Shown one piece after another: positions 1 through 64,000 of a stretch of 64,000 bases of DNA; position 1 is the stretch's first letter; the number at the start of each line of letters is the position of its first letter. Position numbers and translations under genes: made by a program. The DNA is from an uncultured Gammaproteobacteria bacterium (lineage in GTDB: Bacteria > Pseudomonadota > Gammaproteobacteria > Steroidobacterales > MnTg04), in the NCBI GenBank assembly GCA_964568075.1, contig CAZMOM010000015.1, forward strand, positions 7,385 through 71,384. The letters are read 5' to 3'. A model generated the notes under the pieces. The model saw nothing but the letters and a program-made list of their open reading frames with translations. It was not told where the DNA came from and did not search any database.

Positions 1-2
1 TC

Positions 3-470
3 ATCTATCACTCGAAACATGTCGAACAGGAAGCGGCGCTGGCGGATGACCGAGCCTTTTTCGAGACGAAGTGCAGTTATTGTCATTCGCTGCAACGCGT
101 TTTCCTGATACCGTTCGACGAAGAGAGCCGGCGCCATGTCGTTGAGAGAATGCAGAATCGCGCCGGAACGGACTGGTTGAGCGATACCGACGCGGAACGA
201 ATCCTGTCCTACCTGGCGAAAGCGACGCCTGAGGTACAGGCGCCGGAGCGGCTGGACGGGCGCAGCGGTCAGGAAATCCTGAAGGCACGGTGTACAGCCT
301 GTCACACCCTGGAACGTATCTTTCTGGAGCGTGATGAACATCCGGGCGATTCTGAAATGTGGACACATATTGTGGGGCGGATGAGGGGCAAGGCGCCGCA
401 ATGGATCAGCGAGGGCGAAGCACAAAGCGTCATTGAATATCTCGAGACAATTGAGCCACAGACCCGGTAG
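3..470 (+). CDS. c-type cytochrome domain protein, 5' end outside window (two tandem haem-binding repeats)
   Basis: Frame-3 reading frame is open from the window edge to TAG at 468-470. It holds two ~55-aa tandem repeats, each with CxxCH (CSYCH at nt 72-86, CTACH at nt 291-305) followed by L-x-R-[VI]-F-L ... [VG]-R-M ... [IV]-[LI]-x-Y-L. Confidence 0.7.
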   Translation: MYHSKHVEQEAALADDRAFFETKCSYCHSLQRVFLIPFDEESRRHVVERMQNRAGTDWLSDTDAERILSYLAKATPEVQAPERLDGRSGQEILKARCTACHTLERIFLERDEHPGDSEMWTHIVGRMRGKAPQWISEGEAQSVIEYLETIEPQTR

Positions 471-479
471 GTCTTTTCG

Positions 480-1247
480 ATGGCGGGGCTATTCAGAAAA
501 CTCGTTTTTGTCTCCGCCGCTACGATTTTTATACCGGCCCAGCTTCTGGCGGCCTGCTGGCAAATCTCTCTTAACAATGGCGAAGTCATCGAAACCGACG
601 ACGTTTGGCAGATTCACAACAGGATGACGGAAAAGAGTTTTCTTATAGGCGAGGAAAACCGTCGCGACAGCATGATAGATCTCGCATATGTCGCATCCTG
701 GTCGGTCATCGAGGGTCGGGTGGAAGGCGGCAGCAAGGCGCATCGCCAGCATTTTCAGGTCGAAATGAATAATGGCACTACCCGCACACTGGGCAGCTCG
801 CAACCGCTGTTTTATCGGAGCGGGAACAAGAAATCTGAAGCACCATTGCGTGATGTTCGGTACGTGGCAAGCTGTGCCGAAATCTCGGGATCGGCGGATG
901 CCGAAACTCCCGCGCCTGAACACCCACTGGTGCCAGCAACCAGCGTTGACGTGAGTGGTTTATTTACTTTGAAAATGCGCAACGGTGATGTACTTTACGG
1001 GCGCCTCGCCGAACAGACCATAGCCTGGAAAGCGCCTTACGCAATCTTCAATTTTGATGCGCGGCAAATAAAGTCCATCGACCTGGGTGAAGACGCGGCC
1101 CCGCCGGGTCGACTTTTTACCTGGTCAGGCAATGATATTAGCGGCGAACTGGATATTGATACCCTTGTCCTGACGCTTGACACCGGCCTGACGGTCGATA
1201 TCGACGCCAGCGCTATTCAGTCCTTGTCTGCGGAACTGCCGGAATAA
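480..1247 (+). CDS. hypothetical lipoprotein
   Basis: 255-aa ORF starting 10 nt after the upstream stop. N-terminal hydrophobic signal with lipobox-like LLAAC. No recognisable family. Confidence 0.6.
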   Translation: MAGLFRKLVFVSAATIFIPAQLLAACWQISLNNGEVIETDDVWQIHNRMTEKSFLIGEENRRDSMIDLAYVASWSVIEGRVEGGSKAHRQHFQVEMNNGTTRTLGSSQPLFYRSGNKKSEAPLRDVRYVASCAEISGSADAETPAPEHPLVPATSVDVSGLFTLKMRNGDVLYGRLAEQTIAWKAPYAIFNFDARQIKSIDLGEDAAPPGRLFTWSGNDISGELDIDTLVLTLDTGLTVDIDASAIQSLSAELPE

Positions 1248-1420
1248 GACCAAACCAAAGAACAGCATCCGCATCGACGATGTTTATACACTGATGCTCA
1301 CGGCGTTCCGGCTGAACATCAGGGCGCTGCCCGGGATAAAGTTCCGGAAGCCCTGCTAAATGAGAGAGACTGCACAAATCCCTTGTTTCAGTGGCAACAG
1401 GGCGGAAAACTCGCACGGTT

Positions 1421-4012
1421 TCAGAATTCGTACAGAAAGCCGAGAGCGGCCAATCGTGGCAGCCAGTCGTCCTCGTTTTTTTCAAGAAATATATTGCCTG
1501 CCAGGTCTTCGTCCAGGTCGAAATCAGAGCAACAGGGATTTTTCCGATTCAGGGCGTTGGTGAGCTCAAAAAACCCGGTCAATGTGCCTTTGCCCAGCCT
1601 GAATTTTCTGCTCGCGCGTAGGTCGAGGCTTGCGTATATATCGTATCGCTCTGCGTTTCTGAGTCCCGGAGTAACAACGGGCTCGCCCAGTGCGTCGAAT
1701 GTCAGCACCAGGTCGGTTTTTGGCCAGCCACTGTGCACGCTGGCGGCAATGTCGAGTTCCCAGTTGCCAGGATGCCACGACAACCCGGCCTGCAATGCGT
1801 GTCGTTGATCCCAGCTGCGGGCGACATCGCTGTCATTCACCTGGTCTTCAACCGTCGAAAAGGAATAGGACCCCCACCAGTTCAGCTGTCCGCCGATCTT
1901 TTCCAGGTACAGTTCGACGCCCCTGGCCCGCGCTTCCTCCGGGTCGATCCGCACTCGGTCGGATTGAATTTCGGGCAGAATTGACAATGTGTCGAACAGG
2001 TTTTCGAAACGGGGTTTCAGGCTTTCCATCGTTTTGCTAAACGCCTCGACTCGCAACAGGAATGAACCGGGTAACCGGTGCTGCATGCCAACGATCAACT
2101 GGTCTGCCCGTTGCGCTGGGAAGAAAGTGCTTCCGCCATCTTCGACCTGAAGCTCCTGGATATCCTGAAACTGATAATAACGGCCCCAGCTCAAACGCAG
2201 GTCCGTCTTTGGACCCAGCGAGTACAAGAAACTGGCTCTCGGACTCAACCGTGCATCGGGTTCCGCGTTCAAAAACTTCTGCCTGTCCCAGCGAAAACCC
2301 AGCTCCATGACTGCATGCGGCCCCAGACGCAACCGGTTCGATACATATGCTGCATAGGTATCGCCTTCGGGCCGGGCGCTTATATCCCGACTGATCGATG
2401 CCGGCAGACCTGCAACAGCCTCGTTGATCTCAAAATAATCCACAGTGCTTCGATACTGGTAAACCGCCTCTGACCGCTGTGCCTCAAATCCCCACTGCAG
2501 CAGATATCCGGCATTGACAAACCACTGCCAGTCCTGTCGCAGGTTCACGATGTCTGCCTCTCGTCGATCGTCGACGGATCCGACGATCGCCGGGTCAATG
2601 ACGAATCCGGCGCGGTCGTTACGAATGGCATCCACGGAAAGTACGGTCGTGCTGCTCAAGTCCTCGCTCCACTGATTTTTCAGCCTGATCCAGTACTGGG
2701 TATTGTCTGCTTCGCTTGCTGACCGCTCCTGCTCACCGGGCTTATCGTCAGTAATAACCAGCACGCGATCACTGGCCAGCAGAACATTCAGCGACAAAGT
2801 CGCGTTTGGTGAAATCTCGCCGCCAAGTTCAAGAAAAAAATCGCTGTATCTAGGCTGCCCGAGAGCTGACTTGATAACCAGATCCAGGTTGCCGCGCCTC
2901 GCCGAAACCAGCCAGTCTATGTTGCCCCCCGAAAAACTACCGGCCGACAAAAACGACGTGTTATACGCGCTCAAACCGATTTCGGTATGCCTCAATTTCT
3001 CTGGTTTCATCGATTCGATCAGGACGACCCCGCTCATCCGGTCACCGTAGCGAACAGGAAAGCCCCCGGTGTAAACCTCCATGCCGCTGATCGCCCTGAC
3101 ATCCACGGTGCTGAAAATATTCTGGAAGTTGCGAACGTGAAAAGGATCAAGCAGGCGGTGTCCATTCAGGATAATCGCGATTTCGTCGTCGACACCGCCA
3201 CGGAAATGCGTTTTTGCCGAAATGCCACCTGCAGCCGCTCCAGGCAGTCGCTGGGCCGCGCGGATCGGATCGTCTCCCAGGTCCGGAAGACTCTGGATCG
3301 CTCGCTGGTTGATATGAAAAACAGAGGCCGATAGTTCTCGCTGCAATTGATAGCGGCTGGTTGTCACGATGACTGTTTCGAACTCCCAGCGACTTGGCGC
3401 CGGTTCGAAAAGAACAACCGATATATTGCCCGGCTTAATCTCAATCGTGTGGTGTTCTGTGACAAAACCCGGAATGGAAATGTCAACTTCAACAGTCCCG
3501 GCGTTCAGGCCGGTAAATTTTAGCGCTCCGTTGCCGAGCACCGTCGGTGCTGGCAGTGCCACGGACGCGGTCACCGAAATCCCCTCCAGCTCGACTGTCG
3601 ACGATGCATTATTTACCAAAACCAGTAACGAGCCCTGGTTTTTTCTTTCCATGGCATCTTCGGTTCGCACGACCAAATAAAGATCGTCGATCTGCAGCAG
3701 CGTCAGGTCATAAGACCCAAGAATTTCCCGGACGATGCTGACCGGGTCGGCTCCGGCGGGTTCGTCGCGAACCAGCATCGAGTCATCGATCAGGTTTGAA
3801 CTGTAGGTAATCGACCAGCCCTCGCTCCTGTATTGTTCGAGGACGCTCGTGATCGTGCGTCCAGTGAACAGGCCGATCTCAACCGCCGGAGCCGATAGGG
3901 AAATCAGGCAAAGCACGGCTGCAAAAAAAAGAAATATTGAGCGAAGTGGGCGGGTGTTGCTCTGGCTGACTTCGCATCGATCACCGGATATCGATTTATC
4001 GATATGACGCAT
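1421..4012 (-). CDS. TonB-dependent receptor/transducer with N-terminal STN signalling domain and CarboxypepD_reg-like domain
   Basis: Long ORF ending in the typical terminal aromatic (..GFLYEF). Contains an STN-like segment (SVLEQYRSEGWSITYSS..), a plug and barrel-type sequence. ATG at 4012 is preferred over TTG at 4045. Sits directly downstream of the FecR/ECF sigma genes. Confidence 0.85.
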   Translation of the reverse strand: MRHIDKSISGDRCEVSQSNTRPLRSIFLFFAAVLCLISLSAPAVEIGLFTGRTITSVLEQYRSEGWSITYSSNLIDDSMLVRDEPAGADPVSIVREILGSYDLTLLQIDDLYLVVRTEDAMERKNQGSLLVLVNNASSTVELEGISVTASVALPAPTVLGNGALKFTGLNAGTVEVDISIPGFVTEHHTIEIKPGNISVVLFEPAPSRWEFETVIVTTSRYQLQRELSASVFHINQRAIQSLPDLGDDPIRAAQRLPGAAAGGISAKTHFRGGVDDEIAIILNGHRLLDPFHVRNFQNIFSTVDVRAISGMEVYTGGFPVRYGDRMSGVVLIESMKPEKLRHTEIGLSAYNTSFLSAGSFSGGNIDWLVSARRGNLDLVIKSALGQPRYSDFFLELGGEISPNATLSLNVLLASDRVLVITDDKPGEQERSASEADNTQYWIRLKNQWSEDLSSTTVLSVDAIRNDRAGFVIDPAIVGSVDDRREADIVNLRQDWQWFVNAGYLLQWGFEAQRSEAVYQYRSTVDYFEINEAVAGLPASISRDISARPEGDTYAAYVSNRLRLGPHAVMELGFRWDRQKFLNAEPDARLSPRASFLYSLGPKTDLRLSWGRYYQFQDIQELQVEDGGSTFFPAQRADQLIVGMQHRLPGSFLLRVEAFSKTMESLKPRFENLFDTLSILPEIQSDRVRIDPEEARARGVELYLEKIGGQLNWWGSYSFSTVEDQVNDSDVARSWDQRHALQAGLSWHPGNWELDIAASVHSGWPKTDLVLTFDALGEPVVTPGLRNAERYDIYASLDLRASRKFRLGKGTLTGFFELTNALNRKNPCCSDFDLDEDLAGNIFLEKNEDDWLPRLAALGFLYEF

Positions 4013-4075
4013 AACTCGCAGTATACCAAGCGTAGGCTTGGCCAATGGTGGCGGCCCAACAGTGTTTGGCCTGCT

Positions 4076-5116
4076 TCAGTGGGCGTATGCCTGAACGATT
4101 TGACTGGTGCTTACCAGAATCACGCCATTGATCAGTTGGTAGGTCAGATCGCTGGTCTGGAACATGATTTCCAGCGCCCTCATCGGCGGAAGATCAATGC
4201 TGCCGTGAAGAATCGTCTCCTCAGCGAGGAACTTCGCGCTGTCGGTCGCAAACTCTATGTCATAACCCGATTCCCGGCGTATCCACTGCAGGAAATCAAA
4301 CATGCTGCGGCCGTCCAGTTCGTACACCGGCGCAATGTCCTGCACCCACTTCCAGTCTTCCGCATAAGGCAATATGGATTGGCGCACCTGAATACCGCTG
4401 TCGCTGATAATGATCTGTTCCCCCGCCAGCGCCAGCGTTTCGGTGTTGCTTCCGGTGATCGCTACCTCGCCCTCCCGAACGCTGACCGACAGGACGCCTT
4501 CTGCGAGATCGGTCATAAACTGCGTACCCATATGACGAACCGCACCAAACGGCGTGTTGATCAACAGGTTTACCAACGGCCGCTCGGTCGAGTACAAGGA
4601 ATCAGAATCATAGTGAATGCGGCCAAACAGGAGTTGCAGCTCACTGTTGCCGCTAATGGCGATCCTGGTTTTTTCGTCCACCCGCAACAGGCCGCCGGCA
4701 TTCCAGGCGATCGCCATCCTGGCGGCTTCGCCGGTTTCAAGCGTCTGCCCAACGACCAGAGTCCGTTGGTCCGGATCGAGTCTCTGCCACGACTCGTTCG
4801 ATTCATCAAAAACAATTATTTCGCCCACTTGTTTTTCAACATGGGCCACCTGCTGAACATCCATATCTTTCTCCGCAAATCGACCAGCATTGAACAAAAC
4901 TGTCAGCGCCAACAGCAACGATGCGGCGATGGCCAGTAACAGGAGCCGGCGACGCTCCCGCCGTTTTTCGGTCAGTTGTCTCCATTCCCCGAGTACCAGC
5001 TGGCGGATTTCCTGTTCATCCTTTTCCGGGGCCCTTTTTCGAGGCGACGCATGAGCGAAAAGACTTGTAAACACCTCGTTCGCCGTCTGGTTAGCGCTTT
5101 TTTTCCGGTCATTCAT
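4076..5116 (-). CDS. FecR-family anti-sigma factor / transmembrane sensor
   Basis: Short cytoplasmic N-terminus, one TM helix (RRLLLLAIAASLLLALTVLF) and a periplasmic FecR-like domain. The ATG at 5116 overlaps the sigma-factor stop (ATGAATGA). The ORF track start at 5125 is TTG. Confidence 0.85.
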   Translation of the reverse strand: MNDRKKSANQTANEVFTSLFAHASPRKRAPEKDEQEIRQLVLGEWRQLTEKRRERRRLLLLAIAASLLLALTVLFNAGRFAEKDMDVQQVAHVEKQVGEIIVFDESNESWQRLDPDQRTLVVGQTLETGEAARMAIAWNAGGLLRVDEKTRIAISGNSELQLLFGRIHYDSDSLYSTERPLVNLLINTPFGAVRHMGTQFMTDLAEGVLSVSVREGEVAITGSNTETLALAGEQIIISDSGIQVRQSILPYAEDWKWVQDIAPVYELDGRSMFDFLQWIRRESGYDIEFATDSAKFLAEETILHGSIDLPPMRALEIMFQTSDLTYQLINGVILVSTSQIVQAYAH

Positions 5117-5735
5117 GTAAATCAACCTCAGGTAGTAGTCTTGTATTCACTGGTTGAGTCAGCGATGTATAAACATCGTGAAATGCTCTGCGGGCTCTTG
5201 CGAGCATCGATTGCACCGCTTCTTCTCCGATCCCCAGTTTTGCCGCGATTTCTCTGATCGAATAACCCTCGATGTATTTCCACTCCAGCGCATCGCCATA
5301 TCTTGCAGGCAGCCGATCGAGAGCCACATGAATCATCCGGACGAGCTCCAGCCTCTCCATATTCCATGCCGGATCATCGGTGGGCGGCGTCTGGAAGGAA
5401 TCCACTGCGGCCTGAATCTCGGGAAAGTCCTCCGTCAGTAAAATATGCTTGTGGTATCGGCCCTGCGTTTCCAGCCAGTCGCTGATTTCATTCCTGCAGA
5501 TGGCGCATAGCCACGTGAACAAGGCAGCTTCACCCCGAAACTTTTGCAGGTTGCGGATCGCCTTGGTCATTGCCGAACTGACCACTTCCTTGCATGCTTC
5601 CGGTTCGCCGGAAACCCGGGTGGACGCAAATCGGTACAGGCGCTGAAAGTTCTCCGTGAAGAACTGATCGAATGCCCGTTGCTCATTCGCCAACATTCGT
5701 TTAACGAGCCGTTTGTCCTCGAGATAAAGAAGCAT
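5109..5735 (-). CDS. ECF-type RNA polymerase sigma-70 factor (FecI-like)
   Basis: Sigma-70 region 2 and region 4 signatures (..FTWLCAICRNEI.., ..YIEGYSIREIAAKLGIGEEAVQSML..). ATG at 5735 has AGGA 8 nt upstream; an alternative GTG lies at 5774. Confidence 0.85.
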   Translation of the reverse strand: MLLYLEDKRLVKRMLANEQRAFDQFFTENFQRLYRFASTRVSGEPEACKEVVSSAMTKAIRNLQKFRGEAALFTWLCAICRNEISDWLETQGRYHKHILLTEDFPEIQAAVDSFQTPPTDDPAWNMERLELVRMIHVALDRLPARYGDALEWKYIEGYSIREIAAKLGIGEEAVQSMLARARRAFHDVYTSLTQPVNTRLLPEVDLHE

Positions 5736-5930
5736 GGTCGATCCTGAATCCGCCTCTTTGTTAGACGGCGGCACGTTCGAATATCGGTCGGCCCAGAGCT
5801 GTATCCAATGGCCTTACTACTATAATTTGCGGCAACGCCACAAAGCGGTCAGAACAATTGACTGCCGAGGCCATCACCCGCCGACCCGGAGCACCGGCCG
5901 GCCACTTTCCCGGTCCCGCCGCCGGATGAG

Positions 5931-6317
5931 CTAGTTAAACAGGACCCATATCGCGCCAAGCAAACCGCCAAGCAGCAATATCGATTGTGATATCTGCCCG
6001 ATAGCGAACCCAAGCCCTCTCCCGGACGGTTCCCGAAGATAGGCGCGATAGTAAATAATCCGGGCAATCACGAACAATATACCCAGACCGGCAGCTGTCG
6101 GTTCATGAACATAAAAAGCGAACAGCCACATGGCTGGCAGAAAGACAATTAACTGCTCCAGCGTATTTTGTTGTACGCGGCTGGTCCTTTCGAACTCAGG
6201 CGCACCCTGCATGGCCGGAGCCTTCACGCCGGTCTTCTCTCTCGCCACGCCAACCAGGAAGGATATAATCCAATATTCGATCAAAATAAGACCGGTAACG
6301 ATGGCCACAACATCCAT
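5931..6317 (-). CDS. MAPEG-family membrane protein
   Basis: 128 aa with 3-4 TM helices and a conserved core (..QNTLEQLIVFLPAMWLF.., ..RIIYYRAY..) typical of the MAPEG/MGST-like family. Confidence 0.75.
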   Translation of the reverse strand: MDVVAIVTGLILIEYWIISFLVGVAREKTGVKAPAMQGAPEFERTSRVQQNTLEQLIVFLPAMWLFAFYVHEPTAAGLGILFVIARIIYYRAYLREPSGRGLGFAIGQISQSILLLGGLLGAIWVLFN

Positions 6318-6408
6318 ACTTCTCTCTCCTGTTTAACGTTGTCACTGTCCGATAGCCGGGCAGGCTCAAACCAACCGCGGGTATCATAATCCAGGCGCAG
6401 TACAAATA

Positions 6409-8592
6409 GTGCCGTGCTGGTCAAGCTGCCCGTGGGGCAGGTATTATTCGCACTCCCTCAAAGCATCAGGCATAGCATTTGTGAGCTCGGATTCAGCACA
6501 AGAAGCATCGGTTTGTTCCGACGACAGTATTGACCCCGCTTTTGACTGGCTGGAAATAGCCCGCCTGGTACTGACCTCGCGGGCCATAGATCGGATCGAG
6601 GAAAGCGAGCTCGTCCCGCAAAAGAAAGTGCTTTATCAATTCTCTGCGCGCGGCCACGACCTGGCCGAGATTCTGCTGGGCTCATTAATGAACCACCCGC
6701 ATGACGCGAGCAGCGGTTATTACCGATCCAGACCATCGCTCCTGGCGATGGGCCTGTCGATCGAGGAAGCGTTCGCCGGCCCATTGGCCCGCTCCGGCGG
6801 ATTCAGCGATGGCCGCGACATCGGTGTTGTTTTCAACCGCCCAACGGCAGGCGGCGCCACGGTACTGCCGATGTGCGGCGGTGTCGGGGCACAGTACACG
6901 CCGGTCGCCGGCTGGGCGCAGGCGATTCGGTATCACGCAGATGAACTGGGTGACGATAGCTACCAGGGTGCGATCGGCGCTGCCCTCGGTGGTGACGCAT
7001 CGGTAGCAACCAATGGTTTCTGGTCGGCGCTGACGATCGCGACCACGCTGAAATTGCCGATGCTGTTCTATATCGAGGACAACGATTATGGCATCTCGAC
7101 ACCATCGACGTTGCAAACGCCAGGGGCAAATATAGCGGACAACCTAAAGTCCTTTAATAACTTGAGCGTTCTGGACGGCGATGGCACAGAGCCAGCCGAG
7201 GCGGCCGGTCTGATACGCCAGGCGGTCGCTCACGTACGCAGCGGTGCCGGCCCGGCCCTGCTGAGGCTTTCCGTGCCCCGGCTGGGCGGCCATTCGGCGC
7301 AGGACACGCAGAAATACAAGTCCGCCGAGATTATCGCGGAAGAAGAGTCTCGTGATCCCCTGCCAAAACTGCATGACTACCTGGTGCCGGCGTTGATCGA
7401 TGCGGACACTTGGAAAAAACTGGAGCAGGATGTCGAGCGGGAGGTCGCCGAGGGGCTCGCGGCGGCACTTGCGAGAGCCCAGCCCGATACCGCCGGGATT
7501 GAGCGGCATGCTTTTTGTGAAACCGGACCGGATAGCGAACCCGAAATCCAGCAACAAGGTGGCCTGGCCGTCAGCGGCCATGTTTTTCCTGAGTCCAGCG
7601 AGCAGGCGGAACCCGAGCCTGCGCGAATCAACATGCTGACGGCAATCCGCCGTACGCTTGAATATGAACTGGCAACCAACCCGAAAGTCGTTGTCTTCGG
7701 CGAAGACGTCGGACCCAAAGGCGGTGTGCATGCAGCGACGAGGGGTCTGCAGGAAAAATTCGGTATCAATCGGGTTTTCGATACCAGCCTTTCGGAAGAA
7801 GGCATCATCGGTCGCGCCGTTGGTATGGCGGTAGCCGGCCTGATGCCGGTACCGGAGATTCAGTTTCGCAAGTATGCCGACCCGGCAACAGAGCAACTGA
7901 ATGATTGCGGTACAATGAGATGGCGGACCAATAATCGATTCGCCGCCCCGATCGTCGTCAGAATGCCCGGCGGTTTTTTCAAATGCGGCGATCCCTGGCA
8001 CAGCCAGACCAATGAAGTGCAATGGGCGCACGGCATCGGCTGGCAGGTGGCCGTGCCGTCTAACGCTGAGGATGCGACCGGGCTGCTGCGCACAGCGTTG
8101 CGCGGCAATAATCCGACCATTTTTTTTGAGCACCGTTCCATGCTGGACGACGTGTGGGCGCGCCGGCCCTATCCCGGAGACAAATATGTCCTGCCATTCG
8201 GCAAGGCAAGGATCACCAAACCGGGTACGGACCTGACCGTGGTGACCTGGGGCGCGATGGTGCCTCGATGTGAGAGCGCGGCTGAAACAGTTGCTGGAAG
8301 CGTGGAGATTATTGACCTGCGCACGATGATGCCATGGGATAAGAAAACCGTGCTGGCCTCGATCGCGAAGACGAGGCGTTGCCTGGTCGTACACGAGGAC
8401 AACATGACCGCCGGTTTTGGCGCGGAGATAGTCGCGACCGTGGTCAGCGAATCTTTTTTCGACCTCGACGCGCCAGTTGAGAGAGTGGCAACGCCGGATA
8501 TACCCAGTCCACACAATCCGTCGTTGATGAATGCGGTGGTTCCGGATGCAGCTGGAATAGCCGGAAAAATGACCGAGCTGCTTGAGTGCTGA
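6409..8592 (+). CDS. 2-oxoacid dehydrogenase E1 component, fused alpha+beta subunits (TPP-dependent)
   Basis: The N-terminal half resembles E1 alpha (..YQFSARGHD.., ..GDASVATNGFWSAL..LPMLFYIEDNDYGIS..). The C-terminal half resembles E1 beta (..VVVFGEDVG.KGGV..TRGLQEKFG..RVFDT.LSEEGIIG..). The start is uncertain: GTG 6409 or GTG 6481. Confidence 0.85.
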   Translation: MPCWSSCPWGRYYSHSLKASGIAFVSSDSAQEASVCSDDSIDPAFDWLEIARLVLTSRAIDRIEESELVPQKKVLYQFSARGHDLAEILLGSLMNHPHDASSGYYRSRPSLLAMGLSIEEAFAGPLARSGGFSDGRDIGVVFNRPTAGGATVLPMCGGVGAQYTPVAGWAQAIRYHADELGDDSYQGAIGAALGGDASVATNGFWSALTIATTLKLPMLFYIEDNDYGISTPSTLQTPGANIADNLKSFNNLSVLDGDGTEPAEAAGLIRQAVAHVRSGAGPALLRLSVPRLGGHSAQDTQKYKSAEIIAEEESRDPLPKLHDYLVPALIDADTWKKLEQDVEREVAEGLAAALARAQPDTAGIERHAFCETGPDSEPEIQQQGGLAVSGHVFPESSEQAEPEPARINMLTAIRRTLEYELATNPKVVVFGEDVGPKGGVHAATRGLQEKFGINRVFDTSLSEEGIIGRAVGMAVAGLMPVPEIQFRKYADPATEQLNDCGTMRWRTNNRFAAPIVVRMPGGFFKCGDPWHSQTNEVQWAHGIGWQVAVPSNAEDATGLLRTALRGNNPTIFFEHRSMLDDVWARRPYPGDKYVLPFGKARITKPGTDLTVVTWGAMVPRCESAAETVAGSVEIIDLRTMMPWDKKTVLASIAKTRRCLVVHEDNMTAGFGAEIVATVVSESFFDLDAPVERVATPDIPSPHNPSLMNAVVPDAAGIAGKMTELLEC

Positions 8593-8606
8593 AAAACAGG
8601 TAAAAA

Positions 8607-9797
8607 ATGGCGGAACTGATCGACATCGTCGTGCCCGAAGGCCAGCAGGAGGGAACCGAATCGACGCTGATGCAATGGCTCAAAAAGGCCGGAGACAGGG
8701 TGAATTTGCACGAGCCCTTGATCGAACTGGAAACCGACAAGGTCGTCGTTGAGATCGCCTCGCCCGCCAGCGGAATATTGCTGGAGCGACTGGTCGAAGA
8801 ACAAAGCCAGGTAGAGCCTGGTGCCGTATTGGGCCGTATTGAGCCCGGCAAAGGGGCGAAGGCTGACAGCGGCGAGGCAAAAGACTCGGCCAAAGCCAGT
8901 CAGAGCGACCGGCCACCAGAAGGCAAGCACGCAAAACTCAGCCCGGCCGTACGCCGGCTGCTCAAGCAGCACGGCCTGGACGCCTCACAGATTGTGGGCA
9001 GCGGCCGCGATGGTCGCGTGACCCGCGAAGACGTCGAAAACCACATCGCGGGTGGTGCGACAGTCGTTGCCGGTGACCAGGACCGCATCGCGGCAGCTGT
9101 AAAAGGATCGATCGTGCCGCATTCCCCAATGCGCAAACGCATCGCGACTCACATGGTAAAAAGCATGCGGACCGCACCCCATGTGACCAGCGTGTTCCAG
9201 GTCGACATGTCGGCGGTTAGCGCTCATCGCAAATCCCATCGCAACGCGTTTGAGAAAAAAGGCGGCAAACTGACTTTCACCGCCTACTTCGTGAAAGCCG
9301 CCGTGGCGGCACTGCAGTCGGTGCCCGAGGTTAACAGCCGATTCCTCGATGAGGGACTGGAACTATTCGGTTCAATCAATATCGGCGTCGGCACCGCGTT
9401 GGGTGACGAAGGCCTGATCGTGCCGGTTATCCACGGCGCGCAGGACATGGATCTCGGGCTTATTGCCAAAAGGCTACAGACGCTGACCGACAAAGCACGC
9501 AAGGGCGACCTCGATCAATCCGATGTTGCCGGCGGAACCTTCACGATTTCAAATCATGGCGTCAGCGGCAGCCTGATGGCGGCACCCGTCATTATCAACC
9601 AGCCGCAGAGTGCGATCCTCGGGATCGGCAAGCTGGAAAAGCGCGTTGTCGTCGTTGAAGACGGAGACCAGGACCGAATGGAGATCCGGCTGATGTGCTA
9701 TGTCACATTAACCATAGATCATCGCGCGCTGGATGCTCATCAGACCAACCGGTTCCTGTCCGTTTTTGCCGAAACCTTGGAGAACTGGCCCGGCTGA
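8607..9797 (+). CDS. dihydrolipoamide acyltransferase E2 component
   Basis: Lipoyl domain with ELETDKVVVEI, a peripheral subunit-binding domain (SPAVRRLLKQHGLDASQIVGSGRDGRVTRED) and a catalytic domain with DHRALDA. Starts 15 nt after E1. Confidence 0.9.
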   Translation: MAELIDIVVPEGQQEGTESTLMQWLKKAGDRVNLHEPLIELETDKVVVEIASPASGILLERLVEEQSQVEPGAVLGRIEPGKGAKADSGEAKDSAKASQSDRPPEGKHAKLSPAVRRLLKQHGLDASQIVGSGRDGRVTREDVENHIAGGATVVAGDQDRIAAAVKGSIVPHSPMRKRIATHMVKSMRTAPHVTSVFQVDMSAVSAHRKSHRNAFEKKGGKLTFTAYFVKAAVAALQSVPEVNSRFLDEGLELFGSINIGVGTALGDEGLIVPVIHGAQDMDLGLIAKRLQTLTDKARKGDLDQSDVAGGTFTISNHGVSGSLMAAPVIINQPQSAILGIGKLEKRVVVVEDGDQDRMEIRLMCYVTLTIDHRALDAHQTNRFLSVFAETLENWPG

Positions 9798-9801
9798 GCG
9801 C

Positions 9802-11841
9802 TCACGTTGACAGTGGCCGGATTGCCACCATCGTCAGAACATCGTATGCCGCGACGATCTCGTCGTCCTGATTGCTAACCTCGGTATCCCAGCGAACTTC
9901 ACCGTATTCCTCGCCCTCCCGCATCGTTTTTTGCTTGCAGGTCAGACGAACTTTGAGTTCGTCTCCGATGTTGACGGGCTTGGCAAAACGAAGATCGTCG
10001 AGACCGTAGTTGGCCAGTACCGGTCCGTAATCGGGTTCGACAAACAAGCCCGCCGCCAGCGAGACGATGAAATAACCATGCGCGACACGTCCATCGAAGA
10101 AAGGATTTTTCGCAGCCAGCTCATCGTTCATGTGCGCATAAAACTTGTCGCCGCTGAGTTCGGCGAAACTATCGATATCCTCAACTGTTATTTTGCGCGA
10201 CGCGGTGCGCAAGGTATCGCCGATCTGCAGGTCTTCAAAATATTTTGTGAATGGATGAGCGTCGTCACGATTTTCCTCGCCACCCCGAATCCAGCGTCTG
10301 GCGATTTTTCCCAGAGTCGTGGGTGATCCCTGCAAGGCGGTACGCTGCATGTAATGAAGCACGCCGCGAACACCACCCATCTCTTCGCCCCCCCCTGCCC
10401 GACCAGGTCCGCCGTGTATCAGGTGGGGCAGCGGTGAGCCATGACCCGTCGACTCGGCGGCGGAATGCCGATTGGTGATCACCAAACGCCCGTGATACGG
10501 CGCGATCCCCAGCGCCAGTTTTTCGGCGATCTCATCGTCATTGGTGAAAATTGATCCGGCCAGGCTGCCCTCGCCGAGGCGCGCCAGCGCGATGGCCTGG
10601 TCGACCGTATCGTATGGCATAACCGTACTGACCGGACCAAATGCTTCCACGTTGTGAACCGATCGGCTCTGCATCGGATTTTGACAGTGCAGCAGCACCG
10701 GCGCGAAAAAAGCCCCTTTGCTGGCATCGGCATCGATGACATCGAATTTTTCAACGTCGCCAAAAACGATGTCGGCATCGCCGCTAAGATCGGCTACCCG
10801 ACCCCTGACTTCATCCCGCTGCCCGTGACTGGCCAGTGCACCCATCTGCACGTCCTTGTTACCGGGATTACCGACCCGGACTTCACCCAGGGCCTTTGCA
10901 AGCTCGGTGATCAGCTCGTCGCTAAAATCGGCAGGCGCGATAATTCTTCGAATGGCCGTACATTTCTGTCCGGCTTTGATCGTCATCTCACGGACCACTT
11001 CCTGTATATACAGATCGAATTCGGGTGTACCGGGCTTCGCATCCGGACCGAGAATCGATGCGTTCAATGAGTCGGTTTCCGCTGTAAACCGAACCGACTG
11101 GTCGATCACCGTCTTGTTTTGTTGCAAGTGTTCAGCCGTGCTCTTTGAGCCGGTGAAAGAAATAATATCCTGGCAGGTGAGATGGTCAAACAAATCGCCG
11201 ACTCCGCCGCAAATCAACTGTACCGATCCCTCCGGCAGAATCCCGGACTCGACGATTCTTCTGAACATCGCCTCGGTCAGATACGAAGTACTGGTCGCCG
11301 GCTTGACGATCGCGGGCACCCCCGCGAGCAGACAGGGCGCCAGTTTTTCCAGCATCCCCCAGCAAGGAAAATTGAACGCATTGATATGCAGCGCAACGCC
11401 CTCCAGAGGAAGGAAAATATGCTGACCGACAAAACTGCCTTTTTTACTCAGAAACTCGGGTTGGCCATCCACATAGACATGATCGTTCGGCATCTCACGA
11501 CGACCCTTGCTGGAAAAAACAAAGAGCGTTGAAATACCGCCATCCACATCGATCCAGGTATCAGTTCGCGTCGCGCCGGTTTTGGTCGACACCCCGTAAA
11601 ACTCTTTCTTGTGCTCCATCAGGTACTTTGCCAGCGCCTTGAGCATGTTGGCACGCTGGTGGAAGGTATATTGACGCAGATTTTTACCGCCGACTGTACG
11701 TGCAAAATCTGCCATCGAGGAAAAATCGAGCCCGTCGCTCGATGAGGTCGCAATTAACTCACCATCAACCGCGCTTCTCAATTTAACGCCATCTTCCTTA
11801 CCTTGTTGCCAGCGATTTTCGGCGAACGACTGCAGCTTCAT
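9802..11841 (-). CDS. paaZ: bifunctional oxepin-CoA hydrolase / 3-oxo-5,6-dehydrosuberyl-CoA semialdehyde dehydrogenase
   Basis: Collinear similarity (from memory) to E. coli PaaZ: ..HINAFNFPCWGMLEKLAP.., ..EMT.KAGQKCTAIRRII.., ..ESTGHGSPLP.L.HGGPGRAGGGEE.., and a C-terminal MaoC hot-dog domain. The start is set at the ATG giving MKLQSF (11841); the upstream extension to 11967 is unsupported. Confidence 0.93.
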   Translation of the reverse strand: MKLQSFAENRWQQGKEDGVKLRSAVDGELIATSSSDGLDFSSMADFARTVGGKNLRQYTFHQRANMLKALAKYLMEHKKEFYGVSTKTGATRTDTWIDVDGGISTLFVFSSKGRREMPNDHVYVDGQPEFLSKKGSFVGQHIFLPLEGVALHINAFNFPCWGMLEKLAPCLLAGVPAIVKPATSTSYLTEAMFRRIVESGILPEGSVQLICGGVGDLFDHLTCQDIISFTGSKSTAEHLQQNKTVIDQSVRFTAETDSLNASILGPDAKPGTPEFDLYIQEVVREMTIKAGQKCTAIRRIIAPADFSDELITELAKALGEVRVGNPGNKDVQMGALASHGQRDEVRGRVADLSGDADIVFGDVEKFDVIDADASKGAFFAPVLLHCQNPMQSRSVHNVEAFGPVSTVMPYDTVDQAIALARLGEGSLAGSIFTNDDEIAEKLALGIAPYHGRLVITNRHSAAESTGHGSPLPHLIHGGPGRAGGGEEMGGVRGVLHYMQRTALQGSPTTLGKIARRWIRGGEENRDDAHPFTKYFEDLQIGDTLRTASRKITVEDIDSFAELSGDKFYAHMNDELAAKNPFFDGRVAHGYFIVSLAAGLFVEPDYGPVLANYGLDDLRFAKPVNIGDELKVRLTCKQKTMREGEEYGEVRWDTEVSNQDDEIVAAYDVLTMVAIRPLST

Positions 11842-11978
11842 GATGTCCCTCATTGCGATTTGGTACCGAGCGGCACAGAATAGCTGATCGCTCGATCGAG
11901 CGCATACGAAAAAGTCCGTCCGGGCCGGCAAACTGAGCAAACTTTCCCGCCCACAATGAAGAAACATCTGGAGCGAAA

Positions 11979-12767
11979 ATGAGTTTTGAAAACATAGAGT
12001 TCAGCATCACCGACAATATCGCGCGGCTGACGCTAAACCGGCCAAAAAGCCTGAACAGTTTTAACGAAGCCATGCATGGCGAAGTCAGATCCGCGCTCGA
12101 CGAAGTCGAATCCGGATCGTGTCGTGTGCTGCTAATGACAGGTGCCGGACGCGGTTTCTGTGCCGGTCAGGATTTGACAGACCGGCATGTAGCTCCCGGC
12201 GATGCGCCGCCGGATCTTGGCTATACGCTGGAAAATTTCTACAACCCGCTGATCAGGCGGCTACGTAACCTGGAGATGCCGGTGATCTGCGCGGTTAACG
12301 GTGTGGCGGTCGGCGCCGGCGCCAACCTGGCTTTCGCCGCGGATATTGTCATCGCCGCACAATCGGCAAAATTTATCCAGGCATTTTGCAAGCTCGGCCT
12401 GGTCCCGGATTCGGGGGGCACCTATATTTTGCCGCGGCTGCTGGGTCCGGCGAGAGCAACCGCCCTGGCAATGCTTGGTGAAGCGGTCACCGCGAAACAG
12501 GCAGAGGCCTGGGGTCTGATTTGGCGTTGCGTTAAAAATGAGCAATTGATGCCGGAGGCAGAGGCGCTGTGTACTCATTTCGCCAGCCAGCCGACCCGCG
12601 GCCTGGCGCTGATCAAGAAAGCGTTAAATGCCAGTTGGAGCAATTCGCTGGATCAACAGTTGGACCTGGAGCGCAACCTGCAACAGCAGGCGGGCCGCAC
12701 GGAGGATTACCGTGAGGGCGTCAGCGCCTTCATGGAAAAACGCGATCCGGTTTTCAAAGGTAGTTAG
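11979..12767 (+). CDS. paaG: 2-(1,2-epoxy-1,2-dihydrophenyl)acetyl-CoA isomerase (crotonase family)
   Basis: Close match (from memory) to PaaG: ..LTLNRP..LNSFN..MH.., ..TGAGRGFCAGQDL.DR.., ..DYREGVSAF..KR.P.F.G. A GGAG Shine-Dalgarno sequence lies upstream. Confidence 0.9.
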   Translation: MSFENIEFSITDNIARLTLNRPKSLNSFNEAMHGEVRSALDEVESGSCRVLLMTGAGRGFCAGQDLTDRHVAPGDAPPDLGYTLENFYNPLIRRLRNLEMPVICAVNGVAVGAGANLAFAADIVIAAQSAKFIQAFCKLGLVPDSGGTYILPRLLGPARATALAMLGEAVTAKQAEAWGLIWRCVKNEQLMPEAEALCTHFASQPTRGLALIKKALNASWSNSLDQQLDLERNLQQQAGRTEDYREGVSAFMEKRDPVFKGS

Positions 12768-12778
12768 GAGTCTGCTCG

Positions 12779-13210
12779 GTGGATGATCTTGAACGGGCGA
12801 TTGCCTGCCGGGACGCAATGGTTGCCAAAGACCGGGCATCGAAGGCGCTGCGTATTGTTATCAGTATTCCGCAACCCGGCTCCGCCGAAGCCTGCATGAC
12901 GATAACGGACAATATGCTCAACGGATTCGGCGTTTGCCATGGCGGTTATGTGTTTACGCTCGCCGATAATGCGTTTGCATTCGCCTGCAACGCCTGGGAC
13001 CGCGTCACCGTTGCTGCTGGCGCCAGCATCGACTACCTGAAACCGGTACATGAGAACGACAAGCTGGTTGCGACGGCGGTTGCACGGTATCGCGGAAAAC
13101 GAGCGGGCGTATATGATGTCACCGTACATAATCAGAATAACGAGATCGTTGCCGTTTTCCGGGGACGCTCGAGCGCTCTGAAAGAAACGTTGCTCGACGG
13201 GTCTGAATGA
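12779..13210 (+). CDS. paaI: hydroxyphenylacetyl-CoA thioesterase (hot-dog fold)
   Basis: 143 aa, GTG start with AGGAG 9 nt upstream. Motif ..NGFGVCHGGYVFTLADNAFAFACN.. is typical of PaaI. Confidence 0.88.
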   Translation: MDDLERAIACRDAMVAKDRASKALRIVISIPQPGSAEACMTITDNMLNGFGVCHGGYVFTLADNAFAFACNAWDRVTVAAGASIDYLKPVHENDKLVATAVARYRGKRAGVYDVTVHNQNNEIVAVFRGRSSALKETLLDGSE

Positions 13211-13288
13211 GTCGGGTCAATCGTCGCGGCCGCCAAATACGCCTATAATCCTCTTAAGTTTTCATCCCACCATTCGTGAGGCGACTCG

Positions 13289-14281
13289 ATGTACACGCAG
13301 GGCCTTGACCAAAAACGAGACTCGTCCGACAAGGCGGACCCCGGCGATACGCCCGAACGGCTGGCTGCTTTCCAGAAGAGAATAGACGCCGATGAGAAAA
13401 TCGAACCCAAGGACTGGATGCCATCGGCCTACCGCAAGACCCTGATCCGGCAGATGTCGCAACATGCGCATTCGGAAATCGTCGGCATGCTGCCCGAAGG
13501 TAACTGGATCACCCGCGCACCAACTTTGAGACGCAAGGCCATCCTGCTGGCCAAGGTACAAGATGAAGCGGGTCATGGGCTGTATATATACGGCGGTACG
13601 GAGACGCTTGGCGTTTCCCGCGACGACCTTGTCGCAGACTTGCTCAGCGGGAAAGCCAAATATTCGAGTATTTTCAATTACCCGACCATCACCTGGGCCG
13701 ATATCGGTACGATCGGCTGGCTCGTCGATGGCGCGGCCATCATGAACCAGATTCCCTTGTGCCGCTGCTCCTATGGCCCTTACGCCCGCGCCATGGTTCG
13801 AGTCTGCAAGGAGGAAAGCTTTCACCAGCGCCAGGGCTACGAAATCATGCTCGAGCTGTGCCGGGGAACCGACGAGCAAAAACGTATGGCCCAGGACGCA
13901 CTGGACCGCTGGTGGTGGCCTTCGCTGATGATGTTCGGCCCAAGCGACAAGACCTCGGAGCACAGCGCCCAGTCAATGGCCTGGAAAATCAAGCGCGTCA
14001 GCAACGACGAACTGCGCCAGAAGTTTGTCGACGTGACCGTGCCGCAGGCCGAGTACCTGGGGCTGAAGATGCCGGATGAGGATCTCGTTTTTGACAAAAA
14101 AACCGGCCATTACCGATTCGGAGAAATCGACTGGCAGGAGTTTTGGGAAGTGCTCAAGGGCAACGGAAAATGCAACCGCGAGCGGCTGGAAACGCGAAAC
14201 AGGGCCCACGATGAAGGCCGCTGGGTTCGCGAAGCCGCATCCGCCTACGCCGCAAAACAAGCGGCAAAAGCCGCAGCATGA
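13289..14281 (+). CDS. paaA: 1,2-phenylacetyl-CoA epoxidase, catalytic subunit A
   Basis: 330 aa with di-iron ferritin-like motifs (..QDEAGHG.., ..EESFHQRQG..) and the conserved operon position. Confidence 0.93.
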
Positions 14282-14288
14282 GGGAATC

Positions 14289-14576
14289 ATGAGTAAACAG
14301 GACTGGCCATTATTCGAAGTATTCATCCGCGCCCGATCGGGTCTGAGCCACCGGCATTTTGGCAGTATTCACGCTGCCGACGAGGCGATGGCGCTTGACC
14401 ATGCACGCGATCTGTATACCCGTCGCAACGAGGGTGTCAGCATCTGGGTTGTCAGATCCACCGATATCATCGCATCCGATCCGGTGGACAGCGACTCATT
14501 GTTCGAGCCGGCCGCCGATAAGATCTATCGCCACCCGACTTTTTACGAGATACCGGACGATGTCGAAAACATGTAA
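14289..14576 (+). CDS. paaB: 1,2-phenylacetyl-CoA epoxidase subunit B
   Basis: 95 aa starting at MSKQDWPLFEVF.., the typical PaaB N-terminus. The ORF-track start at 14076 overlaps paaA and is rejected. Confidence 0.9.
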   Translation: MSKQDWPLFEVFIRARSGLSHRHFGSIHAADEAMALDHARDLYTRRNEGVSIWVVRSTDIIASDPVDSDSLFEPAADKIYRHPTFYEIPDDVENM

Positions 14577-14591
14577 GGACCGGCCGGCGAG

Positions 14592-15350
14592 ATGACCAAA
14601 GAACAAGCACTGATCGCGTATGTCACGCGCATGGGAGACAACGCCATTATCATGGCGCAGCGGCTTTCAGAATGGGTTGGCCACGGCCCGGAATTGGAAG
14701 AAGAAATGGCGATGGCCAATTTCGCGCTGGACTATGTCGGGCAGGCGCGAATGTTTTTCTCATGCGCCGGTGAACTCGAGGGCAAGGGAAAGAGCGAGGA
14801 CGATATCTGTTTTCTCAGAGATGGCTGGGATTACGGCAACATTCTGCTGGTGGAGCAGCCCAACGGGGACTTCGGCGAGACCATCGCCCGGCTGGTGTTG
14901 TTCGAAACATTCTATGCCCTTCAGCTGGAGGCCCTGATGTCATCCCCGGCCACAAAACTTGCTGAAATAGCCGCGCGTGTGATCAAGGAATCCGCATACC
15001 ACCTGCGCCACGCCGGCCACTGGCTGATTCGTCTCGGCGACGGCACTGAAGAAAGTCACCGGCGGGTGCAAAACGCGATCGATCGCCTGTGGACCTATAC
15101 CGGAGAGCTGTTCGAGGCCGACCAAGTCGATGAAATCATGCGGTCAGAATGGGAAGCGCCCGATCTGGCCGTCCTGCGCGAACAATGGCATCGGCAAATC
15201 GGTGAGTTGCTGGCCAAAGCCACTTTAAAAAAACCGGAAGATGGCTGGATGGATTCAGGTGGCAAGCAAGGCCATCACAGCGAACACCTGGGCTATATGC
15301 TGACCGAGATGCAAAGCCTGCAACGGACCTACCCGGGTGCCAGCTGGTAG
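14592..15350 (+). CDS. paaC: 1,2-phenylacetyl-CoA epoxidase subunit C
   Basis: 252-aa ferritin-like structural subunit in the conserved position after paaB. Confidence 0.9.
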   Translation: MTKEQALIAYVTRMGDNAIIMAQRLSEWVGHGPELEEEMAMANFALDYVGQARMFFSCAGELEGKGKSEDDICFLRDGWDYGNILLVEQPNGDFGETIARLVLFETFYALQLEALMSSPATKLAEIAARVIKESAYHLRHAGHWLIRLGDGTEESHRRVQNAIDRLWTYTGELFEADQVDEIMRSEWEAPDLAVLREQWHRQIGELLAKATLKKPEDGWMDSGGKQGHHSEHLGYMLTEMQSLQRTYPGASW

Positions 15351-15617
15351 GACCATGACACCGCGGCATAACCCGCATACTTCACCAAGGCGGTAGCCGC
15401 CGGGTATAAGGAACGGAAGGATCAGGTATTTTGAGGAATCGATCATTGATTGCCGATTACAGTTTGTACGCCGGCGTCCACCTATCGCGGCCCTGGCTGG
15501 TTCTCGGACAGCTGAGCTTGGTCTTCACTCAACCCATAGCTAGTGCGATGGGTTTCGCTCCAGACCCGCCCTCAGCCGTCCGAGCCCTCACCCAGAATCC
15601 GCGATCCGTGGTGAAAT

Positions 15618-16121
15618 ATGCGGCCTAAAACTCTTGAGGCATCGGCCTGGGAAGTGCTGGAGCGGATACCCGACCCGGAAATCCCCGTGTTGAGCATCGT
15701 CGATCTCGGCATCGTGCGCTCGGTGGAAGTCGCCGACGGCAAAGTAACTGTCGGCATCGCGCCAACTTATTCGGGTTGCCCGGCGACGGAAGTCATCGAG
15801 GACAGCGTCGTCAAGTCCCTGCAATCCGGCGGCATCGATCATGTATCCATACAGCGCGTATTATCGCCGCCGTGGACCAGCGACTGGATCAGCGATCGCG
15901 GGCGCGAGAAATTGCGGAAGTATGGCATTGCGCCACCAGAAAAAGGGGCGACACACGGCCAGTTGTTCGGCGATGCGATGCCTGCAGAGCGAATCGTCGC
16001 CTGTCCGAGATGCGGAACCGAGAACACGGAAAAGGTCAGCGAATTTGGCTCGACGGCCTGCAAGGCCTCCTACAAATGCAACGAATGCCTCGAGCCTTTC
16101 GAGTATTTCAAATGCATTTAA
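15618..16121 (+). CDS. paaD: phenylacetate-CoA oxygenase subunit PaaD (Fe-S assembly-like)
   Basis: ..IPDPEIPVLSIVDLGIVR.., ..PTYSGCPATE.., and a C-terminal ..CPRCG...SEFGSTACKA.YKC..C.EPFEYFKCI. A stop codon lies immediately upstream in frame, so the 267-bp gap after paaC is real. Confidence 0.9.
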   Translation: MRPKTLEASAWEVLERIPDPEIPVLSIVDLGIVRSVEVADGKVTVGIAPTYSGCPATEVIEDSVVKSLQSGGIDHVSIQRVLSPPWTSDWISDRGREKLRKYGIAPPEKGATHGQLFGDAMPAERIVACPRCGTENTEKVSEFGSTACKASYKCNECLEPFEYFKCI

Positions 16122-16166
16122 AAATGCGCGGGTCTCGGACCGACGACACAAATAGAAAGTGACCAA

Positions 16167-17249
16167 ATGAAACATTTTCACAAACTGAAGATCGCCCGGA
16201 TCGAGCCAGAGACACCGGATTCGGTCTGCGTTTATCTGAATGTGCCGGAGGAACTACGCGATGAGTATGCCTTTCTCCAGGGCCAGCACTTGCCGGTGCG
16301 CGCCGAGATCGACGGCGAACAGGTCAGGCGAACTTATTCGATTTGCAGCGCGGTCGGCGACCCGGAGCTCCGCATTGGTGTTCGTGTGCAGAAGAACGGT
16401 CTTTTTTCCGGTTATATCGCCAAGACTCTGAAAGCCGGGGATACGCTCGAGGTGATGCCGCCGGTCGGCCATTTCCAGACACTGTTATCAACGGAAAAAA
16501 AGAAAAACTACGTAGCGTTCGTCTCCGGCAGTGGAATTACTCCCTTGCTTTCGATAGTGAAGACCACACTGGTTACAGAACCGCGAAGCCGATTTTTCCT
16601 GTTCTACTGCAACAGGACTCAGGAAAGCACGATGTTTCTTGAGGAGCTGTACGCCCTGAAAAACCAGTACACGGACCGACTGTCGCTGCATTTCGTTTTC
16701 AGCCAGGAGGAGCAGGAATTCGAAATTGCCAGTGGACGTTTCGATGCGGAAAAAGTTCGTAAGCTCTACCAAGGTTTCTGTGCGGGCCTGACCGCCGATG
16801 CAGTCTTTGTCTGTGGGCCCGGCACGATGATCGACACAGTCAAGGATACTCTCACTGAACTTGGCATCTGCAGCAGCAGTATTCACAGCGAGCGGTTTGC
16901 GGCCAGCAAGAAGACTGAACAGAAGCCGGAAACCGTTGCACAACGGCCCACCGACCTGGCCGAGGATATCGTCAGCGTCATGGTAATCCTGGATGGACAT
17001 ACGAAGAAGTTCGATATGCCGATGGATGGCGTGTCGGTACTGGAGGCAGCCCGCGAAAATGGCCTGGACCTGCCTGCCTCCTGCGAGGCCGGGGTTTGCT
17101 CAACCTGCCGCACCCATCTTCGCGAAGGCGAAGTGGAGATGGAAGAAAACTATGCACTGGAGCCCTGGGAAATTGAGGAAGGATTTGTGCTGGCCTGCCA
17201 GGCACACCCGCTTAGCAAAAAATTGATCATCGACTACGACAAGACCTGA
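16167..17249 (+). CDS. paaE: phenylacetyl-CoA epoxidase reductase subunit (FNR-like + plant-type 2Fe-2S ferredoxin)
   Basis: FAD motif RTYSI, an NAD-binding region, and a C-terminal C-x4-C-x2-C (CEAGVCSTC) ferredoxin. Confidence 0.9.
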   Translation: MKHFHKLKIARIEPETPDSVCVYLNVPEELRDEYAFLQGQHLPVRAEIDGEQVRRTYSICSAVGDPELRIGVRVQKNGLFSGYIAKTLKAGDTLEVMPPVGHFQTLLSTEKKKNYVAFVSGSGITPLLSIVKTTLVTEPRSRFFLFYCNRTQESTMFLEELYALKNQYTDRLSLHFVFSQEEQEFEIASGRFDAEKVRKLYQGFCAGLTADAVFVCGPGTMIDTVKDTLTELGICSSSIHSERFAASKKTEQKPETVAQRPTDLAEDIVSVMVILDGHTKKFDMPMDGVSVLEAARENGLDLPASCEAGVCSTCRTHLREGEVEMEENYALEPWEIEEGFVLACQAHPLSKKLIIDYDKT

Positions 17250-17319
17250 TTTGCCGCTTCAGAGCCCCCTTTGAATAGCTACAATAGACGCCCACATTCA
17301 TCTTCGGGGACGACACTGG

Positions 17320-19413
17320 ATGAGTGACATGGTAACTCTGGACCGCCAGGGCCAGGTCGCAGTCATAAAGATCGATAACCCGCCGGTTAACGCACTGTCA
17401 CACGCGGTGCGGCAGGGCGTCAGCGATTGCCTGAAAACAGCGACCGCCGACCCATCGATCGGGATCATCGTGATTTTTTGTTCCGGGCGCACCTTTATCG
17501 CCGGCGCTGATATCCGGGAATTCGGCAAACCGCCACAAAGCCCATCGCTTCGCGATGTACTCGCAGAGTTGGATCAGTCCGCAAAACCGACCGTCGCCGC
17601 AATCCACGGCACCGCGCTGGGCGGCGGGCTGGAAACTGCATTGTGCTGTCATTACCGCGTCGCCGTCAGGGACGCCAGTCTCGGCCTTCCTGAAGTTAAA
17701 CTTGGCTTGTTGCCTGGTTCAGGTGGAACCCAGCGGCTACCCCGGCTAATTGGCGCCGGCCCCGCGCTGGACATGATCATCAGTGGCGAGCCTATAGACG
17801 CAATCAGTGCAAATGCATGCGGAATTGTCGATGAATGTGTCGATGGCGAATTATTGCCGGCTGCTGTCGAGTTTGCCCGACGGAAAATCGAACAGGATGA
17901 CAAGCCGCGACGAATCCGCGACCTGGCGGTCGCACCCGTCAAGGAGGATTTTTTTACCGACTACCGCAACAAGATCGCGCGGCGCACGCGCGGTTTCGAA
18001 GCGCCGGAGAGAATTATTCAGTGTGTGGAAGCCGCAGTTACCAGTTCATTTGACGATGGCATGGAAAAAGAGCGTGAACTATTCCGTCTTTGCCGTGACT
18101 CAGAGCAGAGCGCGTCGATGCGTCACTTGTTTTTCGCCGAGCGGGAGGTGTCGAGAGTTCCCGGGATAACCAGGGACACACCCGTACGTGATATTCAGAA
18201 TGTAGCGGTCGTAGGCGCCGGCACCATGGGAGCAGGAATCGCGCTGGCCTGCCTGAATTCGGGCCTCAATGTGCAGCTGCTCGACAAGGACAAAGACGGC
18301 CTCGAGCGGGGCCAAAAGACGATAGAAAAACTGCTGGGCGCCGCTTTGAAAAAAGGGCGCATCGACGAAGACTCGATGCAAAAGAGACTGGCCTCCCTGC
18401 AGCTGGTCGACGACTACCAGGCGCTTGCGCAAACCGATCTGGCGATCGAGGCTGTGTTCGAAAGCATGGCGATCAAGGAAGAAGTCTTTGGCCTGCTGGA
18501 CAATGTTTGTCGCGGTGGCGCGATCCTCGCGACCAACACCTCCACTTTGGACGTTGATCGGATCGCGGCGGCAACTTCCCGCCCCGAAGACGTGATCGGG
18601 CTGCATTTTTTTAGCCCTGCCAACATTATGAAACTGCTGGAAATTGTTCGCGGTGCCAAGACCTCGGCCGAAGTCATCGCCAGTTCGATGCGCTTTGCAA
18701 AGCAACTATCGAAGATCGGCGTCCTGGTCGGCAATTGCTTTGGCTTCGTCGGCAACCGCATGCTTTACGTCTATGGCCGCGAGAACCAGTTTCTGCTGCT
18801 CGAAGGCGCCGCGCCCGAATACATCGACAAAGTGCTAATCGACTGGGGCATGGCGATGGGACCGAACGCCGTCGGCGACCTGGCTGGCCTGGATGTCGGT
18901 TACAAAGTTCGTCAGGAGCGCACCGACCTCCCCGATGATCCCCGCTATTACCGGGTCTCAGACATGCTGGCCGAACAGGGCCGCTATGGTCAGAAAACCG
19001 GCCGCGGCATTTATTTGTACGCGAAAGGTTCGCGCAAGCCGATACCGGATCCTGAGGTAAGCAAAATGATCCGGCGGGAAGCCGGGCGCCTGGGTGTGGA
19101 GCAACGCGAGATCGGCAGCGAAGAGATCATCGAACGTTGTATTTATGCGCTGGTTCTGGAAGGAGCGAAAATACTCGAAGAGGGTTTCGCATTGCGCGCG
19201 AGTGACATAGACGTGGTCTGGGCGAACGGCTACGGTTTTCCGCGCTATCGCGGCGGGCCGATGTTTTATGCTGATACCATTGGCCTGGGCAAAGCCTATG
19301 ACAAGATTTGCCGGTTCCGGAATCAGTTCGGCGATCAATACTGGTCGGTCCCCGGACTGCTGGAAAGGCTGGCACGTGATGGCGGCACATTCGCCGAATT
19401 GGATAAGGAATAG
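17320..19413 (+). CDS. fused enoyl-CoA hydratase / 3-hydroxyacyl-CoA dehydrogenase (FadB/FadJ-like; probable PaaF+PaaH role)
   Basis: N-terminal crotonase domain (..FIAGADI.EF..), a central Rossmann motif (VAVVGAGTMGAGIA) and C-terminal 3HCDH domains. Lies between paaE and paaJ. Confidence 0.88.
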   Translation: MSDMVTLDRQGQVAVIKIDNPPVNALSHAVRQGVSDCLKTATADPSIGIIVIFCSGRTFIAGADIREFGKPPQSPSLRDVLAELDQSAKPTVAAIHGTALGGGLETALCCHYRVAVRDASLGLPEVKLGLLPGSGGTQRLPRLIGAGPALDMIISGEPIDAISANACGIVDECVDGELLPAAVEFARRKIEQDDKPRRIRDLAVAPVKEDFFTDYRNKIARRTRGFEAPERIIQCVEAAVTSSFDDGMEKERELFRLCRDSEQSASMRHLFFAEREVSRVPGITRDTPVRDIQNVAVVGAGTMGAGIALACLNSGLNVQLLDKDKDGLERGQKTIEKLLGAALKKGRIDEDSMQKRLASLQLVDDYQALAQTDLAIEAVFESMAIKEEVFGLLDNVCRGGAILATNTSTLDVDRIAAATSRPEDVIGLHFFSPANIMKLLEIVRGAKTSAEVIASSMRFAKQLSKIGVLVGNCFGFVGNRMLYVYGRENQFLLLEGAAPEYIDKVLIDWGMAMGPNAVGDLAGLDVGYKVRQERTDLPDDPRYYRVSDMLAEQGRYGQKTGRGIYLYAKGSRKPIPDPEVSKMIRREAGRLGVEQREIGSEEIIERCIYALVLEGAKILEEGFALRASDIDVVWANGYGFPRYRGGPMFYADTIGLGKAYDKICRFRNQFGDQYWSVPGLLERLARDGGTFAELDKE

Positions 19414-19416
19414 ATC

Positions 19417-20622
19417 ATGACCGACGCATTCATTTGCGATGCAGTAAGAACACCGATCGGCCGCTATGGCGGATCGCTGGCCAAAATTCGTGCCGATGAC
19501 CTCGCCGCAAAACCGATGACTGAGATCGTAAACCGGAACAAGGGTCTCGATCCGAAGTCGATCGACGATCTCTATTACGGTTGCGCCAACCAGGCCGGGG
19601 AAGACAATCGTAATGTCGCGCGCATGGCAGGCCTGCTCGCCGGATTGCCGGTGGATGTTCCCGCCTGCACGGTCAATCGCCTGTGTGGTTCAGGCATGGA
19701 GGCGATCGGTCTGGGCGCTCGCGCAATCAGGATCGGTGAAGCATCACTGGTGATGGCCGGCGGCGTGGAGTCGATGTCGCGTGCGCCGATGGTTATCGCG
19801 AAACAGGAAACCGCGTTCGGTCGGAAAGCCGAGATGTTCGATACGACGATGGGATGGCGGTTCATTAACCCATTACTTAAAGAGCGATATGGCGTTGAAT
19901 CGATGCCGGAAACCGGAGAAAACGTCGCCGAGCAATACAATATCAACCGCGAGGAACAGGATGCATTTGCGTTCGCCAGCCAGCAGCGTGTGACAAATGC
20001 ACAGGCGAAAGGGTTTTTCGCACACGAGATTATTCCGGTCAGCATTCCACAACGTCGTGGAGACCCGCTGATCGTCGATGCGGACGAACATCCCAGGGCC
20101 GATACGAGCCTGCAAAAACTGGCCGCGCTGCCGACGCCTTTTCGCAAAAACGGCACCGTGACCGCGGGCAATGCTTCCGGTATCAACGACGGCGCCTGTG
20201 CGCTTCTAATCGCCTCCGCCGATGCGGCGAAAAGCCATGGACTCAAACCGCTCGCACGGGTTGTCGCCATGGCGGTGGCCGGAGTGGAACCACGAATAAT
20301 GGGTATCGGCCCGGTACCGGCAACCCGGAAATTACTGGCGATGACCGGTCTTGAGCTTGCGCAGATGGATGTGATCGAAATCAATGAAGCGTTCGCGTCA
20401 CAGTCTCTTGCAGTCATGCGAGAACTTGGACTGGACGACGATGCGAAACAGGTAAACCCGAACGGTGGCGCGATCGCATTGGGTCACCCACTCGGCATGA
20501 CCGGCGCGCGGCTGGTGACGACGGCTGCGTATCAATTGCGCGAAACCGGCGGCCGCTACGCTTTGTGCACGATGTGTATCGGTGTCGGTCAGGGAATCGC
20601 GATGATCATCGAGCGCGTCTAG
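19417..20622 (+). CDS. paaJ: 3-oxoadipyl-CoA / 3-oxo-5,6-dehydrosuberyl-CoA thiolase
   Basis: Thiolase signatures (..VNRLCGSGMEA.., ..NPNGGAIALGHPLGMTGARL.., ..CIGVGQGIAM..). Starts 3 nt after the upstream gene. Confidence 0.9.
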   Translation: MTDAFICDAVRTPIGRYGGSLAKIRADDLAAKPMTEIVNRNKGLDPKSIDDLYYGCANQAGEDNRNVARMAGLLAGLPVDVPACTVNRLCGSGMEAIGLGARAIRIGEASLVMAGGVESMSRAPMVIAKQETAFGRKAEMFDTTMGWRFINPLLKERYGVESMPETGENVAEQYNINREEQDAFAFASQQRVTNAQAKGFFAHEIIPVSIPQRRGDPLIVDADEHPRADTSLQKLAALPTPFRKNGTVTAGNASGINDGACALLIASADAAKSHGLKPLARVVAMAVAGVEPRIMGIGPVPATRKLLAMTGLELAQMDVIEINEAFASQSLAVMRELGLDDDAKQVNPNGGAIALGHPLGMTGARLVTTAAYQLRETGGRYALCTMCIGVGQGIAMIIERV

Positions 20623-20628
20623 CAGGCT

Positions 20629-20704
20629 GTTGAAAAATCCTCAGCCAGCACTATACGGCGTTAAGAATCGGCGAGACGCCGCACTCGCCTGAGACTTTTT
20701 CAAC
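20629..20704. terminator. long imperfect inverted repeat between convergent paaJ and crotonase genes (probable bidirectional terminator)
   Basis: GTTGAAAAATCCTCAG (20629-20644) pairs with CTGAGACTTTTTCAAC (20689-20704), 14 of 16 positions complementary, with an inner CGGCGT/ACGCCG stem. Confidence 0.5.
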
Positions 20705-20722
20705 ACGTTGCTGGACCAATCT

Positions 20723-21538
20723 TCATAATGACGATTTCTTGTTGAAATCCGGCGGACGTTTTTCTTTTAACGAAGCCAGGCCCTCCCGTATATCGGGTTG
20801 CCTGAATCCCATAAACTCCAGCGCCAGCGACGTGTCGAAATTTGGCCCTGCCATGCGCAGCCAGTTGTTCAACGCATACTTGGTCCAGCGTATCGCGCTC
20901 GGGCTGCCATTTGATAACTCGATGGCCGTTGCCAGCGCCGTGGCATAAAGAGCGTCATTTTCGACGCACAAAGACACCAGCCCGATTCGCTCGGCTTCTT
21001 CGCCATCGATCGGTTTGTTGGTCAGCAAATAATATTTCGCCTTGGCGAGTCCGCACAGCAGCGGCCAGATAATCGCCGCGTGATCCCCTGCCGCCACACC
21101 GAGCCTCACATGTCCATCCAGGATCCGGGCATTTTTCGCCGCGATCGAAATATCGGCGAGCAGGCCCACCGCAAGACCGGCGCCGACTGCCGGACCGTGT
21201 ATCGCCGAAACGATCGGCCTGGAGCAATTGATCAGGTTATAAACAAGGTCACGCGCCTCTTTCCACAGACGCGCCAGCGTATCGTCGTCCTCGATCATCG
21301 ATTCGACCAACTCATAATCACCGCCCGCAGAAAATCCTTTTCCGCTGCCCTTGACCAGCACCACGCTGACCGATTCATCAAGATCGATCGTGCGCCAGAC
21401 ATAGGCCAGATCGTGGTGCATGCTCGCATCGGCGGCATTGAGTTTGCCAGGCGCCTCCAGCGTAATCTCGAGCACGCGATCGGCCGCTTCCGAAAACTTC
21501 AGCGACGGGAAATTGCTGGCATATTGTTCAATATTCAT
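20723..21538 (-). CDS. enoyl-CoA hydratase/isomerase family protein
   Basis: 271-aa crotonase fold (..KGFSAGGD.., ..[10 protein letters not shown]..). Confidence 0.85.
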
Positions 21539-21584
21539 TCGCTGCGCTCCACGCAGATTATTCTTGCGACCATCGCCTGTCCGC

Positions 21585-22931
21585 TTACATTACGCCATAG
21601 GCGAGAATCGCATCGGCGACTTTGACAAAACCGGCAATATTCGCACCACGAATATAATTGACCTGGCCATTGTCCTGACCATGCTCGACACAGCGGTCAT
21701 GAATACTCCCCATAATGGTTCGCAGGCGGCTATTGAGCTCATCCCTGGACCACGACAGGCGCAAACTGTTTTGCGTCATTTCCAGCCCGGAACAGGCGAC
21801 GCCGCCGGCGTTGGCCGCCTTGCTGGGGGCGAACAGGACCGATCCCTTCTTGAACACTTCGACGCCTTCGCGGTCGGTCGGCATATTCGCGCCCTCCGCG
21901 ACCGCGATGCAGCCGTTTTTCACCAATGCCCTGGCATCATCACCGTTGATCTCGTTCTGCGTCGCAGACGGAAACGCGAGCTCGGCGGGAACACTCCATG
22001 TCCTTTGTCCGGTATGAAACTCGAGTCCATACTCTTCAGCATACTCTGCCAGCGAGCCACGTCGCTTGCTCTTCAGTTCCTTGATGTACGCCAGTCGCTC
22101 GCCGCTGATTCCCGCCGGATCGTGGACGAAACCACCGGAGTCGGACATCGTCACTACCTTGGCACCGAGTTCGCCCAGTTTTTCAGTAGTGTATTGCGCA
22201 ACGTTACCCGCTCCCGAAACCACAGCAACCATGCCGTCTATGGCGCGTCCATGATGTTTAAGCATGTCTTCCATCATGTAAACACAACCATAACCGGTCG
22301 CCTCGACCCGAATCTGACTGCCGCCGTAAGCCAGCCCCTTGCCGGTCAGGGTCCCGGTAAACTGGTTCATCAAACGCTTGTACTGGCCGAAAAGATAGCT
22401 GATCTCTCGCGCCCCAACCCCGATGTCTCCCGCGGGGATGTCTGTATGTGGCCCGATATGTCGGTAAAGCTCGGACATCAGCGCATGGCAGAAGCGCATG
22501 ATCTCACGATCTGACTTACCCTTGGGATTGAAGTCGGAGCCGCCCTTGCCGCCGCCCATGGGCAGACCGGTCAGGCTGTTCTTGAATGTTTGTTCAAATG
22601 CCAGAAATTTCAAAACGCTCAACGAAACGTCCTTGTGGAATCTCAGGCCTCCCTTATACGGGCCAATGGCATTGCTCCACTGAACACGATACCCGCGGTT
22701 GATCTGGATGTGACCGTCATCATCCTCCCAGCCAATACGAAAAATAATGACCCGGTCCGGCTCGGTCAGACGCTCGAGGATCCTTGCTTGCTGATATTCT
22801 GGTCTCGTTTCAAGGAATGGGACAATGCTCTCAGCGACTTCGCGAACCGCTTGCTGGAACTCCCGCTCTCCCGGGTTTCGCCGCGCGACGTCTTCCATGA
22901 ACCGGTCGATTTTTCGGCTTTTCTTCGTCAT
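21585..22931 (-). CDS. gdhA: NADP-specific glutamate dehydrogenase
   Basis: 448 aa with classic GdhA motifs (..[18 protein letters not shown].., ..[10 protein letters not shown]..). Confidence 0.95.
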
Positions 22932-23197
22932 TTTCAGACTCCTCTGCTGTCATAATCTGGCCGTCTTAAGCCGGTATATCATGGCCAAATCGCTGCGTGC
23001 TCCTGAAATCTGCGCACAAGGGTACGAAAATGATCCCCGGGTAGCCAGACCGGAACAGAAATAAACGCCTGCCCCGGCTCAGCGCGTTCCTGGGTCCGAT
23101 CTGACCCTGGCCGCCGAGGCGACGCTACCCGGATTCAGCTTCGGTTCAGCTAGCAGGGGTTAATGTTGGGCTACGATAGAAGTTACGGGAGATTCAC

Positions 23198-24871
23198 ATG
23201 TTCAAGTCATTAAGAAATAACCGCTTACTGCCGCTGGCAGCGATATCGGCGGTCTTATGTCTAATGTTACTGACATCCGCTCCCGCAGGCGCCCAGCCCG
23301 TGGAAAGCGATGAGCCTGACCACGTGGTCCTCAACGATGCGGGCGACGAAGTGGCGCCAGGCATGGGCCTTGGACTGGAGGACCCCTTTACGGCTGAGGA
23401 GCTGACCAACCTGGTCGCTCCGGTCGCCCTTTACCCGGACGATCTGCTGGCGATCGTGCTGCCGGCATCCACCTATCCGCTGCAAATAGTGCAGGCCGCA
23501 CGATTCCTCGATGAATTCGAAAACGACAGTTCGCTGAAGCCCGACGAAGACTGGGACGAATCGGTGATTGCCCTGCTCAACTATCCTGAAGTCATCGATT
23601 TATTGAACAGCGATCTGGAATGGACCTGGCAGCTCGGCGAGGCCGTGATTAACCAGGAAACGGAAGTTATCGAGGCCGTCGAAGCGTTTCGCGATCGTGC
23701 GATGCTCGCCGGTAATCTGAAAACCGACGAACACCAGATCGTCAGCGAGGAGGACGGAACCATAGAAATCACTCCTGCGGAGGCGGAAGTGATCTATGTT
23801 CCTTATTACGAACCGGAACGAGTGGTCGTATATCAGCCGTATCCGGTCTACCACTACTATCCCAGGCCTTACCCGCTCTATTACTACCCGTATCCGGTCG
23901 GCTATCACTTTAGCTCCGGTTTCTTCTGGGGAATTACCACCGCCTTTACGATCGGCTGGCATTCGCATCACCTGAATGTGCACTTCTGGGATTACTACAG
24001 CCATCCGTACTACGGGCACACCTACTATCGCAGTCATCATTACTATCACTGGCCGTCGCGTCACTACGGTGGACACCGGTATGCAGGGGACCCACGGCAC
24101 GATGGCGATCATTGGCGACCGAACCGCCGGCATGGCGCCAGGCCCGATCACCGGAGCCCGAGGTTTGACCGCGGTGGCAATGATTTCGTCGCGACATCCG
24201 GTGGCTCGAGAATCGGACGGCCAGGCACGTTCAAACCGCGTCCCGGATTTCGCGGAAAGATCATCAACGCCGTCAATACTCGTTACGAAGGCGCAGACTT
24301 CAGGACGAACGTCAGACCCGCCGTACGGACGACCCGAGACGCCAGGAGACCTGCTCGGCGCGATGCGGTCTGGAAATACAATGCGACACCGAAATCGGAT
24401 TTTGTTCCGCGAAACAGTCGGTCGTCTGGCAAAGTCAGGCGCAGCCGCCCGGACCGGGACCAGGTGACGCGTGACAGTAGCCGCGAGCCGGTCGTTCAGA
24501 ACAGGTCACGCGGCAACCGCGTAAGCCGATCGGCCGTGCCGACAAATCAAGGCCGGCCTGTGAACCGGTCCGACCGCAGATACACAGTGCGGACCAGTCG
24601 GCCGGACTCTGTGGCGAGCGATCGGTCGCGCGGCAGACGTGCCGATGCCGGGGCAAATTCTAGCGGTCGTGTGGCAAGACCCTCACCGCCGCCAAGGCAG
24701 GCCAGGCCCGCCAGCCGGCCGTCCCAAAGCCGGGCGCCGGAAAGCAGGCCCTCGCCTGCTGCAAGCAGGCCCACGCCGCCGCCGCGATCTGAGAGGGGGC
24801 GGAGCGAGAAACACGCCGACCAGAAGGGAACGCGACGCAACGACCGGGGACGAAGCCGCGCGAGAAATTAG
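23198..24871 (+). CDS. DUF3300-family secreted protein with Tyr/His/Pro-rich core and Arg/Ser/Pro-rich tail
   Basis: Signal peptide; DUF3300-like ..LVAPVALYPDDLLAIVLPASTYPLQIVQAARF..; then low-complexity regions. Confidence 0.8.
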   Translation: MFKSLRNNRLLPLAAISAVLCLMLLTSAPAGAQPVESDEPDHVVLNDAGDEVAPGMGLGLEDPFTAEELTNLVAPVALYPDDLLAIVLPASTYPLQIVQAARFLDEFENDSSLKPDEDWDESVIALLNYPEVIDLLNSDLEWTWQLGEAVINQETEVIEAVEAFRDRAMLAGNLKTDEHQIVSEEDGTIEITPAEAEVIYVPYYEPERVVVYQPYPVYHYYPRPYPLYYYPYPVGYHFSSGFFWGITTAFTIGWHSHHLNVHFWDYYSHPYYGHTYYRSHHYYHWPSRHYGGHRYAGDPRHDGDHWRPNRRHGARPDHRSPRFDRGGNDFVATSGGSRIGRPGTFKPRPGFRGKIINAVNTRYEGADFRTNVRPAVRTTRDARRPARRDAVWKYNATPKSDFVPRNSRSSGKVRRSRPDRDQVTRDSSREPVVQNRSRGNRVSRSAVPTNQGRPVNRSDRRYTVRTSRPDSVASDRSRGRRADAGANSSGRVARPSPPPRQARPASRPSQSRAPESRPSPAASRPTPPPRSERGRSEKHADQKGTRRNDRGRSRARN

Positions 24872-24909
24872 CTGGCAGGGAAGGAAACGCCGCGACGGAT
24901 TGCGGCAAT

Positions 24910-24935
24910 AAAAAGGCCCCTGACGGGGCCTTTTT
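24910..24935. terminator. bidirectional rho-independent terminator
   Basis: AAAAA-GGCCCC-TGAC-GGGGCC-TTTTT, a perfect 6-bp GC stem flanked by an A-run and a T-run, between convergent genes ending at 24871 (+) and 24998 (-). Confidence 0.85.
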
Positions 24936-24997
24936 GTTTGGTGGCCCGGGGCAGATTTTCACTACCTCCGCGCCGCTGTTACGGGTGCGGTCTTTCG

Positions 24998-25420
24998 TCA
25001 GCAGCCGGCGGTACAGCTAGCCAATTCCGCGTCTGCCGTATCCATGCAGCCCTGCAAACTCGATTGATACAGATCCACACACCAGCTTTGTCCACCGCAG
25101 AGTGTGACTCCGGAGTCGAAAGCTGCCTGACATGCCTCGGCGTCGCCGTCGTGACTGGCCTGGCAGTCGGATTCACAGGTCGAAGGCGTCGGGCCCGGGT
25201 CTTCTCCGCCGCCAGACGTATCACCATTCATGCAGCTCTTTTTGGCGTCTTTTGCAGCCACCAGACAGGAAGCCAAAGCGCCACCGTTTAAACTTAAACC
25301 GTGACAACCTTTGACGGCGACCTGGTGCATCGCGTTACACTCGTGCGATCCCGCCTGTGCCGACATCGACAATGTCATCGACAAAGCGAATGCGAATAAA
25401 AGGGAAATAAAGCGTTTCAT
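24998..25420 (-). CDS. secreted 12-cysteine miniprotein (predicted disulfide-stapled helical hairpins)
   Basis: ATG at 25420 with GAGG 9 nt upstream. Signal peptide MKRFISLLFAFALSMTLSMSAQA. There are 12 Cys with regular spacing. The upstream part of the 210-aa ORF-track frame is rejected. Confidence 0.65.
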   Translation of the reverse strand: MKRFISLLFAFALSMTLSMSAQAGSHECNAMHQVAVKGCHGLSLNGGALASCLVAAKDAKKSCMNGDTSGGGEDPGPTPSTCESDCQASHDGDAEACQAAFDSGVTLCGGQSWCVDLYQSSLQGCMDTADAELASCTAGC

Positions 25421-25492
25421 AACTTGGCACCTCATAAAAGCTCGATTTGGGATATAAGTATCAGGTTTTCGGTGGGTGTGATTCTGTGAAGA

Positions 25493-25517
25493 AAGTCTCA
25501 ATTCACAGGCCATTCGT
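25493..25517. promoter_or_regulatory. perfect 7-bp inverted repeat CTGTGAA-N11-TTCACAG upstream of the Cys-rich gene (candidate operator)
   Basis: Read directly from the sequence. A third TTCACA half-site lies at 25526-25531. The repeat sits 73-97 bp upstream of the ATG at 25420. Confidence 0.35.
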
Positions 25518-25755
25518 TTCACATAATTCGTTTTGGAGCCAAAAAAGCCGCGCACCGGCAAGATGACGCATTTTTTCGCAATTTTATGTCCCCGGACACC
25601 GGTCGATGCGTGCAATGGACAATCAGACAAAACTGTTAACCACAGACTCGCTACGCGCCTGGATCAGCAGAAAAAAACGGGGCTAAGCCGGAAATCCACA
25701 GGAAATAAGGGCGGAACCTGCCAGGGGCGGCTCCAGAACAATGTCGTCAAACGTC

Positions 25756-27870
25756 TCAGTTTACCGGTGGGCAGGTCCGACCGGCCGGGCAGAACGCCGC
25801 ATCCTTGTCAAATCCCGTTGAATGTGTGTGGCAAGCCGCCGTGCAGGTTTTCCCGTTGTTATGGGTGTTACTCAGGTCATCGTTTTGATGATTACTCGTT
25901 TGCGTATGACAGGTCTCGCACGGGCCATCCATCCAGCCGTCATTATCCTCGTCCGTGTTGGTAAAGGAGTGTGTGTAATCGCTGAGGAAATTAGTGTCGT
26001 TATTATCGGTACCCCTGGATTCGAAAACGACCGGTCGCAGGCTGCCCGTGGACTGAATTGTTCCACCGCTGAGATAAGCCGGCACGCCGGCCAATGAACA
26101 ACCGGGTTGTCCAATGTCGTTGCGGAAAACCGGCGGACAGCGAACGGTAACGATCGGAAGCAGAGAAGACTCAACTTCCCACCGTCCGTTATAGCCATCA
26201 GGACTGGCGCCAAACACGGTAATAATGTCACCGTCGTGAATCCCGGCAGTTGCGACTTGAAACTGATTGATATTGCTGTTGTTGTTGGTCAGAGTGATTT
26301 CAAGAACCGGCGGTGGCCCAACCTCACCACTACCAATATACGTTCCGGGGTCAATATCGACTCCCCGGTAGGTCAGTGTGGTGGCACCGACGCCGTTAAC
26401 GGTAAACACGCCGTTGTAACCTGCCGGATCAATACCGGAAACGGATATAAGGTCATTGATCGCAATCGTGTGAACAACCCCAAAGGTCAGCTCAATCTCA
26501 CCGATGACTTCTGGACCGCCTTTGACATCGGCCCAGGCGGCGTCGGTAACCACAATTGGTGGCGGGTCAGGCGGGGTGACGACCGCCATGCTCTGCACGG
26601 TTTTGACCGAACCGAGGTATTCGACCAGGCCACCAGCCACATTGTTGGTACCTGGATCTGATGCGTCATAGGTAACTTCCGATCTCGTTGGAAGCGCGAT
26701 AGCACCGTTGGTGGTGTACGACCCGGGATCGCTTGGTAGAGAGTAGGAGACATCAAGGCCACTCACGACCGTGACCGTAAAGCGGCCGTTAAAACTTCCC
26801 GGTCCGGCGCTGATGACATCCGATACGACAATCGCATCGCCTCCCTCAAGCAAGTGATTTTCAGCCAGGGTCACGGTTGCAGTGTCTACGGACCAAAAGG
26901 CCGTGGTGATGCCGGTATTGGAAACGGCGGTAATCGTCTTCAGGCCATTAAAAGTGTCTAAATTTGTTTCGGAGACGCCGGTTACGTTGATCGTATCGCC
27001 GACCCGAATCGAAAAGGCATCATGCAGGCTCAACGTCGCGGTGCCGGGGGTGCCAGGCGCCCAGCTTGCGAGCCTGACCTTTGGCCGCTCATGCCAACCG
27101 GTGGATCTGACGAAAGCGAACACACTACTTATATCGGTTGGGTCTGACGATGGCGGCGTGTATGTCGCCGTTATCGGATCCGGATCATCGAAGCACACCC
27201 AACCCGTGGGCGGGTTCGCCTGAAAACCGTTCCAGTCGGTTTCCTTGACCCGGAACTCGCCATCGAACTCGTCATTCGAATTATTGATAATGAGCCGATC
27301 ACCAATCATGATCGACATCAGCGGGCCGTCACCGGCATTAAAGCGAGGCATGGCGATCTGGAGATCGGTGTTGCTATTCGGGCAGGAGGCCGAGGGCCCC
27401 ACACCGATAATTCTTAATGGGGTCGCTACCTTGGCAACACCCGTACCATCCTCGTCGCGCCCAAACAACTTGATGTTGATTCCATCGACCGCGGTGGTCA
27501 CATCGCCGCCAAGGGAGTGCGCATGCGGGGTGCCGCCGTCATAAAGGTGGTTAACCGTATCACCAGGATGTTGCGTATGGCAGACCACGCAACCCATCTC
27601 CCACTTGGGAGTACCGGTGCTGCCGCTGGCCAGGTTGACTGCCGGGTCCACATGCCGGTCGGTAAATTTGGCGGTGCCGGCAGGACCGTGACAGGAATCG
27701 CAAATCAGGTCGAATTCTGCGTTGGTATTCAATGTGCCGCCGGGCGAATTGTGGAGACTGTGACAAAAAACGCAATCCATGGTTTGCCCCAGGCTACTTC
27801 TCGGCACGAAGACAAGCACGACGGCAGCAAGGGCCAAAAGCAGAATATATACAGTGAGCCGCAGTTTCAT
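25756..27870 (-). CDS. secreted multihaem c-type cytochrome with five internal beta-module repeats
   Basis: Signal peptide; CxxCH at aa 33-37, 57-61, 94-98 and 651-655, plus CxxxCH at aa 676-681. Five GD-x-I-x-V...[FY][ND]G repeats lie between aa ~185 and 570. The start overlaps the NHL gene stop (ATGA). Confidence 0.85.
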   Translation of the reverse strand: MKLRLTVYILLLALAAVVLVFVPRSSLGQTMDCVFCHSLHNSPGGTLNTNAEFDLICDSCHGPAGTAKFTDRHVDPAVNLASGSTGTPKWEMGCVVCHTQHPGDTVNHLYDGGTPHAHSLGGDVTTAVDGINIKLFGRDEDGTGVAKVATPLRIIGVGPSASCPNSNTDLQIAMPRFNAGDGPLMSIMIGDRLIINNSNDEFDGEFRVKETDWNGFQANPPTGWVCFDDPDPITATYTPPSSDPTDISSVFAFVRSTGWHERPKVRLASWAPGTPGTATLSLHDAFSIRVGDTINVTGVSETNLDTFNGLKTITAVSNTGITTAFWSVDTATVTLAENHLLEGGDAIVVSDVISAGPGSFNGRFTVTVVSGLDVSYSLPSDPGSYTTNGAIALPTRSEVTYDASDPGTNNVAGGLVEYLGSVKTVQSMAVVTPPDPPPIVVTDAAWADVKGGPEVIGEIELTFGVVHTIAINDLISVSGIDPAGYNGVFTVNGVGATTLTYRGVDIDPGTYIGSGEVGPPPVLEITLTNNNSNINQFQVATAGIHDGDIITVFGASPDGYNGRWEVESSLLPIVTVRCPPVFRNDIGQPGCSLAGVPAYLSGGTIQSTGSLRPVVFESRGTDNNDTNFLSDYTHSFTNTDEDNDGWMDGPCETCHTQTSNHQNDDLSNTHNNGKTCTAACHTHSTGFDKDAAFCPAGRTCPPVN

Positions 27871-28760
27871 GGAGCCAATCCCTGGTTTTCAAATACTTCC
27901 AGTCGACGATTGCGGTTATTGGTCACATGAAGATCGCCGGTCTTACTATCCATAATCAGATCAAGCGGAAGCATCAGCTGCCCCGGACCTTTGCCGATTT
28001 GCCCTATGGTGTTAACGCCTTTTTGCGTTTCCCGATCGAAAACCAGAACCTGGCCAAGCAAACTGTCAACCAGGTAAATCAGGCCCTTTGAATCGACGGT
28101 CAGACCCTGTGGCCGTGAGAAATTGAAATCGCCGACACAGGCAAACCAGCCACACCCGGCCGAACCGTTGATACTCGCCTTAAAGAACCCATCGAAATCG
28201 TAGATGTTGACTGTCCCCGTCGGATTCTGCGGGTCGCCGAAATCACTGACCAGTACCTCTCCCCGGGTCGGGTCCACGGCAATTCCTGTTGGCCGGTAAA
28301 GTGGTATCTGACCGGCTGCCGGCAGAGACCGCAATAATTCTCCGCCTTTGTCGAACACCCAAACCTTCGCCGTTGCCGAGTCACTGACAAAAATCAGTCC
28401 CAGTTTTTTATCTATTGCGATATCGGACGGACGAGCAATATGAAAACTCTCTCCACCGAGGATATATTGGAGACGACCGTTTCTGCTCAGAACATCGACG
28501 GATTGCGTGACTTCATTACCAACAAAAAACCTGCCCCAGCCAAAAGCTACGCTGACTGGTCGTCCGGGAACGCTGATCAGGGTGTCCTCTTTCCTCGGGT
28601 TGGGACTGATCACCACCAGCGCCTGGCGTTTGGAGTCGACTACGACGACGCTGCCCGAAGGCATTTGAGTGATTCGCGTCGGTGACAGAAAGGTTTGTGC
28701 CGTCACGGGCAAGGCGACAAACGAGCAAAGCAAGGCCAGCACCAGGATTCGGGCAGGCAT
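27867..28760 (-). CDS. NHL-repeat six-bladed beta-propeller protein (secreted)
   Basis: ATG at 28760 gives the signal peptide MPARILVLALLCSFVALPVTAQT. Repeated NHL-like blades follow (..GLIFVSDSATAKVWVFD.., ..GEVLVSDFG.., ..GLIYLVDSLLGQVLVFD.., ..GDLHVTNNRNRRLEVFE..). Confidence 0.8.
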   Translation of the reverse strand: MPARILVLALLCSFVALPVTAQTFLSPTRITQMPSGSVVVVDSKRQALVVISPNPRKEDTLISVPGRPVSVAFGWGRFFVGNEVTQSVDVLSRNGRLQYILGGESFHIARPSDIAIDKKLGLIFVSDSATAKVWVFDKGGELLRSLPAAGQIPLYRPTGIAVDPTRGEVLVSDFGDPQNPTGTVNIYDFDGFFKASINGSAGCGWFACVGDFNFSRPQGLTVDSKGLIYLVDSLLGQVLVFDRETQKGVNTIGQIGKGPGQLMLPLDLIMDSKTGDLHVTNNRNRRLEVFENQGLAP

Positions 28761-28977
28761 GGTTTTGCAACGACCCGGCAGTCGCCGACCGCGATGGAAA
28801 ACGGAGAAACTGATTATTGGTTCCTGCGATGTTGACATAATACAAAGCCGCCCGGCGTCCATTTTGTCGAGCCTGTTTCCCTAAGTCTGACAGGCTCCTC
28901 GGCTTATTTGTACCAGCAAAAGCAGGTTTTTTCTGTACGTGAAAGCCGAGATAAAATGTGTGCTAACCGCGTTCCGC

Positions 28978-30270
28978 TTACGCTTCCCAGTCGCCCTCCA
29001 GCCAGCGGGAAGCCAGTACTAACAAGCCGGCGGCCACGAGATAGAGGCTCGTGCCGGCCAGTATGGAGTATCTCAGCGCATCGTCGCCGTACCGCCCTTG
29101 CAGCCCGTCCGACAACGCGCCGATGACCACGGTGCCTGCGCCGATTCCAATCAGGTTATTGATAAAAAGAAAAACCGCGGAAGCGGTGGCCCGCATATTG
29201 GGTTTGACCAGGTGCTGGATCGCGGATATCACCGGCCCTAGCCAGACCAGGCCCAGGGCGGTCGGCACCAGCAATACAAAAAAAGTCAGGGCCAGTGATT
29301 GTGATAACACTCCGGCAACATACAGGGGCACGGTGGCGACGAAGGCGACGGCCGGGATCTTCGCGTAGACCGAGCGGTTGTGCTGCCCGAAACGATCGGC
29401 CATCCAGCCGCCCATCCAGATGCCCGTCAGACCACCGATCAGGATGATGGCGCCATAGAAAAGCGATGCATCCAGCAATGTGATCCCGTAGCTGCGAACG
29501 AAAAACGATGGCAGCCAGAAAAACAGCGCATAGCCCATCATCGACGCGCAGGCGGAACCCACCGACAAAAACCAGAAGCTTTTCTTGCTCGCGAGTACCC
29601 GCAGAATTTGTCTGATACTCACCGGTGACTGGACCTGGCCGGGCCGGTCAAACCGGCCGCGTATCGGTTCCCTGATCGTCAGCCGGAAAACAGGCGCAAG
29701 GAGAACACCGGCAGCGCCGACCACAAAAAAAGCGACCCGCCAGTCCACGGCGCTGGCGACCAGGCCTCCAAACACCATCCCGAGAGCGCTGCCTATCGGA
29801 ATGCCAAAGGAATAAATGCTCAGTGCCCGCGCGCGCTGGTCGGGCGGGAAGTAATCCGAGATCAGCGAGTACGCCGGTGCGACGCCCCCGGCCTCGCCCA
29901 CGCCAACGCCGAGGCGCGCCAGGAAAATCTGCCAGAAATTCTGGGCGAGACCACAAACTGCAGTCATCGCGCTCCACAGGGTCAGCGCAATAGTCATAAT
30001 CCAGGTACGGCTGCTGCGATCGGCCAGCATCGCGATCGGAATACCCAGGCCCGTATAAAACAATGCGAACGCGAGACCGCCCATTAGCCCGAGCTGGGTA
30101 TCGCTCAGCATCAGGTCGGCCTTGATGGGCACCGCCAGGATGCCGATGATCTGGCGATCGATGAAATTGAAGGTGTAAACCACCACGAGTATGAAAAGCA
30201 CATACCCACGTTTCTCGAACAAGCCGGTCGCGGGCTGATTTGCTCCCGTTGACTTCATCTGATTACTCAA
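28978..30270 (-). CDS. MFS transporter (spinster-like subfamily)
   Basis: 430 aa, about 12 TM helices, MFS motif A-like ..LADRSSRTW.., and an N-terminus (..FNFIDRQIIGILAVPIK..) typical of Spns-like MFS. 4-bp overlap with the upstream acyltransferase. Confidence 0.85.
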   Translation of the reverse strand: MSNQMKSTGANQPATGLFEKRGYVLFILVVVYTFNFIDRQIIGILAVPIKADLMLSDTQLGLMGGLAFALFYTGLGIPIAMLADRSSRTWIMTIALTLWSAMTAVCGLAQNFWQIFLARLGVGVGEAGGVAPAYSLISDYFPPDQRARALSIYSFGIPIGSALGMVFGGLVASAVDWRVAFFVVGAAGVLLAPVFRLTIREPIRGRFDRPGQVQSPVSIRQILRVLASKKSFWFLSVGSACASMMGYALFFWLPSFFVRSYGITLLDASLFYGAIILIGGLTGIWMGGWMADRFGQHNRSVYAKIPAVAFVATVPLYVAGVLSQSLALTFFVLLVPTALGLVWLGPVISAIQHLVKPNMRATASAVFLFINNLIGIGAGTVVIGALSDGLQGRYGDDALRYSILAGTSLYLVAAGLLVLASRWLEGDWEA

Positions 30271-30863
30271 GGATTAGAAAAAACTTTGCCGGTCGGTGCC
30301 TGGTCCGGCGGAAACTCGATGGGCCCCATATTCCCTGTGTTACGCGGGGTGAACGCAGCATAAAACTCCCGTATAAACCCCAGATCCTGCTCAAGAATGC
30401 CGCTAGGCGTAAAAGTTTTCCCAATGCCCATTCTCTTTTCCTGGTAATCGATAAACCCCAGCACTATAGGCACACCGACTTCGATTGCGATGCGGTAGAA
30501 ACCGGTTCTCCAGTACGGCATCCACTTGCGAGTACCTTCAGGCGCCAGCCCAAGCAAAAACCGATCATGAGTTTTGAAGGTGTCGATCGCGTTCTGCACC
30601 AAGTCACCACTTTTTTCGCGATTGACCGGAATAGCGCCCATGTGTCTCAGAATGCTGCCAAGCGGCCACCAGAACAATGTGTGCTTGGCGAAAAACCTGG
30701 CATCTATCCCCATCGCAATCTTGTAGGCCAGCAACCAGAACCCGTCCCAGTTCGAGGTATGCGGGGCAACGATCAGAACGGCTTTATCGATGGTCGGCGC
30801 TTCACCGACCATCTCCCAGCCGGTAATTTTCAGCATGCCCCCGGCCAGTCTTTTCGCGATCAT
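30267..30863 (-). CDS. lysophospholipid (PlsC-family) acyltransferase
   Basis: H-x4-D catalytic motif (HTSNWD) and an APEGTR motif; 198 aa. Confidence 0.8.
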   Translation of the reverse strand: MIAKRLAGGMLKITGWEMVGEAPTIDKAVLIVAPHTSNWDGFWLLAYKIAMGIDARFFAKHTLFWWPLGSILRHMGAIPVNREKSGDLVQNAIDTFKTHDRFLLGLAPEGTRKWMPYWRTGFYRIAIEVGVPIVLGFIDYQEKRMGIGKTFTPSGILEQDLGFIREFYAAFTPRNTGNMGPIEFPPDQAPTGKVFSNP

Positions 30864-30980
30864 GGCGAGACAATGTCACAGACCCCAGCCAGGAACAAAT
30901 CCGGGTTTTCGAATACCTTATGGCCGGGCCAGCCGTCTTGCCGGATGCCACAGAATTAAGGAGACAGGCCCGGCATAATG

Positions 30981-31008
30981 AAAAAAAAGGCGCTCGACCC
31001 GGAGCGCC
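30981..31008 (-). terminator. rho-independent terminator (minus strand)
   Basis: On the minus strand: GGCGCTC-loop-GAGCGCC followed by T8 (plus-strand A8 at 30981-30988). Confidence 0.7.
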
Positions 31009-31268
31009 GCGTGCATCATCGGCACATTCATTACTACAGGGCAGCATTGTCAGGAAGGGGACAGGCGACGGCAGTGGAAGCCGTTGTCTGTGCCCTGTTT
31101 TCCGGGTGGGGATGTCACGCGGACGGGTTTGACTGGCAAGCGCTATCGAGACAAATTTCCGGTCGAAGGCCGGCGTTGCAGATTCAAAACGACACGCAAT
31201 GGCTGAACCGCGATCTCGCGGGACCCGGTCACGGGCCGCGACGCCACGAGTAAGGTTACCCGAGATGT

Positions 31269-31706
31269 TCAGCTGCTAACGAGTCCAGCCAATTCTGCGG
31301 GTGTGACCGCGAGCGCGTTGGTCACCATGTCGAAGAAATGGACTTCCTGGTAGCTGACTTCTGTATCGCTTCTTATGACTTCAGCAAGCGCTTTTACGGT
31401 CGCAACCCGATTCTGCGCGTCCAGCTTGCGGCCACAGCTCGTAAGATACTTCTCCAGAGGAGCCGTCTCGTAGAGCTCTGAACGAGCCGCAATTCGGATG
31501 TCGGCACGGCTGACTTTCTCCCCGATCAATTGCTGAAGAATGCTCTGAACGGTCTCTACTTCGACAGGATGGATGTGTGCGTCAGAGCTGGACGCTCGGG
31601 AGAGCGTCATAAGGAGAACCTCCCGGAACAACTCTTTCTCTTCCTCCGGGCTTATCTCGGTACCGCGAAAGATTTTGATGACATTACTAAGATTGACGAT
31701 ACTCAT
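31269..31706 (-). CDS. TerB-like (tellurite-resistance TerB family) protein
   Basis: 145 aa, all-helical, with a pattern (..SSSDAHIHPVEVETVQ.. / ..VIRSDTEVSYQEVHFF..) that resembles the TerB metal-binding repeat. Confidence 0.6.
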   Translation of the reverse strand: MSIVNLSNVIKIFRGTEISPEEEKELFREVLLMTLSRASSSDAHIHPVEVETVQSILQQLIGEKVSRADIRIAARSELYETAPLEKYLTSCGRKLDAQNRVATVKALAEVIRSDTEVSYQEVHFFDMVTNALAVTPAELAGLVSS

Positions 31707-32105
31707 GATTCAGGGTCTCTCTTGTTGCTCTTTATGAATACCGGACCGCCTTGACCGGCGGCGGGCAGAGACGGAGTATACACGGCGCCGGTTCAAGATT
31801 GCACACAGCCAACACACCGGCAACAGGTGGCGGTCAGCGGACCGCATAGACTGCCTCTTGCGGAAGACCGCTGGTTGCCGCGGCCGGCAATTGTGACCAA
31901 GACGGGACAGACCACGGTTTTCACCCAGCGCGTGGTCCGTGCCCTGATCAGCCGTAGATCAGGCAGGCATCGAGCCCAAATGCACCGTTCCAGTGCATTG
32001 CACCAAAAAACAGGCTTGGTAAACCCCCATTATCTAACATAATGCCGACCCGGCTTCCCTCACCGGTGCGACCGAGGCCAATGATTTCGCCTGTAACTGT
32101 CGAGT

Positions 32106-32126
32106 TGTTGTATTTTTGATACAACA
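32106..32126. promoter_or_regulatory. palindrome TGTTGTAT-N5-ATACAACA (candidate operator, distal)
   Basis: Perfect 8-bp arms read directly, in the AT-rich region upstream of the TonB-dependent receptor gene at 32282. Confidence 0.35.
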
Positions 32127-32210
32127 CGGCCGCAGCACTGCGTTCAATGTCAAAAAACTGATTTAAAGAGCCTTATTTACTATGGTCTCAATTGGTGGTA
32201 TAAACTCGCT

Positions 32211-32237
32211 ACATGTTGTATTTTTTATGCAACATGT
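32211..32237. promoter_or_regulatory. palindrome ACATGTTGTA-N7-TGCAACATGT (candidate operator, proximal) plus direct repeat TATGCAACAT x2
   Basis: 9 of 10 arm positions are complementary. It shares the core GTTGTA/T[AG]CAAC with the distal site. TATGCAACAT recurs at 32226 and 32243. Lies 45-70 bp upstream of the ATG at 32282. Confidence 0.4.
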
Positions 32238-32281
32238 GAATCATATGCAACATTATAAATACACTGCATAAGGGAAATTTC

Positions 32282-35200
32282 ATGTCTACTAATATAAAAT
32301 TGCAAACAGGAGTTCGCCTGGCGCTTGGTGTAAGCGCGGGTGCGCTTGCTGTATCCGTTGCGCCGAGTGCTTTTGCACAGGAAGGCGCAGATCAAGTAAT
32401 CGAGGAAGTCATTACCACCGGATCGCGCATCAAAAGGGCTGACCTCGAAAGCGCAAGCCCTGTTACCGTTCTCAGCCGGGAAGACATTCTGGCCGCCGGT
32501 ATCACCGATGTCGGTAGCCTGATTCAAAGTATGCCTTCGATGTCCGGCTCGCCGATAGGAACCACCACGAACAATGGCGGTAACGGTTCCGTACTAATCG
32601 ACCTTCGCGGCATGGGTGTTGACCGCACCCTGACCCTGATCAACGGCCAGCGGACTGTCGACGGTGGTGATTACCAAACCATCCCCGCCACGATGATCGA
32701 GCGTGTTGAAATCCTGAAAGACGGCGCTTCAGCTGTCTACGGTGCCGACGCGGTTTCCGGTGTCGTGAACATCATCACGCGCCGTGACTTCGAAGGCATA
32801 GAAGTTACCGTACAACAGGCTGACTTCTTTGATATGAAGTCGGGCGCGCAGCAAACCGTTAGCCTGATCGCCGGTACGGCCTTCGAGGGCGGTAACTTCG
32901 TGTTTGGCGCCGAGTATGTGGACCAGGAACAGGCTTTCCAAAGCGACGCGCCGTGGGATTTCTTCCAGGATTCTTTCTACATCTATCCTGGAGGCTGCGA
33001 AAACCAGGTCGCGGCGCCTTATACAGGCCTGCCGACTGGTGGCTGTTACCCGATCGGATCTTCGCGAATCCCGGAAAGTCGTCTGTCGTTTATCAATAGG
33101 AGAGATTTTCTCATCGACCCCCTCACCGGGCTTTGTCTTGAAGACGCCAACGGGGATTGTATTCCCTCAGCCAACGATTTCCCCGGCAATGGCCTGATGC
33201 TGATCGGCACGCCGGCGACGACGCCGTACGAAGTCGGTTTGATGATGCCGCATGATAACCGCACGTACAACTATGCGCCTGTGAACTACATCCAGACGCC
33301 GTACGAGCGGACCAACCTGTTTGCCGAAGCTCACTTCGATCTGAGCGACAACGTCCGGTTCAATGCGACGATTCGGGGTAACTTGCGCACATCGGCGCAG
33401 GAACTGGCGCCGCTGCCATTCACCGGTGGCGACCCGATGTTCGACGGCGTATTTACCAATCCGGTTACCAACGTAGCCATACCTTACACGGGTGTCTCCG
33501 AAGATAACTATTATCTTCGTCGTGCCGTCGATGCCTACAACCTGGCGACCGGTTCCAGTCTGTTGTACGAACCGTTGGAGACTCCGCGTCGACGCATGAT
33601 TGAAACCAACCGCCGGTTCGAGCAGAACATCACTCAGTATCAGTTCGTCGCCGGGCTGGAAGGTACGCTCGACAACGGCATGGACTGGGATGTCCACTAC
33701 AACGAGGGCTACCGTAGCCGCATAGATAGGGACTTCGGTCAGTTCTCCGGCGTTCGATTGACCAACGCAATGGGCCCGTCGGCCGACCTTCTGGATGCTG
33801 GTGGTCTACCAGGTATTGACGGTCAACCGGAGTGCTACACTGACGTCACGACTGCCATCGCTGATATTGCTGCCGGAGACCCCCCAAGCACCATTATCGC
33901 TGGCTGTGTGCCGCTGAATATGTTCGGCGGTGGCGCGGTGAACGCGGCGGGTAAGCCGACCGTTACGACGCTCACCCAGGACATGATCGACTACGTCGCT
34001 CTTGATACGACCGATAATTTCATTTCGAAACAGCAGATCGGCGGCTTTAGCATTAGCGGTTCCGCGTTCGACCTGCCGGGTGGACAAATGGGCTGGGCAG
34101 CCGGCCTTTCCAACTGGAGACAGGAGTTTACTTTCACCCCTGACTCGGCCAAGTTGATCGGTGCTGTGACCGGCAACGTTGGCGCAGGCACCGATGGGTC
34201 ACTGACGAACAACAGTGTCTTCCTCGAGGTACTGGCGCCGGTGATGGATAACGGTACACAATCGGTGCAGTTAAAAGCCGGTGTGCGTTACGACGAGTGG
34301 AACGCGTTCGAAAACGACACTACCGGGCAGTTCGGTATTGAGTTCCAGGCAGCCGAAAGCCTGAAACTGAGGGCGACGGCCGGTACGGTTTTCCGTGCGC
34401 CGACGGTCTCCGACCTGTTCGGTGGCGTGGTTGACAGCTTCCCGACGTACAGCGATCCCTGCATTCCGGCCGCGGGAGACCCGTTGCCGGCAGGATGCGG
34501 AGGGCGGGTCGGCATTCAGACCGACAGCCAGCTCCTGGCAAAGGTCGGTGGTAATCCGCTCCTGGTCCCTGAGACCGGCGATACGTTCACAGCTGGTCTT
34601 GTGTGGACGCCAGAGTTCGGTAACGGTGACCTGTCGCTGACGCTCGACTACTGGCAAGTCGATATCGAGGATGGCATCAGCTCGCTTGGTGTTCAGTTCA
34701 TCCTGGACGACTGCTATCTCCGTGAGAATCCGGTATCTTGTGCTCTGATCACGCGTACGGCGACTTTCGATATCGATCACATCGATGACCAAAGCCTGAA
34801 CGTCGCCGACCAGGGCGCCAAGGGTGTCGATACCGAGATTCGCTACAGCCTTGATTCTGACATTGGTCAGTGGGAGTTTGCCCTTCTGTGGTCGCACCTG
34901 AACGAGCGCACCAAGACGCCGTTTGCCGGTGCTGCGGAAGAGCAGTTGGCAGGTAGGTACACCAACATTACTGGGGAAGACGGTGGTGGGTACCCCGACG
35001 ACAAGCTCAACTACTCGGCTCAGTGGCGTCGGAACGATCTGTCGATCGCCTACCTGGGTGAATACATCGGCCCGATGGACACGCTGGATGCTGGCTTCAT
35101 CGGCGACTATCTCTACGAGATCGATTCTCAGTTGTACCATGACGTCGTCGCCACGTATGACTTCGTTGGCAGTGGTACCTCGGTCTCCGTGGGCATAACC

Positions 35201-35320
35201 AACATCACGGATGAGGCTCCGCCGTACATTGATCTGGGCTTCAATGCGAAGACGGATGTGGCAATTTACCGGCAGTTCGGCACGGGCTATTTTCTGCGTC
35301 TGACGCAGAGCTTCGAATAA
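32282..35320 (+). CDS. TonB-dependent receptor (~1010 aa class)
   Basis: Signal peptide ending AFAQE, a TonB-box/plug region (..IEEVITTGSRIKRADLESASPVTVLSREDI.., ..IERVEILKDGASAVYGADAVSGVVNIITR..), and a long barrel. Confidence 0.92.
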   Translation: MSTNIKLQTGVRLALGVSAGALAVSVAPSAFAQEGADQVIEEVITTGSRIKRADLESASPVTVLSREDILAAGITDVGSLIQSMPSMSGSPIGTTTNNGGNGSVLIDLRGMGVDRTLTLINGQRTVDGGDYQTIPATMIERVEILKDGASAVYGADAVSGVVNIITRRDFEGIEVTVQQADFFDMKSGAQQTVSLIAGTAFEGGNFVFGAEYVDQEQAFQSDAPWDFFQDSFYIYPGGCENQVAAPYTGLPTGGCYPIGSSRIPESRLSFINRRDFLIDPLTGLCLEDANGDCIPSANDFPGNGLMLIGTPATTPYEVGLMMPHDNRTYNYAPVNYIQTPYERTNLFAEAHFDLSDNVRFNATIRGNLRTSAQELAPLPFTGGDPMFDGVFTNPVTNVAIPYTGVSEDNYYLRRAVDAYNLATGSSLLYEPLETPRRRMIETNRRFEQNITQYQFVAGLEGTLDNGMDWDVHYNEGYRSRIDRDFGQFSGVRLTNAMGPSADLLDAGGLPGIDGQPECYTDVTTAIADIAAGDPPSTIIAGCVPLNMFGGGAVNAAGKPTVTTLTQDMIDYVALDTTDNFISKQQIGGFSISGSAFDLPGGQMGWAAGLSNWRQEFTFTPDSAKLIGAVTGNVGAGTDGSLTNNSVFLEVLAPVMDNGTQSVQLKAGVRYDEWNAFENDTTGQFGIEFQAAESLKLRATAGTVFRAPTVSDLFGGVVDSFPTYSDPCIPAAGDPLPAGCGGRVGIQTDSQLLAKVGGNPLLVPETGDTFTAGLVWTPEFGNGDLSLTLDYWQVDIEDGISSLGVQFILDDCYLRENPVSCALITRTATFDIDHIDDQSLNVADQGAKGVDTEIRYSLDSDIGQWEFALLWSHLNERTKTPFAGAAEEQLAGRYTNITGEDGGGYPDDKLNYSAQWRRNDLSIAYLGEYIGPMDTLDAGFIGDYLYEIDSQLYHDVVATYDFVGSGTSVSVGITNITDEAPPYIDLGFNAKTDVAIYRQFGTGYFLRLTQSFE

Positions 35321-35343
35321 GCCAGTCCAGGCTGGTGAAAATG

Positions 35344-35374
35344 GAAGGGCCGCTCAAAGCGGCCCTTCTTTTTT
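35344..35374 (+). terminator. rho-independent terminator
   Basis: GAAGGGCCGC-TCAAA-GCGGCCCTTC followed by T6, 24 nt after the receptor stop codon. Confidence 0.85.
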
Positions 35375-35388
35375 AGGTGCGTTCGGAA

Positions 35389-35434
35389 GGGTCAGACCAC
35401 GGATTTACCGAAACCGTGGTCTGACCCTTTTTTT
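35389..35434 (+). terminator. second strong hairpin + T7 (tandem terminator / insulator between convergent genes)
   Basis: 14-bp perfect stem GGGTCAGACCACGG / CCGTGGTCTGACCC with an 11-nt loop, followed by TTTTTTT. Confidence 0.75.
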
Positions 35435-35441
35435 GGCAGCC

Positions 35442-35891
35442 TCAGAGGCTGCTTCGTCGCTGCCATAAACTTGCGTCATCCACCAACGCATACAACGCTT
35501 CGGCCGTTTCCGCCAGCCGGCTGCCGAAATATCCCGGGCGCGATCCCGGCGCCGGCCCACGGGATTTCTTTATCGACAGATCCTGCTGCCGGGCGGCATC
35601 CAGTTGCCATTTCATTGCGAAATGTCTCGCGGCCTCTCTCGGGGTGGATACGGTCGCAGAGTCAAAGTAGTCCGTCGGAACTTCGCCGCAGATAATCCAT
35701 TTAAACTCTTCGCCCTGTTCGCGAATCCTGCCGAGCAATACCTGGAATGGAAAGACCCACGCAGGTTTTGCCTCGATCATCACGCTCTCGAAAACGCCAC
35801 CGTCTATCAATTCGTGTACTGCCGCATCGAGTCGCTGCTTTATCCAGGCTTGCAGCTCCTCCCGTCCGCGCTTTTCCAGGTTCTCTGCCAT
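35442..35891 (-). CDS. DUF4826-family protein
   Basis: The ATG at 35891 (MAENLEK..) avoids overlap with the upstream methyltransferase. The motif ..WIICGEVPTDYF....REAARHFAMKWQ.. matches my recollection of DUF4826. Confidence 0.6.
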   Translation of the reverse strand: MAENLEKRGREELQAWIKQRLDAAVHELIDGGVFESVMIEAKPAWVFPFQVLLGRIREQGEEFKWIICGEVPTDYFDSATVSTPREAARHFAMKWQLDAARQQDLSIKKSRGPAPGSRPGYFGSRLAETAEALYALVDDASLWQRRSSL

Positions 35892-35943
35892 GTCCTTACT
35901 CTGACACCTATCTATGACCGACGCCAAAGCGTGTCGTAAAAAA

Positions 35944-36915
35944 TCATTTCGTCGCGATGAGGACCCAGGCCAACGGGAGATCATCGTCCGGAGTTGCCAG
36001 CGGGTCGGCACGTTTTGTCGTGTAGCCCTGGTTGCGTAGTCCGCCGCAAATCCGGTCAAACACCTCACGATCGATAGCGGATTGACACATGGATGACATG
36101 CGTCCCGCATAGGCGTCCAGCTCCCCATCCATTCTGTTCAGCCAGTCCAGTACCTCGGTTGGCTCGTACCGCTGCATTTGACTATGAATCTGGTCCACGT
36201 CACCGTAGAGGCGAGCGATGGTATCACCGGCGACGTGCTCTCCGTGTTGCGTCATGATCGCCTCAAGAGCCTGTACCGCAGGAGCGAGCTGTGTCGCGGC
36301 AGCCTCGTAGGGCGCCCTGTCGGCTCCGCGGCACGCTGCGAAACCCGCGCTGAGCATCTCGATGGAATACGGAATAAACCTGGATTCCTGCAATCGTAAT
36401 ATCGCCTCCAGGCTTGCCGAACACTCGCGGTGGATGCTGCTTTCCAGGCTGTGCAGCAAGAGTGCAAGCCGCCCGCCTGCCGCAACCAGGCGGGCGACCT
36501 CGTCGATAGCCTCCAGGCCGGCATATTCCACGCCAAACTGGCTCGTGGCGACGTCGAAGCCAGCGGAGTCCAGCGGGATGGAGCGTGCGTCTGCGACCAC
36601 GCCGCGTACATCGGGAAATCTGTCGCGGATATTTGTGATAGCCGCAGCAGACACATCGAGAGAGGTGAAATCGGGTGGCTGGTCTCCGAATACGGCCAGT
36701 GCGCGTTCGACCACCGCGCCGTTGCCGCTGGCAATATCGATTAACTTCGGCGCGTCGAAATCCCGTTTCACCGCAGCAAAGAAATCATCCCAGAACGCCA
36801 GGATGGCGGGATGGCTGACGCCGCCGCTGGAATACGCGCCGACGTCGCCGGTGCCGTGCCAGTAGGTATCCCAGCTTTCGGCTACCTGTGAAAAGTCAGA
36901 CTTGGGGTCGATCAT
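35944..36915 (-). CDS. class I SAM-dependent methyltransferase
   Basis: Motif I ..LIDIASGNGAV.. and post-I/II acidic residues (..SLDVS.., ..VVADARS..); 323 aa. Confidence 0.8.
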   Translation of the reverse strand: MIDPKSDFSQVAESWDTYWHGTGDVGAYSSGGVSHPAILAFWDDFFAAVKRDFDAPKLIDIASGNGAVVERALAVFGDQPPDFTSLDVSAAAITNIRDRFPDVRGVVADARSIPLDSAGFDVATSQFGVEYAGLEAIDEVARLVAAGGRLALLLHSLESSIHRECSASLEAILRLQESRFIPYSIEMLSAGFAACRGADRAPYEAAATQLAPAVQALEAIMTQHGEHVAGDTIARLYGDVDQIHSQMQRYEPTEVLDWLNRMDGELDAYAGRMSSMCQSAIDREVFDRICGGLRNQGYTTKRADPLATPDDDLPLAWVLIATK

Positions 36916-37081
36916 GATTGGGCGAATTTATTAAATGGCGCAATCAGTCAGTATAACAATCGCAATTCGATAATAATACCGCCGACCGCCTGCACCGGTC
37001 AGGCTCTGCGCCAAAAATGATTCATAGTGTTCGGCAAATGTTTTTGATAGATTTGAAGCGCTACGATTTCCGGCAAATTAA

Positions 37082-38665
37082 ATGACCAGCGTACTTTCAA
37101 AAATCAGCGTGACCGCCAGACGAGCTGCGCGCTCCCAGGACTGGGCAACAGTCGATGCCTGTGCCAATGAAATTCTGCGGCAGGACCAGACCAGTGCCGA
37201 GGGGTATTTTCTGGCCGGGATCGTGCAAAGGGCCGCGGGCAAACCGGCGAAAGCCGCGCAGGCATTCGAAAAAGCGCTGGCGCTGGACGCAGATCGTTAC
37301 GATGCCGCTGTTGAACTGGCCAATCAGTTTTCGATTGCGCGGCGTAACCGTGACGCGGCGGCGCTCCTCGCAAAATACGAGGAGAAACTAGCTAACAGTC
37401 CGATGTATCTGGATCTGGCCGGTACGGTTTATGTAGATATCGGGATGTCCCAGAGAGCCTGGCCTTTGTATCAGAAAGCCACGACGTTGCAACCGGGCGT
37501 CGATCTGTTTCAGGCGAACCTCGCCTCCTGCGGAGTTTATCTCGGCAAAATCAAGGAAGCCAAGGCTATTTACCGGGCCTTGCTGGAGCGATTTCCAGGT
37601 CACCGGCGAAACCATTACCAGTTGTCTCGCCTGGAGACGGCAACGGACGCCACGCATGTGGAACAGATGAAAGAGATCCTGCGCACCAGCGATGACCCGC
37701 CCGACAAGAATGTGTTCATGTATTACGCGATCGGCAAGGAACTGGAAGACCTGGAACAGTGGGACGAGTCGTTCGAGTATTACCAGAAGGCCGGCGACGC
37801 AGTGACCGGTGTCGCTGCCTATGATATCGCCGCAGACATCGCGGTAATCGACAAGATCATCGACGTTTGTAACGCCGAGTGGCTGGCCGATGAGGCAGGC
37901 AGGGGCCCGGCGGATGACTCGGAAAAGACGCCGATATTTATCGTCGGTCTCCCGCGTACCGGTACGACCTTGGCCGAGCGAATCGTTTCCAGCCATACCC
38001 AGGTCGAAAGTGTCGGTGAGACGCAGTTCCTGCAGATGGTGCTACGACGTGAAAGCGGTATCCACAGTGTCGAGAATATGAACCCGGCGATGGTCGAGGC
38101 CGTGGCGCAGAAAGATATGGGCCTGATCGCCAGAGGATACCTGGACGAAGTGCGGTATAGACTCGGCGATGAGCCGATGTTTATCGACAAGCTGCCGTTC
38201 AATTTCCTGTTTCTCGGATTTATTGCCAAGGCGTATCCGAATGCGCGGATTATTCACCTCGGGCGAAATCCGATGGACGCCTGTTTCTCCATGTACAAGC
38301 AGGTATTTACCTGGGCGTACAAATTTTCCTATTCGCTGGAGGGACTCGGTCAGTACTATGTGGCCCATGATCGATTGCGAAATCATTGGCGGGAAGTCTT
38401 GAAAGATCGCATGGTCGAGGTCGAATACGAATCGCTGGTGACCGATCAGGAAGGTCAGACACGTTTCATGCTGGACAAATTGGGTCTGGAGTTCGAGGAA
38501 GCCTGTCTCGATTTCGATAAGAACAAGGCGCCGAGCGCTACGGCGAGTTCTGTCCAAGTGCGGGAAAAAGTCCACAGCCGTTCCATCAATAAGTGGAGCC
38601 GATACGCCAAACAACTGCAGCCGCTCAGGGAATATTTCGAGAGCGCAGGCATTTCGGTTGATTGA
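37082..38665 (+). CDS. TPR-repeat + sulfotransferase domain protein (paralogue 1)
   Basis: N-terminal ~250 aa of TPR-like repeats. C-terminal sulfotransferase with the PAPS 5'-phosphosulfate loop GLPRTGTTL and the 3'-phosphate motif RNPMDACFSMYKQ. Confidence 0.85.
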   Translation: MTSVLSKISVTARRAARSQDWATVDACANEILRQDQTSAEGYFLAGIVQRAAGKPAKAAQAFEKALALDADRYDAAVELANQFSIARRNRDAAALLAKYEEKLANSPMYLDLAGTVYVDIGMSQRAWPLYQKATTLQPGVDLFQANLASCGVYLGKIKEAKAIYRALLERFPGHRRNHYQLSRLETATDATHVEQMKEILRTSDDPPDKNVFMYYAIGKELEDLEQWDESFEYYQKAGDAVTGVAAYDIAADIAVIDKIIDVCNAEWLADEAGRGPADDSEKTPIFIVGLPRTGTTLAERIVSSHTQVESVGETQFLQMVLRRESGIHSVENMNPAMVEAVAQKDMGLIARGYLDEVRYRLGDEPMFIDKLPFNFLFLGFIAKAYPNARIIHLGRNPMDACFSMYKQVFTWAYKFSYSLEGLGQYYVAHDRLRNHWREVLKDRMVEVEYESLVTDQEGQTRFMLDKLGLEFEEACLDFDKNKAPSATASSVQVREKVHSRSINKWSRYAKQLQPLREYFESAGISVD

Positions 38666-38710
38666 GTCTTTGGTGGCGCTGTCGCCGGAAAACGATGTCC
38701 GATTAAGCAC

Positions 38711-40285
38711 GTGAACGACAATCTCTCAAAGGTCAGTGCCATCGCCAGGAGAGCGGCCCAGGCCCGGAACTGGAAGACCGTCAGCGCCTGCGCCGGTAAG
38801 ATACTGCAGCAGGACAGAAAAAGCCCGGAGGGCTATTTCCTGTCCGGGCTGGTGGATAAAGCCGCCAGGCGGGCAGAGAAAGCCAGCGACTCATTTACCA
38901 AAGCGATTACTCTCGACGCCGAGCGTTACGATGCGGCGATAGAGCTGGCCGGTCAGTATGCGATATTGCTACGCCATGACGAGGCGCTCGACTTGCTGCA
39001 GCAATATGAGTCACGCTTGGGTAACAGCCCGCTCTACCTCGACATGGCTGCGACCACCTATACGAGGCTCGGATTGCACGCACAGGCCGGGCCCTTGTAT
39101 CAGAAGGCCAACGAGCTGCAACCAGGCATCGATCTGTTTCAGGCAAACCTCGCCGCTTGTTCCGTGTATCTGGGTAAGATCGAAGAAGCGAAAGCCATCT
39201 ATCGAACTCTGCTGGAGCGACACCCTGACCATCAGAGAAATCATTACCAGTTGTCTCGCCTGGAAAGGGCGAGTGACACGGCGCACGTGGAGCAGATGCA
39301 GAAAAGTCTTGATTCGACCAAGCTGCCGGCGGAAAAAAACATCTTCATGTATTACGCGATCGGCAAGGAGCTTGAGGATCTGGAGCGATGGCAGGAGGCG
39401 TTTCACTATTACAAACTGGCCGGCGATGCGGTGGCCGGCGTGGCCAACTACGATGTCGGCAACGATATCGAGGTGATCGACAAGATTATCGAGGTTTGCG
39501 ATGCCGACTGGCTGTCCAGCGGGAATGCAAGACCACGATCGGACGACCCACGAAAAACCCCGATTTTTATTGTGGGCCTTCCACGTACGGGTACGACCTT
39601 GACCGAGCGAATCGTTTCCAGCCACTCACAGGTCGAAAGCGCGGACGAAACATTTTTCATGCAGATACTGGTTCAGCGTGTCAGCGGAACCAATAGCAGA
39701 GAAAACATCAGCCCGGCGATAATCGCGGCGGCGGCGAAACAAGATATTGCACGCATTGCCAAAGGGTATCTGGATGCGGTGGATTACAGACTCAGCGACC
39801 GACCAATGTTCATTGACAAACTTCCTGAGAATTTCTTGTATCTCGGATTCATAGCCAAAGCCTTTCCCGATGCGCACATTATCCACCTCCGGCGAAATCC
39901 GCTGGATGCCTGCTTCGCCATGTATAAACAATCTTTTTTCAAGTTCGCCTACACGCTGGAAAGTCTGGGTAAATATTACGTGGCTTACGATCGTCTTCAT
40001 CATCACTGGCGAGAGGTTCTAAAGGATCGCCTGATCGAAATCGAATACGAATCGCTGGTAGCGGATCAGGAGGGCCAGACCAGAGCGCTGCTGGACAAGC
40101 TGGGTCTGGATTTCGAGCAAGCGTGCCTCGATTTCGACCAGAACAAGGCCCCCAGCGCCACCGCGAGTTCGGTGCAGGTACGCGAAAAGGTCCATAGCCG
40201 ATCGGTCAACAAGTGGAAAAATTTCGCCAGCGAATTGCAGCCTCTGAAGGATCAGCTTGAAAAAGCCGGCATCTCAGTGAACTAG
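38711..40285 (+). CDS. TPR-repeat + sulfotransferase domain protein (paralogue 2)
   Basis: GTG start. Full-length collinear paralogue of 37082-38665 (GLPRTGTTL, RNPLDACFAMYKQ, identical ..NKAPSATASSVQVREKVHSRS..). Confidence 0.85.
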   Translation: MNDNLSKVSAIARRAAQARNWKTVSACAGKILQQDRKSPEGYFLSGLVDKAARRAEKASDSFTKAITLDAERYDAAIELAGQYAILLRHDEALDLLQQYESRLGNSPLYLDMAATTYTRLGLHAQAGPLYQKANELQPGIDLFQANLAACSVYLGKIEEAKAIYRTLLERHPDHQRNHYQLSRLERASDTAHVEQMQKSLDSTKLPAEKNIFMYYAIGKELEDLERWQEAFHYYKLAGDAVAGVANYDVGNDIEVIDKIIEVCDADWLSSGNARPRSDDPRKTPIFIVGLPRTGTTLTERIVSSHSQVESADETFFMQILVQRVSGTNSRENISPAIIAAAAKQDIARIAKGYLDAVDYRLSDRPMFIDKLPENFLYLGFIAKAFPDAHIIHLRRNPLDACFAMYKQSFFKFAYTLESLGKYYVAYDRLHHHWREVLKDRLIEIEYESLVADQEGQTRALLDKLGLDFEQACLDFDQNKAPSATASSVQVREKVHSRSVNKWKNFASELQPLKDQLEKAGISVN

Positions 40286-40337
40286 CGCTTGTTTGTTTCG
40301 CGATCCTCCTGACCGTCGCCCCGGGCGTCACCGCGGG

Positions 40338-42077
40338 CTAATGGCGCGAGGTCGCGTTCGCCGGCAGCGAGAAGAATTGCAACTCTCCAAGCTCGTCTTC
40401 CAGCGACTCCAGAACTTCGGGCGGCTCATCTTGGAGCCGGTTGGCCCAGCGTTCCGCTTCGGTCATGTAATGATCGTAAAGCTGTTTGCGCAATTCCAGC
40501 GACAGGATCGCCGGCTCCCCTGCCTCATTGCCTAGCGCCGCATCGAGCGAGAAGCTCTGCAGCTCATCTGTTGTCTGCCTGTGCGACCAGGTGCCGCTGC
40601 ACAGATCGAAGTTATACAGACCGAGGAAGCGGTATCCATGCATCGCAATGAAGCGCACCGCCTCGATGACGTAGTTTGCCTCGGCGTCATCCATGACCCA
40701 GTGCAGGCCGATCCGGCACCATCCCGGCTTCATACCGCAGTATCCGTTCTGCACCACGTGCCGGTAACGATCCGACGTGTCCTGATCGATGTTCAGCAGC
40801 CTGTGACCATAAGGTCCCGCACAGGAGCAACCGGCACGAGACTGAATGCCGAAGAGGTCGTTGAGCAAAGCGGTAACGAATTTGTGGTGCAGGTAATTCC
40901 CCTCCCGGTCCTTTACGTTGAAGGAGATAATGCCAACCCGCCGCGCCGGATCCGGGCTGCCGAGGATTTCGATGTTGTCCTCATCGCCCCAACTCTTCAG
41001 CGCACGCCGCGTCAGCTCATGCTCTCTCTTTTCGATGACATCAGTGCCGACTCGATCCTTGATCTGAAATACCAGCCCCGCCTTTAATGTCTGCAGCACG
41101 CCCGGGGTGCCGGCTTTCTCACGCTCCTCGATCCCGCTGATAAAATCCTGCCCTTCCATGCCGACATAGTCGACCGTTCCGCCGGCGCTGACACTCGGTG
41201 GCAACTCGCGATGGTAGATGCGCTCGTTGAAAACCAGTACGCCACTTGAGCCCGGCCCACCGAGAAACTTGTGGGGTGAAATGAACAGCGCATCGATTGC
41301 CGGATCATCACCCTCGCCCGCCGGTTCGGGGTTCATGTCGATATCGATATATGGTGCACAGGCGGCAAAATCGAAACAGGCGATCGCACCATGAGCGTGC
41401 AGCAAGCTCGCGACCTTGCCAACATTTGTGCGAATGCCCGTGACGTTCGAGGCCGCCGAAAATGACCCGATGCGCAGGCGATCCTGGAACGCCGGATCCT
41501 GTAAAAGTTCTTCCAATTGTGCGAGATCGATATTTCCACCGGCGTCCAACCGGACTTCGATCGTGGTTGCCAGTGACTGCCGCCAGGAAATTTCGTTCGA
41601 ATGATGTTCGTAAGGCCCGATAAAGACGACCGGTTGCTTATCTCCGCTGAGCTTGCGGAATGCCTCGCTGTCGAAGCCGGAGTCAGCGCTATCCAGCAAC
41701 TGATAGATGTTCTGCCGAGTGGCCGGCGCCAGCGCGACGCCAATGATTTGCTGCAATTTGTCGATCGCACCGGTTGCCCCCGTACCACAACAGATTATTC
41801 GCCCGCTGGGCCCGGCGTTTACCGATCGCTTGATGGCCTCTTCCGCTTCATGCAGCAACTGGCTCATGCTGCGTCCGGTGATGTCATCTTCCGTGTGGGT
41901 GTTCGCATATACCCTCTGCAAGCTTTGCAGGTAGGATTCCACGAAACGCAGGCACCGGCCCGATGCCGTATAGTCGCAATAGACCATTAGCCGTTCGCCG
42001 AATGGTGTTTCGAAAGTCGAATCCACACCGACAATTTGTTGCCGCAGATATGCAGGATCGAGTGGTTGAATGCTCAT
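40338..42077 (-). CDS. aminotransferase class V-fold PLP-dependent enzyme with ~150-aa C-terminal extension
   Basis: ..CCGTGATGAI.. and the PLP-lysine context ..FISPHKFLGGPGSSGVLVF..; 579 aa. Confidence 0.75.
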   Translation of the reverse strand: MSIQPLDPAYLRQQIVGVDSTFETPFGERLMVYCDYTASGRCLRFVESYLQSLQRVYANTHTEDDITGRSMSQLLHEAEEAIKRSVNAGPSGRIICCGTGATGAIDKLQQIIGVALAPATRQNIYQLLDSADSGFDSEAFRKLSGDKQPVVFIGPYEHHSNEISWRQSLATTIEVRLDAGGNIDLAQLEELLQDPAFQDRLRIGSFSAASNVTGIRTNVGKVASLLHAHGAIACFDFAACAPYIDIDMNPEPAGEGDDPAIDALFISPHKFLGGPGSSGVLVFNERIYHRELPPSVSAGGTVDYVGMEGQDFISGIEEREKAGTPGVLQTLKAGLVFQIKDRVGTDVIEKREHELTRRALKSWGDEDNIEILGSPDPARRVGIISFNVKDREGNYLHHKFVTALLNDLFGIQSRAGCSCAGPYGHRLLNIDQDTSDRYRHVVQNGYCGMKPGWCRIGLHWVMDDAEANYVIEAVRFIAMHGYRFLGLYNFDLCSGTWSHRQTTDELQSFSLDAALGNEAGEPAILSLELRKQLYDHYMTEAERWANRLQDEPPEVLESLEDELGELQFFSLPANATSRH

Positions 42078-42209
42078 TTAATATGCCTTCGTTATATGCC
42101 TTCGCCTGATTCCGGTTGGCTCAAGTGTGCGGCCAGGAGTTGCCAGGAACTATTGTGCCCTATTCGGCACCGTGCGAGGAAGCGCTGGTAGCTGGCGAAA
42201 TATGCATCC

Positions 42210-43361
42210 CTAACGCTCAAGGATAAGACGATAATTTTCGAGTTTGAGTGGCGTCACGACTGGCTCATTCATCCCGCTCAGGCCGCCGAGTTCATCGAGT
42301 ATCGGATCGATGTGCGCTTTTTGCCCGGAAGACAGGGACTGGTAATGGGCCAATGGTCGCTGAAACATCCATTGAGCGTATGGCATCACATAGCGGGTCG
42401 CCTTGACCTTGCCAAGAAAAAATTGGTGTTTGCCGATGAAGCGGGGAATTCCTCTGGCGTCCGGATGCTCTGCCGCCCATCGCCCGACTCGCCGTACAGT
42501 ATCCACGAGTACCGGCAATTGCTCATCGAACATGCGTTCCAGCAACGGATACAGTGTTTCCGGCACTTCATCATCGGCAAGAAAGCTGCCATCGAAATCA
42601 GTGGGCCGCTGCATGCGCTCGACCCATTTTGCGACATTCGGAGACTGCTGCCTCATCAGTTTGCCCGGGAAGGGGTCGCGATAAAGATGAGCATACAGCG
42701 GCCCGATCAGGCCGAAGTCGCCAATGCTCGGCCTGCTGCCCAGGAGATATGAATGGTCTTCGAGGTGCCGGTTGAAGTCACCGAGAAACGACTCATAACT
42801 CTTTTCTATTTCACCGATATTGCCTCGGCTCCGCCCCATGACGGGCTTGTACAGCGTACCGAACAGCATCGCCTTCGGAATCCCGCCTATTGGCCGTAAC
42901 ATACGTGGCCATCCCGGTTTAATGATGTCACCGAAATTTTTCAGGATATACGCCAGATTCTGTCGCTTGAAATGCCAGCGATAGTGCATCGCCGGCAACA
43001 CCAGCCACTCGTCGCCATAGACCTCAAACAGCAGCGAAACCAGCCTCTGCCACGGCCCCTCCGGATACACCGATGGTTCGGGATAGCGGCGTTCGAGGCA
43101 GTCGATGATCAGGGTCGTGTCCTGCACGTAATCGCCCTCGGGTGTCACGACCACCGGTATCACGCGACGCCCCACATGCTGATCGATGAGCTTGCGGTCC
43201 TCAGTCGTGACGCTCTCGGTAAACGGGATCTGCTTGTGGCGCAGATAGGCGCGGGCCTTCCCCGAATACAACGAGAATTCGTGACCCAGAAGGCGAAAAA
43301 GAGGGTCTGAGCCTTGCGGAAAATGGGGGGCAGACCACGGATTTCGCTGCCTATCGCTCAA
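42210..43361 (-). CDS. GST N-terminal (thioredoxin-fold) domain protein, long form
   Basis: ..LLGHEFSLYSGKARAYLRHKQIPF.. and ..VIPVVVTPEGDYVQDTTLIIDCLE.. resemble the GST_N/Grx2-like fold; 383 aa. Confidence 0.6.
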   Translation of the reverse strand: MSDRQRNPWSAPHFPQGSDPLFRLLGHEFSLYSGKARAYLRHKQIPFTESVTTEDRKLIDQHVGRRVIPVVVTPEGDYVQDTTLIIDCLERRYPEPSVYPEGPWQRLVSLLFEVYGDEWLVLPAMHYRWHFKRQNLAYILKNFGDIIKPGWPRMLRPIGGIPKAMLFGTLYKPVMGRSRGNIGEIEKSYESFLGDFNRHLEDHSYLLGSRPSIGDFGLIGPLYAHLYRDPFPGKLMRQQSPNVAKWVERMQRPTDFDGSFLADDEVPETLYPLLERMFDEQLPVLVDTVRRVGRWAAEHPDARGIPRFIGKHQFFLGKVKATRYVMPYAQWMFQRPLAHYQSLSSGQKAHIDPILDELGGLSGMNEPVVTPLKLENYRLILER

Positions 43362-43576
43362 TTGGATAGCCTGTAATTCAAGTTCGGGAGCGCATAGCGT
43401 AGCACGGCGGGAAAGCCAGCCCGGCCACTACGCACCGAATCGAATTGAAACGCTGGTGGGTCCCTTTTTTACGTGCGTGACCAGAATGTAGCAGGCACAG
43501 GGCGCTATTCGGATTTCGCAGCGCGATTGTTCGCGCAATGCGCCAGACGATTCTTTCGCGAAAATGACCCGACCTC

Positions 43577-43608
43577 AAAAAAACCGATGGGGGCCCGAAG
43601 GCTCCCAT
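43577..43608 (-). terminator. rho-independent terminator (minus strand) after the TonB-dependent receptor
   Basis: Minus strand: ATGGGAGCC-TTCG-GGCCCCCAT (one G-U pair), then CGG and T7. Begins 12 nt after the stop at 43620. Confidence 0.8.
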
Positions 43609-43619
43609 TCCTGATCCGC

Positions 43620-46600
43620 TTAACCACCGAAGTCGAATTTCATGTCGAAGTAGTAGTACCTGCCCAGATCCCTGTGCGCATCGGCAAAATATCCGAAAGA
43701 ATCATCGGTCAGCGGCGCTCTTTCGTCGGTGAGGTTGCTGATACCGAGACGAACCCTGGCATCGATACCGCCGCCAGCGCCGAAACTGTAATCGACCGAC
43801 CCGTTGAACGTCGTCATCGAGGGAAGAACGTATTCAGTGCCATCGGCCAGCGTCAACGACGTCTGTATAAAATCGCTGAGCCTCACCCCTGTAATGGCAG
43901 CGCCCCAGTCACCATTGCGCCAGCCGACGCGCAGCGTCTGCTTCAGCTCCGGGTTGCCATTCTGACGAATCAGGTCTGCAAAACCCGTCACCGGAATATT
44001 CAGCGGCAGCAGACCGGAATTCGCAGCCTCGAGCAACAACGCCGCGTCGCCGCCGGCAACCTGCTCGTATTTATCGAGAAAGGCGGCAAGCAGGCGCACA
44101 TCGAAAATACCGATCTCGCTGTCAATATTGTAATACAGGCCGATGTCATGCCCGCGAACGGTTCGTTTATCGAGATTGGCATATTGATCATCGATCCGCA
44201 GGATCGTTCCCGCCGGACAGATTCCCGCAGCGAGATACACTGCCGCTTCGGCTGGATCGACGATCGGATCCCGGACAACCGCCGGGTTTCCTTGAAAATT
44301 CGCACAATCGGCCGTGCCTGCCTGCTGACGCTGGACCAGGTCGAAAATAGTGTGATTTTCTTCACCAAAGAGGCCGATGGTGTCGTCTTTTTCAATCGAC
44401 CAGAAGTCCAAAGTGAATGTCAGCCCATCGACAGGCTCGAACACGATTCCAATCGATGTATTTGTTGACTCCTCCGGTACCAGCAAGTCACTACCCTGCG
44501 CGGTGCGCTGCATGCTGTAGCGGCAGTCGATTGTGACCTCGTTCGGATCCGCAAAGAAGCATACCCAGTCGTTGCGCGTGTTCGATCTCGCGACGCCAGC
44601 TTCATTGATCGTCACCAGATTCGGCGCTCTGAATGCCTCGGACCACGATGCACGCAGCAGTACCTGATCGACGGGCCGGTAACCCACAGCAAATTTACCA
44701 ACCGTCGTGTTACCGACGTCGGAAAAATCCTCATAGCGCAGCGCCAACTGCACGTCGACGTTATCCAGCACCGGAATCTGTAACTCGCTAAACAGCGAGG
44801 TTACGTTTCGGCTGCCCTGACTGTCGGGCGTCGGACTGGAGTTCACGACGTCGGAAATAAATGGATACGTATTGCCGCTGTTATCGGTGAATACGATCGT
44901 TCCGTCCAAACGCGGGTCCCGTGCGTCTACAAACGACTCCTTGCGATATTCGAATCCAGCCAGAAAACCGACTGGGCCGGCCGGGAGCCCGAAAATATCG
45001 CTTTGCGATATCTTGAAGTCGAACATTTTTAGCTCAGTCTCGTTGTCCCGGCGGACATCAACCAGTGCCCGTTCGATGTTGCTGTTATCACGACCGCTAA
45101 ATGGATTGATCGCCGCTGCCGTCGGATCGTTCAGGCCCTCTTGCAACAGCGTATTTGAAATCCGGTTGTGGGTGATGTCTTCTTTCTCGGCCCGCGACCA
45201 GGTAACCGCGGTTTCCCAGTCCCAGTCTCCCCAGTATCCTCTGAAGCCCTGCAGGAAGCGGTAAGTCTTGCCGTCATTGTCGACAATACGTGGCACCTGC
45301 GCCCAGCGGTAGAAATCGAGCTCGAGCGCCAGGCCCGTGCACGGCACGTCGGGGATCAGGGCGGCCGACAGGCGATTCGGCGAACCACATGGCCCGAACG
45401 GGTTGTAAAAATTATCCGCGGCGACCCTGTGCTTGGCGACGGCCCCAAGTTTTGTCGAAGCATGCCGGATCGTGTTCGTGTTTGACAGATAGGCGGAAAA
45501 TTCGGTGAAACTCTCAATGCCGTTCTCGAATTCGTGGTTGACGAAAACGAACAAATGGGTCCGGTCGAGTTCGGAGTACAGGTCGCGGTTTTCGTTCTGG
45601 TTGTAGCGGAACGTACCCTGCCCGTCGATACCACCGCAGGTCCCGAACCCGAGATCCCACTGGCAGCGCGCATCGCCCACAGGATAGGTCTCGAACTCCC
45701 CGGACCCATCTGTAAATACACCGTCCAACCCAAAGCCCGTGATACTGCCGAGGATATCGTACTGACCATATTCCGAATTTGAACTGGTGTTGTTAAACGC
45801 CGACGACCCCGTCCAGGGTGAGCCGGTGGGAATCAAACCCCGCAGGTCGCTGTTCGCCCACCTCGGGTCGTCCTGCGAGTTGACACGATCGCGTCTATAG
45901 TGGTTCAGGAATGTGCTGACATTGGTGCGCCCGCCATTGAAATTCTTGCCCCATTCCAGGGTGTAGGTCTGGCGACCACCCGGGATGTTATCGAATTCGG
46001 TGAACCTGGAACGCAGGCTGAATCCTTCGAAATCGGTTTTCAGTACATAATTAACGACGCCGGCAACGGCATCGGCACCATAAATCGCCGACGCGCCATC
46101 ACGCAGTACTTCGACCCGCTGCAAACCGGCCACCGGCAGCGACTGGGAATTCACGGTGTTGACCGGGACAAAACTGCCGCCAACTGCTTCGGTCTGGTAG
46201 CTCGCCGAGTTCACTAAGCGGCGGCCATTCAGCAATACCAAGGTGTTTCCCGTGCCGAGATTTCTAAGGTTGTAAGCGCCGATGTCGCCGCGAGCAGAGT
46301 TTATGCCACCGCTGATGTTTTCAGACTCACTGAAAAAGTTTTGCCCTTGCTCCGCCATATACTCAAGCAGCTCATCACCGGAATCTATGCCAAGCGCTTC
46401 GATATCTGCGGCGTCGATGACAGAAACCGGTAGCGCTTCTGAAATACTGGCTCCCCGAATCTGACTGCCCGTAACGATAACCTCCTCGATCTCCCGAGCG
46501 GGGGTTTGCTGCTCAGACGCAGCGGGCTGCTGAGCGGAGCCTGAATCTTCCTGAGCGAAGGCGCCGCCTGAAGACAGCGTGAAAATCAGGATACCTGCGA

Positions 46601-46625
46601 TCCCGAACGTTGCGCGCGTATGCAT
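43620..46625 (-). CDS. TonB-dependent receptor (~1000 aa class)
   Basis: ATG at 46625 gives the signal peptide MHTRATFGIAGILIFTLSSGGAFAQE. Plug region (..IEEVIVTGSQIRGASISEALPVSVIDAADI.., ..RVEVLRDGASAIYGADAVAGVVNYVLK..). Ends ..KFDFGG. Confidence 0.92.
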   Translation of the reverse strand: MHTRATFGIAGILIFTLSSGGAFAQEDSGSAQQPAASEQQTPAREIEEVIVTGSQIRGASISEALPVSVIDAADIEALGIDSGDELLEYMAEQGQNFFSESENISGGINSARGDIGAYNLRNLGTGNTLVLLNGRRLVNSASYQTEAVGGSFVPVNTVNSQSLPVAGLQRVEVLRDGASAIYGADAVAGVVNYVLKTDFEGFSLRSRFTEFDNIPGGRQTYTLEWGKNFNGGRTNVSTFLNHYRRDRVNSQDDPRWANSDLRGLIPTGSPWTGSSAFNNTSSNSEYGQYDILGSITGFGLDGVFTDGSGEFETYPVGDARCQWDLGFGTCGGIDGQGTFRYNQNENRDLYSELDRTHLFVFVNHEFENGIESFTEFSAYLSNTNTIRHASTKLGAVAKHRVAADNFYNPFGPCGSPNRLSAALIPDVPCTGLALELDFYRWAQVPRIVDNDGKTYRFLQGFRGYWGDWDWETAVTWSRAEKEDITHNRISNTLLQEGLNDPTAAAINPFSGRDNSNIERALVDVRRDNETELKMFDFKISQSDIFGLPAGPVGFLAGFEYRKESFVDARDPRLDGTIVFTDNSGNTYPFISDVVNSSPTPDSQGSRNVTSLFSELQIPVLDNVDVQLALRYEDFSDVGNTTVGKFAVGYRPVDQVLLRASWSEAFRAPNLVTINEAGVARSNTRNDWVCFFADPNEVTIDCRYSMQRTAQGSDLLVPEESTNTSIGIVFEPVDGLTFTLDFWSIEKDDTIGLFGEENHTIFDLVQRQQAGTADCANFQGNPAVVRDPIVDPAEAAVYLAAGICPAGTILRIDDQYANLDKRTVRGHDIGLYYNIDSEIGIFDVRLLAAFLDKYEQVAGGDAALLLEAANSGLLPLNIPVTGFADLIRQNGNPELKQTLRVGWRNGDWGAAITGVRLSDFIQTSLTLADGTEYVLPSMTTFNGSVDYSFGAGGGIDARVRLGISNLTDERAPLTDDSFGYFADAHRDLGRYYYFDMKFDFGG

Positions 46626-47013
46626 GTGTGCTCCCTTCGGATGTGCCGCAAGATGATGACGCACCTGTTTTTTTTGTTGGGTATGATCGATGGCTGGGGT
46701 CAGAATGGCCCTGCCAAAAAAGCAGACCCGTTAACCAAAAACTATCAGTCAACACGATGACTGGCAAGCTGTATTGTCTCTACAGATCAATAATCCGTGG
46801 CTATGGTATGTCTTCTGCAGGTTTGTTGCCTGCCGGTCGCTCCCGGGCGAAATCGGCCAATGACCGGTCACCAGCGGGCAGCAAGCCGATTCGTGGACTC
46901 TATCTCAATTCCCGGCATGCCATGCCTGGCTGGCCCATGACTTGCGGCGGCGCCAATGATGCAGTGCTCGCAATAAACCGTTACGGTCGGCACCAGTAAT
47001 TCGGAGAACTCCT

Positions 47014-48195
47014 ATGGCATTATTCCGGCGACTTGCGCTCGTTATCGTCTTGGTCACAGCGCCCGGCGCCTGCGCCACCATCCAGATGCGGGCAAATGCC
47101 GGCAGCATCTGCACAACCGAAACCTTCACGGTGGACGATCAGTTCATTGGCGCTCGGCGGGGCGCATGCGCCGCTTATTCGAATAGGACCGTCCTGCTCG
47201 CTATCGCTCCGGAGGATCCTGCTCCTATCAATGACAGTGCCTGGTTTGCATTTCGGCTGACCCCGCAATCGCCGGGTAACGCAACGATCAAACTGAGCTA
47301 CACCGATGGCCACCATCGCTATATCCCCAAAACGAGCACCGACGGCATTCACTGGACACCGTTGCCCGAACGGGCAATCCGGCGTGGTTGGTGGAATCGT
47401 TCTGCAAAATTTACCGTCCCGCTCGAAGGCCAGCCCGTCTGGGTCGCCGCTCACGAACTCATAACGCCTGCTGGCGATCAGAGCTGGCTATATAACCTTG
47501 CCGCCAGCAGCGAAGCGGAAATGCGCTTGCTCGGGCCTTCGGCAGGCGGCCGGCCCATCTCAATGCTGGATTCCGGTGCGCACAACGATGACCTGATCTT
47601 GCTGGTGGGGCGGCAGCATCCGCCCGAAGTCTCCGGCACGTTCGCGATGAAAGCTTTCATCGCCACGCTATATGCAGATTCGGCGCTCGCTAAAGCCTTC
47701 CGCCACCGTTTCGCGATAATGGCTATACCCATGCTGAACCCTGACGGTGTTGCCGCAGGCCATTGGCGCAACAATCTTGGCGGCAAAGACCTGAACCGCG
47801 ACTGGGGTCCGTTCACGCAGCCCGAGACTCAACTGGTGCAATCGCTGATCGACGATTTCGTTGCGGCTGGTCGACGCATCCGTTTGTTTCTCGATTTCCA
47901 TTCGACGCGAAGCAATCTGTTCTATACGCAAGCGGACGAAGAACAGACGGATCCACATAATTTTGCGAATCGCTGGCTCGAAGCAGCGCGTGCGCGCCTC
48001 ACGGATTATCCGTTCTCCCAGGAAAGGCGGCACAATGAGGGTCGGCCGACCGCAAAAAGCTACATGTACGACCGCTTTGGCATACCGTCGATTACCTACG
48101 AGGTCGGCGATGAGATCGACCGACTTGTTGCGGCCGATGCTGCGGTGGTTTTCGCCGAAGAAATGATGCGCACGTTGATGGAAAATAATGGCTAA
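47014..48195 (+). CDS. M14-family zinc carboxypeptidase (cytosolic-carboxypeptidase-like subfamily) with signal peptide
   Basis: GGAG Shine-Dalgarno sequence; N-terminal beta-sandwich-like domain; Zn ligand motif HPPE (..GRQHPPEVSG..); ..NPDG.., ..NRDW.., ..LDFHS... Confidence 0.8.
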   Translation: MALFRRLALVIVLVTAPGACATIQMRANAGSICTTETFTVDDQFIGARRGACAAYSNRTVLLAIAPEDPAPINDSAWFAFRLTPQSPGNATIKLSYTDGHHRYIPKTSTDGIHWTPLPERAIRRGWWNRSAKFTVPLEGQPVWVAAHELITPAGDQSWLYNLAASSEAEMRLLGPSAGGRPISMLDSGAHNDDLILLVGRQHPPEVSGTFAMKAFIATLYADSALAKAFRHRFAIMAIPMLNPDGVAAGHWRNNLGGKDLNRDWGPFTQPETQLVQSLIDDFVAAGRRIRLFLDFHSTRSNLFYTQADEEQTDPHNFANRWLEAARARLTDYPFSQERRHNEGRPTAKSYMYDRFGIPSITYEVGDEIDRLVAADAAVVFAEEMMRTLMENNG

Positions 48196-48408
48196 CCCGC
48201 ATATTTTACCAGGGATCGCGAATTCTGGATGAAGCTAGTACTCCGTCAAAATGATATTGATGGAGTACTCAGGCGGCCTAGGGCAGGCCTTGGAGTCTGC
48301 GCCGTAGAAAGTATTCCTACTCGGCAACTGCGGCAAATATCAGAACGACCGTATCCAGAAAACCGTAAACTTGTAAGGACGTAAAAAGAGAAAAGTGGTG
48401 GCCAGCGG

Positions 48409-50664
48409 CTACGCCATGAACGGCTCCGCACGTTTGATAAGCTCCTCCAGGCCAGGCTCGTTCTGGTTTCGCGGTTTGCCGGGATGAATGATGGCGACCT
48501 GACAGAGTTCGGCTGCCTCGACGAGGTCTTTGAAAGTACCGGCATCGAGGTCCTTGATGTACGCCTGTTTGTTTTCATCGTAGGCAAACATTCGGTCGTT
48601 TTTGTTGGTGCACTCATCACAGGTGGTGCAGCGGGGCGTATCGATGTAAGGGTCGTCTGAAACCGCAGGCAAAGCAGCCTCTGCAGGGGTATCCGGTTCC
48701 CTCGCGTCCTCCGTGACCGCTGGCACGGTCACGGCCTCGACGGGCTGCGAATGATCCGCCTGCGCAGGCTCTGCCCTGATCGCCTGGATCTGTTTCTCTT
48801 TTTCTTTTTCCCAGGCGATCCGTTCCTTCAAGAGCAATGCAGACGCGTACGAATTATTGACGCCGCCCTGCTCCTGAAGCACACGCCAGCGATCGCCGCA
48901 GCGGCGCGCAATGCGAATCAAATTGTCGTCAACGACCAGCCGCCGCAAAATATTGCTGCCATTGACGACCGACACATAAGGAACCTTGCCGAAAGTCTCG
49001 TCGTCCGCCAGATCCAGGTAATCTGCGACCGGTAGCATATCGTCGTTCCAACTTTCTCTCGGGGCCGATGCAAAGTATTCGCTATACCGCGAATCGGTGA
49101 CCGCAAAGTCGACCAAGGTAAAGGCCTGCTCCTCGGTGACCGTTTGCAGGTCTTCATCCTCGAAGCGAAGTTCCCTGTGCGGCCAGGTTGCCTCGATCTC
49201 GGGATTGCTGCTTATGCTAAAGCGATCCGCCAGGCCGGGGCCGGCCGCCGGATCGTAACTGAATGCCGGAAACACCCGCGACTCCATTGCCGCGGCGGCT
49301 ATCAAGTAAGCCGGAAGGCCCGTCGTGGGTTGGGTGCGGCCTGAAAAAATGCTGAAGATCGCCGGCCCGCTGAATTCCAGCCCTTTCCTTATCTCTTCTT
49401 TTTTCTGGTACAGATTGGAACTTGCAGACTGCAGCACATAAGCGTTGCCCGGCGCAACGAATGTGCTGGCCAATTGCCGCACGAACCCGTCGTGATGCAG
49501 TTTCCTGTCGACAGACGCCGGCTCGCCAAGCACATCGCTCACTTGCAACAAAACCTTCATCGGCAGGTCTGACGATGCGATCTCCATCAACCGCGCCGTA
49601 TCCCGCAAATCACACTCACGCTCATCCAGACAGATCAGATACGACGGAAACAGCGCCAGGTCGGCCGGTGCCAGAGCCTGCACGCCGAAGCGATCGAAAT
49701 AGGCTGCGTGCTTCCGTTCACGATAGGCGTTCTCGCATTCGAGTTCTGCGACAGCGACGGCCTTGATGACTTTCGCTATTTCGGGCAGGCGATCGTTATA
49801 GGCTTTCAGCGCGCCAGACGCGCTGTTGAAGTCGAATCGATACTGCGTGCCATCTTGCCTGCGTTTCTCGCGACCGCCCGGCGCAAAAAATTTCTGTGAC
49901 TCCAGAACCGAAAGTGCGGACCCGACTCGGCGCCGCCGGTCAGCCGGCAACCTGTTTTGTGGAGTTGCGTCATTCAAAAGTTCGGACATCAGCTCGAAAT
50001 CAAACGCCTCCTGGTAACGCCTGCCCAGCGTTTGCTTGATTCTTTTCGGTGTTCGCGCCCGCCCGGATTTCAGGTCGTCGACCTTGAGAATGTTGCGCAG
50101 TCTGATGATCAGCGTGTTAATTTGTTCGAACGATTTTCGTGTGCGCCGTGCTTCAACGTTCGCCCAGGCGTGCTGCAGCAACAACGAGGGCAAGCGGTCG
50201 TCACAGTCGACAACCCGTCCGTCTAACCTGAGCGCGAAGCGCGCAGTGGCCAGACTGTCTTTGAGTAACTCGGCCTCGGACTTCTCACATTCGGCCAACA
50301 GAGACTTCTCCGCATGATCCCAGAGCCTGGCCAGGGATGATTCGAAGCCATCGGCAACCAACCCGCGCATTCTGGTCTCGAGCCGAAGCACATGGTGGCG
50401 AAGTTGTGCACCTGCGTTGCCCTCAGGCGCAATCTCCCGCAGCAGTCGACCCATCACACCCGAAAGCGTATCCAGGAACGCGTGGCTATCGCCGTCATCG
50501 AGCAGTATCAATGGATAGTCGTAGCGCAGTTTTGACAGCTGTTGATATGGCGCCAGCAGTGCCGGGCAAATATCGCGCGGCATGGTATCCCCGACTTCGC
50601 TGTCACGGCGCTTACCGGTCAGGTGGAAGTGAATCATTTCCTGCATTTCCACGCTCACGGCCAT
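48409..50664 (-). CDS. 751-aa protein: uncharacterised N-terminal region + degenerate PFOR TPP-domain-like region + C-terminal single-cluster ferredoxin
   Basis: The ATG abuts the korB stop (TAGATG). aa ~338-600 align by eye to the C-terminal part of the PFOR encoded at 59041-62613 in this window, but lack GDG...N. The C-terminus is CTTCDEC...C (C-x2-C-x2-C...C). Confidence 0.8.
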   Translation of the reverse strand: MAVSVEMQEMIHFHLTGKRRDSEVGDTMPRDICPALLAPYQQLSKLRYDYPLILLDDGDSHAFLDTLSGVMGRLLREIAPEGNAGAQLRHHVLRLETRMRGLVADGFESSLARLWDHAEKSLLAECEKSEAELLKDSLATARFALRLDGRVVDCDDRLPSLLLQHAWANVEARRTRKSFEQINTLIIRLRNILKVDDLKSGRARTPKRIKQTLGRRYQEAFDFELMSELLNDATPQNRLPADRRRRVGSALSVLESQKFFAPGGREKRRQDGTQYRFDFNSASGALKAYNDRLPEIAKVIKAVAVAELECENAYRERKHAAYFDRFGVQALAPADLALFPSYLICLDERECDLRDTARLMEIASSDLPMKVLLQVSDVLGEPASVDRKLHHDGFVRQLASTFVAPGNAYVLQSASSNLYQKKEEIRKGLEFSGPAIFSIFSGRTQPTTGLPAYLIAAAAMESRVFPAFSYDPAAGPGLADRFSISSNPEIEATWPHRELRFEDEDLQTVTEEQAFTLVDFAVTDSRYSEYFASAPRESWNDDMLPVADYLDLADDETFGKVPYVSVVNGSNILRRLVVDDNLIRIARRCGDRWRVLQEQGGVNNSYASALLLKERIAWEKEKEKQIQAIRAEPAQADHSQPVEAVTVPAVTEDAREPDTPAEAALPAVSDDPYIDTPRCTTCDECTNKNDRMFAYDENKQAYIKDLDAGTFKDLVEAAELCQVAIIHPGKPRNQNEPGLEELIKRAEPFMA

Positions 50665-51633
50665 CTACTCCACCGGCCAGATCGTAAATTTGTCCAGCTC
50701 TTCGTTCAGCCCTTTCCTGATGAGCGCCGGCGTATACAGCCGATCCGGCTTGCGAAGATCCTCATAGCAGGGCACATCCGGATTGCGGTAAATGATGCCA
50801 ACCGGCAGGTGCTCGCTGGTGCCGACAATTCGTCTGGCCTCGACAAGATCGGCAGGGTCGTGCTGATCCTGATGCCGGTAGACGCGCGACAGCGCGGGCG
50901 ATAGCTCGATGCCGTTTTCGTGGGTCAGTATCAGCAGGCGATCCGGATTTTGTATGCACGGCTCCCAGCGATCCTCCAGGAACTCGGGACATCGCTGCAG
51001 GATACGTATAAAGGAGAATCCGTGATGCTTGTGCGCCGCGGAGATAATTTTGTAAAGCAGCTCCGGAATCCAATCGACAACCTGGGCGACGAAAGACAAA
51101 TTCGACATACCGAGTGTCGCCTGCAAGGGATCAAACGCCTCGAGATCCGAGCCACGCGGTGTCGTGTTGCTGCGCGTTCCTTTCGGTGACGTCGGTGATA
51201 CCTGATTCTTGGTCAGACCATAGATGTTGTTGTCGTGCATCATGACGGTCATGTTCATGTTGTAACGCGTCGCATGTACCCAATGCGCGGTGCCGATACT
51301 GCAGCAATCACCGTCGCCCATATTGACAAATACGTGCAGGTCCGGCCGGCGCATTCTAATGCCTTCCGCAACAGGGAGCGCGCGACCATGCAGCCCGTGG
51401 AAGCCGTAGGTGCCCATGTAGTGAGGAAAGCGGCTGGAACAGCCGATACCCGAAACAAATACGGTTTTCTCCAGCGGCAGTTGCTCATCGCGGCAAACCC
51501 GCTGCACGGCGGCAAGGATGGCGAGATCGCCGCAACCGGTACACCAGCGCGGCACACGCCCTGCGTAGTCCTCGAGGCTGTGTTCTTCCTGGCCTGCGTG
51601 TCGTAAGAATTCCGTAGCCCGAACTACCATCAC
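50665..51633 (-). CDS. korB: 2-oxoacid:ferredoxin oxidoreductase beta subunit (TPP-binding)
   Basis: ..WCTGCGDLAIL.., ..GIGCSSRF.., and the TPP motif ..NMGDGDCCSIG...N. 4-bp overlap with korA. Confidence 0.92.
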   Translation of the reverse strand: MMVVRATEFLRHAGQEEHSLEDYAGRVPRWCTGCGDLAILAAVQRVCRDEQLPLEKTVFVSGIGCSSRFPHYMGTYGFHGLHGRALPVAEGIRMRRPDLHVFVNMGDGDCCSIGTAHWVHATRYNMNMTVMMHDNNIYGLTKNQVSPTSPKGTRSNTTPRGSDLEAFDPLQATLGMSNLSFVAQVVDWIPELLYKIISAAHKHHGFSFIRILQRCPEFLEDRWEPCIQNPDRLLILTHENGIELSPALSRVYRHQDQHDPADLVEARRIVGTSEHLPVGIIYRNPDVPCYEDLRKPDRLYTPALIRKGLNEELDKFTIWPVE

Positions 51634-53510
51634 TGCAACCTCTCACGAATTACGCGTTCTACCGTGCCGGGTTTTATCGGTTGTTCACCCACTTCGCCCC
51701 AGCAGTCGATATCGACCAGACAACGTGCCCGCAACAACCAGGCGAGATTCGAGTAGCGGCGATTTTCCTCATCGATCAATTCGTCATCCAGAGAATCCGC
51801 CCAGTTATTCTCGACCGCCAGGACCTTGTCGAATCGCTGTAGTATCTCTTTGATGCCGGACGCCAGCGGCTGCAGGATTCTGAGGTGCAACGACGACACC
51901 TTGTGGCCATCGGCGCGTACCCTTTGTACGGCCTCTTCGATCGCGCCCCGTGTGCTGCCCCAGCCGACGACGAGCAGTTCACCCTTGTCATCACCAAACA
52001 CCGGCGGCGTTTTGATAGTTTTTTGCAGCGCCGCGAGCTTCAGACTACGGTGCCTGATGCCTTCCTTGTTGATTTGCAGGTCGTAGGCTACGCAGCTCCG
52101 GCGATCATGTGCGAGGCCCGTCACTGTGTGCATACCGTTTGGCTGCCCTGGGATGACACGCTGCCGCTGGCCGCTGCGCTGATCCCAGTCGTACGGAAGA
52201 TCTCCATTGACCACGGGGCTTTGATCGACAGGCGGCGCCAGCCAGTCGTCGCTGGCCTCCGGTCGCGGAAACGGTTGTTGCGCTGTTGCGAGACTGGCAT
52301 CGGACAGCAGCACAACGACTGTGTTGAAGGTCTCTGCTATTTTTCGGGCGGTGATGACTGAATAAAAACAGTCCTCGATATCGCTTGCGGCCATAACCAC
52401 TTTCGGGGCATCTCCGTGACTGCCGAAACAGGCGGTCAGCAGGTCGCCCTGTTCGGCTTTCGTCGGTTGCCCGGTGGACGGGCCACCACGCTGGACATCG
52501 ATCACCACCAGCGGTATCTCCGCCATTACGGCAAGACCGATACATTCCTGCTTTAACGAGTAACCCGGCCCCGACGTGATCGTCAACGCACATTTGCCCG
52601 CATAGGATGCGCCAATCGCGAACGCACATGCAGCGATCTCATCCTCAGCCTGGTGCACGACGCCGCCGACCTTTTCGAAAACGTCGCACAGATAATGTGA
52701 TGCCGAGGTGGCCGGCGTGATGGGGTACATCGCACAGACTTCCATACCCGAGGCCATGACACCGAGAGCCATAGAAGTGTTTCCGTTGACAACGATGTTC
52801 GGTTCCTTGGGCGGCGTCGCCTGTATCTTGAACTTGATGTCCAGGTTGTGCTCGGCCCATGCGAAACCCGCGTTGAGCAGTTTTTGGTTGGCGGAGATGA
52901 CAAGATCGCCTTTCTTGCCGAATATGAATCGGATCTGCTCGCGGGCCGCATCCATGTCCAGACTGTAAACACTGCTCAGCAGGCCGAGTACAAACATGTT
53001 CTTGCCGCGGCGAGCATCGCTGACGACCTTGAGGCACTCGACTTCCATGGGAATCTCGTAAACCTTGAATCCGCGCTCGATCAGTTCGTCGTACACGCTG
53101 ACGTACGACGCCGCAATCGACGGGCCATCGTCGCTGCGCCACTTGTCTTCGAGGAGAATAATGCTGCCGGGTTTGAGTTCGTCGGCCCGCAATCGACCGA
53201 GAAGCACCTGATCATTGAATGCCACCGTGAGATCGACTTCGTCGCCGCCATTGGTTACCCGGTGGTTTGCTACGCGAATTCGATTTCCGCTGGCCCCGTC
53301 GATGCTGCGTGCCGGCGGCTGAATTTCAGCCGGGATGATTTCCACGGTCCAGATTCCGTAGCCCAGCCGTGCCGCGATAGCGCCAAAGGACTGACCGCAT
53401 TTCTGCGCCCCTTCACCTGAGTCGCTGAGTATCTCGACGATGTGTTCGTCAATCTCCATCGCCGGCTTCCTGCCCGGCGTTGTCATCCCTTTCTGTCTCG
53501 TTACCGGCAT
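51630..53510 (-). CDS. korA: 2-oxoacid:ferredoxin oxidoreductase alpha subunit
   Basis: 626 aa, typical KorA (..GEGAQKCGQSF.., ..AMYPITPATS.., ..AEDEIAA..). An alternative start at 53459 (ATG with AGGAAG upstream) is possible. Confidence 0.92.
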   Translation of the reverse strand: MPVTRQKGMTTPGRKPAMEIDEHIVEILSDSGEGAQKCGQSFGAIAARLGYGIWTVEIIPAEIQPPARSIDGASGNRIRVANHRVTNGGDEVDLTVAFNDQVLLGRLRADELKPGSIILLEDKWRSDDGPSIAASYVSVYDELIERGFKVYEIPMEVECLKVVSDARRGKNMFVLGLLSSVYSLDMDAAREQIRFIFGKKGDLVISANQKLLNAGFAWAEHNLDIKFKIQATPPKEPNIVVNGNTSMALGVMASGMEVCAMYPITPATSASHYLCDVFEKVGGVVHQAEDEIAACAFAIGASYAGKCALTITSGPGYSLKQECIGLAVMAEIPLVVIDVQRGGPSTGQPTKAEQGDLLTACFGSHGDAPKVVMAASDIEDCFYSVITARKIAETFNTVVVLLSDASLATAQQPFPRPEASDDWLAPPVDQSPVVNGDLPYDWDQRSGQRQRVIPGQPNGMHTVTGLAHDRRSCVAYDLQINKEGIRHRSLKLAALQKTIKTPPVFGDDKGELLVVGWGSTRGAIEEAVQRVRADGHKVSSLHLRILQPLASGIKEILQRFDKVLAVENNWADSLDDELIDEENRRYSNLAWLLRARCLVDIDCWGEVGEQPIKPGTVERVIRERLQ

Positions 53511-53520
53511 TGTTCAGTTC

Positions 53521-55023
53521 CTATGCCACACGAATACGAACACGCGATCGTTCCGTCGAGTCGATTCCGAATATCCTGGCTTCGCTGCCGTTTTGCGCTC
53601 GCTTATAGACCGCTTCGGTGTCGCGTATACCGAGATAGGCCTTCATGCTGTGCGCCGCCTGCCGCCCTGTCCCCATTGCCAGAATTACTGTTGCGGCGCC
53701 AGTCACGATATCGCCGCCGGCGTATACGCCTGCCATCGAGGTGGCGAGATTGTCATCGACCTCTATGTAGCCCCATTTGTTTAGTGCGATCTTTGACGTC
53801 TGGCCGATAATCGGATTGGCATTGGTGCCGATCGCATAGACCACCGTGTCGACTTCGAACTCGAAGTCACTTCCTTTTATCGGTACCGGACGGCGCCGGC
53901 CCGAATCGTCGGGTTCACCGAGTTCCATGCGCTGGCAGCGCATCGCGCGCACATTACGCTCGCCATCGCCGAGTATTTCAACCGGCGCGGTAAGCCACTC
54001 AAACTGTATGCCTTCCTCTTCGGCATGATCGATTTCTTCGTCCCTCGCAGGGCTCTCGTTTCGTGTGCGGCGATAGACGCAGTACACCTGCTCAGCCCCG
54101 GCCCGCAACGACACACGTAAGGCATCCATGGCGGTATTGCCGGCGCCGATCACCGCAACGCGTTTGCCGAGGCCCAGCGGAGTGTCGTAGGCGGGAAATT
54201 CTGTGGCGCCCATCAGGTTACAGCGGGTCAGCAGTTCGTTCGCCGAAAGCACACCATTCAGCGATTCGCCGCCGATTCCCATGAAACTCGGGTAACCCGC
54301 CCCGGTGCCGATGAAAACGGCGTCGAAGCCGAGTTCGTCCAGCATTTGTTCAATGGTGAACAACCTGCCGACCAGTGTATTGCACTCGATCCTGACGCCA
54401 AGCCTCACCAGATTCTCGATCTCACCATCGAGCACGTCGTTCGGCAAGCGAAATTCGGGGATGCCGTAGCGCAATACGCCGCCGGCCTGATGCAACGCTT
54501 CGTAGATCGTGACGTCGCAGCCGGCTTTGGCCATGTCCGCTGCGCAGGCCATCCCCGCGGGCCCCGAACCGACGATGCCAATTTTGAGCCCATTGGGTTC
54601 TATATAAGGCGTGTTATGCCACCCCTCGGCGATAGCCATGTCGCCAACCCAGCGTTCGAGCCGGCCGATGGCCACCGGCTCCAGCCTGTCGCCGACCGGA
54701 CATACTCCTTCGCACTGATCTTCCTGCGGACAGACTCTTCCGCAGATCGCCGGCAGCAAAGTAGACTCGGTCAGGATGTCATAGGCGCCGCGGTAGTCTT
54801 TTTCGCAAATCTTGACGATAAATCCGGGAATATCGATATTGACCGGGCACGCCGGGACACACAGTGGATTCGGACAAACGAGGCAACGCTCGCATTCGAT
54901 CAGTGCATCCTCGAGGCCGTAGCCGAGCGTCACCTCATCGAAATTTCTGGCCCGCACCGCCGGCTCCTGGGCCGGCATGCGGGCGCGGTCCTGCGGAATA
55001 TTCCGTATGGTTTTTTTTGCCAT
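53521..55023 (-). CDS. NfnB/GltD-like NAD(P)H-dependent FAD/Fe-S oxidoreductase (glutamate synthase small-subunit family)
   Basis: N-terminal Cys clusters (..CERCLVCPNPLCVPACPV.., ..CGRVCPQEDQCEGVCP..), the dinucleotide motifs GIVGSGPAGMA and VIGAGNTAMD, and ..GVYAGGD... Confidence 0.9.
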   Translation of the reverse strand: MAKKTIRNIPQDRARMPAQEPAVRARNFDEVTLGYGLEDALIECERCLVCPNPLCVPACPVNIDIPGFIVKICEKDYRGAYDILTESTLLPAICGRVCPQEDQCEGVCPVGDRLEPVAIGRLERWVGDMAIAEGWHNTPYIEPNGLKIGIVGSGPAGMACAADMAKAGCDVTIYEALHQAGGVLRYGIPEFRLPNDVLDGEIENLVRLGVRIECNTLVGRLFTIEQMLDELGFDAVFIGTGAGYPSFMGIGGESLNGVLSANELLTRCNLMGATEFPAYDTPLGLGKRVAVIGAGNTAMDALRVSLRAGAEQVYCVYRRTRNESPARDEEIDHAEEEGIQFEWLTAPVEILGDGERNVRAMRCQRMELGEPDDSGRRRPVPIKGSDFEFEVDTVVYAIGTNANPIIGQTSKIALNKWGYIEVDDNLATSMAGVYAGGDIVTGAATVILAMGTGRQAAHSMKAYLGIRDTEAVYKRAQNGSEARIFGIDSTERSRVRIRVA

Positions 55024-56100
55024 TCAGGTCAAACCTTTCTTCCAGTTGTCCAGCGCGCGCGCCTCGTCGCTACGGAAGCGTCCCAGCCGACTCATCAGGT
55101 CATCGAAATCGACCTTGTGGGCATCGAACTCCGGACCATCGACACAAGCGAATTTGATTTCGTCACCCACCGTTACCCGGCAACCACCACACATCCCGGT
55201 ACCATCGACGACGATCGGATTCATGCTGACGATGGTCTCAATCTTATACGGCCGCGTCGTCTCGGCACAGGCCTTCATCATGATCGGTGGACCGATCGCA
55301 ATGACCCGATCGACATCGGCGTGTTTGTTGAGCGCCGCTTCCAGACCCAGCGTCACCCGACCTTCGATACCGGCCGAACCGTCATCGGTACAAATGATGA
55401 GTTCATCGCAGTACCGCTCGAATTTTTCCTGCCAGAAAATCAGCTCTTTGGAGCGAAATCCGACCACACCGATCACATAGGCGCCGCTGTCCTTGAACGC
55501 CCGAAGTTGCGGGAATATCGGGGCAACGCCAAGGCCGCCGCCAACACAGACGACCTTTTTGGTGCCGAGTTCACCGGGATATCCCATCGGACCGACGAGA
55601 GCATGAAAATGTGTACCTGCCTGACAACGCCGCTGCATCTCAAAAGTGGATTTGCCGACCGCCTGGACAACGAGCGTAATCGTGCCCTTGTCGCGATCGA
55701 AATCAGCGATGGTCAGCGGTATGCGTTCCCCACGCTTGTGCAAAATGACGATGACGAACTGGCCGGGTTTCGCCGCTTTGGCGAGTAACGGCGCAGCGAC
55801 TTCGAGGAGAAACGTGATATCCGAGAAATCTTCGCGGGCGACAATTTCGAAGCCGCTGTCGTCGTCCGGCTCTACGGACTCCCGGCATGCCCGGCTACTC
55901 CGCAACTGCTCCCGCGCGTCGGTAATTTTCCGTCGCAATGCGGGCAAGACGGTGTCTCGTGCCACTTTAGCCTCTTCCAAATCCTGAGTGTGCAGCGAGC
56001 GGCGCAGGTCATACCCCAGCGCCCCGCGGAGCGTCCGCGGCACCGCAACCTTCACCCACCAGGTCTGGTCACGCTTGAACAGGTATTTGGCGTCTTCCAT
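55024..56100 (-). CDS. NfnA/SudB-like ferredoxin-NADP reductase subunit carrying an 83-aa foreign N-terminal extension (integrase arm-domain-like)
   Basis: From aa 84 onward it matches the NfnA pattern (..AKPGQFVIVILHKRGERIPLTIADFDRDKGTITLVVQAVGKST.., and a C-terminal ..CGGCRV...FACVDGPEF.. 2Fe-2S site). No start codon exists at the homology boundary. aa 1-62 resemble a tyrosine-integrase N-terminus. Confidence 0.85.
   Translation of the reverse strand: MEDAKYLFKRDQTWWVKVAVPRTLRGALGYDLRRSLHTQDLEEAKVARDTVLPALRRKITDAREQLRSSRACRESVEPDDDSGFEIVAREDFSDITFLLEVAAPLLAKAAKPGQFVIVILHKRGERIPLTIADFDRDKGTITLVVQAVGKSTFEMQRRCQAGTHFHALVGPMGYPGELGTKKVVCVGGGLGVAPIFPQLRAFKDSGAYVIGVVGFRSKELIFWQEKFERYCDELIICTDDGSAGIEGRVTLGLEAALNKHADVDRVIAIGPPIMMKACAETTRPYKIETIVSMNPIVVDGTGMCGGCRVTVGDEIKFACVDGPEFDAHKVDFDDLMSRLGRFRSDEARALDNWKKGLT
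55915..56100 (-). mobile_element. remnant of a tyrosine-integrase 5' end (arm-type DNA-binding / DUF6538-like N-terminus) fused in frame to the nfnA-like gene
   Basis: MEDAKYLFKRDQTWWVKVAVPRTLRGALGYDLRRSLHTQDLEEAKVARD.. follows the pattern [YL]-x-K/R-R-x-x-T-[YW]-[YW]-x-[RK]-[IV]-x-VP-x-x-L-R...G...[IL]-x-x-SL-x-T-x-D-x-x-EA that I recall for integrase N-termini. No integrase catalytic domain follows. Confidence 0.5.
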
Positions 56101-56148
56101 CCGTTCTGGCCTGCCTGCCGGATTTCCGCTGGGCCGTGCCCAAAAACC

Positions 56149-56253
56149 TGTACCTTTTCGTATCGTACGTTGTGTACCTTACGATGCGTACAATCGGGAA
56201 CGGCCTGTTGGTTTCCGATTTTGTACCTTTCCCACCATGACCCAAACTGTACC
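56149..56253 (+). repeat. four same-orientation TGTACC(TT) repeats upstream of the chimeric gene
   Basis: TGTACCTT at 56149, 56173 and 56222; TGTACCGG at 56248. The second copy lies in the loop of a 9-bp hairpin (56159-56167 / 56180-56188). Confidence 0.6.
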
Positions 56254-56554
56254 GGTTGAATATACGCATATTCCGCATGTGCCCAATCGAAGACCGCCCA
56301 GACAGTGGCGCGTCGAAACAAGAGCAAAATGGCGCTCTGGCCCCGAAAGCGGAGATTTGGCGGGCTGTTTTCGACCAGGTCGATCAGGTCTGCTTACGAC
56401 CCTAAACGGACATTCGTCACCAGAAGGCAACAAGCTCTCACGTTACACCCCGCGCTTCGATTTGACGTCGATCGAACTGAGTGTTCTAGTCCTTAATTCG
56501 AGCAAATTTGCTCTTTCGACTCTGGGCCGTCTACTAATCGTAATAACCCTGTGC

Positions 56555-57223
56555 ATGAATCGTCTCGTTTCACTGTCTTCTGTCGCGCTAGTGCTTGCAA
56601 GCGGCGTCGCGGGGGGCCAGGACAATGGAAGCTCAGAATTCAGCGTGTATCAGGTCGACTCCGCGGGCTCTGACATTCGATTGTTGATACATCGAGCTGG
56701 CGTTCTTTCCCGGTTCGGACATAGCCATGTAATCTCGGTCGGACAGCTAGTCGGCACGATCTATGTGCACCCCGACCTCGAGCAGTCACGCTTTGAGTTG
56801 GAAATTCCGGTGCATGGATTGATCGTGGATGACCCACTTCTTAGACGCGAGGAGGGGGACGAATTTTCCACCGAACCATCGAAACATGATATTGCCCGCA
56901 CACGCAGCAACATGCTCGGCAAGCGGGTACTAAAGGCCAAACAGTATCCGATCGTCAAGCTCACTGGGACAGGGCCCAGGGGCGACGCGCCGGAGTTCGT
57001 GCTCGAATTGACCATTGAGCTTCTGGATAATGTCGTCGAATTACGGGTTCCATCTACTGTGCGGCTGGACGGGGATATATTGGAAGCGACGGGCGCCTTT
57101 CGGCTCAGCCATAGTGACCTGGGCATACGGCCATTCAGCGCGATGTTGGGAGCGCTTCGTGTCGCCGATGAAATAGATTTCAAGTATCGCATCCGAGCGC
57201 AACGGATACGGGCGAAGGACTAG
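56555..57223 (+). CDS. YceI-family periplasmic protein
   Basis: ATG at 56555 gives the signal peptide MNRLVSLSSVALVLASGVAGG. YceI-like ..FGHSHVI.. and a beta-barrel pattern follow. The 189 upstream in-frame codons of the ORF-track frame are rejected. Confidence 0.7.
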   Translation: MNRLVSLSSVALVLASGVAGGQDNGSSEFSVYQVDSAGSDIRLLIHRAGVLSRFGHSHVISVGQLVGTIYVHPDLEQSRFELEIPVHGLIVDDPLLRREEGDEFSTEPSKHDIARTRSNMLGKRVLKAKQYPIVKLTGTGPRGDAPEFVLELTIELLDNVVELRVPSTVRLDGDILEATGAFRLSHSDLGIRPFSAMLGALRVADEIDFKYRIRAQRIRAKD

Positions 57224-57507
57224 CGGCGATGATGGTTAATTGCCGAGCGCTCTTTTATTAGCAATCCTTCCTCAATTGGCCCGTCCCTGATGAAGAGCTT
57301 CACTTCCTCATCCCCGAGGAGGTCGTTCACTCTTGATAACTGTCATTTGACGACAGCCTGTGCCTGAAGGGCACCAAAAACTCCGTAAACCTGGGAACGG
57401 CGACCACATGGACCTCCCAGCGCATTATCGCGCTAAAGTCAGGTGTCCACGAAACCGAAACAAGATTAGAAAGCGGACGATGTGGGCTCCGAATGATCGG
57501 CGACGGG

Positions 57508-58815
57508 CTAAAACTCGAGATACCGGGTTGGCCTTTCTCTGAACCATTTGGTGACCACCCACTTTTCACCCTGCTCAACAGGATCGCCGCCATGCAGGCT
57601 GCGGTCGTCCACCTGGCCATTCTCGAGACAATTCCTGAACCACAGGGTGCTGCCAGCCAAGGGCGGTACCGTCAGGTTCAATCTTGGAAAACTGGTACCG
57701 CCTCCCGCCGACGGCGAAGCCAGATAGGTCACAGCGGAGACCGTTCTCTGCCCACCATCCTCCATGAACCCTTGGGATACGGTGAGCTTTGGATCGAAAT
57801 AATCGACGTGAGGCCGATAGCACTCTCCGGGGGCGTAATGCAGAATCGACATCGGCTCGGAAAACATCAGATCCTCACCGGTTTGACGGATAATTTTCAG
57901 CTCAACGCAGCGACCGATGATGTCGACTATCCCAAACGGGAGATAGGTGGACATATTGGTACGAACGTCCGAGACCATACCGCCCCTTTGGCTGTCGGGA
58001 TCGATCACATTTGCGCGCTTTAAAAAGGGGCGTGAGAGAAAGATGAGGTACGCACAATCGACGACATTCAAGACGTCATTGAACAGGGTGATGGCCGGGT
58101 CTGCACTCACAACCTGGTGATCAACCATCGGTGATTCTGGATAGAGTGAAAAGGACGCCCCCAATTCGCTCCTCTCTTCAGGGAGTTGCGGGGGCCGGGC
58201 AGCCTGTACGCCTTGATACGGCACCAGCAGCGTCTCGGCAAACGGATATTGCGCACCGGCGGCGCGCTGCAACCAGTGCACGGCCTCTTGCTCCGCGCCC
58301 TCGCCGCCCCAGCCCTGCAATAGACACCAACCCAGGTTGAAACTCGAAACCGGATCACCGCCCTGAGCGGCTCGCCGAAGGCAGTCAATGGCCATGTTTC
58401 TGCTTGATGCATGCTGCATAGCCAGGTATCCAACGGCCCTGAGCGCGAGAACAAAGTGCGCTTCTGCCGCCATCAGGAGTAAGTCGCTGATGAGACTATT
58501 GTTGGCGGGTCCCCGTTGCGACTTATACAACAGTTCCGCTTTGCGGTAGGCCGCCTGGCTGGAACCTCCTTCGACAGCCCGATCGTAGTGCGCCAGCGCC
58601 GCGACATAATCTTGCGGAATTCCCAGGCCCTTTTCGTAACAATGCCCGAGCGCGTCCAGCGCATCTGGAAGACCTTTGGCGCTCGCCTGCAGCAACCAAT
58701 GGATCATGCCTTCGACGTCTCTGTTCTGAAGGCAGATCTGGCTCAATAGAAACTGCGATTCGAGCTGACCGCCTTCGGCCTTGGCACGTAGTTGTTGGAT
58801 TTGCATCGTAGACAT
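57508..58815 (-). CDS. Sel1-repeat + prolyl 4-hydroxylase-like 2OG-Fe(II) oxygenase
   Basis: N-terminal Sel1/TPR-like repeats (..LGHCYEKGLGIPQDYVAALAHYDRA..). The C-terminal P4Hc has H-x-D (..YRPHVDYF..), a distal His (..SLHGG..) and ..KWVVTKW... Confidence 0.8.
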   Translation of the reverse strand: MSTMQIQQLRAKAEGGQLESQFLLSQICLQNRDVEGMIHWLLQASAKGLPDALDALGHCYEKGLGIPQDYVAALAHYDRAVEGGSSQAAYRKAELLYKSQRGPANNSLISDLLLMAAEAHFVLALRAVGYLAMQHASSRNMAIDCLRRAAQGGDPVSSFNLGWCLLQGWGGEGAEQEAVHWLQRAAGAQYPFAETLLVPYQGVQAARPPQLPEERSELGASFSLYPESPMVDHQVVSADPAITLFNDVLNVVDCAYLIFLSRPFLKRANVIDPDSQRGGMVSDVRTNMSTYLPFGIVDIIGRCVELKIIRQTGEDLMFSEPMSILHYAPGECYRPHVDYFDPKLTVSQGFMEDGGQRTVSAVTYLASPSAGGGTSFPRLNLTVPPLAGSTLWFRNCLENGQVDDRSLHGGDPVEQGEKWVVTKWFRERPTRYLEF

Positions 58816-59040
58816 GAATGGGATTTGCGGACCTCTGGCTGGGATCGCACATCATCCTGCAACCGTAGATTGAAGTCTACGCCATCGATCGATTGGGCAC
58901 TGATGCAACCCGGCTTCGACCCACGGCCAGTACGCCAGGAGTCCACTTTTTGGCCACAAGCAGACGAGCAAATTGATTTAAGCGATCAGCGCCGCATCGC
59001 CGACACGCGGTTTCAATCAGATAGCGTGTTTTTTGTGGCT

Positions 59041-62000
59041 TTAGCCGGCGGGCTGAAATTTCGCAGGTTCCTGCTTGGCCATGTGCTCGTAGGTCTGCCA
59101 GCGTAACTCCACGAGTTCCTGTGCACTCTGCATTAACTTTTCCGCTTCTTCTGGATTGGTTCGCGTCAAAATCTTGTAACGCATCTCGTTGTAAGCGTAT
59201 TCCTTGAGTGGAATGCTCGGGCGTGGCGAATCCAGGACCAGCGGTTTCTTGCCCGCTGCACGCAGCGCCGGGTTGTAACGAATCAGCGGCCAGTAGCCGC
59301 TGGCCGCCGCCAGCTTTTGCTGTCTGAGGCCATCGGCCATGTCATAGCCATGGGCGATGCAGTGGCTGTAGGCGAGAATCAGCGAAGGACCCTGATACTC
59401 CTCCGCCTCACGCATGGCGAGCAGAGTCTGCTGTGAATTTGCCCCCATCGCGACCTGGGCGACATAGACGTTACCATACGAGATCGCCTGCAAGGCCAGA
59501 TCTTTTTTGCCGCTGCGTTTACCGGCGGATGCGAACCGGGCGGATGCGCCCAGCGGAGTCGCCTTGGACATCTGACCGCCCGTATTGGAATACACCTCGG
59601 TATCGAGCACCAGTACGTTGACATTGCGGCCGCCGGCCAATACATGATCCAGTCCACCGGCTCCGATGTCATAAGCCCAGCCGTCACCGCCCACCAGCCA
59701 GATACTGCGGCGGACCAGGTGATCGACGATGGAAAGCAACGCGGCAGCTTTATCGTTATGGTCCTGGTCGCACATTCGACGCAACTGGATTTTGAGGCGT
59801 GCGACTCTTCGCCGCTGGGCTCGAATCTCGCTGCCGACGCGCTGACTGGCGTTGACGAGTTCATCGGCGAACTGCGCACCGATCTGCAGCTCAAGTTCCA
59901 TGACGAGCCGCTTCGCGATTTTCATGTGGTGGTCGGCGGCGATGCGCATACCGAGACCAAACTCGGCGTTGTCCTCGAACAGGGAATTCGACCAGGCTGG
60001 TCCGCTGCCCTCCCTGTTCTTACTCCACGGAGTGGTCGGCAGGTTGCCGCCGAAGATGGACGAACAACCGGTGGCATTGGCGACCAGCAGTCGCGGACCA
60101 AACAGCTGTGACAGAAGCTTTATATAAGGAGTCTCGCCGCAGCCGGCGCAGGCGCTGGAGAATTCGAACAGCGGCTCCAGGAACTGGGCGCCGCGAACCG
60201 AGGAAAAATCCACTTTCGCACGATCGCTGAACTGAAGGCTCTCGAAAAACTCGACATTGGTCTTGCCCTGTTCGAGCAGCGGGGCCTTATCGGTCATATT
60301 GATCGCGCGCACCTGTTCATCGTCGGGACTTCGCACGGGGCAGGCATCGACACAGAGGTTGCAACCGGTACAGTCCTCCGGATACACCTGCAGCGTATAG
60401 CGCGTCTCGGGAAAACCGCGGGCGCTGATCGGCGCGGATTGAAATCCCTGCGGCGCATCATCCAGTACGCTCTCGTGATAAAACTTGGCGCGGATGACGC
60501 TGTGCGGGCAGACGAAGCCGCAATTACCGCACTGTATGCATAGATCTGGCTCCCAGGCAGGTACGCGGTCCGAGACATTGCTCTTCTCCCAGCGTGCTGT
60601 GCCGCTGGGGAAAGTGCCGTCGACCGGCAGCTTGCTGACGGGCAGGTCGTCGCCGTGGCCGCGCATCATTGCTGCCGTGACCTCGCGCACGAACCGGGGC
60701 GCCTCGCTCGGCACAACCTCGTCGAGCGGACGCGTGCTGCTGATGGTGCCGGTGATCTCGACTGCGCACAGATGATCGAGCGCCGCATCAACGGCCGCGA
60801 AGTTCTGATCGATGACGGTTTGACCCTTGGCGCGGTAGGTTTTTTCGATCGATTTCTTGATCTGCCGGATAGCTTCAGCACGCGGCAGCACGTCGGACAG
60901 GGCGAAGAAGCAGGCTTGCATGACCGTGTTGATCCGTTCGCCCATACCGGCTTCCCGCGCGACGCTGGAGGCATCGATAACATGGAACCTGATACCACGA
61001 ATCACGATCGCTTCCTGCACCGGCTGCGGCAGCTTGTCCCAGACCTCGTCCGCTGAATAAGGACTGTTGAGCAGGAATACCGAGCCGGCGGCAGCGTTTC
61101 GCAGCACTTCGATTTTTTCGATCAGGTTAAATTGGTGACAGGCGATGAAGTTCGCCGACTGGATCAGATAGGGCGCGTGGATCTGCTCGGGCCCGAAGCG
61201 CAGATGCGAGACAGTCTGTGAACCTGATTTCTTCGAGTCGAAGACGAAGTAGCCCTGGCAGTAGAGATCCGTATTCTCGCCGATGATCTTGATGCTGTTC
61301 TTGTTGGCGCCGACCGTACCATCGGAACCCAGGCCGAAGAACAACGCCCGGGTGACCTCATCGCTCTCGATCTCGAATTTCGGGTCGTAGTCGAGGCTCG
61401 TGTGGGTAACGTCGTCGTGGATCCCGATCGTGAAATGATTTTTTGGTTGCGGCTTGCCGAGTTCATCGAAAATCGCCTTGACCATGGCCGGCGTGAATTC
61501 CTTCGATGACAAGCCATAGCGACCACCGATTACCTTTGGCATCGACTCCAGGCGGCCGTCGCCCGCCGCTTCGGCCAGTACCGTAACCACGTCCTGGTAT
61601 AGCGGCTCCCCGCTGGCCCCGATTTCCTTGGTTCGATCGAGCACCGCGATCGATCGGGCCGCACCGGGAATAGCCGCCAGCAGGTGCTCGGCCGAGAACG
61701 GGCGATAAAGTCTGACGTTGACCAGGCCCAGCCCCTGTTCCGGTAACGCGTCGATCGTCTGCATCACGGTGTCGGCGCCGGAGCCCATGAGAATGATGAT
61801 GCGCTTCGCCTCCGGGTCGCCGTGGTAGTCGAACAGCCCGTACTGCCGGCCCGTCAGTTCGGCGAAGCGGTCCATCGTCTGTTGCACGATTCGCGGAGTC
61901 ACTGCGTAGAACCGGTTGACGCTCTCACGCGCCTGAAAGTAGACGTCCGGGTTCTGAGCGGTGCCGCGGATGAACGGATTATCGGGGTTCAGCGCACGCT

Positions 62001-62613
62001 TCCGGTGCTCATAGACCAGTTCCGCGTCGATCATCGCGCGTATTTGATCGACCGACAGCAAGTTAATTTTGCTGATCTCGTGCGAGGTTCGGAATCCGTC
62101 GAAGAAATGAATGAACGGAACGCGGGCCTCGAGCGTCGCGGCATGACTGATCAGGGCCAGGTCCTGGGCGGCCTGCACGGATGAAGCCGCGAGCAAACCG
62201 AAACCCGTCGTGCGGGCGGCCATGACATCCTGGTGATCACCGAAGATGGACAAGGCCTGCGCCGCCAGGGACCGCGATGCGACATGGAAAACCGCCGAGG
62301 TCAGTTCCCCCGCGATTTTGTACATATTCGGCAGCATCAGCATCAGGCCCTGTGAGGCCGTGAAGGTCGTGGTTAATGCACCGGTCTGTAACGCCCCGTG
62401 CGCGGTACCTGCGGCGCCACCCTCGCTTTGCATCTGAATGATGTCGGGGACATGACCCCAGATATTCTCCTTACCACTTGCGGACCATACGTCGGCCAGC
62501 TCAGCCATCGGTGAAGAGGGCGTAATAGGATAGATCGAGCAAATCTCACTGACCGAGTAGGCGACCCGCGCGACCGCCTCGTTGGCATCGAGTGTGCGTT
62601 TCTCGGTCATCAC
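59041..62613 (-). CDS. nifJ: pyruvate:ferredoxin (flavodoxin) oxidoreductase, single-polypeptide type
   Basis: 1190 aa. Domain order I-VII with two 4Fe-4S motifs (CIQCGNCGFVCP, CTGCNLCVDACP) and a TPP motif (GGDGWAYDIG...NTGGQ). Confidence 0.95.
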   Translation of the reverse strand: MMTEKRTLDANEAVARVAYSVSEICSIYPITPSSPMAELADVWSASGKENIWGHVPDIIQMQSEGGAAGTAHGALQTGALTTTFTASQGLMLMLPNMYKIAGELTSAVFHVASRSLAAQALSIFGDHQDVMAARTTGFGLLAASSVQAAQDLALISHAATLEARVPFIHFFDGFRTSHEISKINLLSVDQIRAMIDAELVYEHRKRALNPDNPFIRGTAQNPDVYFQARESVNRFYAVTPRIVQQTMDRFAELTGRQYGLFDYHGDPEAKRIIILMGSGADTVMQTIDALPEQGLGLVNVRLYRPFSAEHLLAAIPGAARSIAVLDRTKEIGASGEPLYQDVVTVLAEAAGDGRLESMPKVIGGRYGLSSKEFTPAMVKAIFDELGKPQPKNHFTIGIHDDVTHTSLDYDPKFEIESDEVTRALFFGLGSDGTVGANKNSIKIIGENTDLYCQGYFVFDSKKSGSQTVSHLRFGPEQIHAPYLIQSANFIACHQFNLIEKIEVLRNAAAGSVFLLNSPYSADEVWDKLPQPVQEAIVIRGIRFHVIDASSVAREAGMGERINTVMQACFFALSDVLPRAEAIRQIKKSIEKTYRAKGQTVIDQNFAAVDAALDHLCAVEITGTISSTRPLDEVVPSEAPRFVREVTAAMMRGHGDDLPVSKLPVDGTFPSGTARWEKSNVSDRVPAWEPDLCIQCGNCGFVCPHSVIRAKFYHESVLDDAPQGFQSAPISARGFPETRYTLQVYPEDCTGCNLCVDACPVRSPDDEQVRAINMTDKAPLLEQGKTNVEFFESLQFSDRAKVDFSSVRGAQFLEPLFEFSSACAGCGETPYIKLLSQLFGPRLLVANATGCSSIFGGNLPTTPWSKNREGSGPAWSNSLFEDNAEFGLGMRIAADHHMKIAKRLVMELELQIGAQFADELVNASQRVGSEIRAQRRRVARLKIQLRRMCDQDHNDKAAALLSIVDHLVRRSIWLVGGDGWAYDIGAGGLDHVLAGGRNVNVLVLDTEVYSNTGGQMSKATPLGASARFASAGKRSGKKDLALQAISYGNVYVAQVAMGANSQQTLLAMREAEEYQGPSLILAYSHCIAHGYDMADGLRQQKLAAASGYWPLIRYNPALRAAGKKPLVLDSPRPSIPLKEYAYNEMRYKILTRTNPEEAEKLMQSAQELVELRWQTYEHMAKQEPAKFQPAG

Positions 62614-64000
62614 ATCCGGGCCTCGCCGGCATCAGGTTCATCGATCATCTCGATCGCATGGCAGGGACACTGTTCATAACAAACGGCGCACCCCGTGCAC
62701 AGATCGAAGTCGAAGCGATAGCGCTTGCCGGGGCCGAGCTTGATGATCGCGCTTTCGGGACACGCGCCATAACAGCCATCACACTCGAAACAATTGCCGC
62801 AGGACAGGCAACGCTTCGCCTCGAACAGGGCATCTGCCGCCGACAGATTCTGCATGATCTCATCGAAACCACTTTGACGATCCGCTACCGGCAATCGTTC
62901 CTGCTCTACCTGCGGCGCCGACGTGCGATACCAAAGCTGCAGCTTCTCGTGCCCGATCAACGTGTGCCGGGGTGAGCGGCGGTAAGTCGTGCCATTGAGA
63001 TAAGCGTCAATATGGCGTGCCGCCTGTTTGCCATGACCGACGGCGATCGTCACGGAGCGCTCGCTCGGGACCATGTCGCCACCGGCAAAAATGCCTGCAT
63101 GACCGGTCATCATGTTGTCGTCGACAATCACGCTGTGGTCGGGCTTGAACTCGATGTCCGGTACTGCTTCCAGGAAAGCCGTGTCAGTATCCTGTCCGAC
63201 GGCCAGAATCAGTGAATCAGCCTCCAGGGATTCAAATTTTCCGGTCGGTTGCGGACGGCCGCTCTCGTCGAGTTCCATCACCTCAACCTTGAAGGTCGAC
63301 CGGTCGATCTCCTTGATTGTGCGCAACCAGTTGATCTTGATGCCTTCTTCCAGCGCTTCGTCCGCTTCGAAGTCATGGGCCGGCATGCTGGTGCGATCGC
63401 GCCGGTAAATTATCATCGCCTCATCGGCGCCGAGCCTTTTGGCGGTTCGGGCCGCGTCCATGGCCGTGTTGCCACCACCGTAAATTGCGACTCGACGGCC
63501 GATCTTCGGCGGGTCCCCCTCGCTGGTACTGCTGAGAAAACTGACGGCATCGAGAATCTTGCCGGCATCCCGCGTCGGGATATCGATCTTCTTGCTGATA
63601 TGCGCGCCGACCGCAACGAAGACCGCATCGAATCCGCCCGCCTCCTGTTCGGCGAGAACATCCTCGACGCGATGGTTCAGCGTGATCTTTACGCCCGCAT
63701 CCTCGATGCGCTCAATTTCAGCAAGCAATTCATCGCGCGGCATCCGGTAAGCCGGGATGCCAAAATGGATCATGCCACCCGGTACCGGCCCGGCCTCGCG
63801 AATCTCGACCGCATGTCCCATGCCGGTCAGGTGATAGGCGGCCGAGAGTCCGCTCGGCCCGGCGCCGACGATCAGGATCCTTTTGCCGCTACTGCTATCC
63901 GACTTCGAAAATCTCCAGCCTTTTTCCAACGCCAGGTCGCCGAGAAAGCGCTCTACTGCATGGATGCTGACCGCGCTGTCGGTGAACGCGCGATTGCAGA
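62610..64000 (-). CDS. GltD-like NAD(P)H oxidoreductase with C-terminal 2x[4Fe-4S] ferredoxin domain; 5' end beyond window
   Basis: GAGPSGLSAA and GGGNTAMD dinucleotide motifs. C-terminal CLSCGNCFECDGC..CP and CTGCAVCYEQCP. The frame stays open upstream of the TTG at 63929 to the window edge (..NRAFTDSAVSIHAVERFLGDLALEKGW.., typical GltD N-domain). 4-bp overlap with the PFOR start. Confidence 0.88.
   Translation of the reverse strand, partial: CNRAFTDSAVSIHAVERFLGDLALEKGWRFSKSDSSSGKRILIVGAGPSGLSAAYHLTGMGHAVEIREAGPVPGGMIHFGIPAYRMPRDELLAEIERIEDAGVKITLNHRVEDVLAEQEAGGFDAVFVAVGAHISKKIDIPTRDAGKILDAVSFLSSTSEGDPPKIGRRVAIYGGGNTAMDAARTAKRLGADEAMIIYRRDRTSMPAHDFEADEALEEGIKINWLRTIKEIDRSTFKVEVMELDESGRPQPTGKFESLEADSLILAVGQDTDTAFLEAVPDIEFKPDHSVIVDDNMMTGHAGIFAGGDMVPSERSVTIAVGHGKQAARHIDAYLNGTTYRRSPRHTLIGHEKLQLWYRTSAPQVEQERLPVADRQSGFDEIMQNLSAADALFEAKRCLSCGNCFECDGCYGACPESAIIKLGPGKRYRFDFDLCTGCAVCYEQCPCHAIEMIDEPDAGEARM

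Follow-up and report, generated by a model that had tools for sequence, protein, structure and literature searches.

In the account of CHCH proteins excerpted from PMC12114033, a helix-turn-helix carries two Cys on each helix, about three turns apart, which form two nested disulfides. Plant α-hairpinins (EcAMP1, MBP-1, VhTI) are helix-loop-helix peptides whose nested disulfides come from a CX3C on both helices, and their motif is CX3C-X4–20-CX3C in the 4C form or CX3CX3C-X4–20-CX3CX3C in the 6C form (PMC11591084). Copper storage proteins (Csp) are cytosolic or Tat-exported and hold dense reduced Cys in the core of a four-helix bundle (PMC5171941). Here we analysed a Cys-rich miniprotein gene in the window, which is the whole 64,000-nt stretch of DNA under analysis. 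The miniprotein is a member of a bacterial family that, on the sequences recovered, is rare; the family has not yet been named, and its proteins consist of two autonomous modules. The overall best explanation, to which we give about an even chance, is that it would act as a Dsb-oxidised, hyperstable periplasmic or secreted binding scaffold made of laddered helical hairpins.

The precursor, its cysteine pattern and its family

The minus strand from 25420 to 24998 contains a complete ORF of 140 aa (CDS 24998..25420; ATG 25420–25418, stop 25000–24998), whose translated, Cys-rich precursor reads MKRFISLLFAFALSMTLSMSAQA followed by GSHEC...TAGC and a stop. The identical 140-aa product was predicted by public gene callers. 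The start codon was fixed by the syntenic relative L009, because this contig has an in-frame stop 17 codons 5' of the ATG. A longer TTG-initiated ORF of 210 aa and JGI gene calls of 187 and 205 aa were rejected, as their extension is unconserved and is interrupted by a stop in L009. The orientation of the miniprotein gene is that of the minus strand.

By inspection, residues 1–23 (25352..25420, minus strand) form a Sec-type signal peptide with the n-region MKR, a hydrophobic core and an AQA cleavage motif, in agreement with the signal ending in SMSAQA that the preliminary description had named. The signal is conserved as MKRF...SMSAQA in P0002, P0005 and L009. Inspection revealed neither a twin arginine nor a lipobox in the window signal peptide, and a twin-arginine signal was found in none of the family members; a lipoprotein reading was ruled out by the absent lipobox. 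The mature protein of about 117 aa has a net charge of −11 and a pI of 4.25, and mature proteins of the family range from acidic to neutral, at net charges of −20 to 0. With an N-terminal n-h-c signal, an AxA site and an even number of Cys, all read by inspection, the product has the sequence features of the general class of Sec-exported, Dsb-oxidised periplasmic or secreted proteins.

Translation placed 12 Cys at precursor positions 28, 39, 52, 63, 82, 86, 97, 108, 114, 125, 136 and 140, with gaps of 10, 12, 10, 18, 3, 10, 10, 5, 10, 10 and 3 residues and with Cys as the final residue, exactly the spacing and the terminal Cys reported earlier. The N module (residues 28–63; 25232..25339, minus strand) reads C-x10-C-x12-C-x10-C, and the C module (residues 82–140; 25001..25177, minus strand) reads C-x3-C-x10-C-x10-C-x5-C-x10-C-x10-C-x3-C; between them lies a Gly/Pro/acidic linker (residues 64–81; 25178..25231, minus strand). 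In complete family members, the plan is a signal peptide, C-x10-C-x(9–20)-C-x10-C, a linker of 6–56 residues and a C module of the form C-x3-C-x10-C-x(8 or 10)-C-x(5 or 6)-C-x10-C-x10-C-x3-C. The N-module arms are invariably x10 and the loop between them varies from 9 to 20 residues, and indels across the family occur only in the hairpin loops and in the inter-module linker. There are 12 Cys in a mature protein, except in the three-module homologue P0006, which has 20, and the Cys sets are always of 4 or 8.

The preliminary description had also drawn attention to an exact palindrome of the C module around its turn. This palindrome holds in the window protein and fails as a family rule: the spacing before the turn is x10 in only 4 of the 19 C modules and x8 in 15, while 16 modules have a turn of x5 and 3 have one of x6. 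The terminal Cys is confined to the window lineage, most relatives having 1–4 residues past the last Cys. Exact mirror symmetry is, on these alignments, a lineage detail and a minority state. None of the 8 Cys changes in the 19 aligned C modules, whereas most of the remaining columns are free to vary, and the Cys pattern is therefore a selected feature. The most conserved feature other than Cys is the hairpin tip, [FY]-[DN]-P-x-x-C-G-G-x-x-x-C; His and Met are unconserved across the family.

About 20 homologues were found among billions of proteins. Loss of the Cys spacing in homologues, which the preliminary description had listed as evidence against itself, was not what we saw: all 12 Cys are kept at 25–45% identity. 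When 1.84 billion cluster representatives were scanned exhaustively with HMMER (E ≤ 0.001), only eight proteins were returned, and a profile search of 5.8 billion clusters returned twelve clusters. Scans with a subfamily alignment matched three genomes (a Bdellovibrionales MAG, Ramlibacter sp. AN1015 and an uncultured betaproteobacterium) and one further metagenome contig, with no match among the viral contigs of IMG/VR. A genome scan with the window protein alone as query recovered no relative. A profile search with only the C module gave zero matches, known members included, which we take as a limit of the word index and not as evidence. The Bdellovibrionales MAG carries two tandem paralogues, and P0006 has the arrangement N+C+C, with the C module duplicated, so the modules are autonomous. 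Two short metagenome contigs hold close relatives. L002 encodes a miniprotein 100% identical in amino acids, with one synonymous change, and that of L001 is 89% identical, with an in-frame deletion of two codons that shortens the x12 loop to x10.

The family had not been recognised in the preliminary description, and curated families and solved structures (Pfam, NCBIfam, PHROGs, PADLOC and PDB) likewise yielded no match. Scans of Pfam, NCBIfam, PHROGs and PADLOC with the window protein and the 15 aligned members assigned no family; at E ≤ 10, no Pfam model recurred among the 15 members and the window protein had no match. Searches of PDB sequence profiles matched only dendrotoxins, through Cys that coincide by chance (E about 0.01–0.06), and Foldseek returned nothing at E < 0.9 from PDB with two models or from BFVD with the model of the window protein.

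Predicted hairpins and the state of the cysteines

We modelled the proteins with AF2 from shallow alignments of 11–15 sequences, the window model being built on the 15-sequence family alignment (model residue 1 = A23 of the precursor). The window protein was predicted with a mean pLDDT of 80.3 and with helices at residues 3–19, 25–42, 59–86 and 90–116. The first two helices (pLDDT 71–80) belong to the N module and the last two (pLDDT about 95) to the C module, and the two hairpins are separated by the linker, which is predicted to be disordered (pLDDT < 50, model residues 46–56). Since the pTM is about 0.5 (0.52), the relative placement of the modules is not set by the model.

In model numbering, the Cys fall at 6, 17, 30 and 41 in the N module and at 60, 64, 75, 86, 92, 103, 114 and 118 in the C module. 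Their positions sum to a constant in each module (6+41 = 17+30 = 47; 60+118 = 64+114 = 75+103 = 86+92 = 178). For P0010, which is about 30% identical and an x18/x8 variant, AF2 gave the same four helices and two hairpins, with Cys sums of 99/99 and 214/214/214/212. Equal sums are the register expected when antiparallel helices set each Cys opposite its partner, and a Cys ladder on antiparallel helices necessarily makes a sequence 'mirror-symmetric'. The predicted rungs would be C28–C63 and C39–C52 in the N module and C82–C140, C86–C136, C97–C125 and C108–C114 in the C module. As a model, the fold of two helical hairpins is well supported, and the two hairpins with 2 + 4 nested Cys rungs proposed earlier were recovered at the level of AF2 prediction in both the window protein and P0010. 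Each Cys is followed, 4 and 8 residues on, by the conserved core positions other than Cys (Y/H12, V/A16, F/Y/W23, A51 and L/F55 in module numbering), and this 0/+4/+8/+11 hendecad core fits the need of two straight, closely packed helices. The core-residue statistics agree with helices independently of AF2.

DsbA acts in the periplasm, and Sec substrates cross unfolded. Oxidation to disulfides is favoured because all members carry Sec signals and the chain would reach the compartment of DsbA unfolded, and we regard a disulfide ladder as probable. In the mechanism that we propose, each module would be an antiparallel α-helical hairpin whose Cys recur every 11 residues (a hendecad) and, at the end, in a CxxxC step, such that the Cys of one helix face those of the other and i+j is constant. 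The Sec signal would deliver the unfolded chain to the periplasm, where oxidation by the Dsb system would link the Cys that face each other in nested ladders, with two disulfides in the N module and four in the C module, the innermost of the latter closing the conserved C-G-G-x-x-x-C tip loop. The outcome would be a rigid rod resistant to proteases and heat, about 4 nm long for the C module, with a solvent-exposed surface free to change.

Alternatively, the 12 Cys could stay in the reduced form, as ligands of Cu(I) or of a different soft metal, the protein serving as a periplasmic buffer or store. We consider this possible but minor, and on balance unlikely. The density of Cys on α-helices, about 10%, is like that of Csp1 (13 Cys), but a spacing of 11 residues (about 16 Å) between Cys of the same helix is too wide for a Cu-thiolate core. 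A CxxxC stands at each end of the C module, and in Csp3 a CXXXC on a single helix ligates Cu(I), yet exported Csps are Tat-type (PMC5171941) whereas the signals here are all Sec. The acidity of the miniprotein would suit a metal protein, as would the gene for a haem protein that two lineages have nearby; His and Met, however, are unconserved, and the Cys always form groups of 4 or 8 whose members pair with a constant i+j. A match to Csp/DUF326 or any other Pfam family was absent in all 15 members, Foldseek gave a TM of 0.25 (E = 5) to apo-Csp1 (5fjd) and of 0.24 to Ccsp, and two-helix hairpins on a disordered linker of 6–56 residues contrast with a fixed four-helix bundle. Binding of an Fe-S cluster or haem was rejected separately: CxxCH is absent from the miniprotein, and pre-assembled clusters are incompatible with Sec export.

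Evolution, genomic context and candidate roles

To place the evolution of the gene beside that of its neighbours, we compared the window with L001 and L009. Against L001, dN/dS was 0.62 for the miniprotein (about 27 substitutions in a single pair), 0.23 for the DUF3300 gene (domain 0.08, tail 0.34) and 0.12 for the C-terminus of the MFS gene. Against L009, the neighbours share 62–87% protein identity and the miniprotein about 35–43%, and the L009 linker has expanded into an Asp/Ser/Gly tract of 56 residues. The miniprotein is the fastest-evolving gene at the locus; its dN/dS could reflect relaxed constraint instead of diversifying selection. The contexts L003, L004, L005, L006, L007 and L010 are unrelated to that of the window and have no common neighbour. 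An integrase gene is close by in L003 and L006, L003 also has IS66-transposase and reverse-transcriptase genes, and L004 has a GmrSD gene. These unrelated contexts, several of them beside integrases or mobile-element genes, give the gene an accessory character.

A fixed Cys scaffold with a fast-changing surface, sporadic distribution, duplication of modules and genes, and location in islands would, by analogy, be typical of inhibitors, decoys and effectors. Since a fixed scaffold carries a fast-evolving surface, a binding or blocking role was judged the most likely, and we put it forward tentatively, at a low probability on its own: the hyperstable miniprotein may act as an inhibitor, decoy or effector in the envelope or its surroundings, with the disulfide-closed tip as a candidate contact site. 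A broader proposal is speculative. It holds that the family may be the first prokaryotic class of hendecad-spaced disulfide-ladder α-hairpins, independent in origin of CHCH proteins and α-hairpinins and with as many as four nested disulfides in succession on a single two-helix rod, and may be a hypervariable, hyperstable inhibitor or effector, periplasmic or extracellular, in interbacterial or predator–prey conflict, with the CGGxxxC tip as contact loop. The tandem paralogues in the Bdellovibrionales genome and the genomic islands elsewhere are the observations cited for conflict.

The preliminary description had also raised a toxin- or bacteriocin-like peptide, which would be secreted to kill competitors. 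The protein is small, Cys-rich, signal-bearing, fast-evolving and sporadic, some copies stand in islands beside integrases, and plant α-hairpinins with a CX3C...CX3C hairpin are antimicrobial (PMC11591084). The net charge of −20 to 0 is nevertheless unlike that of membrane-active cationic peptides, and an AMP-like toxin is unlikely for mature proteins that are acidic to neutral. A Gram-negative Sec signal alone delivers its cargo only to the periplasm. Immunity genes, dedicated exporters and processing proteases are not recurrent neighbours of the gene, and PADLOC, PHROGs and IMG/VR gave no match. We consider this reading improbable.

Upstream of the miniprotein gene on the minus strand lie a cytochrome-like ORF (25756–27870), with four CxxCH and no Pfam family above cut-off, and an NHL ORF (27867–28862). 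The layout described previously, with the pair on the same strand and an intergenic gap of 335 bp to the miniprotein, was reproduced. The preliminary description had suggested that the miniprotein could be a partner or a metal or redox shuttle. In a dedicated partnership, it would be an assembly factor, a redox shuttle or a substrate of the NHL/multihaem-cytochrome-like pair. The divergent L009 does keep the order MFS–NHL–cytochrome–miniprotein–DUF3300, and its full order is acyltransferase-like–MFS–NHL–cytochrome–miniprotein–DUF3300; the pair can therefore be taken as ancestral at the locus. The synteny with L009, however, spans every flanking gene, and for this reason its gene order is explained by common descent. 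In L001 (92% nucleotide identity), the miniprotein region comes straight after the MFS gene and the 3.1-kb NHL–cytochrome segment is absent; L002 retains only a remnant of roughly 300 nt at 71% identity, yet its miniprotein is unchanged in amino acids. Both contigs have retained the gene for the miniprotein along with its 5' region (95–99% identity). The co-occurrence check proposed earlier gave the same picture, as the cytochrome/NHL pair is absent from all the unrelated family contexts (L003–L007 and L010), none of which holds a CxxCH-rich ORF. A terminator-like hairpin and conserved footprints also stand between the cytochrome gene and the miniprotein.

These results indicate that the cytochrome/NHL pair is not an obligate partner, since it has been lost in L001 and L002 while the miniprotein stays. 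An operon with the pair was ruled out by the same loss and by the CxxCH-free contexts. A dedicated partnership is, in our assessment, highly improbable, and a redox or metal partnership with the pair is less likely than a binding or blocking role. In the annotation of the window, the miniprotein gene should not be grouped with the cytochrome/NHL unit.

The intergenic DNA was then read for regulatory elements. A Shine-Dalgarno-like GAGGTG lies 7 nt before the ATG (25428..25433, minus strand) and is identical in L001 and L002, and L009 has GGGAG at a similar position. Further upstream, the 21-nt block TGATACTTATATCCCAAATCG (25443..25463, minus strand) is invariant in the window, L001, L002 and L009 and is a candidate core promoter or regulator site; the intergenic DNA flanking it is unalignable between the window lineage and L009. 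A sigma-70 scan upstream of the miniprotein gene found no consensus site. The inverted repeat TTATGTGAA...TTCACAGAAT (25481..25527, minus strand), composed of inverted repeats I1 and I3, corresponds to the candidate operator of the preliminary description and remains putative. Its inner CTGTGAA/TTCACAG pair occurs in the window lineage only, and its outer arms and internal TGAGAC are conserved in L009; the footprints common to L009 are TTATGTGAAAC…TGAGAC…TCACAGAA and the block TGATACTTATATCCCAAATCG. Between the cytochrome stop and the miniprotein start lies the terminator-like hairpin (25570–25551). Downstream, 62 nt past the miniprotein stop, we read from the sequence a bidirectional intrinsic terminator, AAAAAGGCCCC-TGAC-GGGGCCTTTTT (24910..24935, no strand assigned), common to the convergent DUF3300 gene; the hairpin is present in the centroid fold, and the 103-nt region has z = -3.1. 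Rfam at its gathering score gave nothing over the whole window, and near the gene there were only sub-threshold matches to terminator-like sRNAs.

On this arrangement of elements, the miniprotein gene appears to be an independent transcription unit. The Shine-Dalgarno sequence, the intrinsic terminator, the conserved upstream footprints and the in-frame indels show that the gene is real. That the ORF is spurious, with a Cys pattern arisen by chance from non-coding or antisense sequence, is next to negligible as a possibility: the opposite strand has overlapping ORFs and curated families give no match, but homologues at 25–45% identity retain both the signal peptide and all 12 Cys, the indels are in frame, the C module is confident in AF2, and both a Shine-Dalgarno sequence and a terminator were found.

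Comparison with described helical Cys-rich proteins

The Csp proteins Csp1 and Csp3 (DUF326) resemble the miniprotein in being small helical bacterial proteins with more than 10 helix Cys, CXXXC included, some of them exported (PMC5171941). The window protein differs in consisting of two independent hairpins with a sparse, 11-residue Cys spacing behind a Sec signal, and one homologue has three modules, unlike the single four-helix bundle of Csp. Sequence (Pfam/NCBIfam), fold and export route all place it outside the Csp proteins.

Among solved structures, the C-terminal domain of the anopheline anti-platelet protein (PDB 4okv) gave the best Foldseek superposition (TM 0.77 on the target, rmsd 2.1 Å, 60 columns). 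With E = 3 and 13% identity, this match reflects a generic two-helix hairpin and is no sign of relatedness or common function.

In the C module, the four outer Cys make up a CX3C...CX3C pair, as in α-hairpinins. Here, however, the CX3C pairs are 51 residues apart with four Cys between them, which departs from the α-hairpinin motif, and the miniprotein is bacterial, acidic, much longer and built of two modules, whereas α-hairpinins are short, usually cationic plant defence peptides; we see no homology between them. The N module is in effect a twin Cx10C hairpin, and COA6 and COX6B have the rare Cx10C variant; the periplasm, moreover, is the compartment equivalent to the intermembrane space. As to the two nested disulfides of CHCH proteins (C1–C4 and C2–C3), AF2 predicts a hairpin with equal Cys position sums, in which such pairs may form. 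In contrast to CHCH and twin Cx9C proteins, every arm is x10 in the window protein and all its homologues, and Cx9C does not occur on them; neither the window protein nor the 15 members matched CHCH-type Pfam models. The miniprotein is also bacterial, with a Sec-type signal and presumed Dsb oxidation as opposed to Mia40/Erv1-dependent import into the mitochondrial intermembrane space, and its C module would have four rungs on 28-residue helices, which CHCH proteins lack. Motif, sequence and biology thus separate it from both CHCH proteins and α-hairpinins.

The biological significance of the miniprotein is limited for now, the family being very rare. If the ladder is real, it would offer a natural, genetically encodable scaffold of about 60 residues, with two helices and four regularly spaced disulfides, and its substitution-tolerant surface could be of use in protein design and in the engineering of stable binders or inhibitors. 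Among disulfide-stapled α-hairpin miniproteins, this one is new in coming from bacteria, in its export by Sec, in its hendecad spacing, in having as many as four predicted rungs and in its build from two modules. A real ladder would also mean that bacteria have reached the solution used by CHCH proteins and α-hairpinins and have extended it to four rungs.

Start codon and upstream region of the miniprotein gene

The 140-aa miniprotein precursor (window 24998-25420, minus strand) was the product called by NCBI, ENA and Logan. Three longer versions, namely the 187-aa and 205-aa JGI gene calls for two family members (P0001 and P0019) and a mechanical 210-aa ORF opening with TTG (window 24998-25630, minus strand), were rejected as over-extended at the start, as the extension was unconserved and carried an in-frame stop in the more distant syntenic relative L009. 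Upstream, comparison of the window (25443-25527, minus strand) with L009 (about 5390-5480) revealed the footprints TTATGTGAAAC, TGAGAC, TCACAGAA and TGATACTTATATCCCAAATCG, retained in intergenic DNA that otherwise could not be aligned. No sigma-70 consensus was found in this region, and the conserved footprints may mark a binding site for a regulator or an alternative sigma factor.

A variable NHL/cytochrome-like pair and mosaic divergence

The NHL and cytochrome-like genes (window 25756-28862, minus strand) are probably an operon, since the start of the cytochrome-like gene overlaps the NHL stop by 4 nt. The cytochrome-like gene (25756-27870, minus strand) encodes a 704-aa protein with a signal peptide, whose CxxCH motifs (CVFCH, CDSCH, CVVCH and CETCH) are confined to near both ends, flanking a middle part of approximately 500 residues. 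The protein reached no Pfam or NCBIfam cut-off, the top match being a weak, below-cut-off one to the DmsE-family decahaem (E = 1.7e-4).

Comparison with the close relatives L001 (1-300) and L002 (296-600) showed a presence/absence polymorphism of the pair, which was missing from L001 and reduced in L002 to a remnant of ~300 nt with 71% identity. The intact pair was found in the window and in L009, where the counterpart of the cytochrome-like protein was 69% identical.

Divergence of window 23198-25660 from L001 and L002 was mosaic. Against L002, dS was 0.011 in the miniprotein gene and 0.106 in the neighbouring DUF3300 gene; against L001, it was 0.59 at the MFS C-terminus and ~0.1 in the genes across the indel. 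These values suggest recombination breakpoints flanking the indel and the miniprotein gene.

The convergent DUF3300 gene

The DUF3300 gene (23198-24871, plus strand; Pfam E = 4e-53) is convergent with the gene of the acidic miniprotein, and the two shared a terminator in all four syntenic contigs. In the DUF3300 protein, the middle part is rich in His, Tyr and Pro, and the C-terminal tail is long, of low complexity and very Arg-rich; several indels separated close relatives in this tail, and its dN/dS was higher (0.34) than that of the domain (0.08).

Linker expansion, module duplication and paralogues

The inter-module linker was a hotspot of low-complexity expansion, with a 56-residue Asp/Ser/Gly tract in L009 (5531-6013) and repeated GDPGSTGGGG units in the homologue P0005. 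In P0006, a metagenomic homologue, the C module was duplicated, giving 20 Cys. Two tandem paralogues were located in a Bdellovibrionales MAG (L005, 7887-8354 and 8772-9179), adjoining a 1233-aa protein with a weak match to the phage T7 tail-fibre N-terminal.

Follow-up and report, generated by a model that had tools for sequence, protein, structure and literature searches.

A propeller gene overlapping the gene of a multihaem cytochrome

The 64-kb stretch of DNA analysed here, referred to below as the window, contains two overlapping genes on the reverse strand, encoding a six-bladed NHL β-propeller and, downstream of it, a cytochrome with five haem c motifs (Table 1). Direct reading of the sequence bore out the original prediction that both ORFs are present and that they share an ATGA. 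The end coordinate first given for the propeller gene, nt 28760, corresponds to Met35 of the longest ORF, and comparison with the signal peptides of orthologues suggests that Met35 is likely the true start. Read from Met35, the protein has MPARILVLALLCSFVALPVTA as its Sec signal peptide and, once cleaved, begins with QTFLSPTRI; the mature N-termini of the orthologous NHL proteins align on F(V)SPTR(I)A behind an AQA-type cleavage site. The nine partner NHL proteins have no conserved Cys behind the signal peptide and are therefore not lipoproteins. The window NHL matches Pfam NHL (PF01436) with an E-value of 4e-22 (77.5 bits against a cut-off of 20; four scored repeats) and the DUF5128 '6-bladed beta-propeller' family with an E-value of 3e-12 (46.8 bits). 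Five blade motifs were recovered by pattern and the sixth was read by eye, in agreement with the prediction of a secreted six-blade propeller. Promoter and terminator scans around the pair were no better than on shuffled sequence and gave no operon limits. Small downstream ORFs were rejected as part of the unit, being without homology between loci.

Table 1. Features of the NHL/cytochrome pair, in window coordinates.
Feature	Position (nt)	Strand	Residues	Remarks
NHL six-bladed β-propeller gene	27867..28862	(-)	331 aa	longest ORF
Pentahaem c-type cytochrome with inserted β-barrel array	25756..27870	(-)	704 aa + stop	
ATGA overlap	27867..27870	(-)		NHL stop codon / cytochrome start codon; read directly
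Signal peptide (cytochrome)	27790..27870	(-)	1-27	hydrophobic core VYILLLALAAVVLVFV, then SLG/Q; putative cleavage
N-half of pentahaem core	27415..27789	(-)	28-152	haems 1-3 and outgoing hairpin strand GINIKLFGRDEDGTGVAKVATP
CVFCH	27760-27774	(-)	33-37	haem motif in N-half
CDSCH	27688-27702	(-)	57-61	haem motif in N-half
CVVCH	27577-27591	(-)	94-98	haem motif in N-half
Haem-free insertion	26044..27414	(-)	153-609	~457 aa; no CXXCH motif
Module 1 (M1)	27184..27414	(-)	153-229	probable divergent FCCH-like barrel; invariant pair Cys163/Cys226
Module 2 (M2)	26917..27087	(-)	262-318	FCCH-like barrel; HHalign 98% to M3, 96% to M4
Module 3 (M3)	26695..26916	(-)	319-392	FCCH-like barrel; module used for AF2 model
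Segment X	26557..26694	(-)	393-438	three short strands
Module 4 (M4)	26317..26556	(-)	439-518	FCCH-like barrel; HHalign 99% to M3
Module 5 (M5)	26131..26316	(-)	519-580	FCCH-like barrel; HHalign 97% to M4, 96% to pooled profile
C-half of pentahaem core	25756..26043	(-)	610-704	return strand RPVVFESRG, haems 4-5
Haem 4, CETCH	25906-25920	(-)	651-655	C-half of core
Haem 5, CTAACH	25828-25845	(-)	676-681	C-half of core

The haem-bearing ends of the cytochrome match a single pentahaem core

All five haem motifs of the cytochrome lie at exactly the positions originally claimed. They were compared across 22 homologues with 49-72% identity (57-72% over the MAFFT alignment), and all 15 Cys and His residues of the four CXXCH motifs and the one CX3CH motif were invariant, indicating that the motifs did not arise by chance. 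The candidate distal His residues 40, 73, 101, 661, 670 and 683 are likewise invariant in the 22 homologues, and these six non-motif His residues are also kept in a family of ~200-aa small-core proteins. The protein thus shows both the conserved motifs and, in the six invariant His, candidates for the distal ligands looked for in a c-type multihaem cytochrome, and would be expected to attach haem. The CTAACH motif had been singled out as atypical; it is an ordinary haem-5 variant (CX3CH) of the small-core family and is not peculiar to the window cytochrome. The sequence of the signal peptide region varies among the homologues. Three Cys pairs (163/226, 578/591 and 694/700) are invariant. Both proteins also carry Sec-type signals, and the two features agree with an oxidising environment outside the cytoplasm. 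The cytochrome is very probably a secreted haem-c protein that is made together with the NHL propeller.

When residues 1-152 and 610-704 are spliced together, they align collinearly with pentahaem cytochromes of 194-219 aa. The N-half is collinear with residues ~1-128 of these small cytochromes (BLAST E 1e-11), and the C-half is 50% identical to residues 132-205 of P0064 (BLAST E 2e-19). Split and small cores have in common NIKL..AKIATP, VxFESRG and CExCH...Cx2-3CH, and invariant columns make up 33/98 of the N-half and 40/95 of the C-half, the latter including an NTDxDxDG motif besides the terminal pair Cys694/Cys700. The insertion is absent from the 194-219-aa homologues, where its flanking motifs are joined via a short loop (13 aa in P0080). 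Judged from these alignments, the two ends together make up a single compact pentahaem core, one hairpin loop of which has taken up the repeats. The window cytochrome therefore matches both halves of the core family collinearly but its core is not contiguous, and the initial picture of haems confined to two separate ends has to be replaced.

The original prediction had also likened the N-terminal haem pair to doubled-CXXCH domains. This resemblance holds at the level of the family, since Paired_CXXCH_1 (PF09699 / TIGR01905) is carried by the truncated homologues P0024/P0025 and by small-core proteins, but the window protein itself, at 10.8 bits and an E-value of 0.41, does not reach the cut-off of 20.6. 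A sequence profile search of the PDB with the target family returned only 7tfs at an E-value of 0.25, and the small-core profile matched only generic paired-CXXCH stretches in PDB sequences (MtrA 6r2q, OmcE and OmcS); because the matches are limited to such stretches, there is no PDB template that covers the core. The full-length AF2 model, built from the 22-sequence alignment, was poor (pLDDT 48.5) and was dropped as a basis for fold searches or geometry.

The insertion carries an array of FCCH-like β-barrel modules

Five repeat strings had been noted between the haem motifs, at aa 189-208, 290-313, 343-366, 471-491 and 546-566 (nt 26173-27306). Homology among the corresponding modules was examined by profile-profile comparison of sub-alignments using HHalign. 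Probabilities among M2, M3 and M4 are 96-99% (E 4e-9 to 3e-18), which makes these three homologous to one another, and M5 is linked to them through M4 (97%, E 1e-10). M1 is marginal: its probability is 49% against M3 and 67% against the pooled profile (E 5e-5, 29 columns), and control comparisons of modules against the haem ends gave at most 32%. Of the five predicted modules, four are therefore solid (M2-M5) and M1 is a probable divergent member. Segment X matches the C-terminal strands of M3 at an HHalign probability of 21% (E 1e-3) and may partly duplicate a module tail. The position of Segment X differs in P0022, and an extra insertion of 80 aa in P0019 did not match the module HMM (E 1.7). 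M5 is followed by the invariant pair Cys578/Cys591. The two modules adjoining the core show a conservation (M1 0.78 and M5 0.83) on a par with that of the core itself (0.80-0.85), whereas the distal parts of the array are less conserved (0.51-0.68).

The AF2 model of M3 has a pLDDT of 90.2 and a pTM of 0.77. In Foldseek, its top 26 PDB matches were all UBA1/UBA6, over the ~75-residue module and including an isolated FCCH domain; TM scores were ~0.7 to the UBA6/UBA1 FCCH and 0.80-0.85 to phage fibre and baseplate proteins. The Foldseek E-values are only 3e-3 to 0.1, and the fold call rests on the TM scores, the ranking and an HMM link: in 9/9 array proteins the module HMM matches the same segments that Pfam calls E1_FCCH. 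The modules thus combine homology to bona fide E1_FCCH members with a six-stranded closed β-barrel in the model. The earlier suggestion of an E1-FCCH resemblance is supported by this transitive link and by the fold model, but not by a direct match, as the window protein gave no hit to Pfam E1_FCCH (PF16190; gathering cut-off 29.5 bits) at E <= 1. The module profile found nothing significant among PDB sequences. M4 matches phrog_9998 directly (E 1.6e-8), and the array proteins match virion-structural and tail-fibre PHROGs.

The pairing is conserved and widespread

Co-conservation of the two genes had been named beforehand as a test, and the pairing passed it, as all nine family loci have an NHL gene followed by the cytochrome gene with a 4-nt overlap. 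The window NHL shares 54-67% identity with its counterparts at the eight other family loci and only 24-29% with other NHLs in the same clusters, and the partner NHLs form their own orthogroup. An NHL gene also lies directly upstream of the uninterrupted core, on the same strand, in 46/79 genome loci from many phyla, with an overlap of exactly 4 nt in 18 of these. The pairing had been thought typical of metal-reducing Deltaproteobacteria; it occurs in Nitrospirota, Acidobacteriota, Gemmatimonadota, Planctomycetota, Myxococcota and Proteobacteria. Scanning the GTDB species representatives with the target family yielded no confirmed relative; all known members of the array-bearing family come from metagenome contigs and a small number of MAGs. 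On the evidence of a single gene, GDH, its neighbours hint at Acidiferrobacterales- or Woeseiaceae-like MAGs (73-76% identity). The array-bearing cytochrome is a rare variant of a widespread, uncharacterised propeller/cytochrome pair.

In the window the neighbours of the pair are catabolic (paa, β-oxidation and TonB receptors). Another CXXCH protein, a porin, a ccm gene or an OmcE-like gene was not found anywhere in the 64 kb, as had been predicted for porin, ccm and mtr-type partners, and there was no sign of an MtrCAB-type conduit, the DmsE-family match being sub-threshold (21 bits against a cut-off of 192). The pair is likewise alone at L001 and L012. Elsewhere it is associated with genes of extracellular electron transfer (EET). 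OmcE-like proteins are encoded within 10 kb at 5/9 family loci, and no OmcE-like gene lies within reach at the other four; OmcE-like genes adjoin the target at L011 and L006, and OmcE-like 12-haem proteins are encoded at L004, L007 and L013. The 225-aa protein of L011 matches the OmcE structures 7tfs (E 2e-21) and 9yuq (E 5e-24). Relatives' loci also have DsrO/DsrP-like modules nearby, as well as a lipoprotein cytochrome of DmsE-like type with an unannotated protein of 646-670 aa behind it. L004, L007 and L011 have candidates for a large barrel, a second cytochrome and a second propeller, the identity of the 646-670-aa protein as a barrel being putative.

A model for the propeller/cytochrome pair

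Collectively, these results favour, at a probability of roughly 55%, a secreted electron-transfer unit that accompanies EET machinery. The six-bladed propeller and the five-haem cytochrome may form a secreted complex, probably with a 1:1 stoichiometry, as a member of a widespread two-gene module found beside such machinery. The part with haems 1-3 and the part with haems 4-5 would fold together into a compact pentahaem wire like that of the ~200-aa relatives, one surface hairpin loop of which would have been expanded by ~457 haem-free residues. This insert is predicted to form five tandem β-barrels of the E1-FCCH/phage-fibre type, one of them (M1) only probable, which would leave and re-enter the core at one point. 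Electrons, in a direction that is presumptive, would pass through the core and not through the looped-out array. The array may instead act as a spacer or as an adhesion or docking element that positions the haem core against a putative target, either a mineral or surface polymer or a protein partner, for instance an OmcE-type filament or a porin-cytochrome complex. The lone pair in the window, its catabolic neighbours and the non-lipoprotein NHL are observations that count against this model.

Some six-bladed propellers are catalytic (lactonase/SGL, arylesterase and PAL-type), and the pair could be an enzyme with its redox partner, in which the cytochrome shuttles electrons for a catalytic NHL and the array binds a substrate, e.g. 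a polymer. The tight translational coupling suggests a fixed stoichiometry, the window NHL has weak matches to SGL (E 0.005) and to Arylesterase (E 0.11), and in the window, L001 and L012 the pair occurs by itself with catabolic genes around it, which would suit such a role. We consider it unlikely: both matches are far under threshold, and most other loci embed the pairing in multi-cytochrome EET clusters. It would be similarly improbable that the core polymerises, or that it serves an OmcE-type filament as cap, initiator or anchor while displaying the array on the outside, although the FCCH domain of siphovirus tail tubes does face outward (PMC13576161). The proximity of OmcE-like genes at five loci points in this direction, as does the OmcE preprint, according to which no tip or stopper candidate has so far been found in omcE operons (bioRxiv 10.1101/2025.10.22.684050). 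The core profile is also weakly similar to OmcE and OmcS over short stretches (E 3e-8 to 3e-6), but this similarity is confined to generic paired-CXXCH stretches, the family profile gives only the E-value of 0.25 against 7tfs, and four of the nine family loci have no OmcE-like gene within reach. That the array cytochrome and its propeller are the missing adaptor of OmcE filaments, as tip, anchor or decorated subunit with phage-fibre-like adhesion barrels that were grafted onto the haem wire and aim electrons at a particular surface (a mineral, a polymer or a partner cell), is speculation with the odds well against it.

Taken in linear order, the features of the protein would by themselves suggest that a passive repeat scaffold keeps a trihaem N-domain ~450 residues away from a dihaem C-domain. 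This arrangement was rejected as very improbable, since both ends are collinear with halves of the small pentahaem domain, in which only the short loop separates them, and electrons would not cross a haem-free gap of 450 aa. The likeness of the modules to phage virion-structural and fibre proteins raises the idea of a phage-derived structural protein or adhesin with vestigial CXXCH motifs, which is barely credible given that none of the haem motifs or candidate distal His varies among the 22 homologues and that the chromosomal pairing with the NHL is conserved. No phage genes were found around the locus, and a prophage origin was therefore rejected.

NHL propellers are repeatedly found beside multihaem cytochromes, in loci for electron uptake, metal reduction and nanowires, and their role there has only been guessed. 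Our analysis shows that the usual partner of the propeller is a specific and very widespread pentahaem core, mostly encoded immediately downstream and often with overlapping stop and start codons. This core tolerates the insertion of a 457-aa loop, which one uncultured gammaproteobacterial lineage has filled with phage-fibre-type barrels. The pair is a defined two-protein unit for expression and structure determination, and cores with and without the array offer a natural comparison for the roles of propeller and array. Structural work on OmcE filaments has yet to assign adhesion or tip functions, for which the array cytochrome is a candidate.

Comparison with known systems

The closest relatives of the core belong to an unnamed NHL-associated pentahaem family of ~200 aa (e.g. 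P0064, P0080 and P0058), which counts at least 492 loci among the GTDB species representatives and, like the array-bearing family, is uncharacterised. Its members share the motif order of three CxxCH motifs, NIKL..AKIATP, VxFESRG, a DxDxDG-like acidic loop, CExCH, Cx2-3CH and GF, and like the window pair they have an NHL gene immediately upstream, often with a 4-nt overlap. They differ in that the core is uninterrupted, and longer relatives add 6-17 haems C-terminally, whereas the window cytochrome keeps five haems and has its core split by a haem-free insertion of 457 aa.

A minimal omcE cluster combines OmcE and a large barrel with two multihaem cytochromes and two propellers; such clusters occur in Desulfuromonadia and other phyla, and their propellers are described as 'beta-propeller lipoproteins' (bioRxiv 10.1101/2025.10.22.684050). 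L011 and L006 resemble this arrangement: besides the target and its NHL they encode another NHL, a pentahaem cytochrome that is a lipoprotein, and a homologue of OmcE, and by gene content L011 is a minimal omcE cluster in which the 646-aa unannotated protein may be the barrel. The window, in contrast, has no OmcE-like tetrahaem gene, large barrel, second cytochrome or second propeller, and the partner NHLs of the nine loci are not lipoproteins, unlike the propellers of omcE clusters. The likeness is one of cluster composition, and the FCCH-like array is not described in the omcE-cluster work. Secreted NHL proteins and multihaem cytochromes are also found together in EET loci of Desulfovibrio ferrophilus (DFE_0448-0451 and DFE_0461-0465), Ca. 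Tenderia (uetH/I/J) and Geobacter metallireducens (Gmet_0556-0558). The propellers of these systems have only been proposed to stabilise cytochrome complexes, and the cytochromes have 4-27 haems and no reported β-barrel array; the likeness is one of genomic association. The literature on Gmet_0556-0558 and GSU0615-0617 holds genetic hints only, without a sequence link to the window family.

The ~75-aa all-β barrel of the array is common to the E1 FCCH domain (PF16190) and to phage fibres, baseplate wedges, tail-tube decorations and endosialidase, and at the HMM level the link between module and FCCH runs through bacterial and phage array proteins. The window modules differ from these in being seated inside a cytochrome, and the likeness implies no catalytic role. 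Other cytochromes combine CXXCH-rich domains with the same module, in differing number and position: P0030/P0087 (11 haems), the 1082-aa protein of L081 (12 haems) and P0026/P0032 (12-13 haems). P0030 is without an NHL partner, and P0026 and P0032 are fusions in which an extra small core and more haems precede a target-like unit.

The repeat array interrupts a pentahaem core

The haem-c motifs predicted for the 704-aa cytochrome were found in place (CVFCH, residues 33-37; CDSCH, 57-61; CVVCH, 94-98; CETCH, 651-655; CTAACH, 676-681), and a motif check revealed no CXXCH in the stretch from residue 99 to residue 650. Among 5.8 billion proteins searched, 22 full-length homologues were recovered at 49-72% identity (57-72% over the alignment); they come from metagenomes and from a few MAGs, and one is annotated 'Gammaproteobacteria bacterium'. 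Their alignment is invariant at all Cys and His positions of the five motifs, at six non-motif His (40, 73, 101, 661, 670 and 683) and also at three Cys pairs (163/226, 578/591 and 694/700). Since chance motifs are lost at such divergence, the haem motifs are not fortuitous; judged by this alignment, the cytochrome is a real, conserved protein. In scans of curated family HMMs the cytochrome exceeded no threshold and its central 450 aa matched no family; DmsE scored 21 bits against a cut-off of 192. For the suggested doubled-CXXCH likeness, which holds across the family, Paired_CXXCH_1 scored 10.8 bits in the window protein, under a 20.6-bit cut-off.

Among 1.84 billion cluster representatives, a profile search also recovered five-motif cytochromes of only 194-219 aa, here called the small-core family. 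They share with the window protein the order of landmarks: three CxxCH, GxNIKL..AKIATP, VxFESRG, an acidic DxDxDG-like loop, CExCH and Cx2-3CH-x-H..GF. With residues 153-609 removed, the window cytochrome aligned with them end to end, and by BLAST the intact protein gave two collinear segments (C-terminal half, E 2e-19, 50% identity; N-terminal half, E 1e-11). The loop that joins the flanking strands in the small-core proteins is short, measuring 13 aa in the member P0080. As the two halves are collinear with cytochromes whose flanking strands meet in this way, both haem-bearing ends must, on this alignment, fold into one pentahaem domain that the array leaves and re-enters at one point. The original picture of haem motifs confined to two ends was therefore revised: the ends are halves of one core, and the repeats are an insertion that expands the same loop to 457 aa. 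Consistent with this, the core-adjacent modules M1 (0.78) and M5 (0.83) are conserved like the core (0.80-0.85), compared to 0.51-0.68 for distal parts of the array. Nor is CTAACH atypical as had been proposed, because CX3CH and CXXCH alternate at haem 5 across the small-core family. Directly ahead of haem 4 lies an invariant NTDxDxDG...DG motif, present also in the small-core family, that looks like a DxDxDG-type calcium loop and is a candidate for one.

The modules are FCCH-like

The repeat modules were compared by profile-profile alignment, using sub-alignments of the homologues (Table). Of the five predicted copies, M2 to M5 are clear modules; M1 is a probable, divergent one, matching the pooled module profile at 67% over the GD-x-I...F-D-G-x-F-x-V heart. 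In the search of 1.84 billion cluster representatives the ~75-aa module recurred many times, in proteins that are haem-free and as long as 6,134 aa. Nine of ten scanned matched Pfam E1_FCCH, eight above the gathering cut-off (best 59 bits versus 29.5), while the window protein itself fell under the Pfam threshold. An AF2 model of M3 from a deep module alignment was confident (pLDDT 90.2, pTM 0.77). In Foldseek, UBA6/UBA1 made up the whole of its best 26 PDB matches, with alignments that cover the ~75-residue module; the isolated mouse FCCH domain 2v31 was one of these 26 (TM ~0.7, query-normalised), and phage phi92 endosialidase stood lower in the list. Closer matches (TM 0.80-0.85) were obtained in a viral library, to fibres, baseplate wedges and tail fibres. 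As the Foldseek E-values were only 3e-3 to 0.1, the fold assignment rests on the HMM link, the TM score and the ranking. The cytochrome itself matched phrog_9998 at M4 (E 1.6e-8), and array proteins matched 'virion structural protein' and tail-fibre PHROGs. Together, the HMM link, the fold matches and the PHROG matches bear out the suggested resemblance to the E1 FCCH domain.

The propeller is a dedicated partner

The overlapping upstream gene encodes the predicted six-blade NHL propeller (Pfam NHL, E 4e-22; DUF5128 '6-bladed beta-propeller', E 3e-12), with five blade motifs detected by pattern and the sixth by eye; its start is probably Met35, nt 28760. All nine distinct family members whose flanking DNA is long enough show the same ATGA overlap of NHL stop and cytochrome start, so the pair is co-conserved. 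Partner NHLs are 54-67% identical to that of the window, compared to 24-29% for other NHLs in the same clusters, which identifies the partner as a dedicated orthologue. In every partner a Sec-type signal peptide precedes F(V)SPTR(I)A, and no Cys is conserved there; by these features the partners are not lipoproteins.

The distribution of the pair was determined by scanning the small-core alignment against one genome per GTDB species, which yielded at least 492 confirmed core loci in Nitrospirota, Myxococcota, Acidobacteriota, Aminicenantes, Gemmatimonadota, Planctomycetota, KSB1, Bacteroidota, Desulfobulbaceae and Proteobacteria. Of 79 fetched loci, 46 have an NHL gene as the immediate upstream neighbour in the same orientation, and 18 have the exact 4-nt overlap. 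The propeller and core cytochrome are an ancient module. Longer core relatives keep the N-terminal core intact and add 6-17 haems C-terminally; the target family, which was not found among the GTDB species representatives, is unusual in remaining pentahaem with its core split. Two proteins, P0026 and P0032, are 924-977-aa fusions in which a target-like array unit is preceded by an additional small pentahaem core and by more haems (12-13 motifs in total).

Haem domains and the FCCH-like module were combined in only ~10 clusters among the 150 best representatives. In the distant homologue P0034, haem 3 is followed by an extra module (E 5e-12), which marks a second site of insertion, and a similar insert is visible by eye in P0037, likewise a distant homologue; an 80-aa insert after haem 3 of P0019 failed the module HMM (E 1.7). 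P0030, of the 11-12-haem class, has the module and no NHL partner. At L081, in an uncultured Pseudomonadota MAG, the order is NHL, 1082-aa 12-haem cytochrome, NHL, 431-aa 12-haem cytochrome and OmcE-like tetrahaem. The 1082-aa protein bears both core and module, making this an independent case of FCCH modules on a cytochrome of extracellular electron transfer (EET).

Coordinates of the pair, its modules and neighbours, and of genes at related loci (L handles)
Feature	Coordinates	Strand	Remarks
DUF3300 protein	23198-24871	+	E 4e-53; convergent with small Cys-rich gene
Secreted 140-aa protein, 13 Cys	24998-25420	-	signal MKRFISLLFAFALSMTLSMSAQA; ~330 nt downstream of cytochrome
Cytochrome ORF, 704 aa	25756-27870	-	read from sequence
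NTDxDxDG...DG motif	25933-25959 (aa 638-646)	-	
Five predicted repeat strings	26173-27306 (aa 189-566)		
M1	aa 149-229		vs M3: probability 49%, E 2e-4
M2, M3, M4	aa 262-336, 319-392, 439-518		mutual: probability 96-99%, E 4e-9 to 3e-18
M5	aa 519-580		vs M4: probability 97%, E 1e-10
Controls, modules vs haem ends			probability at most 32%
ATGA overlap	27867-27870		NHL stop, cytochrome start
NHL propeller ORF, 331 aa	27867-28862	-	overlaps cytochrome start
Tandem paralogous ORFs	37082-38665, 38711-40285	+	first TPR + sulfotransferase; second similar N-terminus
2-oxoacid:ferredoxin oxidoreductase alpha subunit	51630-53510	-	with adjacent ORF, region 50665-53510
PFOR-type enzyme, 1190 aa	59041-62613	-	
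12-haem proteins, 551-578 aa	L004 4968-6704; L007 4952-6688; L013 110-1765		best vs OmcE-like model, E 1e-27 to 5e-36
646-670-aa unannotated proteins	L004 1895-3907; L007 1891-3888; L011 10983-12923		follow, in places overlap, DmsE-like lipoprotein pentahaem
Tetrahaem, DsrO-like FeS, DsrP-like membrane subunit	L004 10862-13626		directly downstream of target
Tetrahaem + DsrO/DsrP-like arrangement	L014 4562-6033		
P0019	L012 2692-5055		
NHL/12-haem/OmcE-like cluster	L081 8829-17168		

Relatives lie among EET genes

Nothing else in the 64-kb window is related to cytochromes. Around the pair lie an MFS transporter, a small Cys-rich protein, DUF3300, GDH, genes of beta-oxidation and the paa pathway, TonB receptors and 2-oxoacid:ferredoxin oxidoreductases; the latter, in one window with the paa/beta-oxidation genes, hint at a facultatively anaerobic metabolism rather than a strict aerobe. 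The relatives of GDH indicate an uncultured gammaproteobacterium, and this single gene's named MAG matches are Acidiferrobacterales and Woeseiaceae (73-76% identity). The Cys-rich protein had no Pfam/NCBIfam match and no homology to the small ORFs downstream of other family cytochromes, which differ from locus to locus. The C-terminal ~270 aa of the DUF3300 protein form a tail with an extremely high content of Arg, Ser and Pro.

An OmcE-like protein was found within 10 kb in five of nine family loci, and a strict OmcE-like tetrahaem near 14 of the 79 core loci. NHL propellers are also described next to EET cytochromes of D. ferrophilus, of Tenderiales and of G. metallireducens, where the sole proposal is that they 'stabilise' complexes. 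At L011, the locus of the closest homologue (72% identity), a 225-aa tetrahaem matched the OmcE filament structures 7tfs (E 2e-21) and 9yuq (E 5e-24). The PDB table also listed 6r2q_A, labelled 'Cystathionine beta-synthase', yet its aligned sequence is plainly that of a multihaem cytochrome; we take it to be MtrA of the MtrCAB complex. The 12-haem proteins of L004, L007 and L013 suggest, from their sequences, tandem OmcE-like units in one chain. Those of L004 and L007 have their own upstream NHL with a 4-nt overlap; upstream DNA at L013 ends at the contig edge. The DsrO-like (E 2e-57) and DsrP-like (E 3e-123) genes of L004, recurring at L014 by gene order alone, are with their tetrahaem a possible quinol-linked feeder module. 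The 646-670-aa proteins matched no family in a family scan and are candidates for the 'large beta-barrel' of omcE-type clusters, whose minimal published set comprises two multihaem cytochromes, two propellers, OmcE and such a barrel.

Discussion

We propose, with a probability of about 0.55, that the two proteins form a secreted unit for electron transfer, with propeller and pentahaem cytochrome in a 1:1 ratio. Electrons would run through the haem core, and the looped-out FCCH-like array, free of haem, would serve as a spacer or for docking. The analysis shows the invariant motifs, the insertion, the class of the modules, the co-conservation of both genes and the EET setting of relatives; that haem is loaded, that the two proteins form a complex, where they reside, which way electrons flow and what the array does are what we infer for this pair; its function is read from the context of its relatives, while the pair stands alone in the window.

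Other arrangements were considered. The propeller could be catalytic, with the cytochrome as its redox partner, but we consider this unlikely. It is equally improbable that the cytochrome is a filament tip, an anchor or a decorated subunit, although OmcE-like proteins lie nearby in relatives and an FCCH-type domain decorates the outside of the polymer in siphovirus tail tubes (PMC13576161). The order of features along the sequence would suit two separated haem clusters, yet the collinear BLAST matches of both ends to one small pentahaem core contradict this, leaving it very doubtful. Least credible is a vestigial, phage-derived protein: PHROG matches occur in the array, and the haem motifs are invariant.

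The electron-transfer unit favoured here combines elements that are already known, the NHL/cytochrome association as a genomic pattern and the FCCH-like barrel as a fold. We found no description of a propeller partnered by a dedicated pentahaem core and, most notably, none of a core interrupted by an FCCH-type array. The finding is real and rare, and offers a cleanly testable two-protein unit. At L011 the target family sits in the order NHL, target, OmcE-like protein, NHL, lipoprotein pentahaem and 646-aa unannotated protein, a gene content that matches the composition published for the minimal omcE cluster (10.1101/2025.10.22.684050).

Follow-up and report, generated by a model that had tools for sequence, protein, structure and literature searches.

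A PFOR-derived protein encoded directly after korAB has lost its ThDP and cluster ligands and carries a predicted ferredoxin tail

In OFORs, electrons are passed from the ThDP-proximal cluster to an external acceptor by an Fe-S module, namely the delta subunit (PorD/KorD/OorD) in four-subunit OFORs or, in PFOR, domain V. This module is a 2×[4Fe-4S] bacterial-type ferredoxin packed rigidly on the enzyme, and enzymes of the two-subunit KorAB type, such as the Magnetococcus OGOR, do without it. The KorAB-type 2-oxoglutarate:NADP+ oxidoreductase (KGOR) of Azoarcus evansii, the subject of Ebenau-Jehle et al. (2003), is reportedly encoded and purified together with an Fe-S flavoprotein related to GltD/NfnB, and is said to catalyze direct 2-oxoglutarate-dependent reduction of NADP+. 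In the PFOR of D. africanus, the C-terminal domain VII is implicated in oxygen protection.

The operon and its terminal gene

We analyzed a 64,000-nucleotide stretch of DNA (the window) from an uncultured gammaproteobacterium, in which an operon on the reverse strand has the order nfnA-like, nfnB-like, korA, korB and a last gene, hereafter X, with gaps or overlaps of 0–10 nt. The NfnA/PyrK-like FAD/[2Fe-2S] subunit (55024–56100, −) scores 370 bits with NF004862, above cut-off, and contains DHODB_Fe-S_bind and DUF6538 domains, the latter in an N-terminal extension of ~80 aa that is not part of NfnAB. The NfnB/GltD-like flavoprotein (53521–55023, −; Fer4_20 and Pyr_redox_2 domains, two [4Fe-4S] sites) has eight conserved Cys and matches T. 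maritima NfnB (4YLF_B, E = 5e-157) and P. furiosus NfnI (5JCA_L, E = 1e-148); it is closest to genuine NfnB. The two proteins are close homologues of NfnAB with all cluster Cys present. Free NfnAB uses ferredoxin as a substrate; in the window, their genes invariably share an operon with those for an OFOR and for a ferredoxin on a tether.

The KorA-like alpha subunit (fused gamma-alpha; 51630–53510, −) scores 501 bits with TIGR03710 (OAFO_sf), above cut-off, and its closest solved structure is the Magnetococcus OGOR (6N2N_A, E = 4e-84). The KorB-like beta subunit (50665–51633, −; TPP_enzyme_C and PFO_beta_C domains) has intact motifs (GDG106...DNN) and conserved Cys31/34/65/215, and the KorAB pair is, by similarity, probably 2-oxoglutarate-specific. 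The window operon resembles that of KGOR in joining OFOR genes to an NfnB/GltD-type Fe-S flavoprotein; unlike it, KGOR reportedly has three subunits, with neither an NfnA-like nor an 83-kDa PFOR-derived subunit. Outside the operon, the window encodes a canonical NifJ-type PFOR (59041–62613, −; TIGR02176, 1718 bits), which served as the internal comparator.

The X gene (48409–50664, −) closes the operon and translates to 751 aa. As a previous sequence-only reading had stated, it starts on the nucleotide after the korB stop codon ('...gtg gag tag atg gcc gtg agc...'). A GTG two codons past this ATG, at 50658, would yield 749 aa and the N-terminus MSVEMQE found in homologues; it is preferred by gene callers and homologues, is preceded by GGAG 9 nt 5' of it, and is the start called in P0001, a 749-aa protein 100% identical to X. 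The abutment of korB and X holds with either start. An artefact of ORF calling is ruled out, as X is conserved in hundreds of genomes.

Homology to the C-terminal half of PFOR

Direct comparison of X with the window PFOR by BLASTP gave a best HSP (X 396–538, PFOR 1037–1157) with 22% identity and E = 1.2, which coincides with the internal alignment of the sequence-only reading and would, by itself, not be beyond chance. The X family profile scored only 6 bits against the window PFOR (E = 1.5e-4, single target), and PDB sequences searched with phmmer and with the family profile returned only ferredoxin I and no PFOR. Likewise, hhalign of the X family against a 70-sequence KorB alignment found nothing (probability 0.2%); X is kin to single-chain PFOR and not to the beta subunit of its own operon.

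The homology was settled by transitive sequence evidence through intermediates, together with the fold. The X family profile (A1) scored 316 bits against the PFOR of Persicobacter and 265 bits against that of Gemmatirosa, both ferredoxin-tailed, and 145 and 109 bits against PFOR-like proteins of rnf operons. In a 300-bit alignment, X 278–746 maps onto Persicobacter PFOR 1151–1629, a range that takes in the Pfam TPP_enzyme_C match of that protein (1213–1326). Long members of the X family (1236–1460 aa) are full-length PFOR homologues, and a profile of these forms aligns to PDB PFORs colinearly over domains I–III (E = 2e-20); a protein homologue search with the N-terminal half of one long form, P0244, gave no matches. 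In a MAFFT alignment of X, the window PFOR and intermediates, all pairings of the earlier reading were recovered (X/window PFOR: GNAYVLQ/GNVYVAQ, DSRYSEYF/NEMRYKIL, DRWRVLQEQ/LRWQTYEHM, LICLDERECD/LVGGDGWAYD and LQVSDVLGEP/LDTEVYSNTG), with FPAFSYDPAAG of X opposite a 10-letter stretch of the window PFOR.

The full-length AF2 model of X (pLDDT 78.9, pTM 0.72) was compared with known structures using Foldseek, and the best 15 hits were all PFOR (best match E = 5e-4, prob 1.0), followed by OFOR beta subunits and then other ThDP enzymes. A domain-only model (aa 280–640, 13 sequences) was inferior (pLDDT 68, pTM 0.40) and retrieved mostly ThDP enzymes with weak scores (E = 0.05 or worse, none at E ≤ 1e-3). 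Both profile and structure thus show the likeness to the PFOR ThDP domain, and the homology of X to the PFOR C-terminal half is genuine. A chance or compositional resemblance in an otherwise unrelated ferredoxin fusion would be in keeping with the direct BLASTP result, the empty KorB comparison and the ferredoxin-only PDB search, but it is refuted by the profile scores, the long forms, the MAFFT alignment and the Foldseek ranking, and retains practically no probability.

Relative to NifJ-type PFORs (D. africanus 1B0P, M. thermoacetica 6CIN and the window PFOR), X is colinear with domains IV–VII, shares the ThDP-domain fold and has in common the motifs (G)N.YV.Q, GP(A/S)L, P(A/L)..Y(D/N)PA and RY. 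The sequence-only reading had proposed descent from domain VI plus the C-terminal arm; the descent stands, and the extent is the larger one of domains IV–VII. The short form, to which X belongs, is without domains I–III; features of X that NifJ-type PFORs do not have are an insertion of ~40 aa, a long helix, a linker and the C-terminal single-cluster ferredoxin.

The helical N-terminal region of X (aa 1–290; 49795–50664, −) had been described as part of ~330 aa that match nothing, and this is correct for the Pfam and NCBIfam libraries, in which no model matches. With the long-form profile, in contrast, the first ~330 aa align colinearly to domains IV and V of PFOR and the beginning of domain VI. 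Weak colinear matches pair X 25–122 with Persicobacter PFOR 755–866 and X 143–207 with 992–1056, and both stretches fall within strong long-form alignments (239 and 270 bits). The motif LRYDYP (aa 46–51) is invariant; directly after it, the first domain-V CxxCxxCxxxCP motif is a gap in X, and the stretch with the second domain-V motif (Persicobacter 872–992) has no counterpart. C154 lies opposite the second Cys of the domain-VI CxGC and is a relic of this cluster motif. The N-terminal ~290 aa are, by alignment, relics of these domains from which the domain-V cluster motifs have been deleted.

The closest relatives of X are the PFORs of Persicobacter psychrovividus pPP1 (1629 aa) and Gemmatirosa kalamazoonensis plasmid 1 (~1675 aa). 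Like X, they have the C-terminal extension, an A/E/P linker and the ferredoxin tail, and the Gemmatirosa gene also adjoins korAB. Unlike X, they are full length, with an intact GGDG...DTQVYSNTGGQ, the cluster Cys and the domain-V ferredoxin motifs, and are presumably active enzymes; both lie in rnf operons. The earlier proposal that a ferredoxin had been fused onto a dead domain does not hold, as the tail is already present on these intact PFORs, with X as the degenerate derivative. The series is clear, running from an intact tailed PFOR through a tail-less PFOR-like protein accompanied by a dead tailed copy to loss of the N-terminal half.

Lost ligands and a conserved tail

The degenerate ThDP (PP) domain of X and its clade-specific C-terminal extension of beta hairpins and a long helix occupy aa 291–635 (48760–49794, −). 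Alignment and column statistics place the site of the ThDP/Mg2+ motif at aa 343–382 (49519–49638, −), where X reads LICLDERECD...KVLLQVSDVLGEPA in place of GGDG...VLDTEVYSNTGGQ, that is, CLDER...QVSDVLGE where GDG-X(25-30)-N(N) is expected. Absence of the GDG and N/GG ligands, previously noted for X, is family-wide: across 257 members, positions 345–349 are variable and none has GDG, while 79% retain D377. The family as a whole has likewise lost the ligands of each of the three PFOR clusters. Among those of the ThDP-proximal cluster (CxGC...C...C), only C154 survives in X, and the last one (Cys1071-equivalent) is S/A/T/V in the family.

The short form begins at the domain-IV equivalent and so has no Pyr domain (domain I). 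The N-terminal half of the long forms matches domains I–III, of which Pfam detects only PFOR_II, and these forms retain the three domains in degenerate condition. In the window, the Pyr domain of KorA has its own intact KorB, which rules out X as the catalytic beta subunit. We infer from the missing GDG and cluster ligands, the lack of a Pyr domain in the short form and the intact KorB next to it that X is non-catalytic.

Residues 636–671 (48652–48759, −) form a low-complexity, flexible linker, as indicated by composition and by pLDDT, which is below 50 for aa 636–684. Over 253 members the linker measures 18–88 aa (median 38) and consists to 52% of Ala, Glu and Pro. It is followed by the ferredoxin domain (aa 672–730; 48475–48651, −), with CTTCDEC at aa 679–685 and CQVAIIHP at aa 721–728, so that the C-terminal single-cluster motif of the sequence-only reading is borne out. 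Cys679, 682, 685 and 721 are invariant in 253 of the 253 members covering the region; the fourth Cys is followed by Gln in 196 of 257 and by Pro in 52. When 33 aligned members were scanned with Pfam at E up to 5, Fer4_13 was detected in all 33 and was the only recurrent match; the match in X is weak (E = 1e-3, 20.1 bits) and below the cut-off of 24.5 bits, with other members at 28–35 bits. D. africanus ferredoxin I (1DAX) was matched with E = 1.6e-4 by the X sequence and 6e-5 by the family profile, in an end-to-end alignment sharing CxxCxxC...C(P/Q). We therefore refer to the tail as a predicted single-[4Fe-4S] ferredoxin domain of the Fer4_13/D. africanus Fd I type, which in X is one domain of a 751-aa protein, whereas 1DAX stands alone. 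With one such cluster on a flexible tether, X would be analogous in function only, and not homologous, to the delta subunit or PFOR domain V.

Genomic context and possible roles

At 50% identity, the X family resolves into at least 2813 clusters, and its hosts number at least 555 species of many phyla. We surveyed synteny in the 80 best-scoring of at least 555 loci, a sample weighted towards the subfamily of the window. Within this set, korB lies immediately upstream of the X homologue in 78/78 testable loci and korA in 67/67, and upstream of korAB an NfnB-like gene is found in 54/54 and an NfnA-like gene in 50/50. These loci, from Pseudomonadota, Myxococcota, Nitrospirota, Actinomycetota and Chloroflexota, have unrelated flanking regions. 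The genes of distant members likewise come after korAB, but are succeeded by rnfB, a PFOR-like gene and rnfCDGEA; linkage to korAB was seen in all sampled distant contexts (L085–L089, L091 and L092), including L085 and L086, where the gene after korAB is a long form and no nfn or rnf genes adjoin. The proposed association with NfnAB is thus valid for the subfamily of the window but not for the family as a whole, other members of which pair with Rnf. Since korAB is constant and nfn and rnf alternate, KorAB is the constant partner and the variable partner is a ferredoxin:NAD(P)+ oxidoreductase.

Neither Pfam nor NCBIfam has a model for the family, its members are currently labeled 'hypothetical protein' or 'ferredoxin', and our full-text literature search found no paper describing it, in line with the earlier remark that no protein of this architecture has been characterized. 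X is distinct from AadN of R. palustris (PMC9973337), which is NfnAB in fused form. A gene described as 'PFOR-like' that shares its regulation with korAB in the Riftia symbiont (PMC11636981) may be a relative.

We lean towards a reading in which X is a non-catalytic KorAB subunit from the tailed-PFOR lineage (domains IV–VII) and passes electrons through its tethered ferredoxin to ferredoxin:NAD(P)+ modules. The dead PFOR body would anchor X on the catalytically intact KorAB 2-oxoacid:ferredoxin oxidoreductase, and the tail would ferry electrons, one at a time, between the cluster of KorB and a ferredoxin:NAD(P)+ oxidoreductase, the NfnAB-like pair in the window and Rnf in other lineages. Together, the five gene products would constitute one 2-oxoacid:NAD(P)+ oxidoreductase or, in reverse, a 2-oxoacid synthase driven by NAD(P)H, perhaps through electron bifurcation, and independent of free ferredoxin. 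This wiring is drawn from synteny and anatomy, from which we also infer physical association with KorAB, the relay itself, its direction and its stoichiometry. The position of intact tail-bearing PFORs directly within rnf operons argues for the relay, as does the similarity of KorA to the Magnetococcus enzyme, which has no built-in ferredoxin domain. Counted against it are L085 and L086 and the fast divergence of X (median 44% identity, compared with 66–73% for its partners), which fits a scaffold and, equally, a dispensable accessory; in addition, a lone pseudo-PP domain without a Pyr partner would need to dock on (alpha-beta)2 KorAB.

More tentatively, and with the balance of probability against it, the five proteins may form one soluble supercomplex in which the tethered [4Fe-4S] domain moves back and forth between the cluster of KorB and the site where NfnB takes ferredoxin. 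Flavin-based electron bifurcation (2 NADPH + NAD+) would then directly drive the reductive carboxylation of succinyl-CoA to 2-oxoglutarate, with no free ferredoxin.

Of the alternatives to a relay, the most durable, although unlikely, is that X is a KorAB subunit with a structural, protective or regulatory task, for instance shielding from oxygen, assisting assembly or sensing redox state or O2 through its single cluster, and that free ferredoxin takes up the electrons from KorB. The strict linkage to korAB even where nfn and rnf do not adjoin would suit such a role, as would its rapid divergence relative to the catalytic subunits, the many aerobic or facultatively aerobic hosts and the part ascribed to domain VII of D. 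africanus PFOR in oxygen protection. Against it, all members examined conserve the four cluster Cys and the flexible tether, the sole recurrent extra neighbors are ferredoxin:NAD(P)+ oxidoreductases (Nfn or Rnf), and intact PFORs inside rnf operons bear the same tail.

Less probable still, X might be a ferredoxin dedicated to the NfnAB-like or Rnf module or to other cellular acceptors; it would then not bind KorAB and would share only its regulation. The tail does resemble a free-standing ferredoxin, and members are annotated simply as such; however, a soluble ferredoxin would have no use for ~670 further well-conserved residues, many of them invariant, and X translationally abuts korB, its adjacency to which is fixed in the surveyed loci while the Nfn or Rnf partner varies. 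Slightly less probable again, the former ThDP pocket might have been remodeled for a new ligand or activity (CoA/acyl-CoA, a nucleotide or allosteric control), making X an enzyme or sensor and not a passive scaffold. Near-invariant residues without an obvious structural role, namely C154 (95%), H319 (97%), K370 (94%), D377 (79%) and LRYDYP, would be consistent with this, but K370 and the AELE..Y..E.H motif also occur in the active relatives in the MAFFT alignment and are inherited rather than new, C154 is accounted for as a CxGC relic, and no library domain was detected.

The family is large, uncurated and located directly after the genes of a two-subunit KorAB without a built-in ferredoxin, and in the two common architectures of its loci a ferredoxin:NAD(P)+ oxidoreductase is always nearby; it merits a name of its own. 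If the relay model is true, OFOR holoenzymes with X would form a new class, one that trades electrons with NAD(P)H via a tethered carrier, with relevance to NADPH supply, oxygen tolerance and the fixation of CO2 through reductive carboxylation. Should the supercomplex exist, confurcation in the oxidative direction would give 2 NADPH per 2-oxoglutarate, and bacteria with an aerobic or facultative lifestyle, among them the Woeseiaceae that abound in sediments, would possess an unrecognized route to ferredoxin-level carbon chemistry, with Rnf-linked versions doing the same job at the membrane.

A five-gene operon ending in a ferredoxin-tailed protein

The 751-aa protein under study (X; 48409–50664, minus strand) is the product of the last gene of a five-gene operon, the members of which lie head to tail on the minus strand with gaps or overlaps of 0–10 nt. 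The operon opens with an NfnA/PyrK-like gene (55024–56100, minus), followed by an NfnB/GltD-like gene (53521–55023, minus), whose product has its best matches in T. maritima NfnB (4YLF_B, E 5e-157) and P. furiosus NfnI, and by the genes for KorA (51630–53510, minus) and KorB (50665–51633, minus). KorA scores above the curated cut-off of TIGR03710 (2-oxoacid:acceptor oxidoreductase alpha family) and has the two-subunit Magnetococcus OGOR as its nearest solved structure (6N2N, E 4e-84); in KorB the GDG...DNN ThDP motif is intact and the four cluster Cys are conserved. Judged by similarity alone, the substrate of this KorAB is probably 2-oxoglutarate. As described in the sequence-only reading, X abuts korB, the TAG stop of korB being directly followed by ATG; homologues and gene callers place the start at a GTG two codons later, with a well-spaced GGAG, giving 749 aa, and the choice has no bearing on the homology argument. 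The window DNA recurs unchanged within a marine metagenome scaffold, and the nearest of the genomes scanned, one per GTDB species, are Woeseiaceae.

The NfnA-like subunit of the window differs from canonical NfnA in an N-terminal extension of ~80 aa that matches DUF6538 (55861–56100, minus; E 1.6e-9) and could be a docking element. The extension is also present in two other loci (L002 and L003), and ~355-aa tblastn spans suggest it in loci from Woeseiaceae, Myxococcota and Acidimicrobiia. The 1.4 kb upstream of the operon (56101–57507) holds no Pfam-recognisable ORF, Rfam family or consensus promoter, and it separates the operon start from a gene for a 435-aa protein with Sel1 repeats and a C-terminal 2OG-Fe(II) oxygenase domain (57508–58815, minus), which itself stands between the operon and the NifJ-type PFOR gene of the window (59041–62613, minus). 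In the closest genome (L005), a mere ~580 nt separate the PFOR gene from the nfnA-like gene downstream of it. The start of the window PFOR overlaps by 4 nt with a gene (62610–63929, minus) whose 439-aa product is a Pyr_redox_2 flavoprotein ending in a 2x[4Fe-4S] (Fer4_21) domain, so that this second OFOR of the window, too, seems to have an NAD(P)-type flavoprotein/ferredoxin module of its own. Two tandem TPR and sulfotransferase (Sulfotransfer_3) paralogues, each of ~525 aa, lie between TonB-dependent receptors (37082–40285, plus) and bear no relation to X.

Descent of X from PFOR

The hand alignment of X with the window PFOR, made from the sequence alone, coincides with the best BLASTP HSP, which on its own is within chance (E = 1.2). 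Likewise, the X family profile retrieved no PFOR from PDB sequences and did not match the KorB profile. The body of X is covered by no Pfam or NCBIfam model; the tail, with a weak match to Pfam Fer4_13, is the sole library-recognised part, and NCBIfam models gave no match to X. Family members are labelled 'hypothetical protein' or 'ferredoxin' in their sources.

The connection came through intermediates. Searched against 1.84 billion representative proteins, the family profile returned at least 2813 clusters, among them members of 1236–1460 aa (long X) to whose C-terminal half X corresponds; their N-terminal half contains Pfam PFOR_II, and they are colinear with the window PFOR. A ten-sequence long-X profile aligned residue for residue across domains I–III with the D. 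africanus, D. vulgaris-type and M. thermoacetica PFOR structures (E ~2e-20). The profile of short X, the form found in the window, scored 109–145 bits against PFOR-like proteins encoded between rnfB and rnfC in two other loci (1531–1542 aa; L092:15178–19806 and L089:4733–9328), which keep the domain-V Cys motifs, lack the ferredoxin tail and have a partly degenerate ThDP motif (GGDA/GQAG); such a second, PFOR-like protein accompanies long or mid-length X in its loci. A tblastn search of plasmid records brought up full-length tailed PFORs from two bacteria in culture, Persicobacter psychrovividus (pPP1, L093:5548–10437, 1629 aa) and Gemmatirosa kalamazoonensis KBS708 (plasmid 1, L094:6311–11335, ~1675 aa). 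Both have GGDG...DTQVYSNTGGQ, the cluster Cys and the domain-V motifs all intact, and share with X a C-terminal extension, an Ala/Glu/Pro linker and a single-cluster ferredoxin tail. They matched the short-X profile with 316 bits (Persicobacter) and 265 bits (Gemmatirosa), X 278–746 spanning the region assigned to Pfam TPP_enzyme_C in the former. As judged from these sequence comparisons, homology of X to PFOR is established via the intermediates, and a MAFFT alignment of the window PFOR, the intermediates and X recovered every residue pairing of the hand alignment, with the lost ThDP motif falling at the position given there.

The AlphaFold2 model of X (pLDDT 78.9, pTM 0.72) also resembled PFOR in fold: the top 15 Foldseek matches in the PDB were PFOR chains (best E 5e-4, probability 1.0), with OFOR beta subunits and then other ThDP enzymes ranking below; a domain-only model was poorer and its matches weak, though of the same kind.

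Because X residue N corresponds to approximately PFOR residue N+640, X spans the equivalents of PFOR domains IV–VII. The sequence-only reading, which had derived X from domain VI plus the C-terminal arm, was thus right about descent and too narrow about extent. In the N-terminal ~290 residues, an invariant LRYDYP aligns with the conserved stretch preceding the first domain-V cluster, whose CxxCxxCxxxCP motif is deleted; X also has no counterpart of the stretch bearing the second domain-V cluster motif. Of the domain-VI CxGC motif, the second Cys survives as the near-invariant Cys154. Loss of GDG, previously noted for X itself, extends to the family: the position is variable across 257 members, in which the last proximal-cluster ligand has become S/A/T/V. 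Short X also has no Pyr domain. On these grounds X is incapable of canonical ThDP binding and lacks all three PFOR clusters. That X is PFOR-derived and ThDP-less we regard as almost certain; it belongs to the PFOR superfamily by descent, yet shows none of the catalytic features that define its members. Selection has kept the fold, many invariant residues, a clade-specific ~40-aa insertion and a long helix. The ferredoxin assignment of the tail also stood, CTTCDEC...CQVAIIHP aligning end to end with D. africanus ferredoxin I; the four tail Cys are kept in 253/253 family members, and the preceding linker (18–88 residues, median 38, 52% Ala+Glu+Pro) has pLDDT <50.

Genomic partners of X

Relatives of X occur in at least 555 species (one genome scanned per GTDB species), with carriers in Woeseiaceae, other Gamma-, Beta- and Alphaproteobacteria, Myxococcota, Nitrospiraceae, Thermoleophilia, Gaiellaceae, Acidimicrobiia and Chloroflexia. 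Synteny was evaluated in 84 loci, comprising the best 80 of the at least 555, which as the best-scoring represent the subfamily of the window, and four from metagenome or genome contigs; counts take only loci with enough upstream DNA. In this sample the linkage of the X gene to korAB was borne out, with korB immediately upstream of X in 78/78 testable loci, korA nearby in 67/67, and the NfnB-like and NfnA-like genes in 54/54 and 50/50, respectively. Beyond the five genes, flanks are unrelated from locus to locus. Median identity across loci is 44% for X versus 66–73% for its partners.

A second architecture, korA-korB-X(long or ~840 aa)-rnfB-PFOR-like-rnfCDGEA, is seen among the more distant relatives, the Rnf-type context being represented by five loci (L087, L088, L089, L092 and, for the intact relative, L094). 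The Persicobacter and Gemmatirosa tailed PFOR genes directly precede rnfC-D-G-E-A, which makes for an apparently undescribed PFOR-Rnf arrangement, here in bacteria that are in culture; the full Gemmatirosa order is korA-korB-rnfB-(intact tailed PFOR)-rnfC-D-G-apbE-rnfE/A. At another locus (L085:1429–14245), korAB and, behind it, a long X of 1414 aa come right after tal-pgi, zwf and pgl, genes of the oxidative pentose-phosphate route that produces NADPH; neither nfn nor rnf adjoins this locus or L086. From these arrangements, KorAB is the constant partner of X across architectures, and each of the two recurrent ones adds a ferredoxin:NAD(P)+ oxidoreductase as the variable partner, either Nfn (soluble) or Rnf (in the membrane). 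X itself is probably a partner of KorAB.

Proposed evolution and function

The gene arrangements suggest a three-stage evolutionary series. An intact tail-bearing PFOR would first have resided inside a kor/rnf cluster; duplication and subfunctionalisation would then have produced two proteins, one PFOR-like and without the tail, the other a dead long X that retained it; finally, loss of domains I–III would have given short X, with Nfn taking the place of Rnf. A reverse-running Rnf feeding KFOR/PFOR was proposed earlier for Ignavibacterium (PMC3362086).

We infer that X is a PFOR-derived pseudoenzyme acting as an OFOR accessory and electron-carrier subunit. As a non-catalytic subunit of KorAB, it would use its degenerate PFOR body as a docking surface, and its tethered [4Fe-4S] domain would take single electrons from, or deliver them to, KorB's ThDP-proximal cluster. 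This is the role of domain V or the delta subunit in other OFORs, here taken by a mobile arm that would reach the ferredoxin site of NfnB in the window and of RnfB/RnfC elsewhere. Taken as a whole, the relay model is slightly more likely than not. That X is instead a subunit for protection, assembly or sensing appears unlikely; a dedicated ferredoxin acting freely is less probable again, and a remodelled ligand-binding pocket marginally more doubtful still. Chance resemblance to PFOR is refuted. The full-text literature searched, which takes in few subscription journals, yielded no description of X, which is absence of evidence only.

The KGOR of Azoarcus evansii (Ebenau-Jehle 2003, a reference of PMC10134865) is reportedly a direct KorAB-flavoprotein enzyme, and differs in having neither an NfnA-like subunit nor X. 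With a genuine NfnAB, the relay model would give 2-oxoglutarate + CoA + NADH + 2 NADP+ <-> succinyl-CoA + CO2 + NAD+ + 2 NADPH. Given the potentials of Nfn and OGOR, this reaction should be near-reversible at physiological NADPH/NADP+ and NADH/NAD+ ratios, which would let the module either supply NADPH or drive the synthesis of 2-oxoglutarate. If the relay holds true, 2-oxoglutarate synthesis could dispense with free low-potential ferredoxin.
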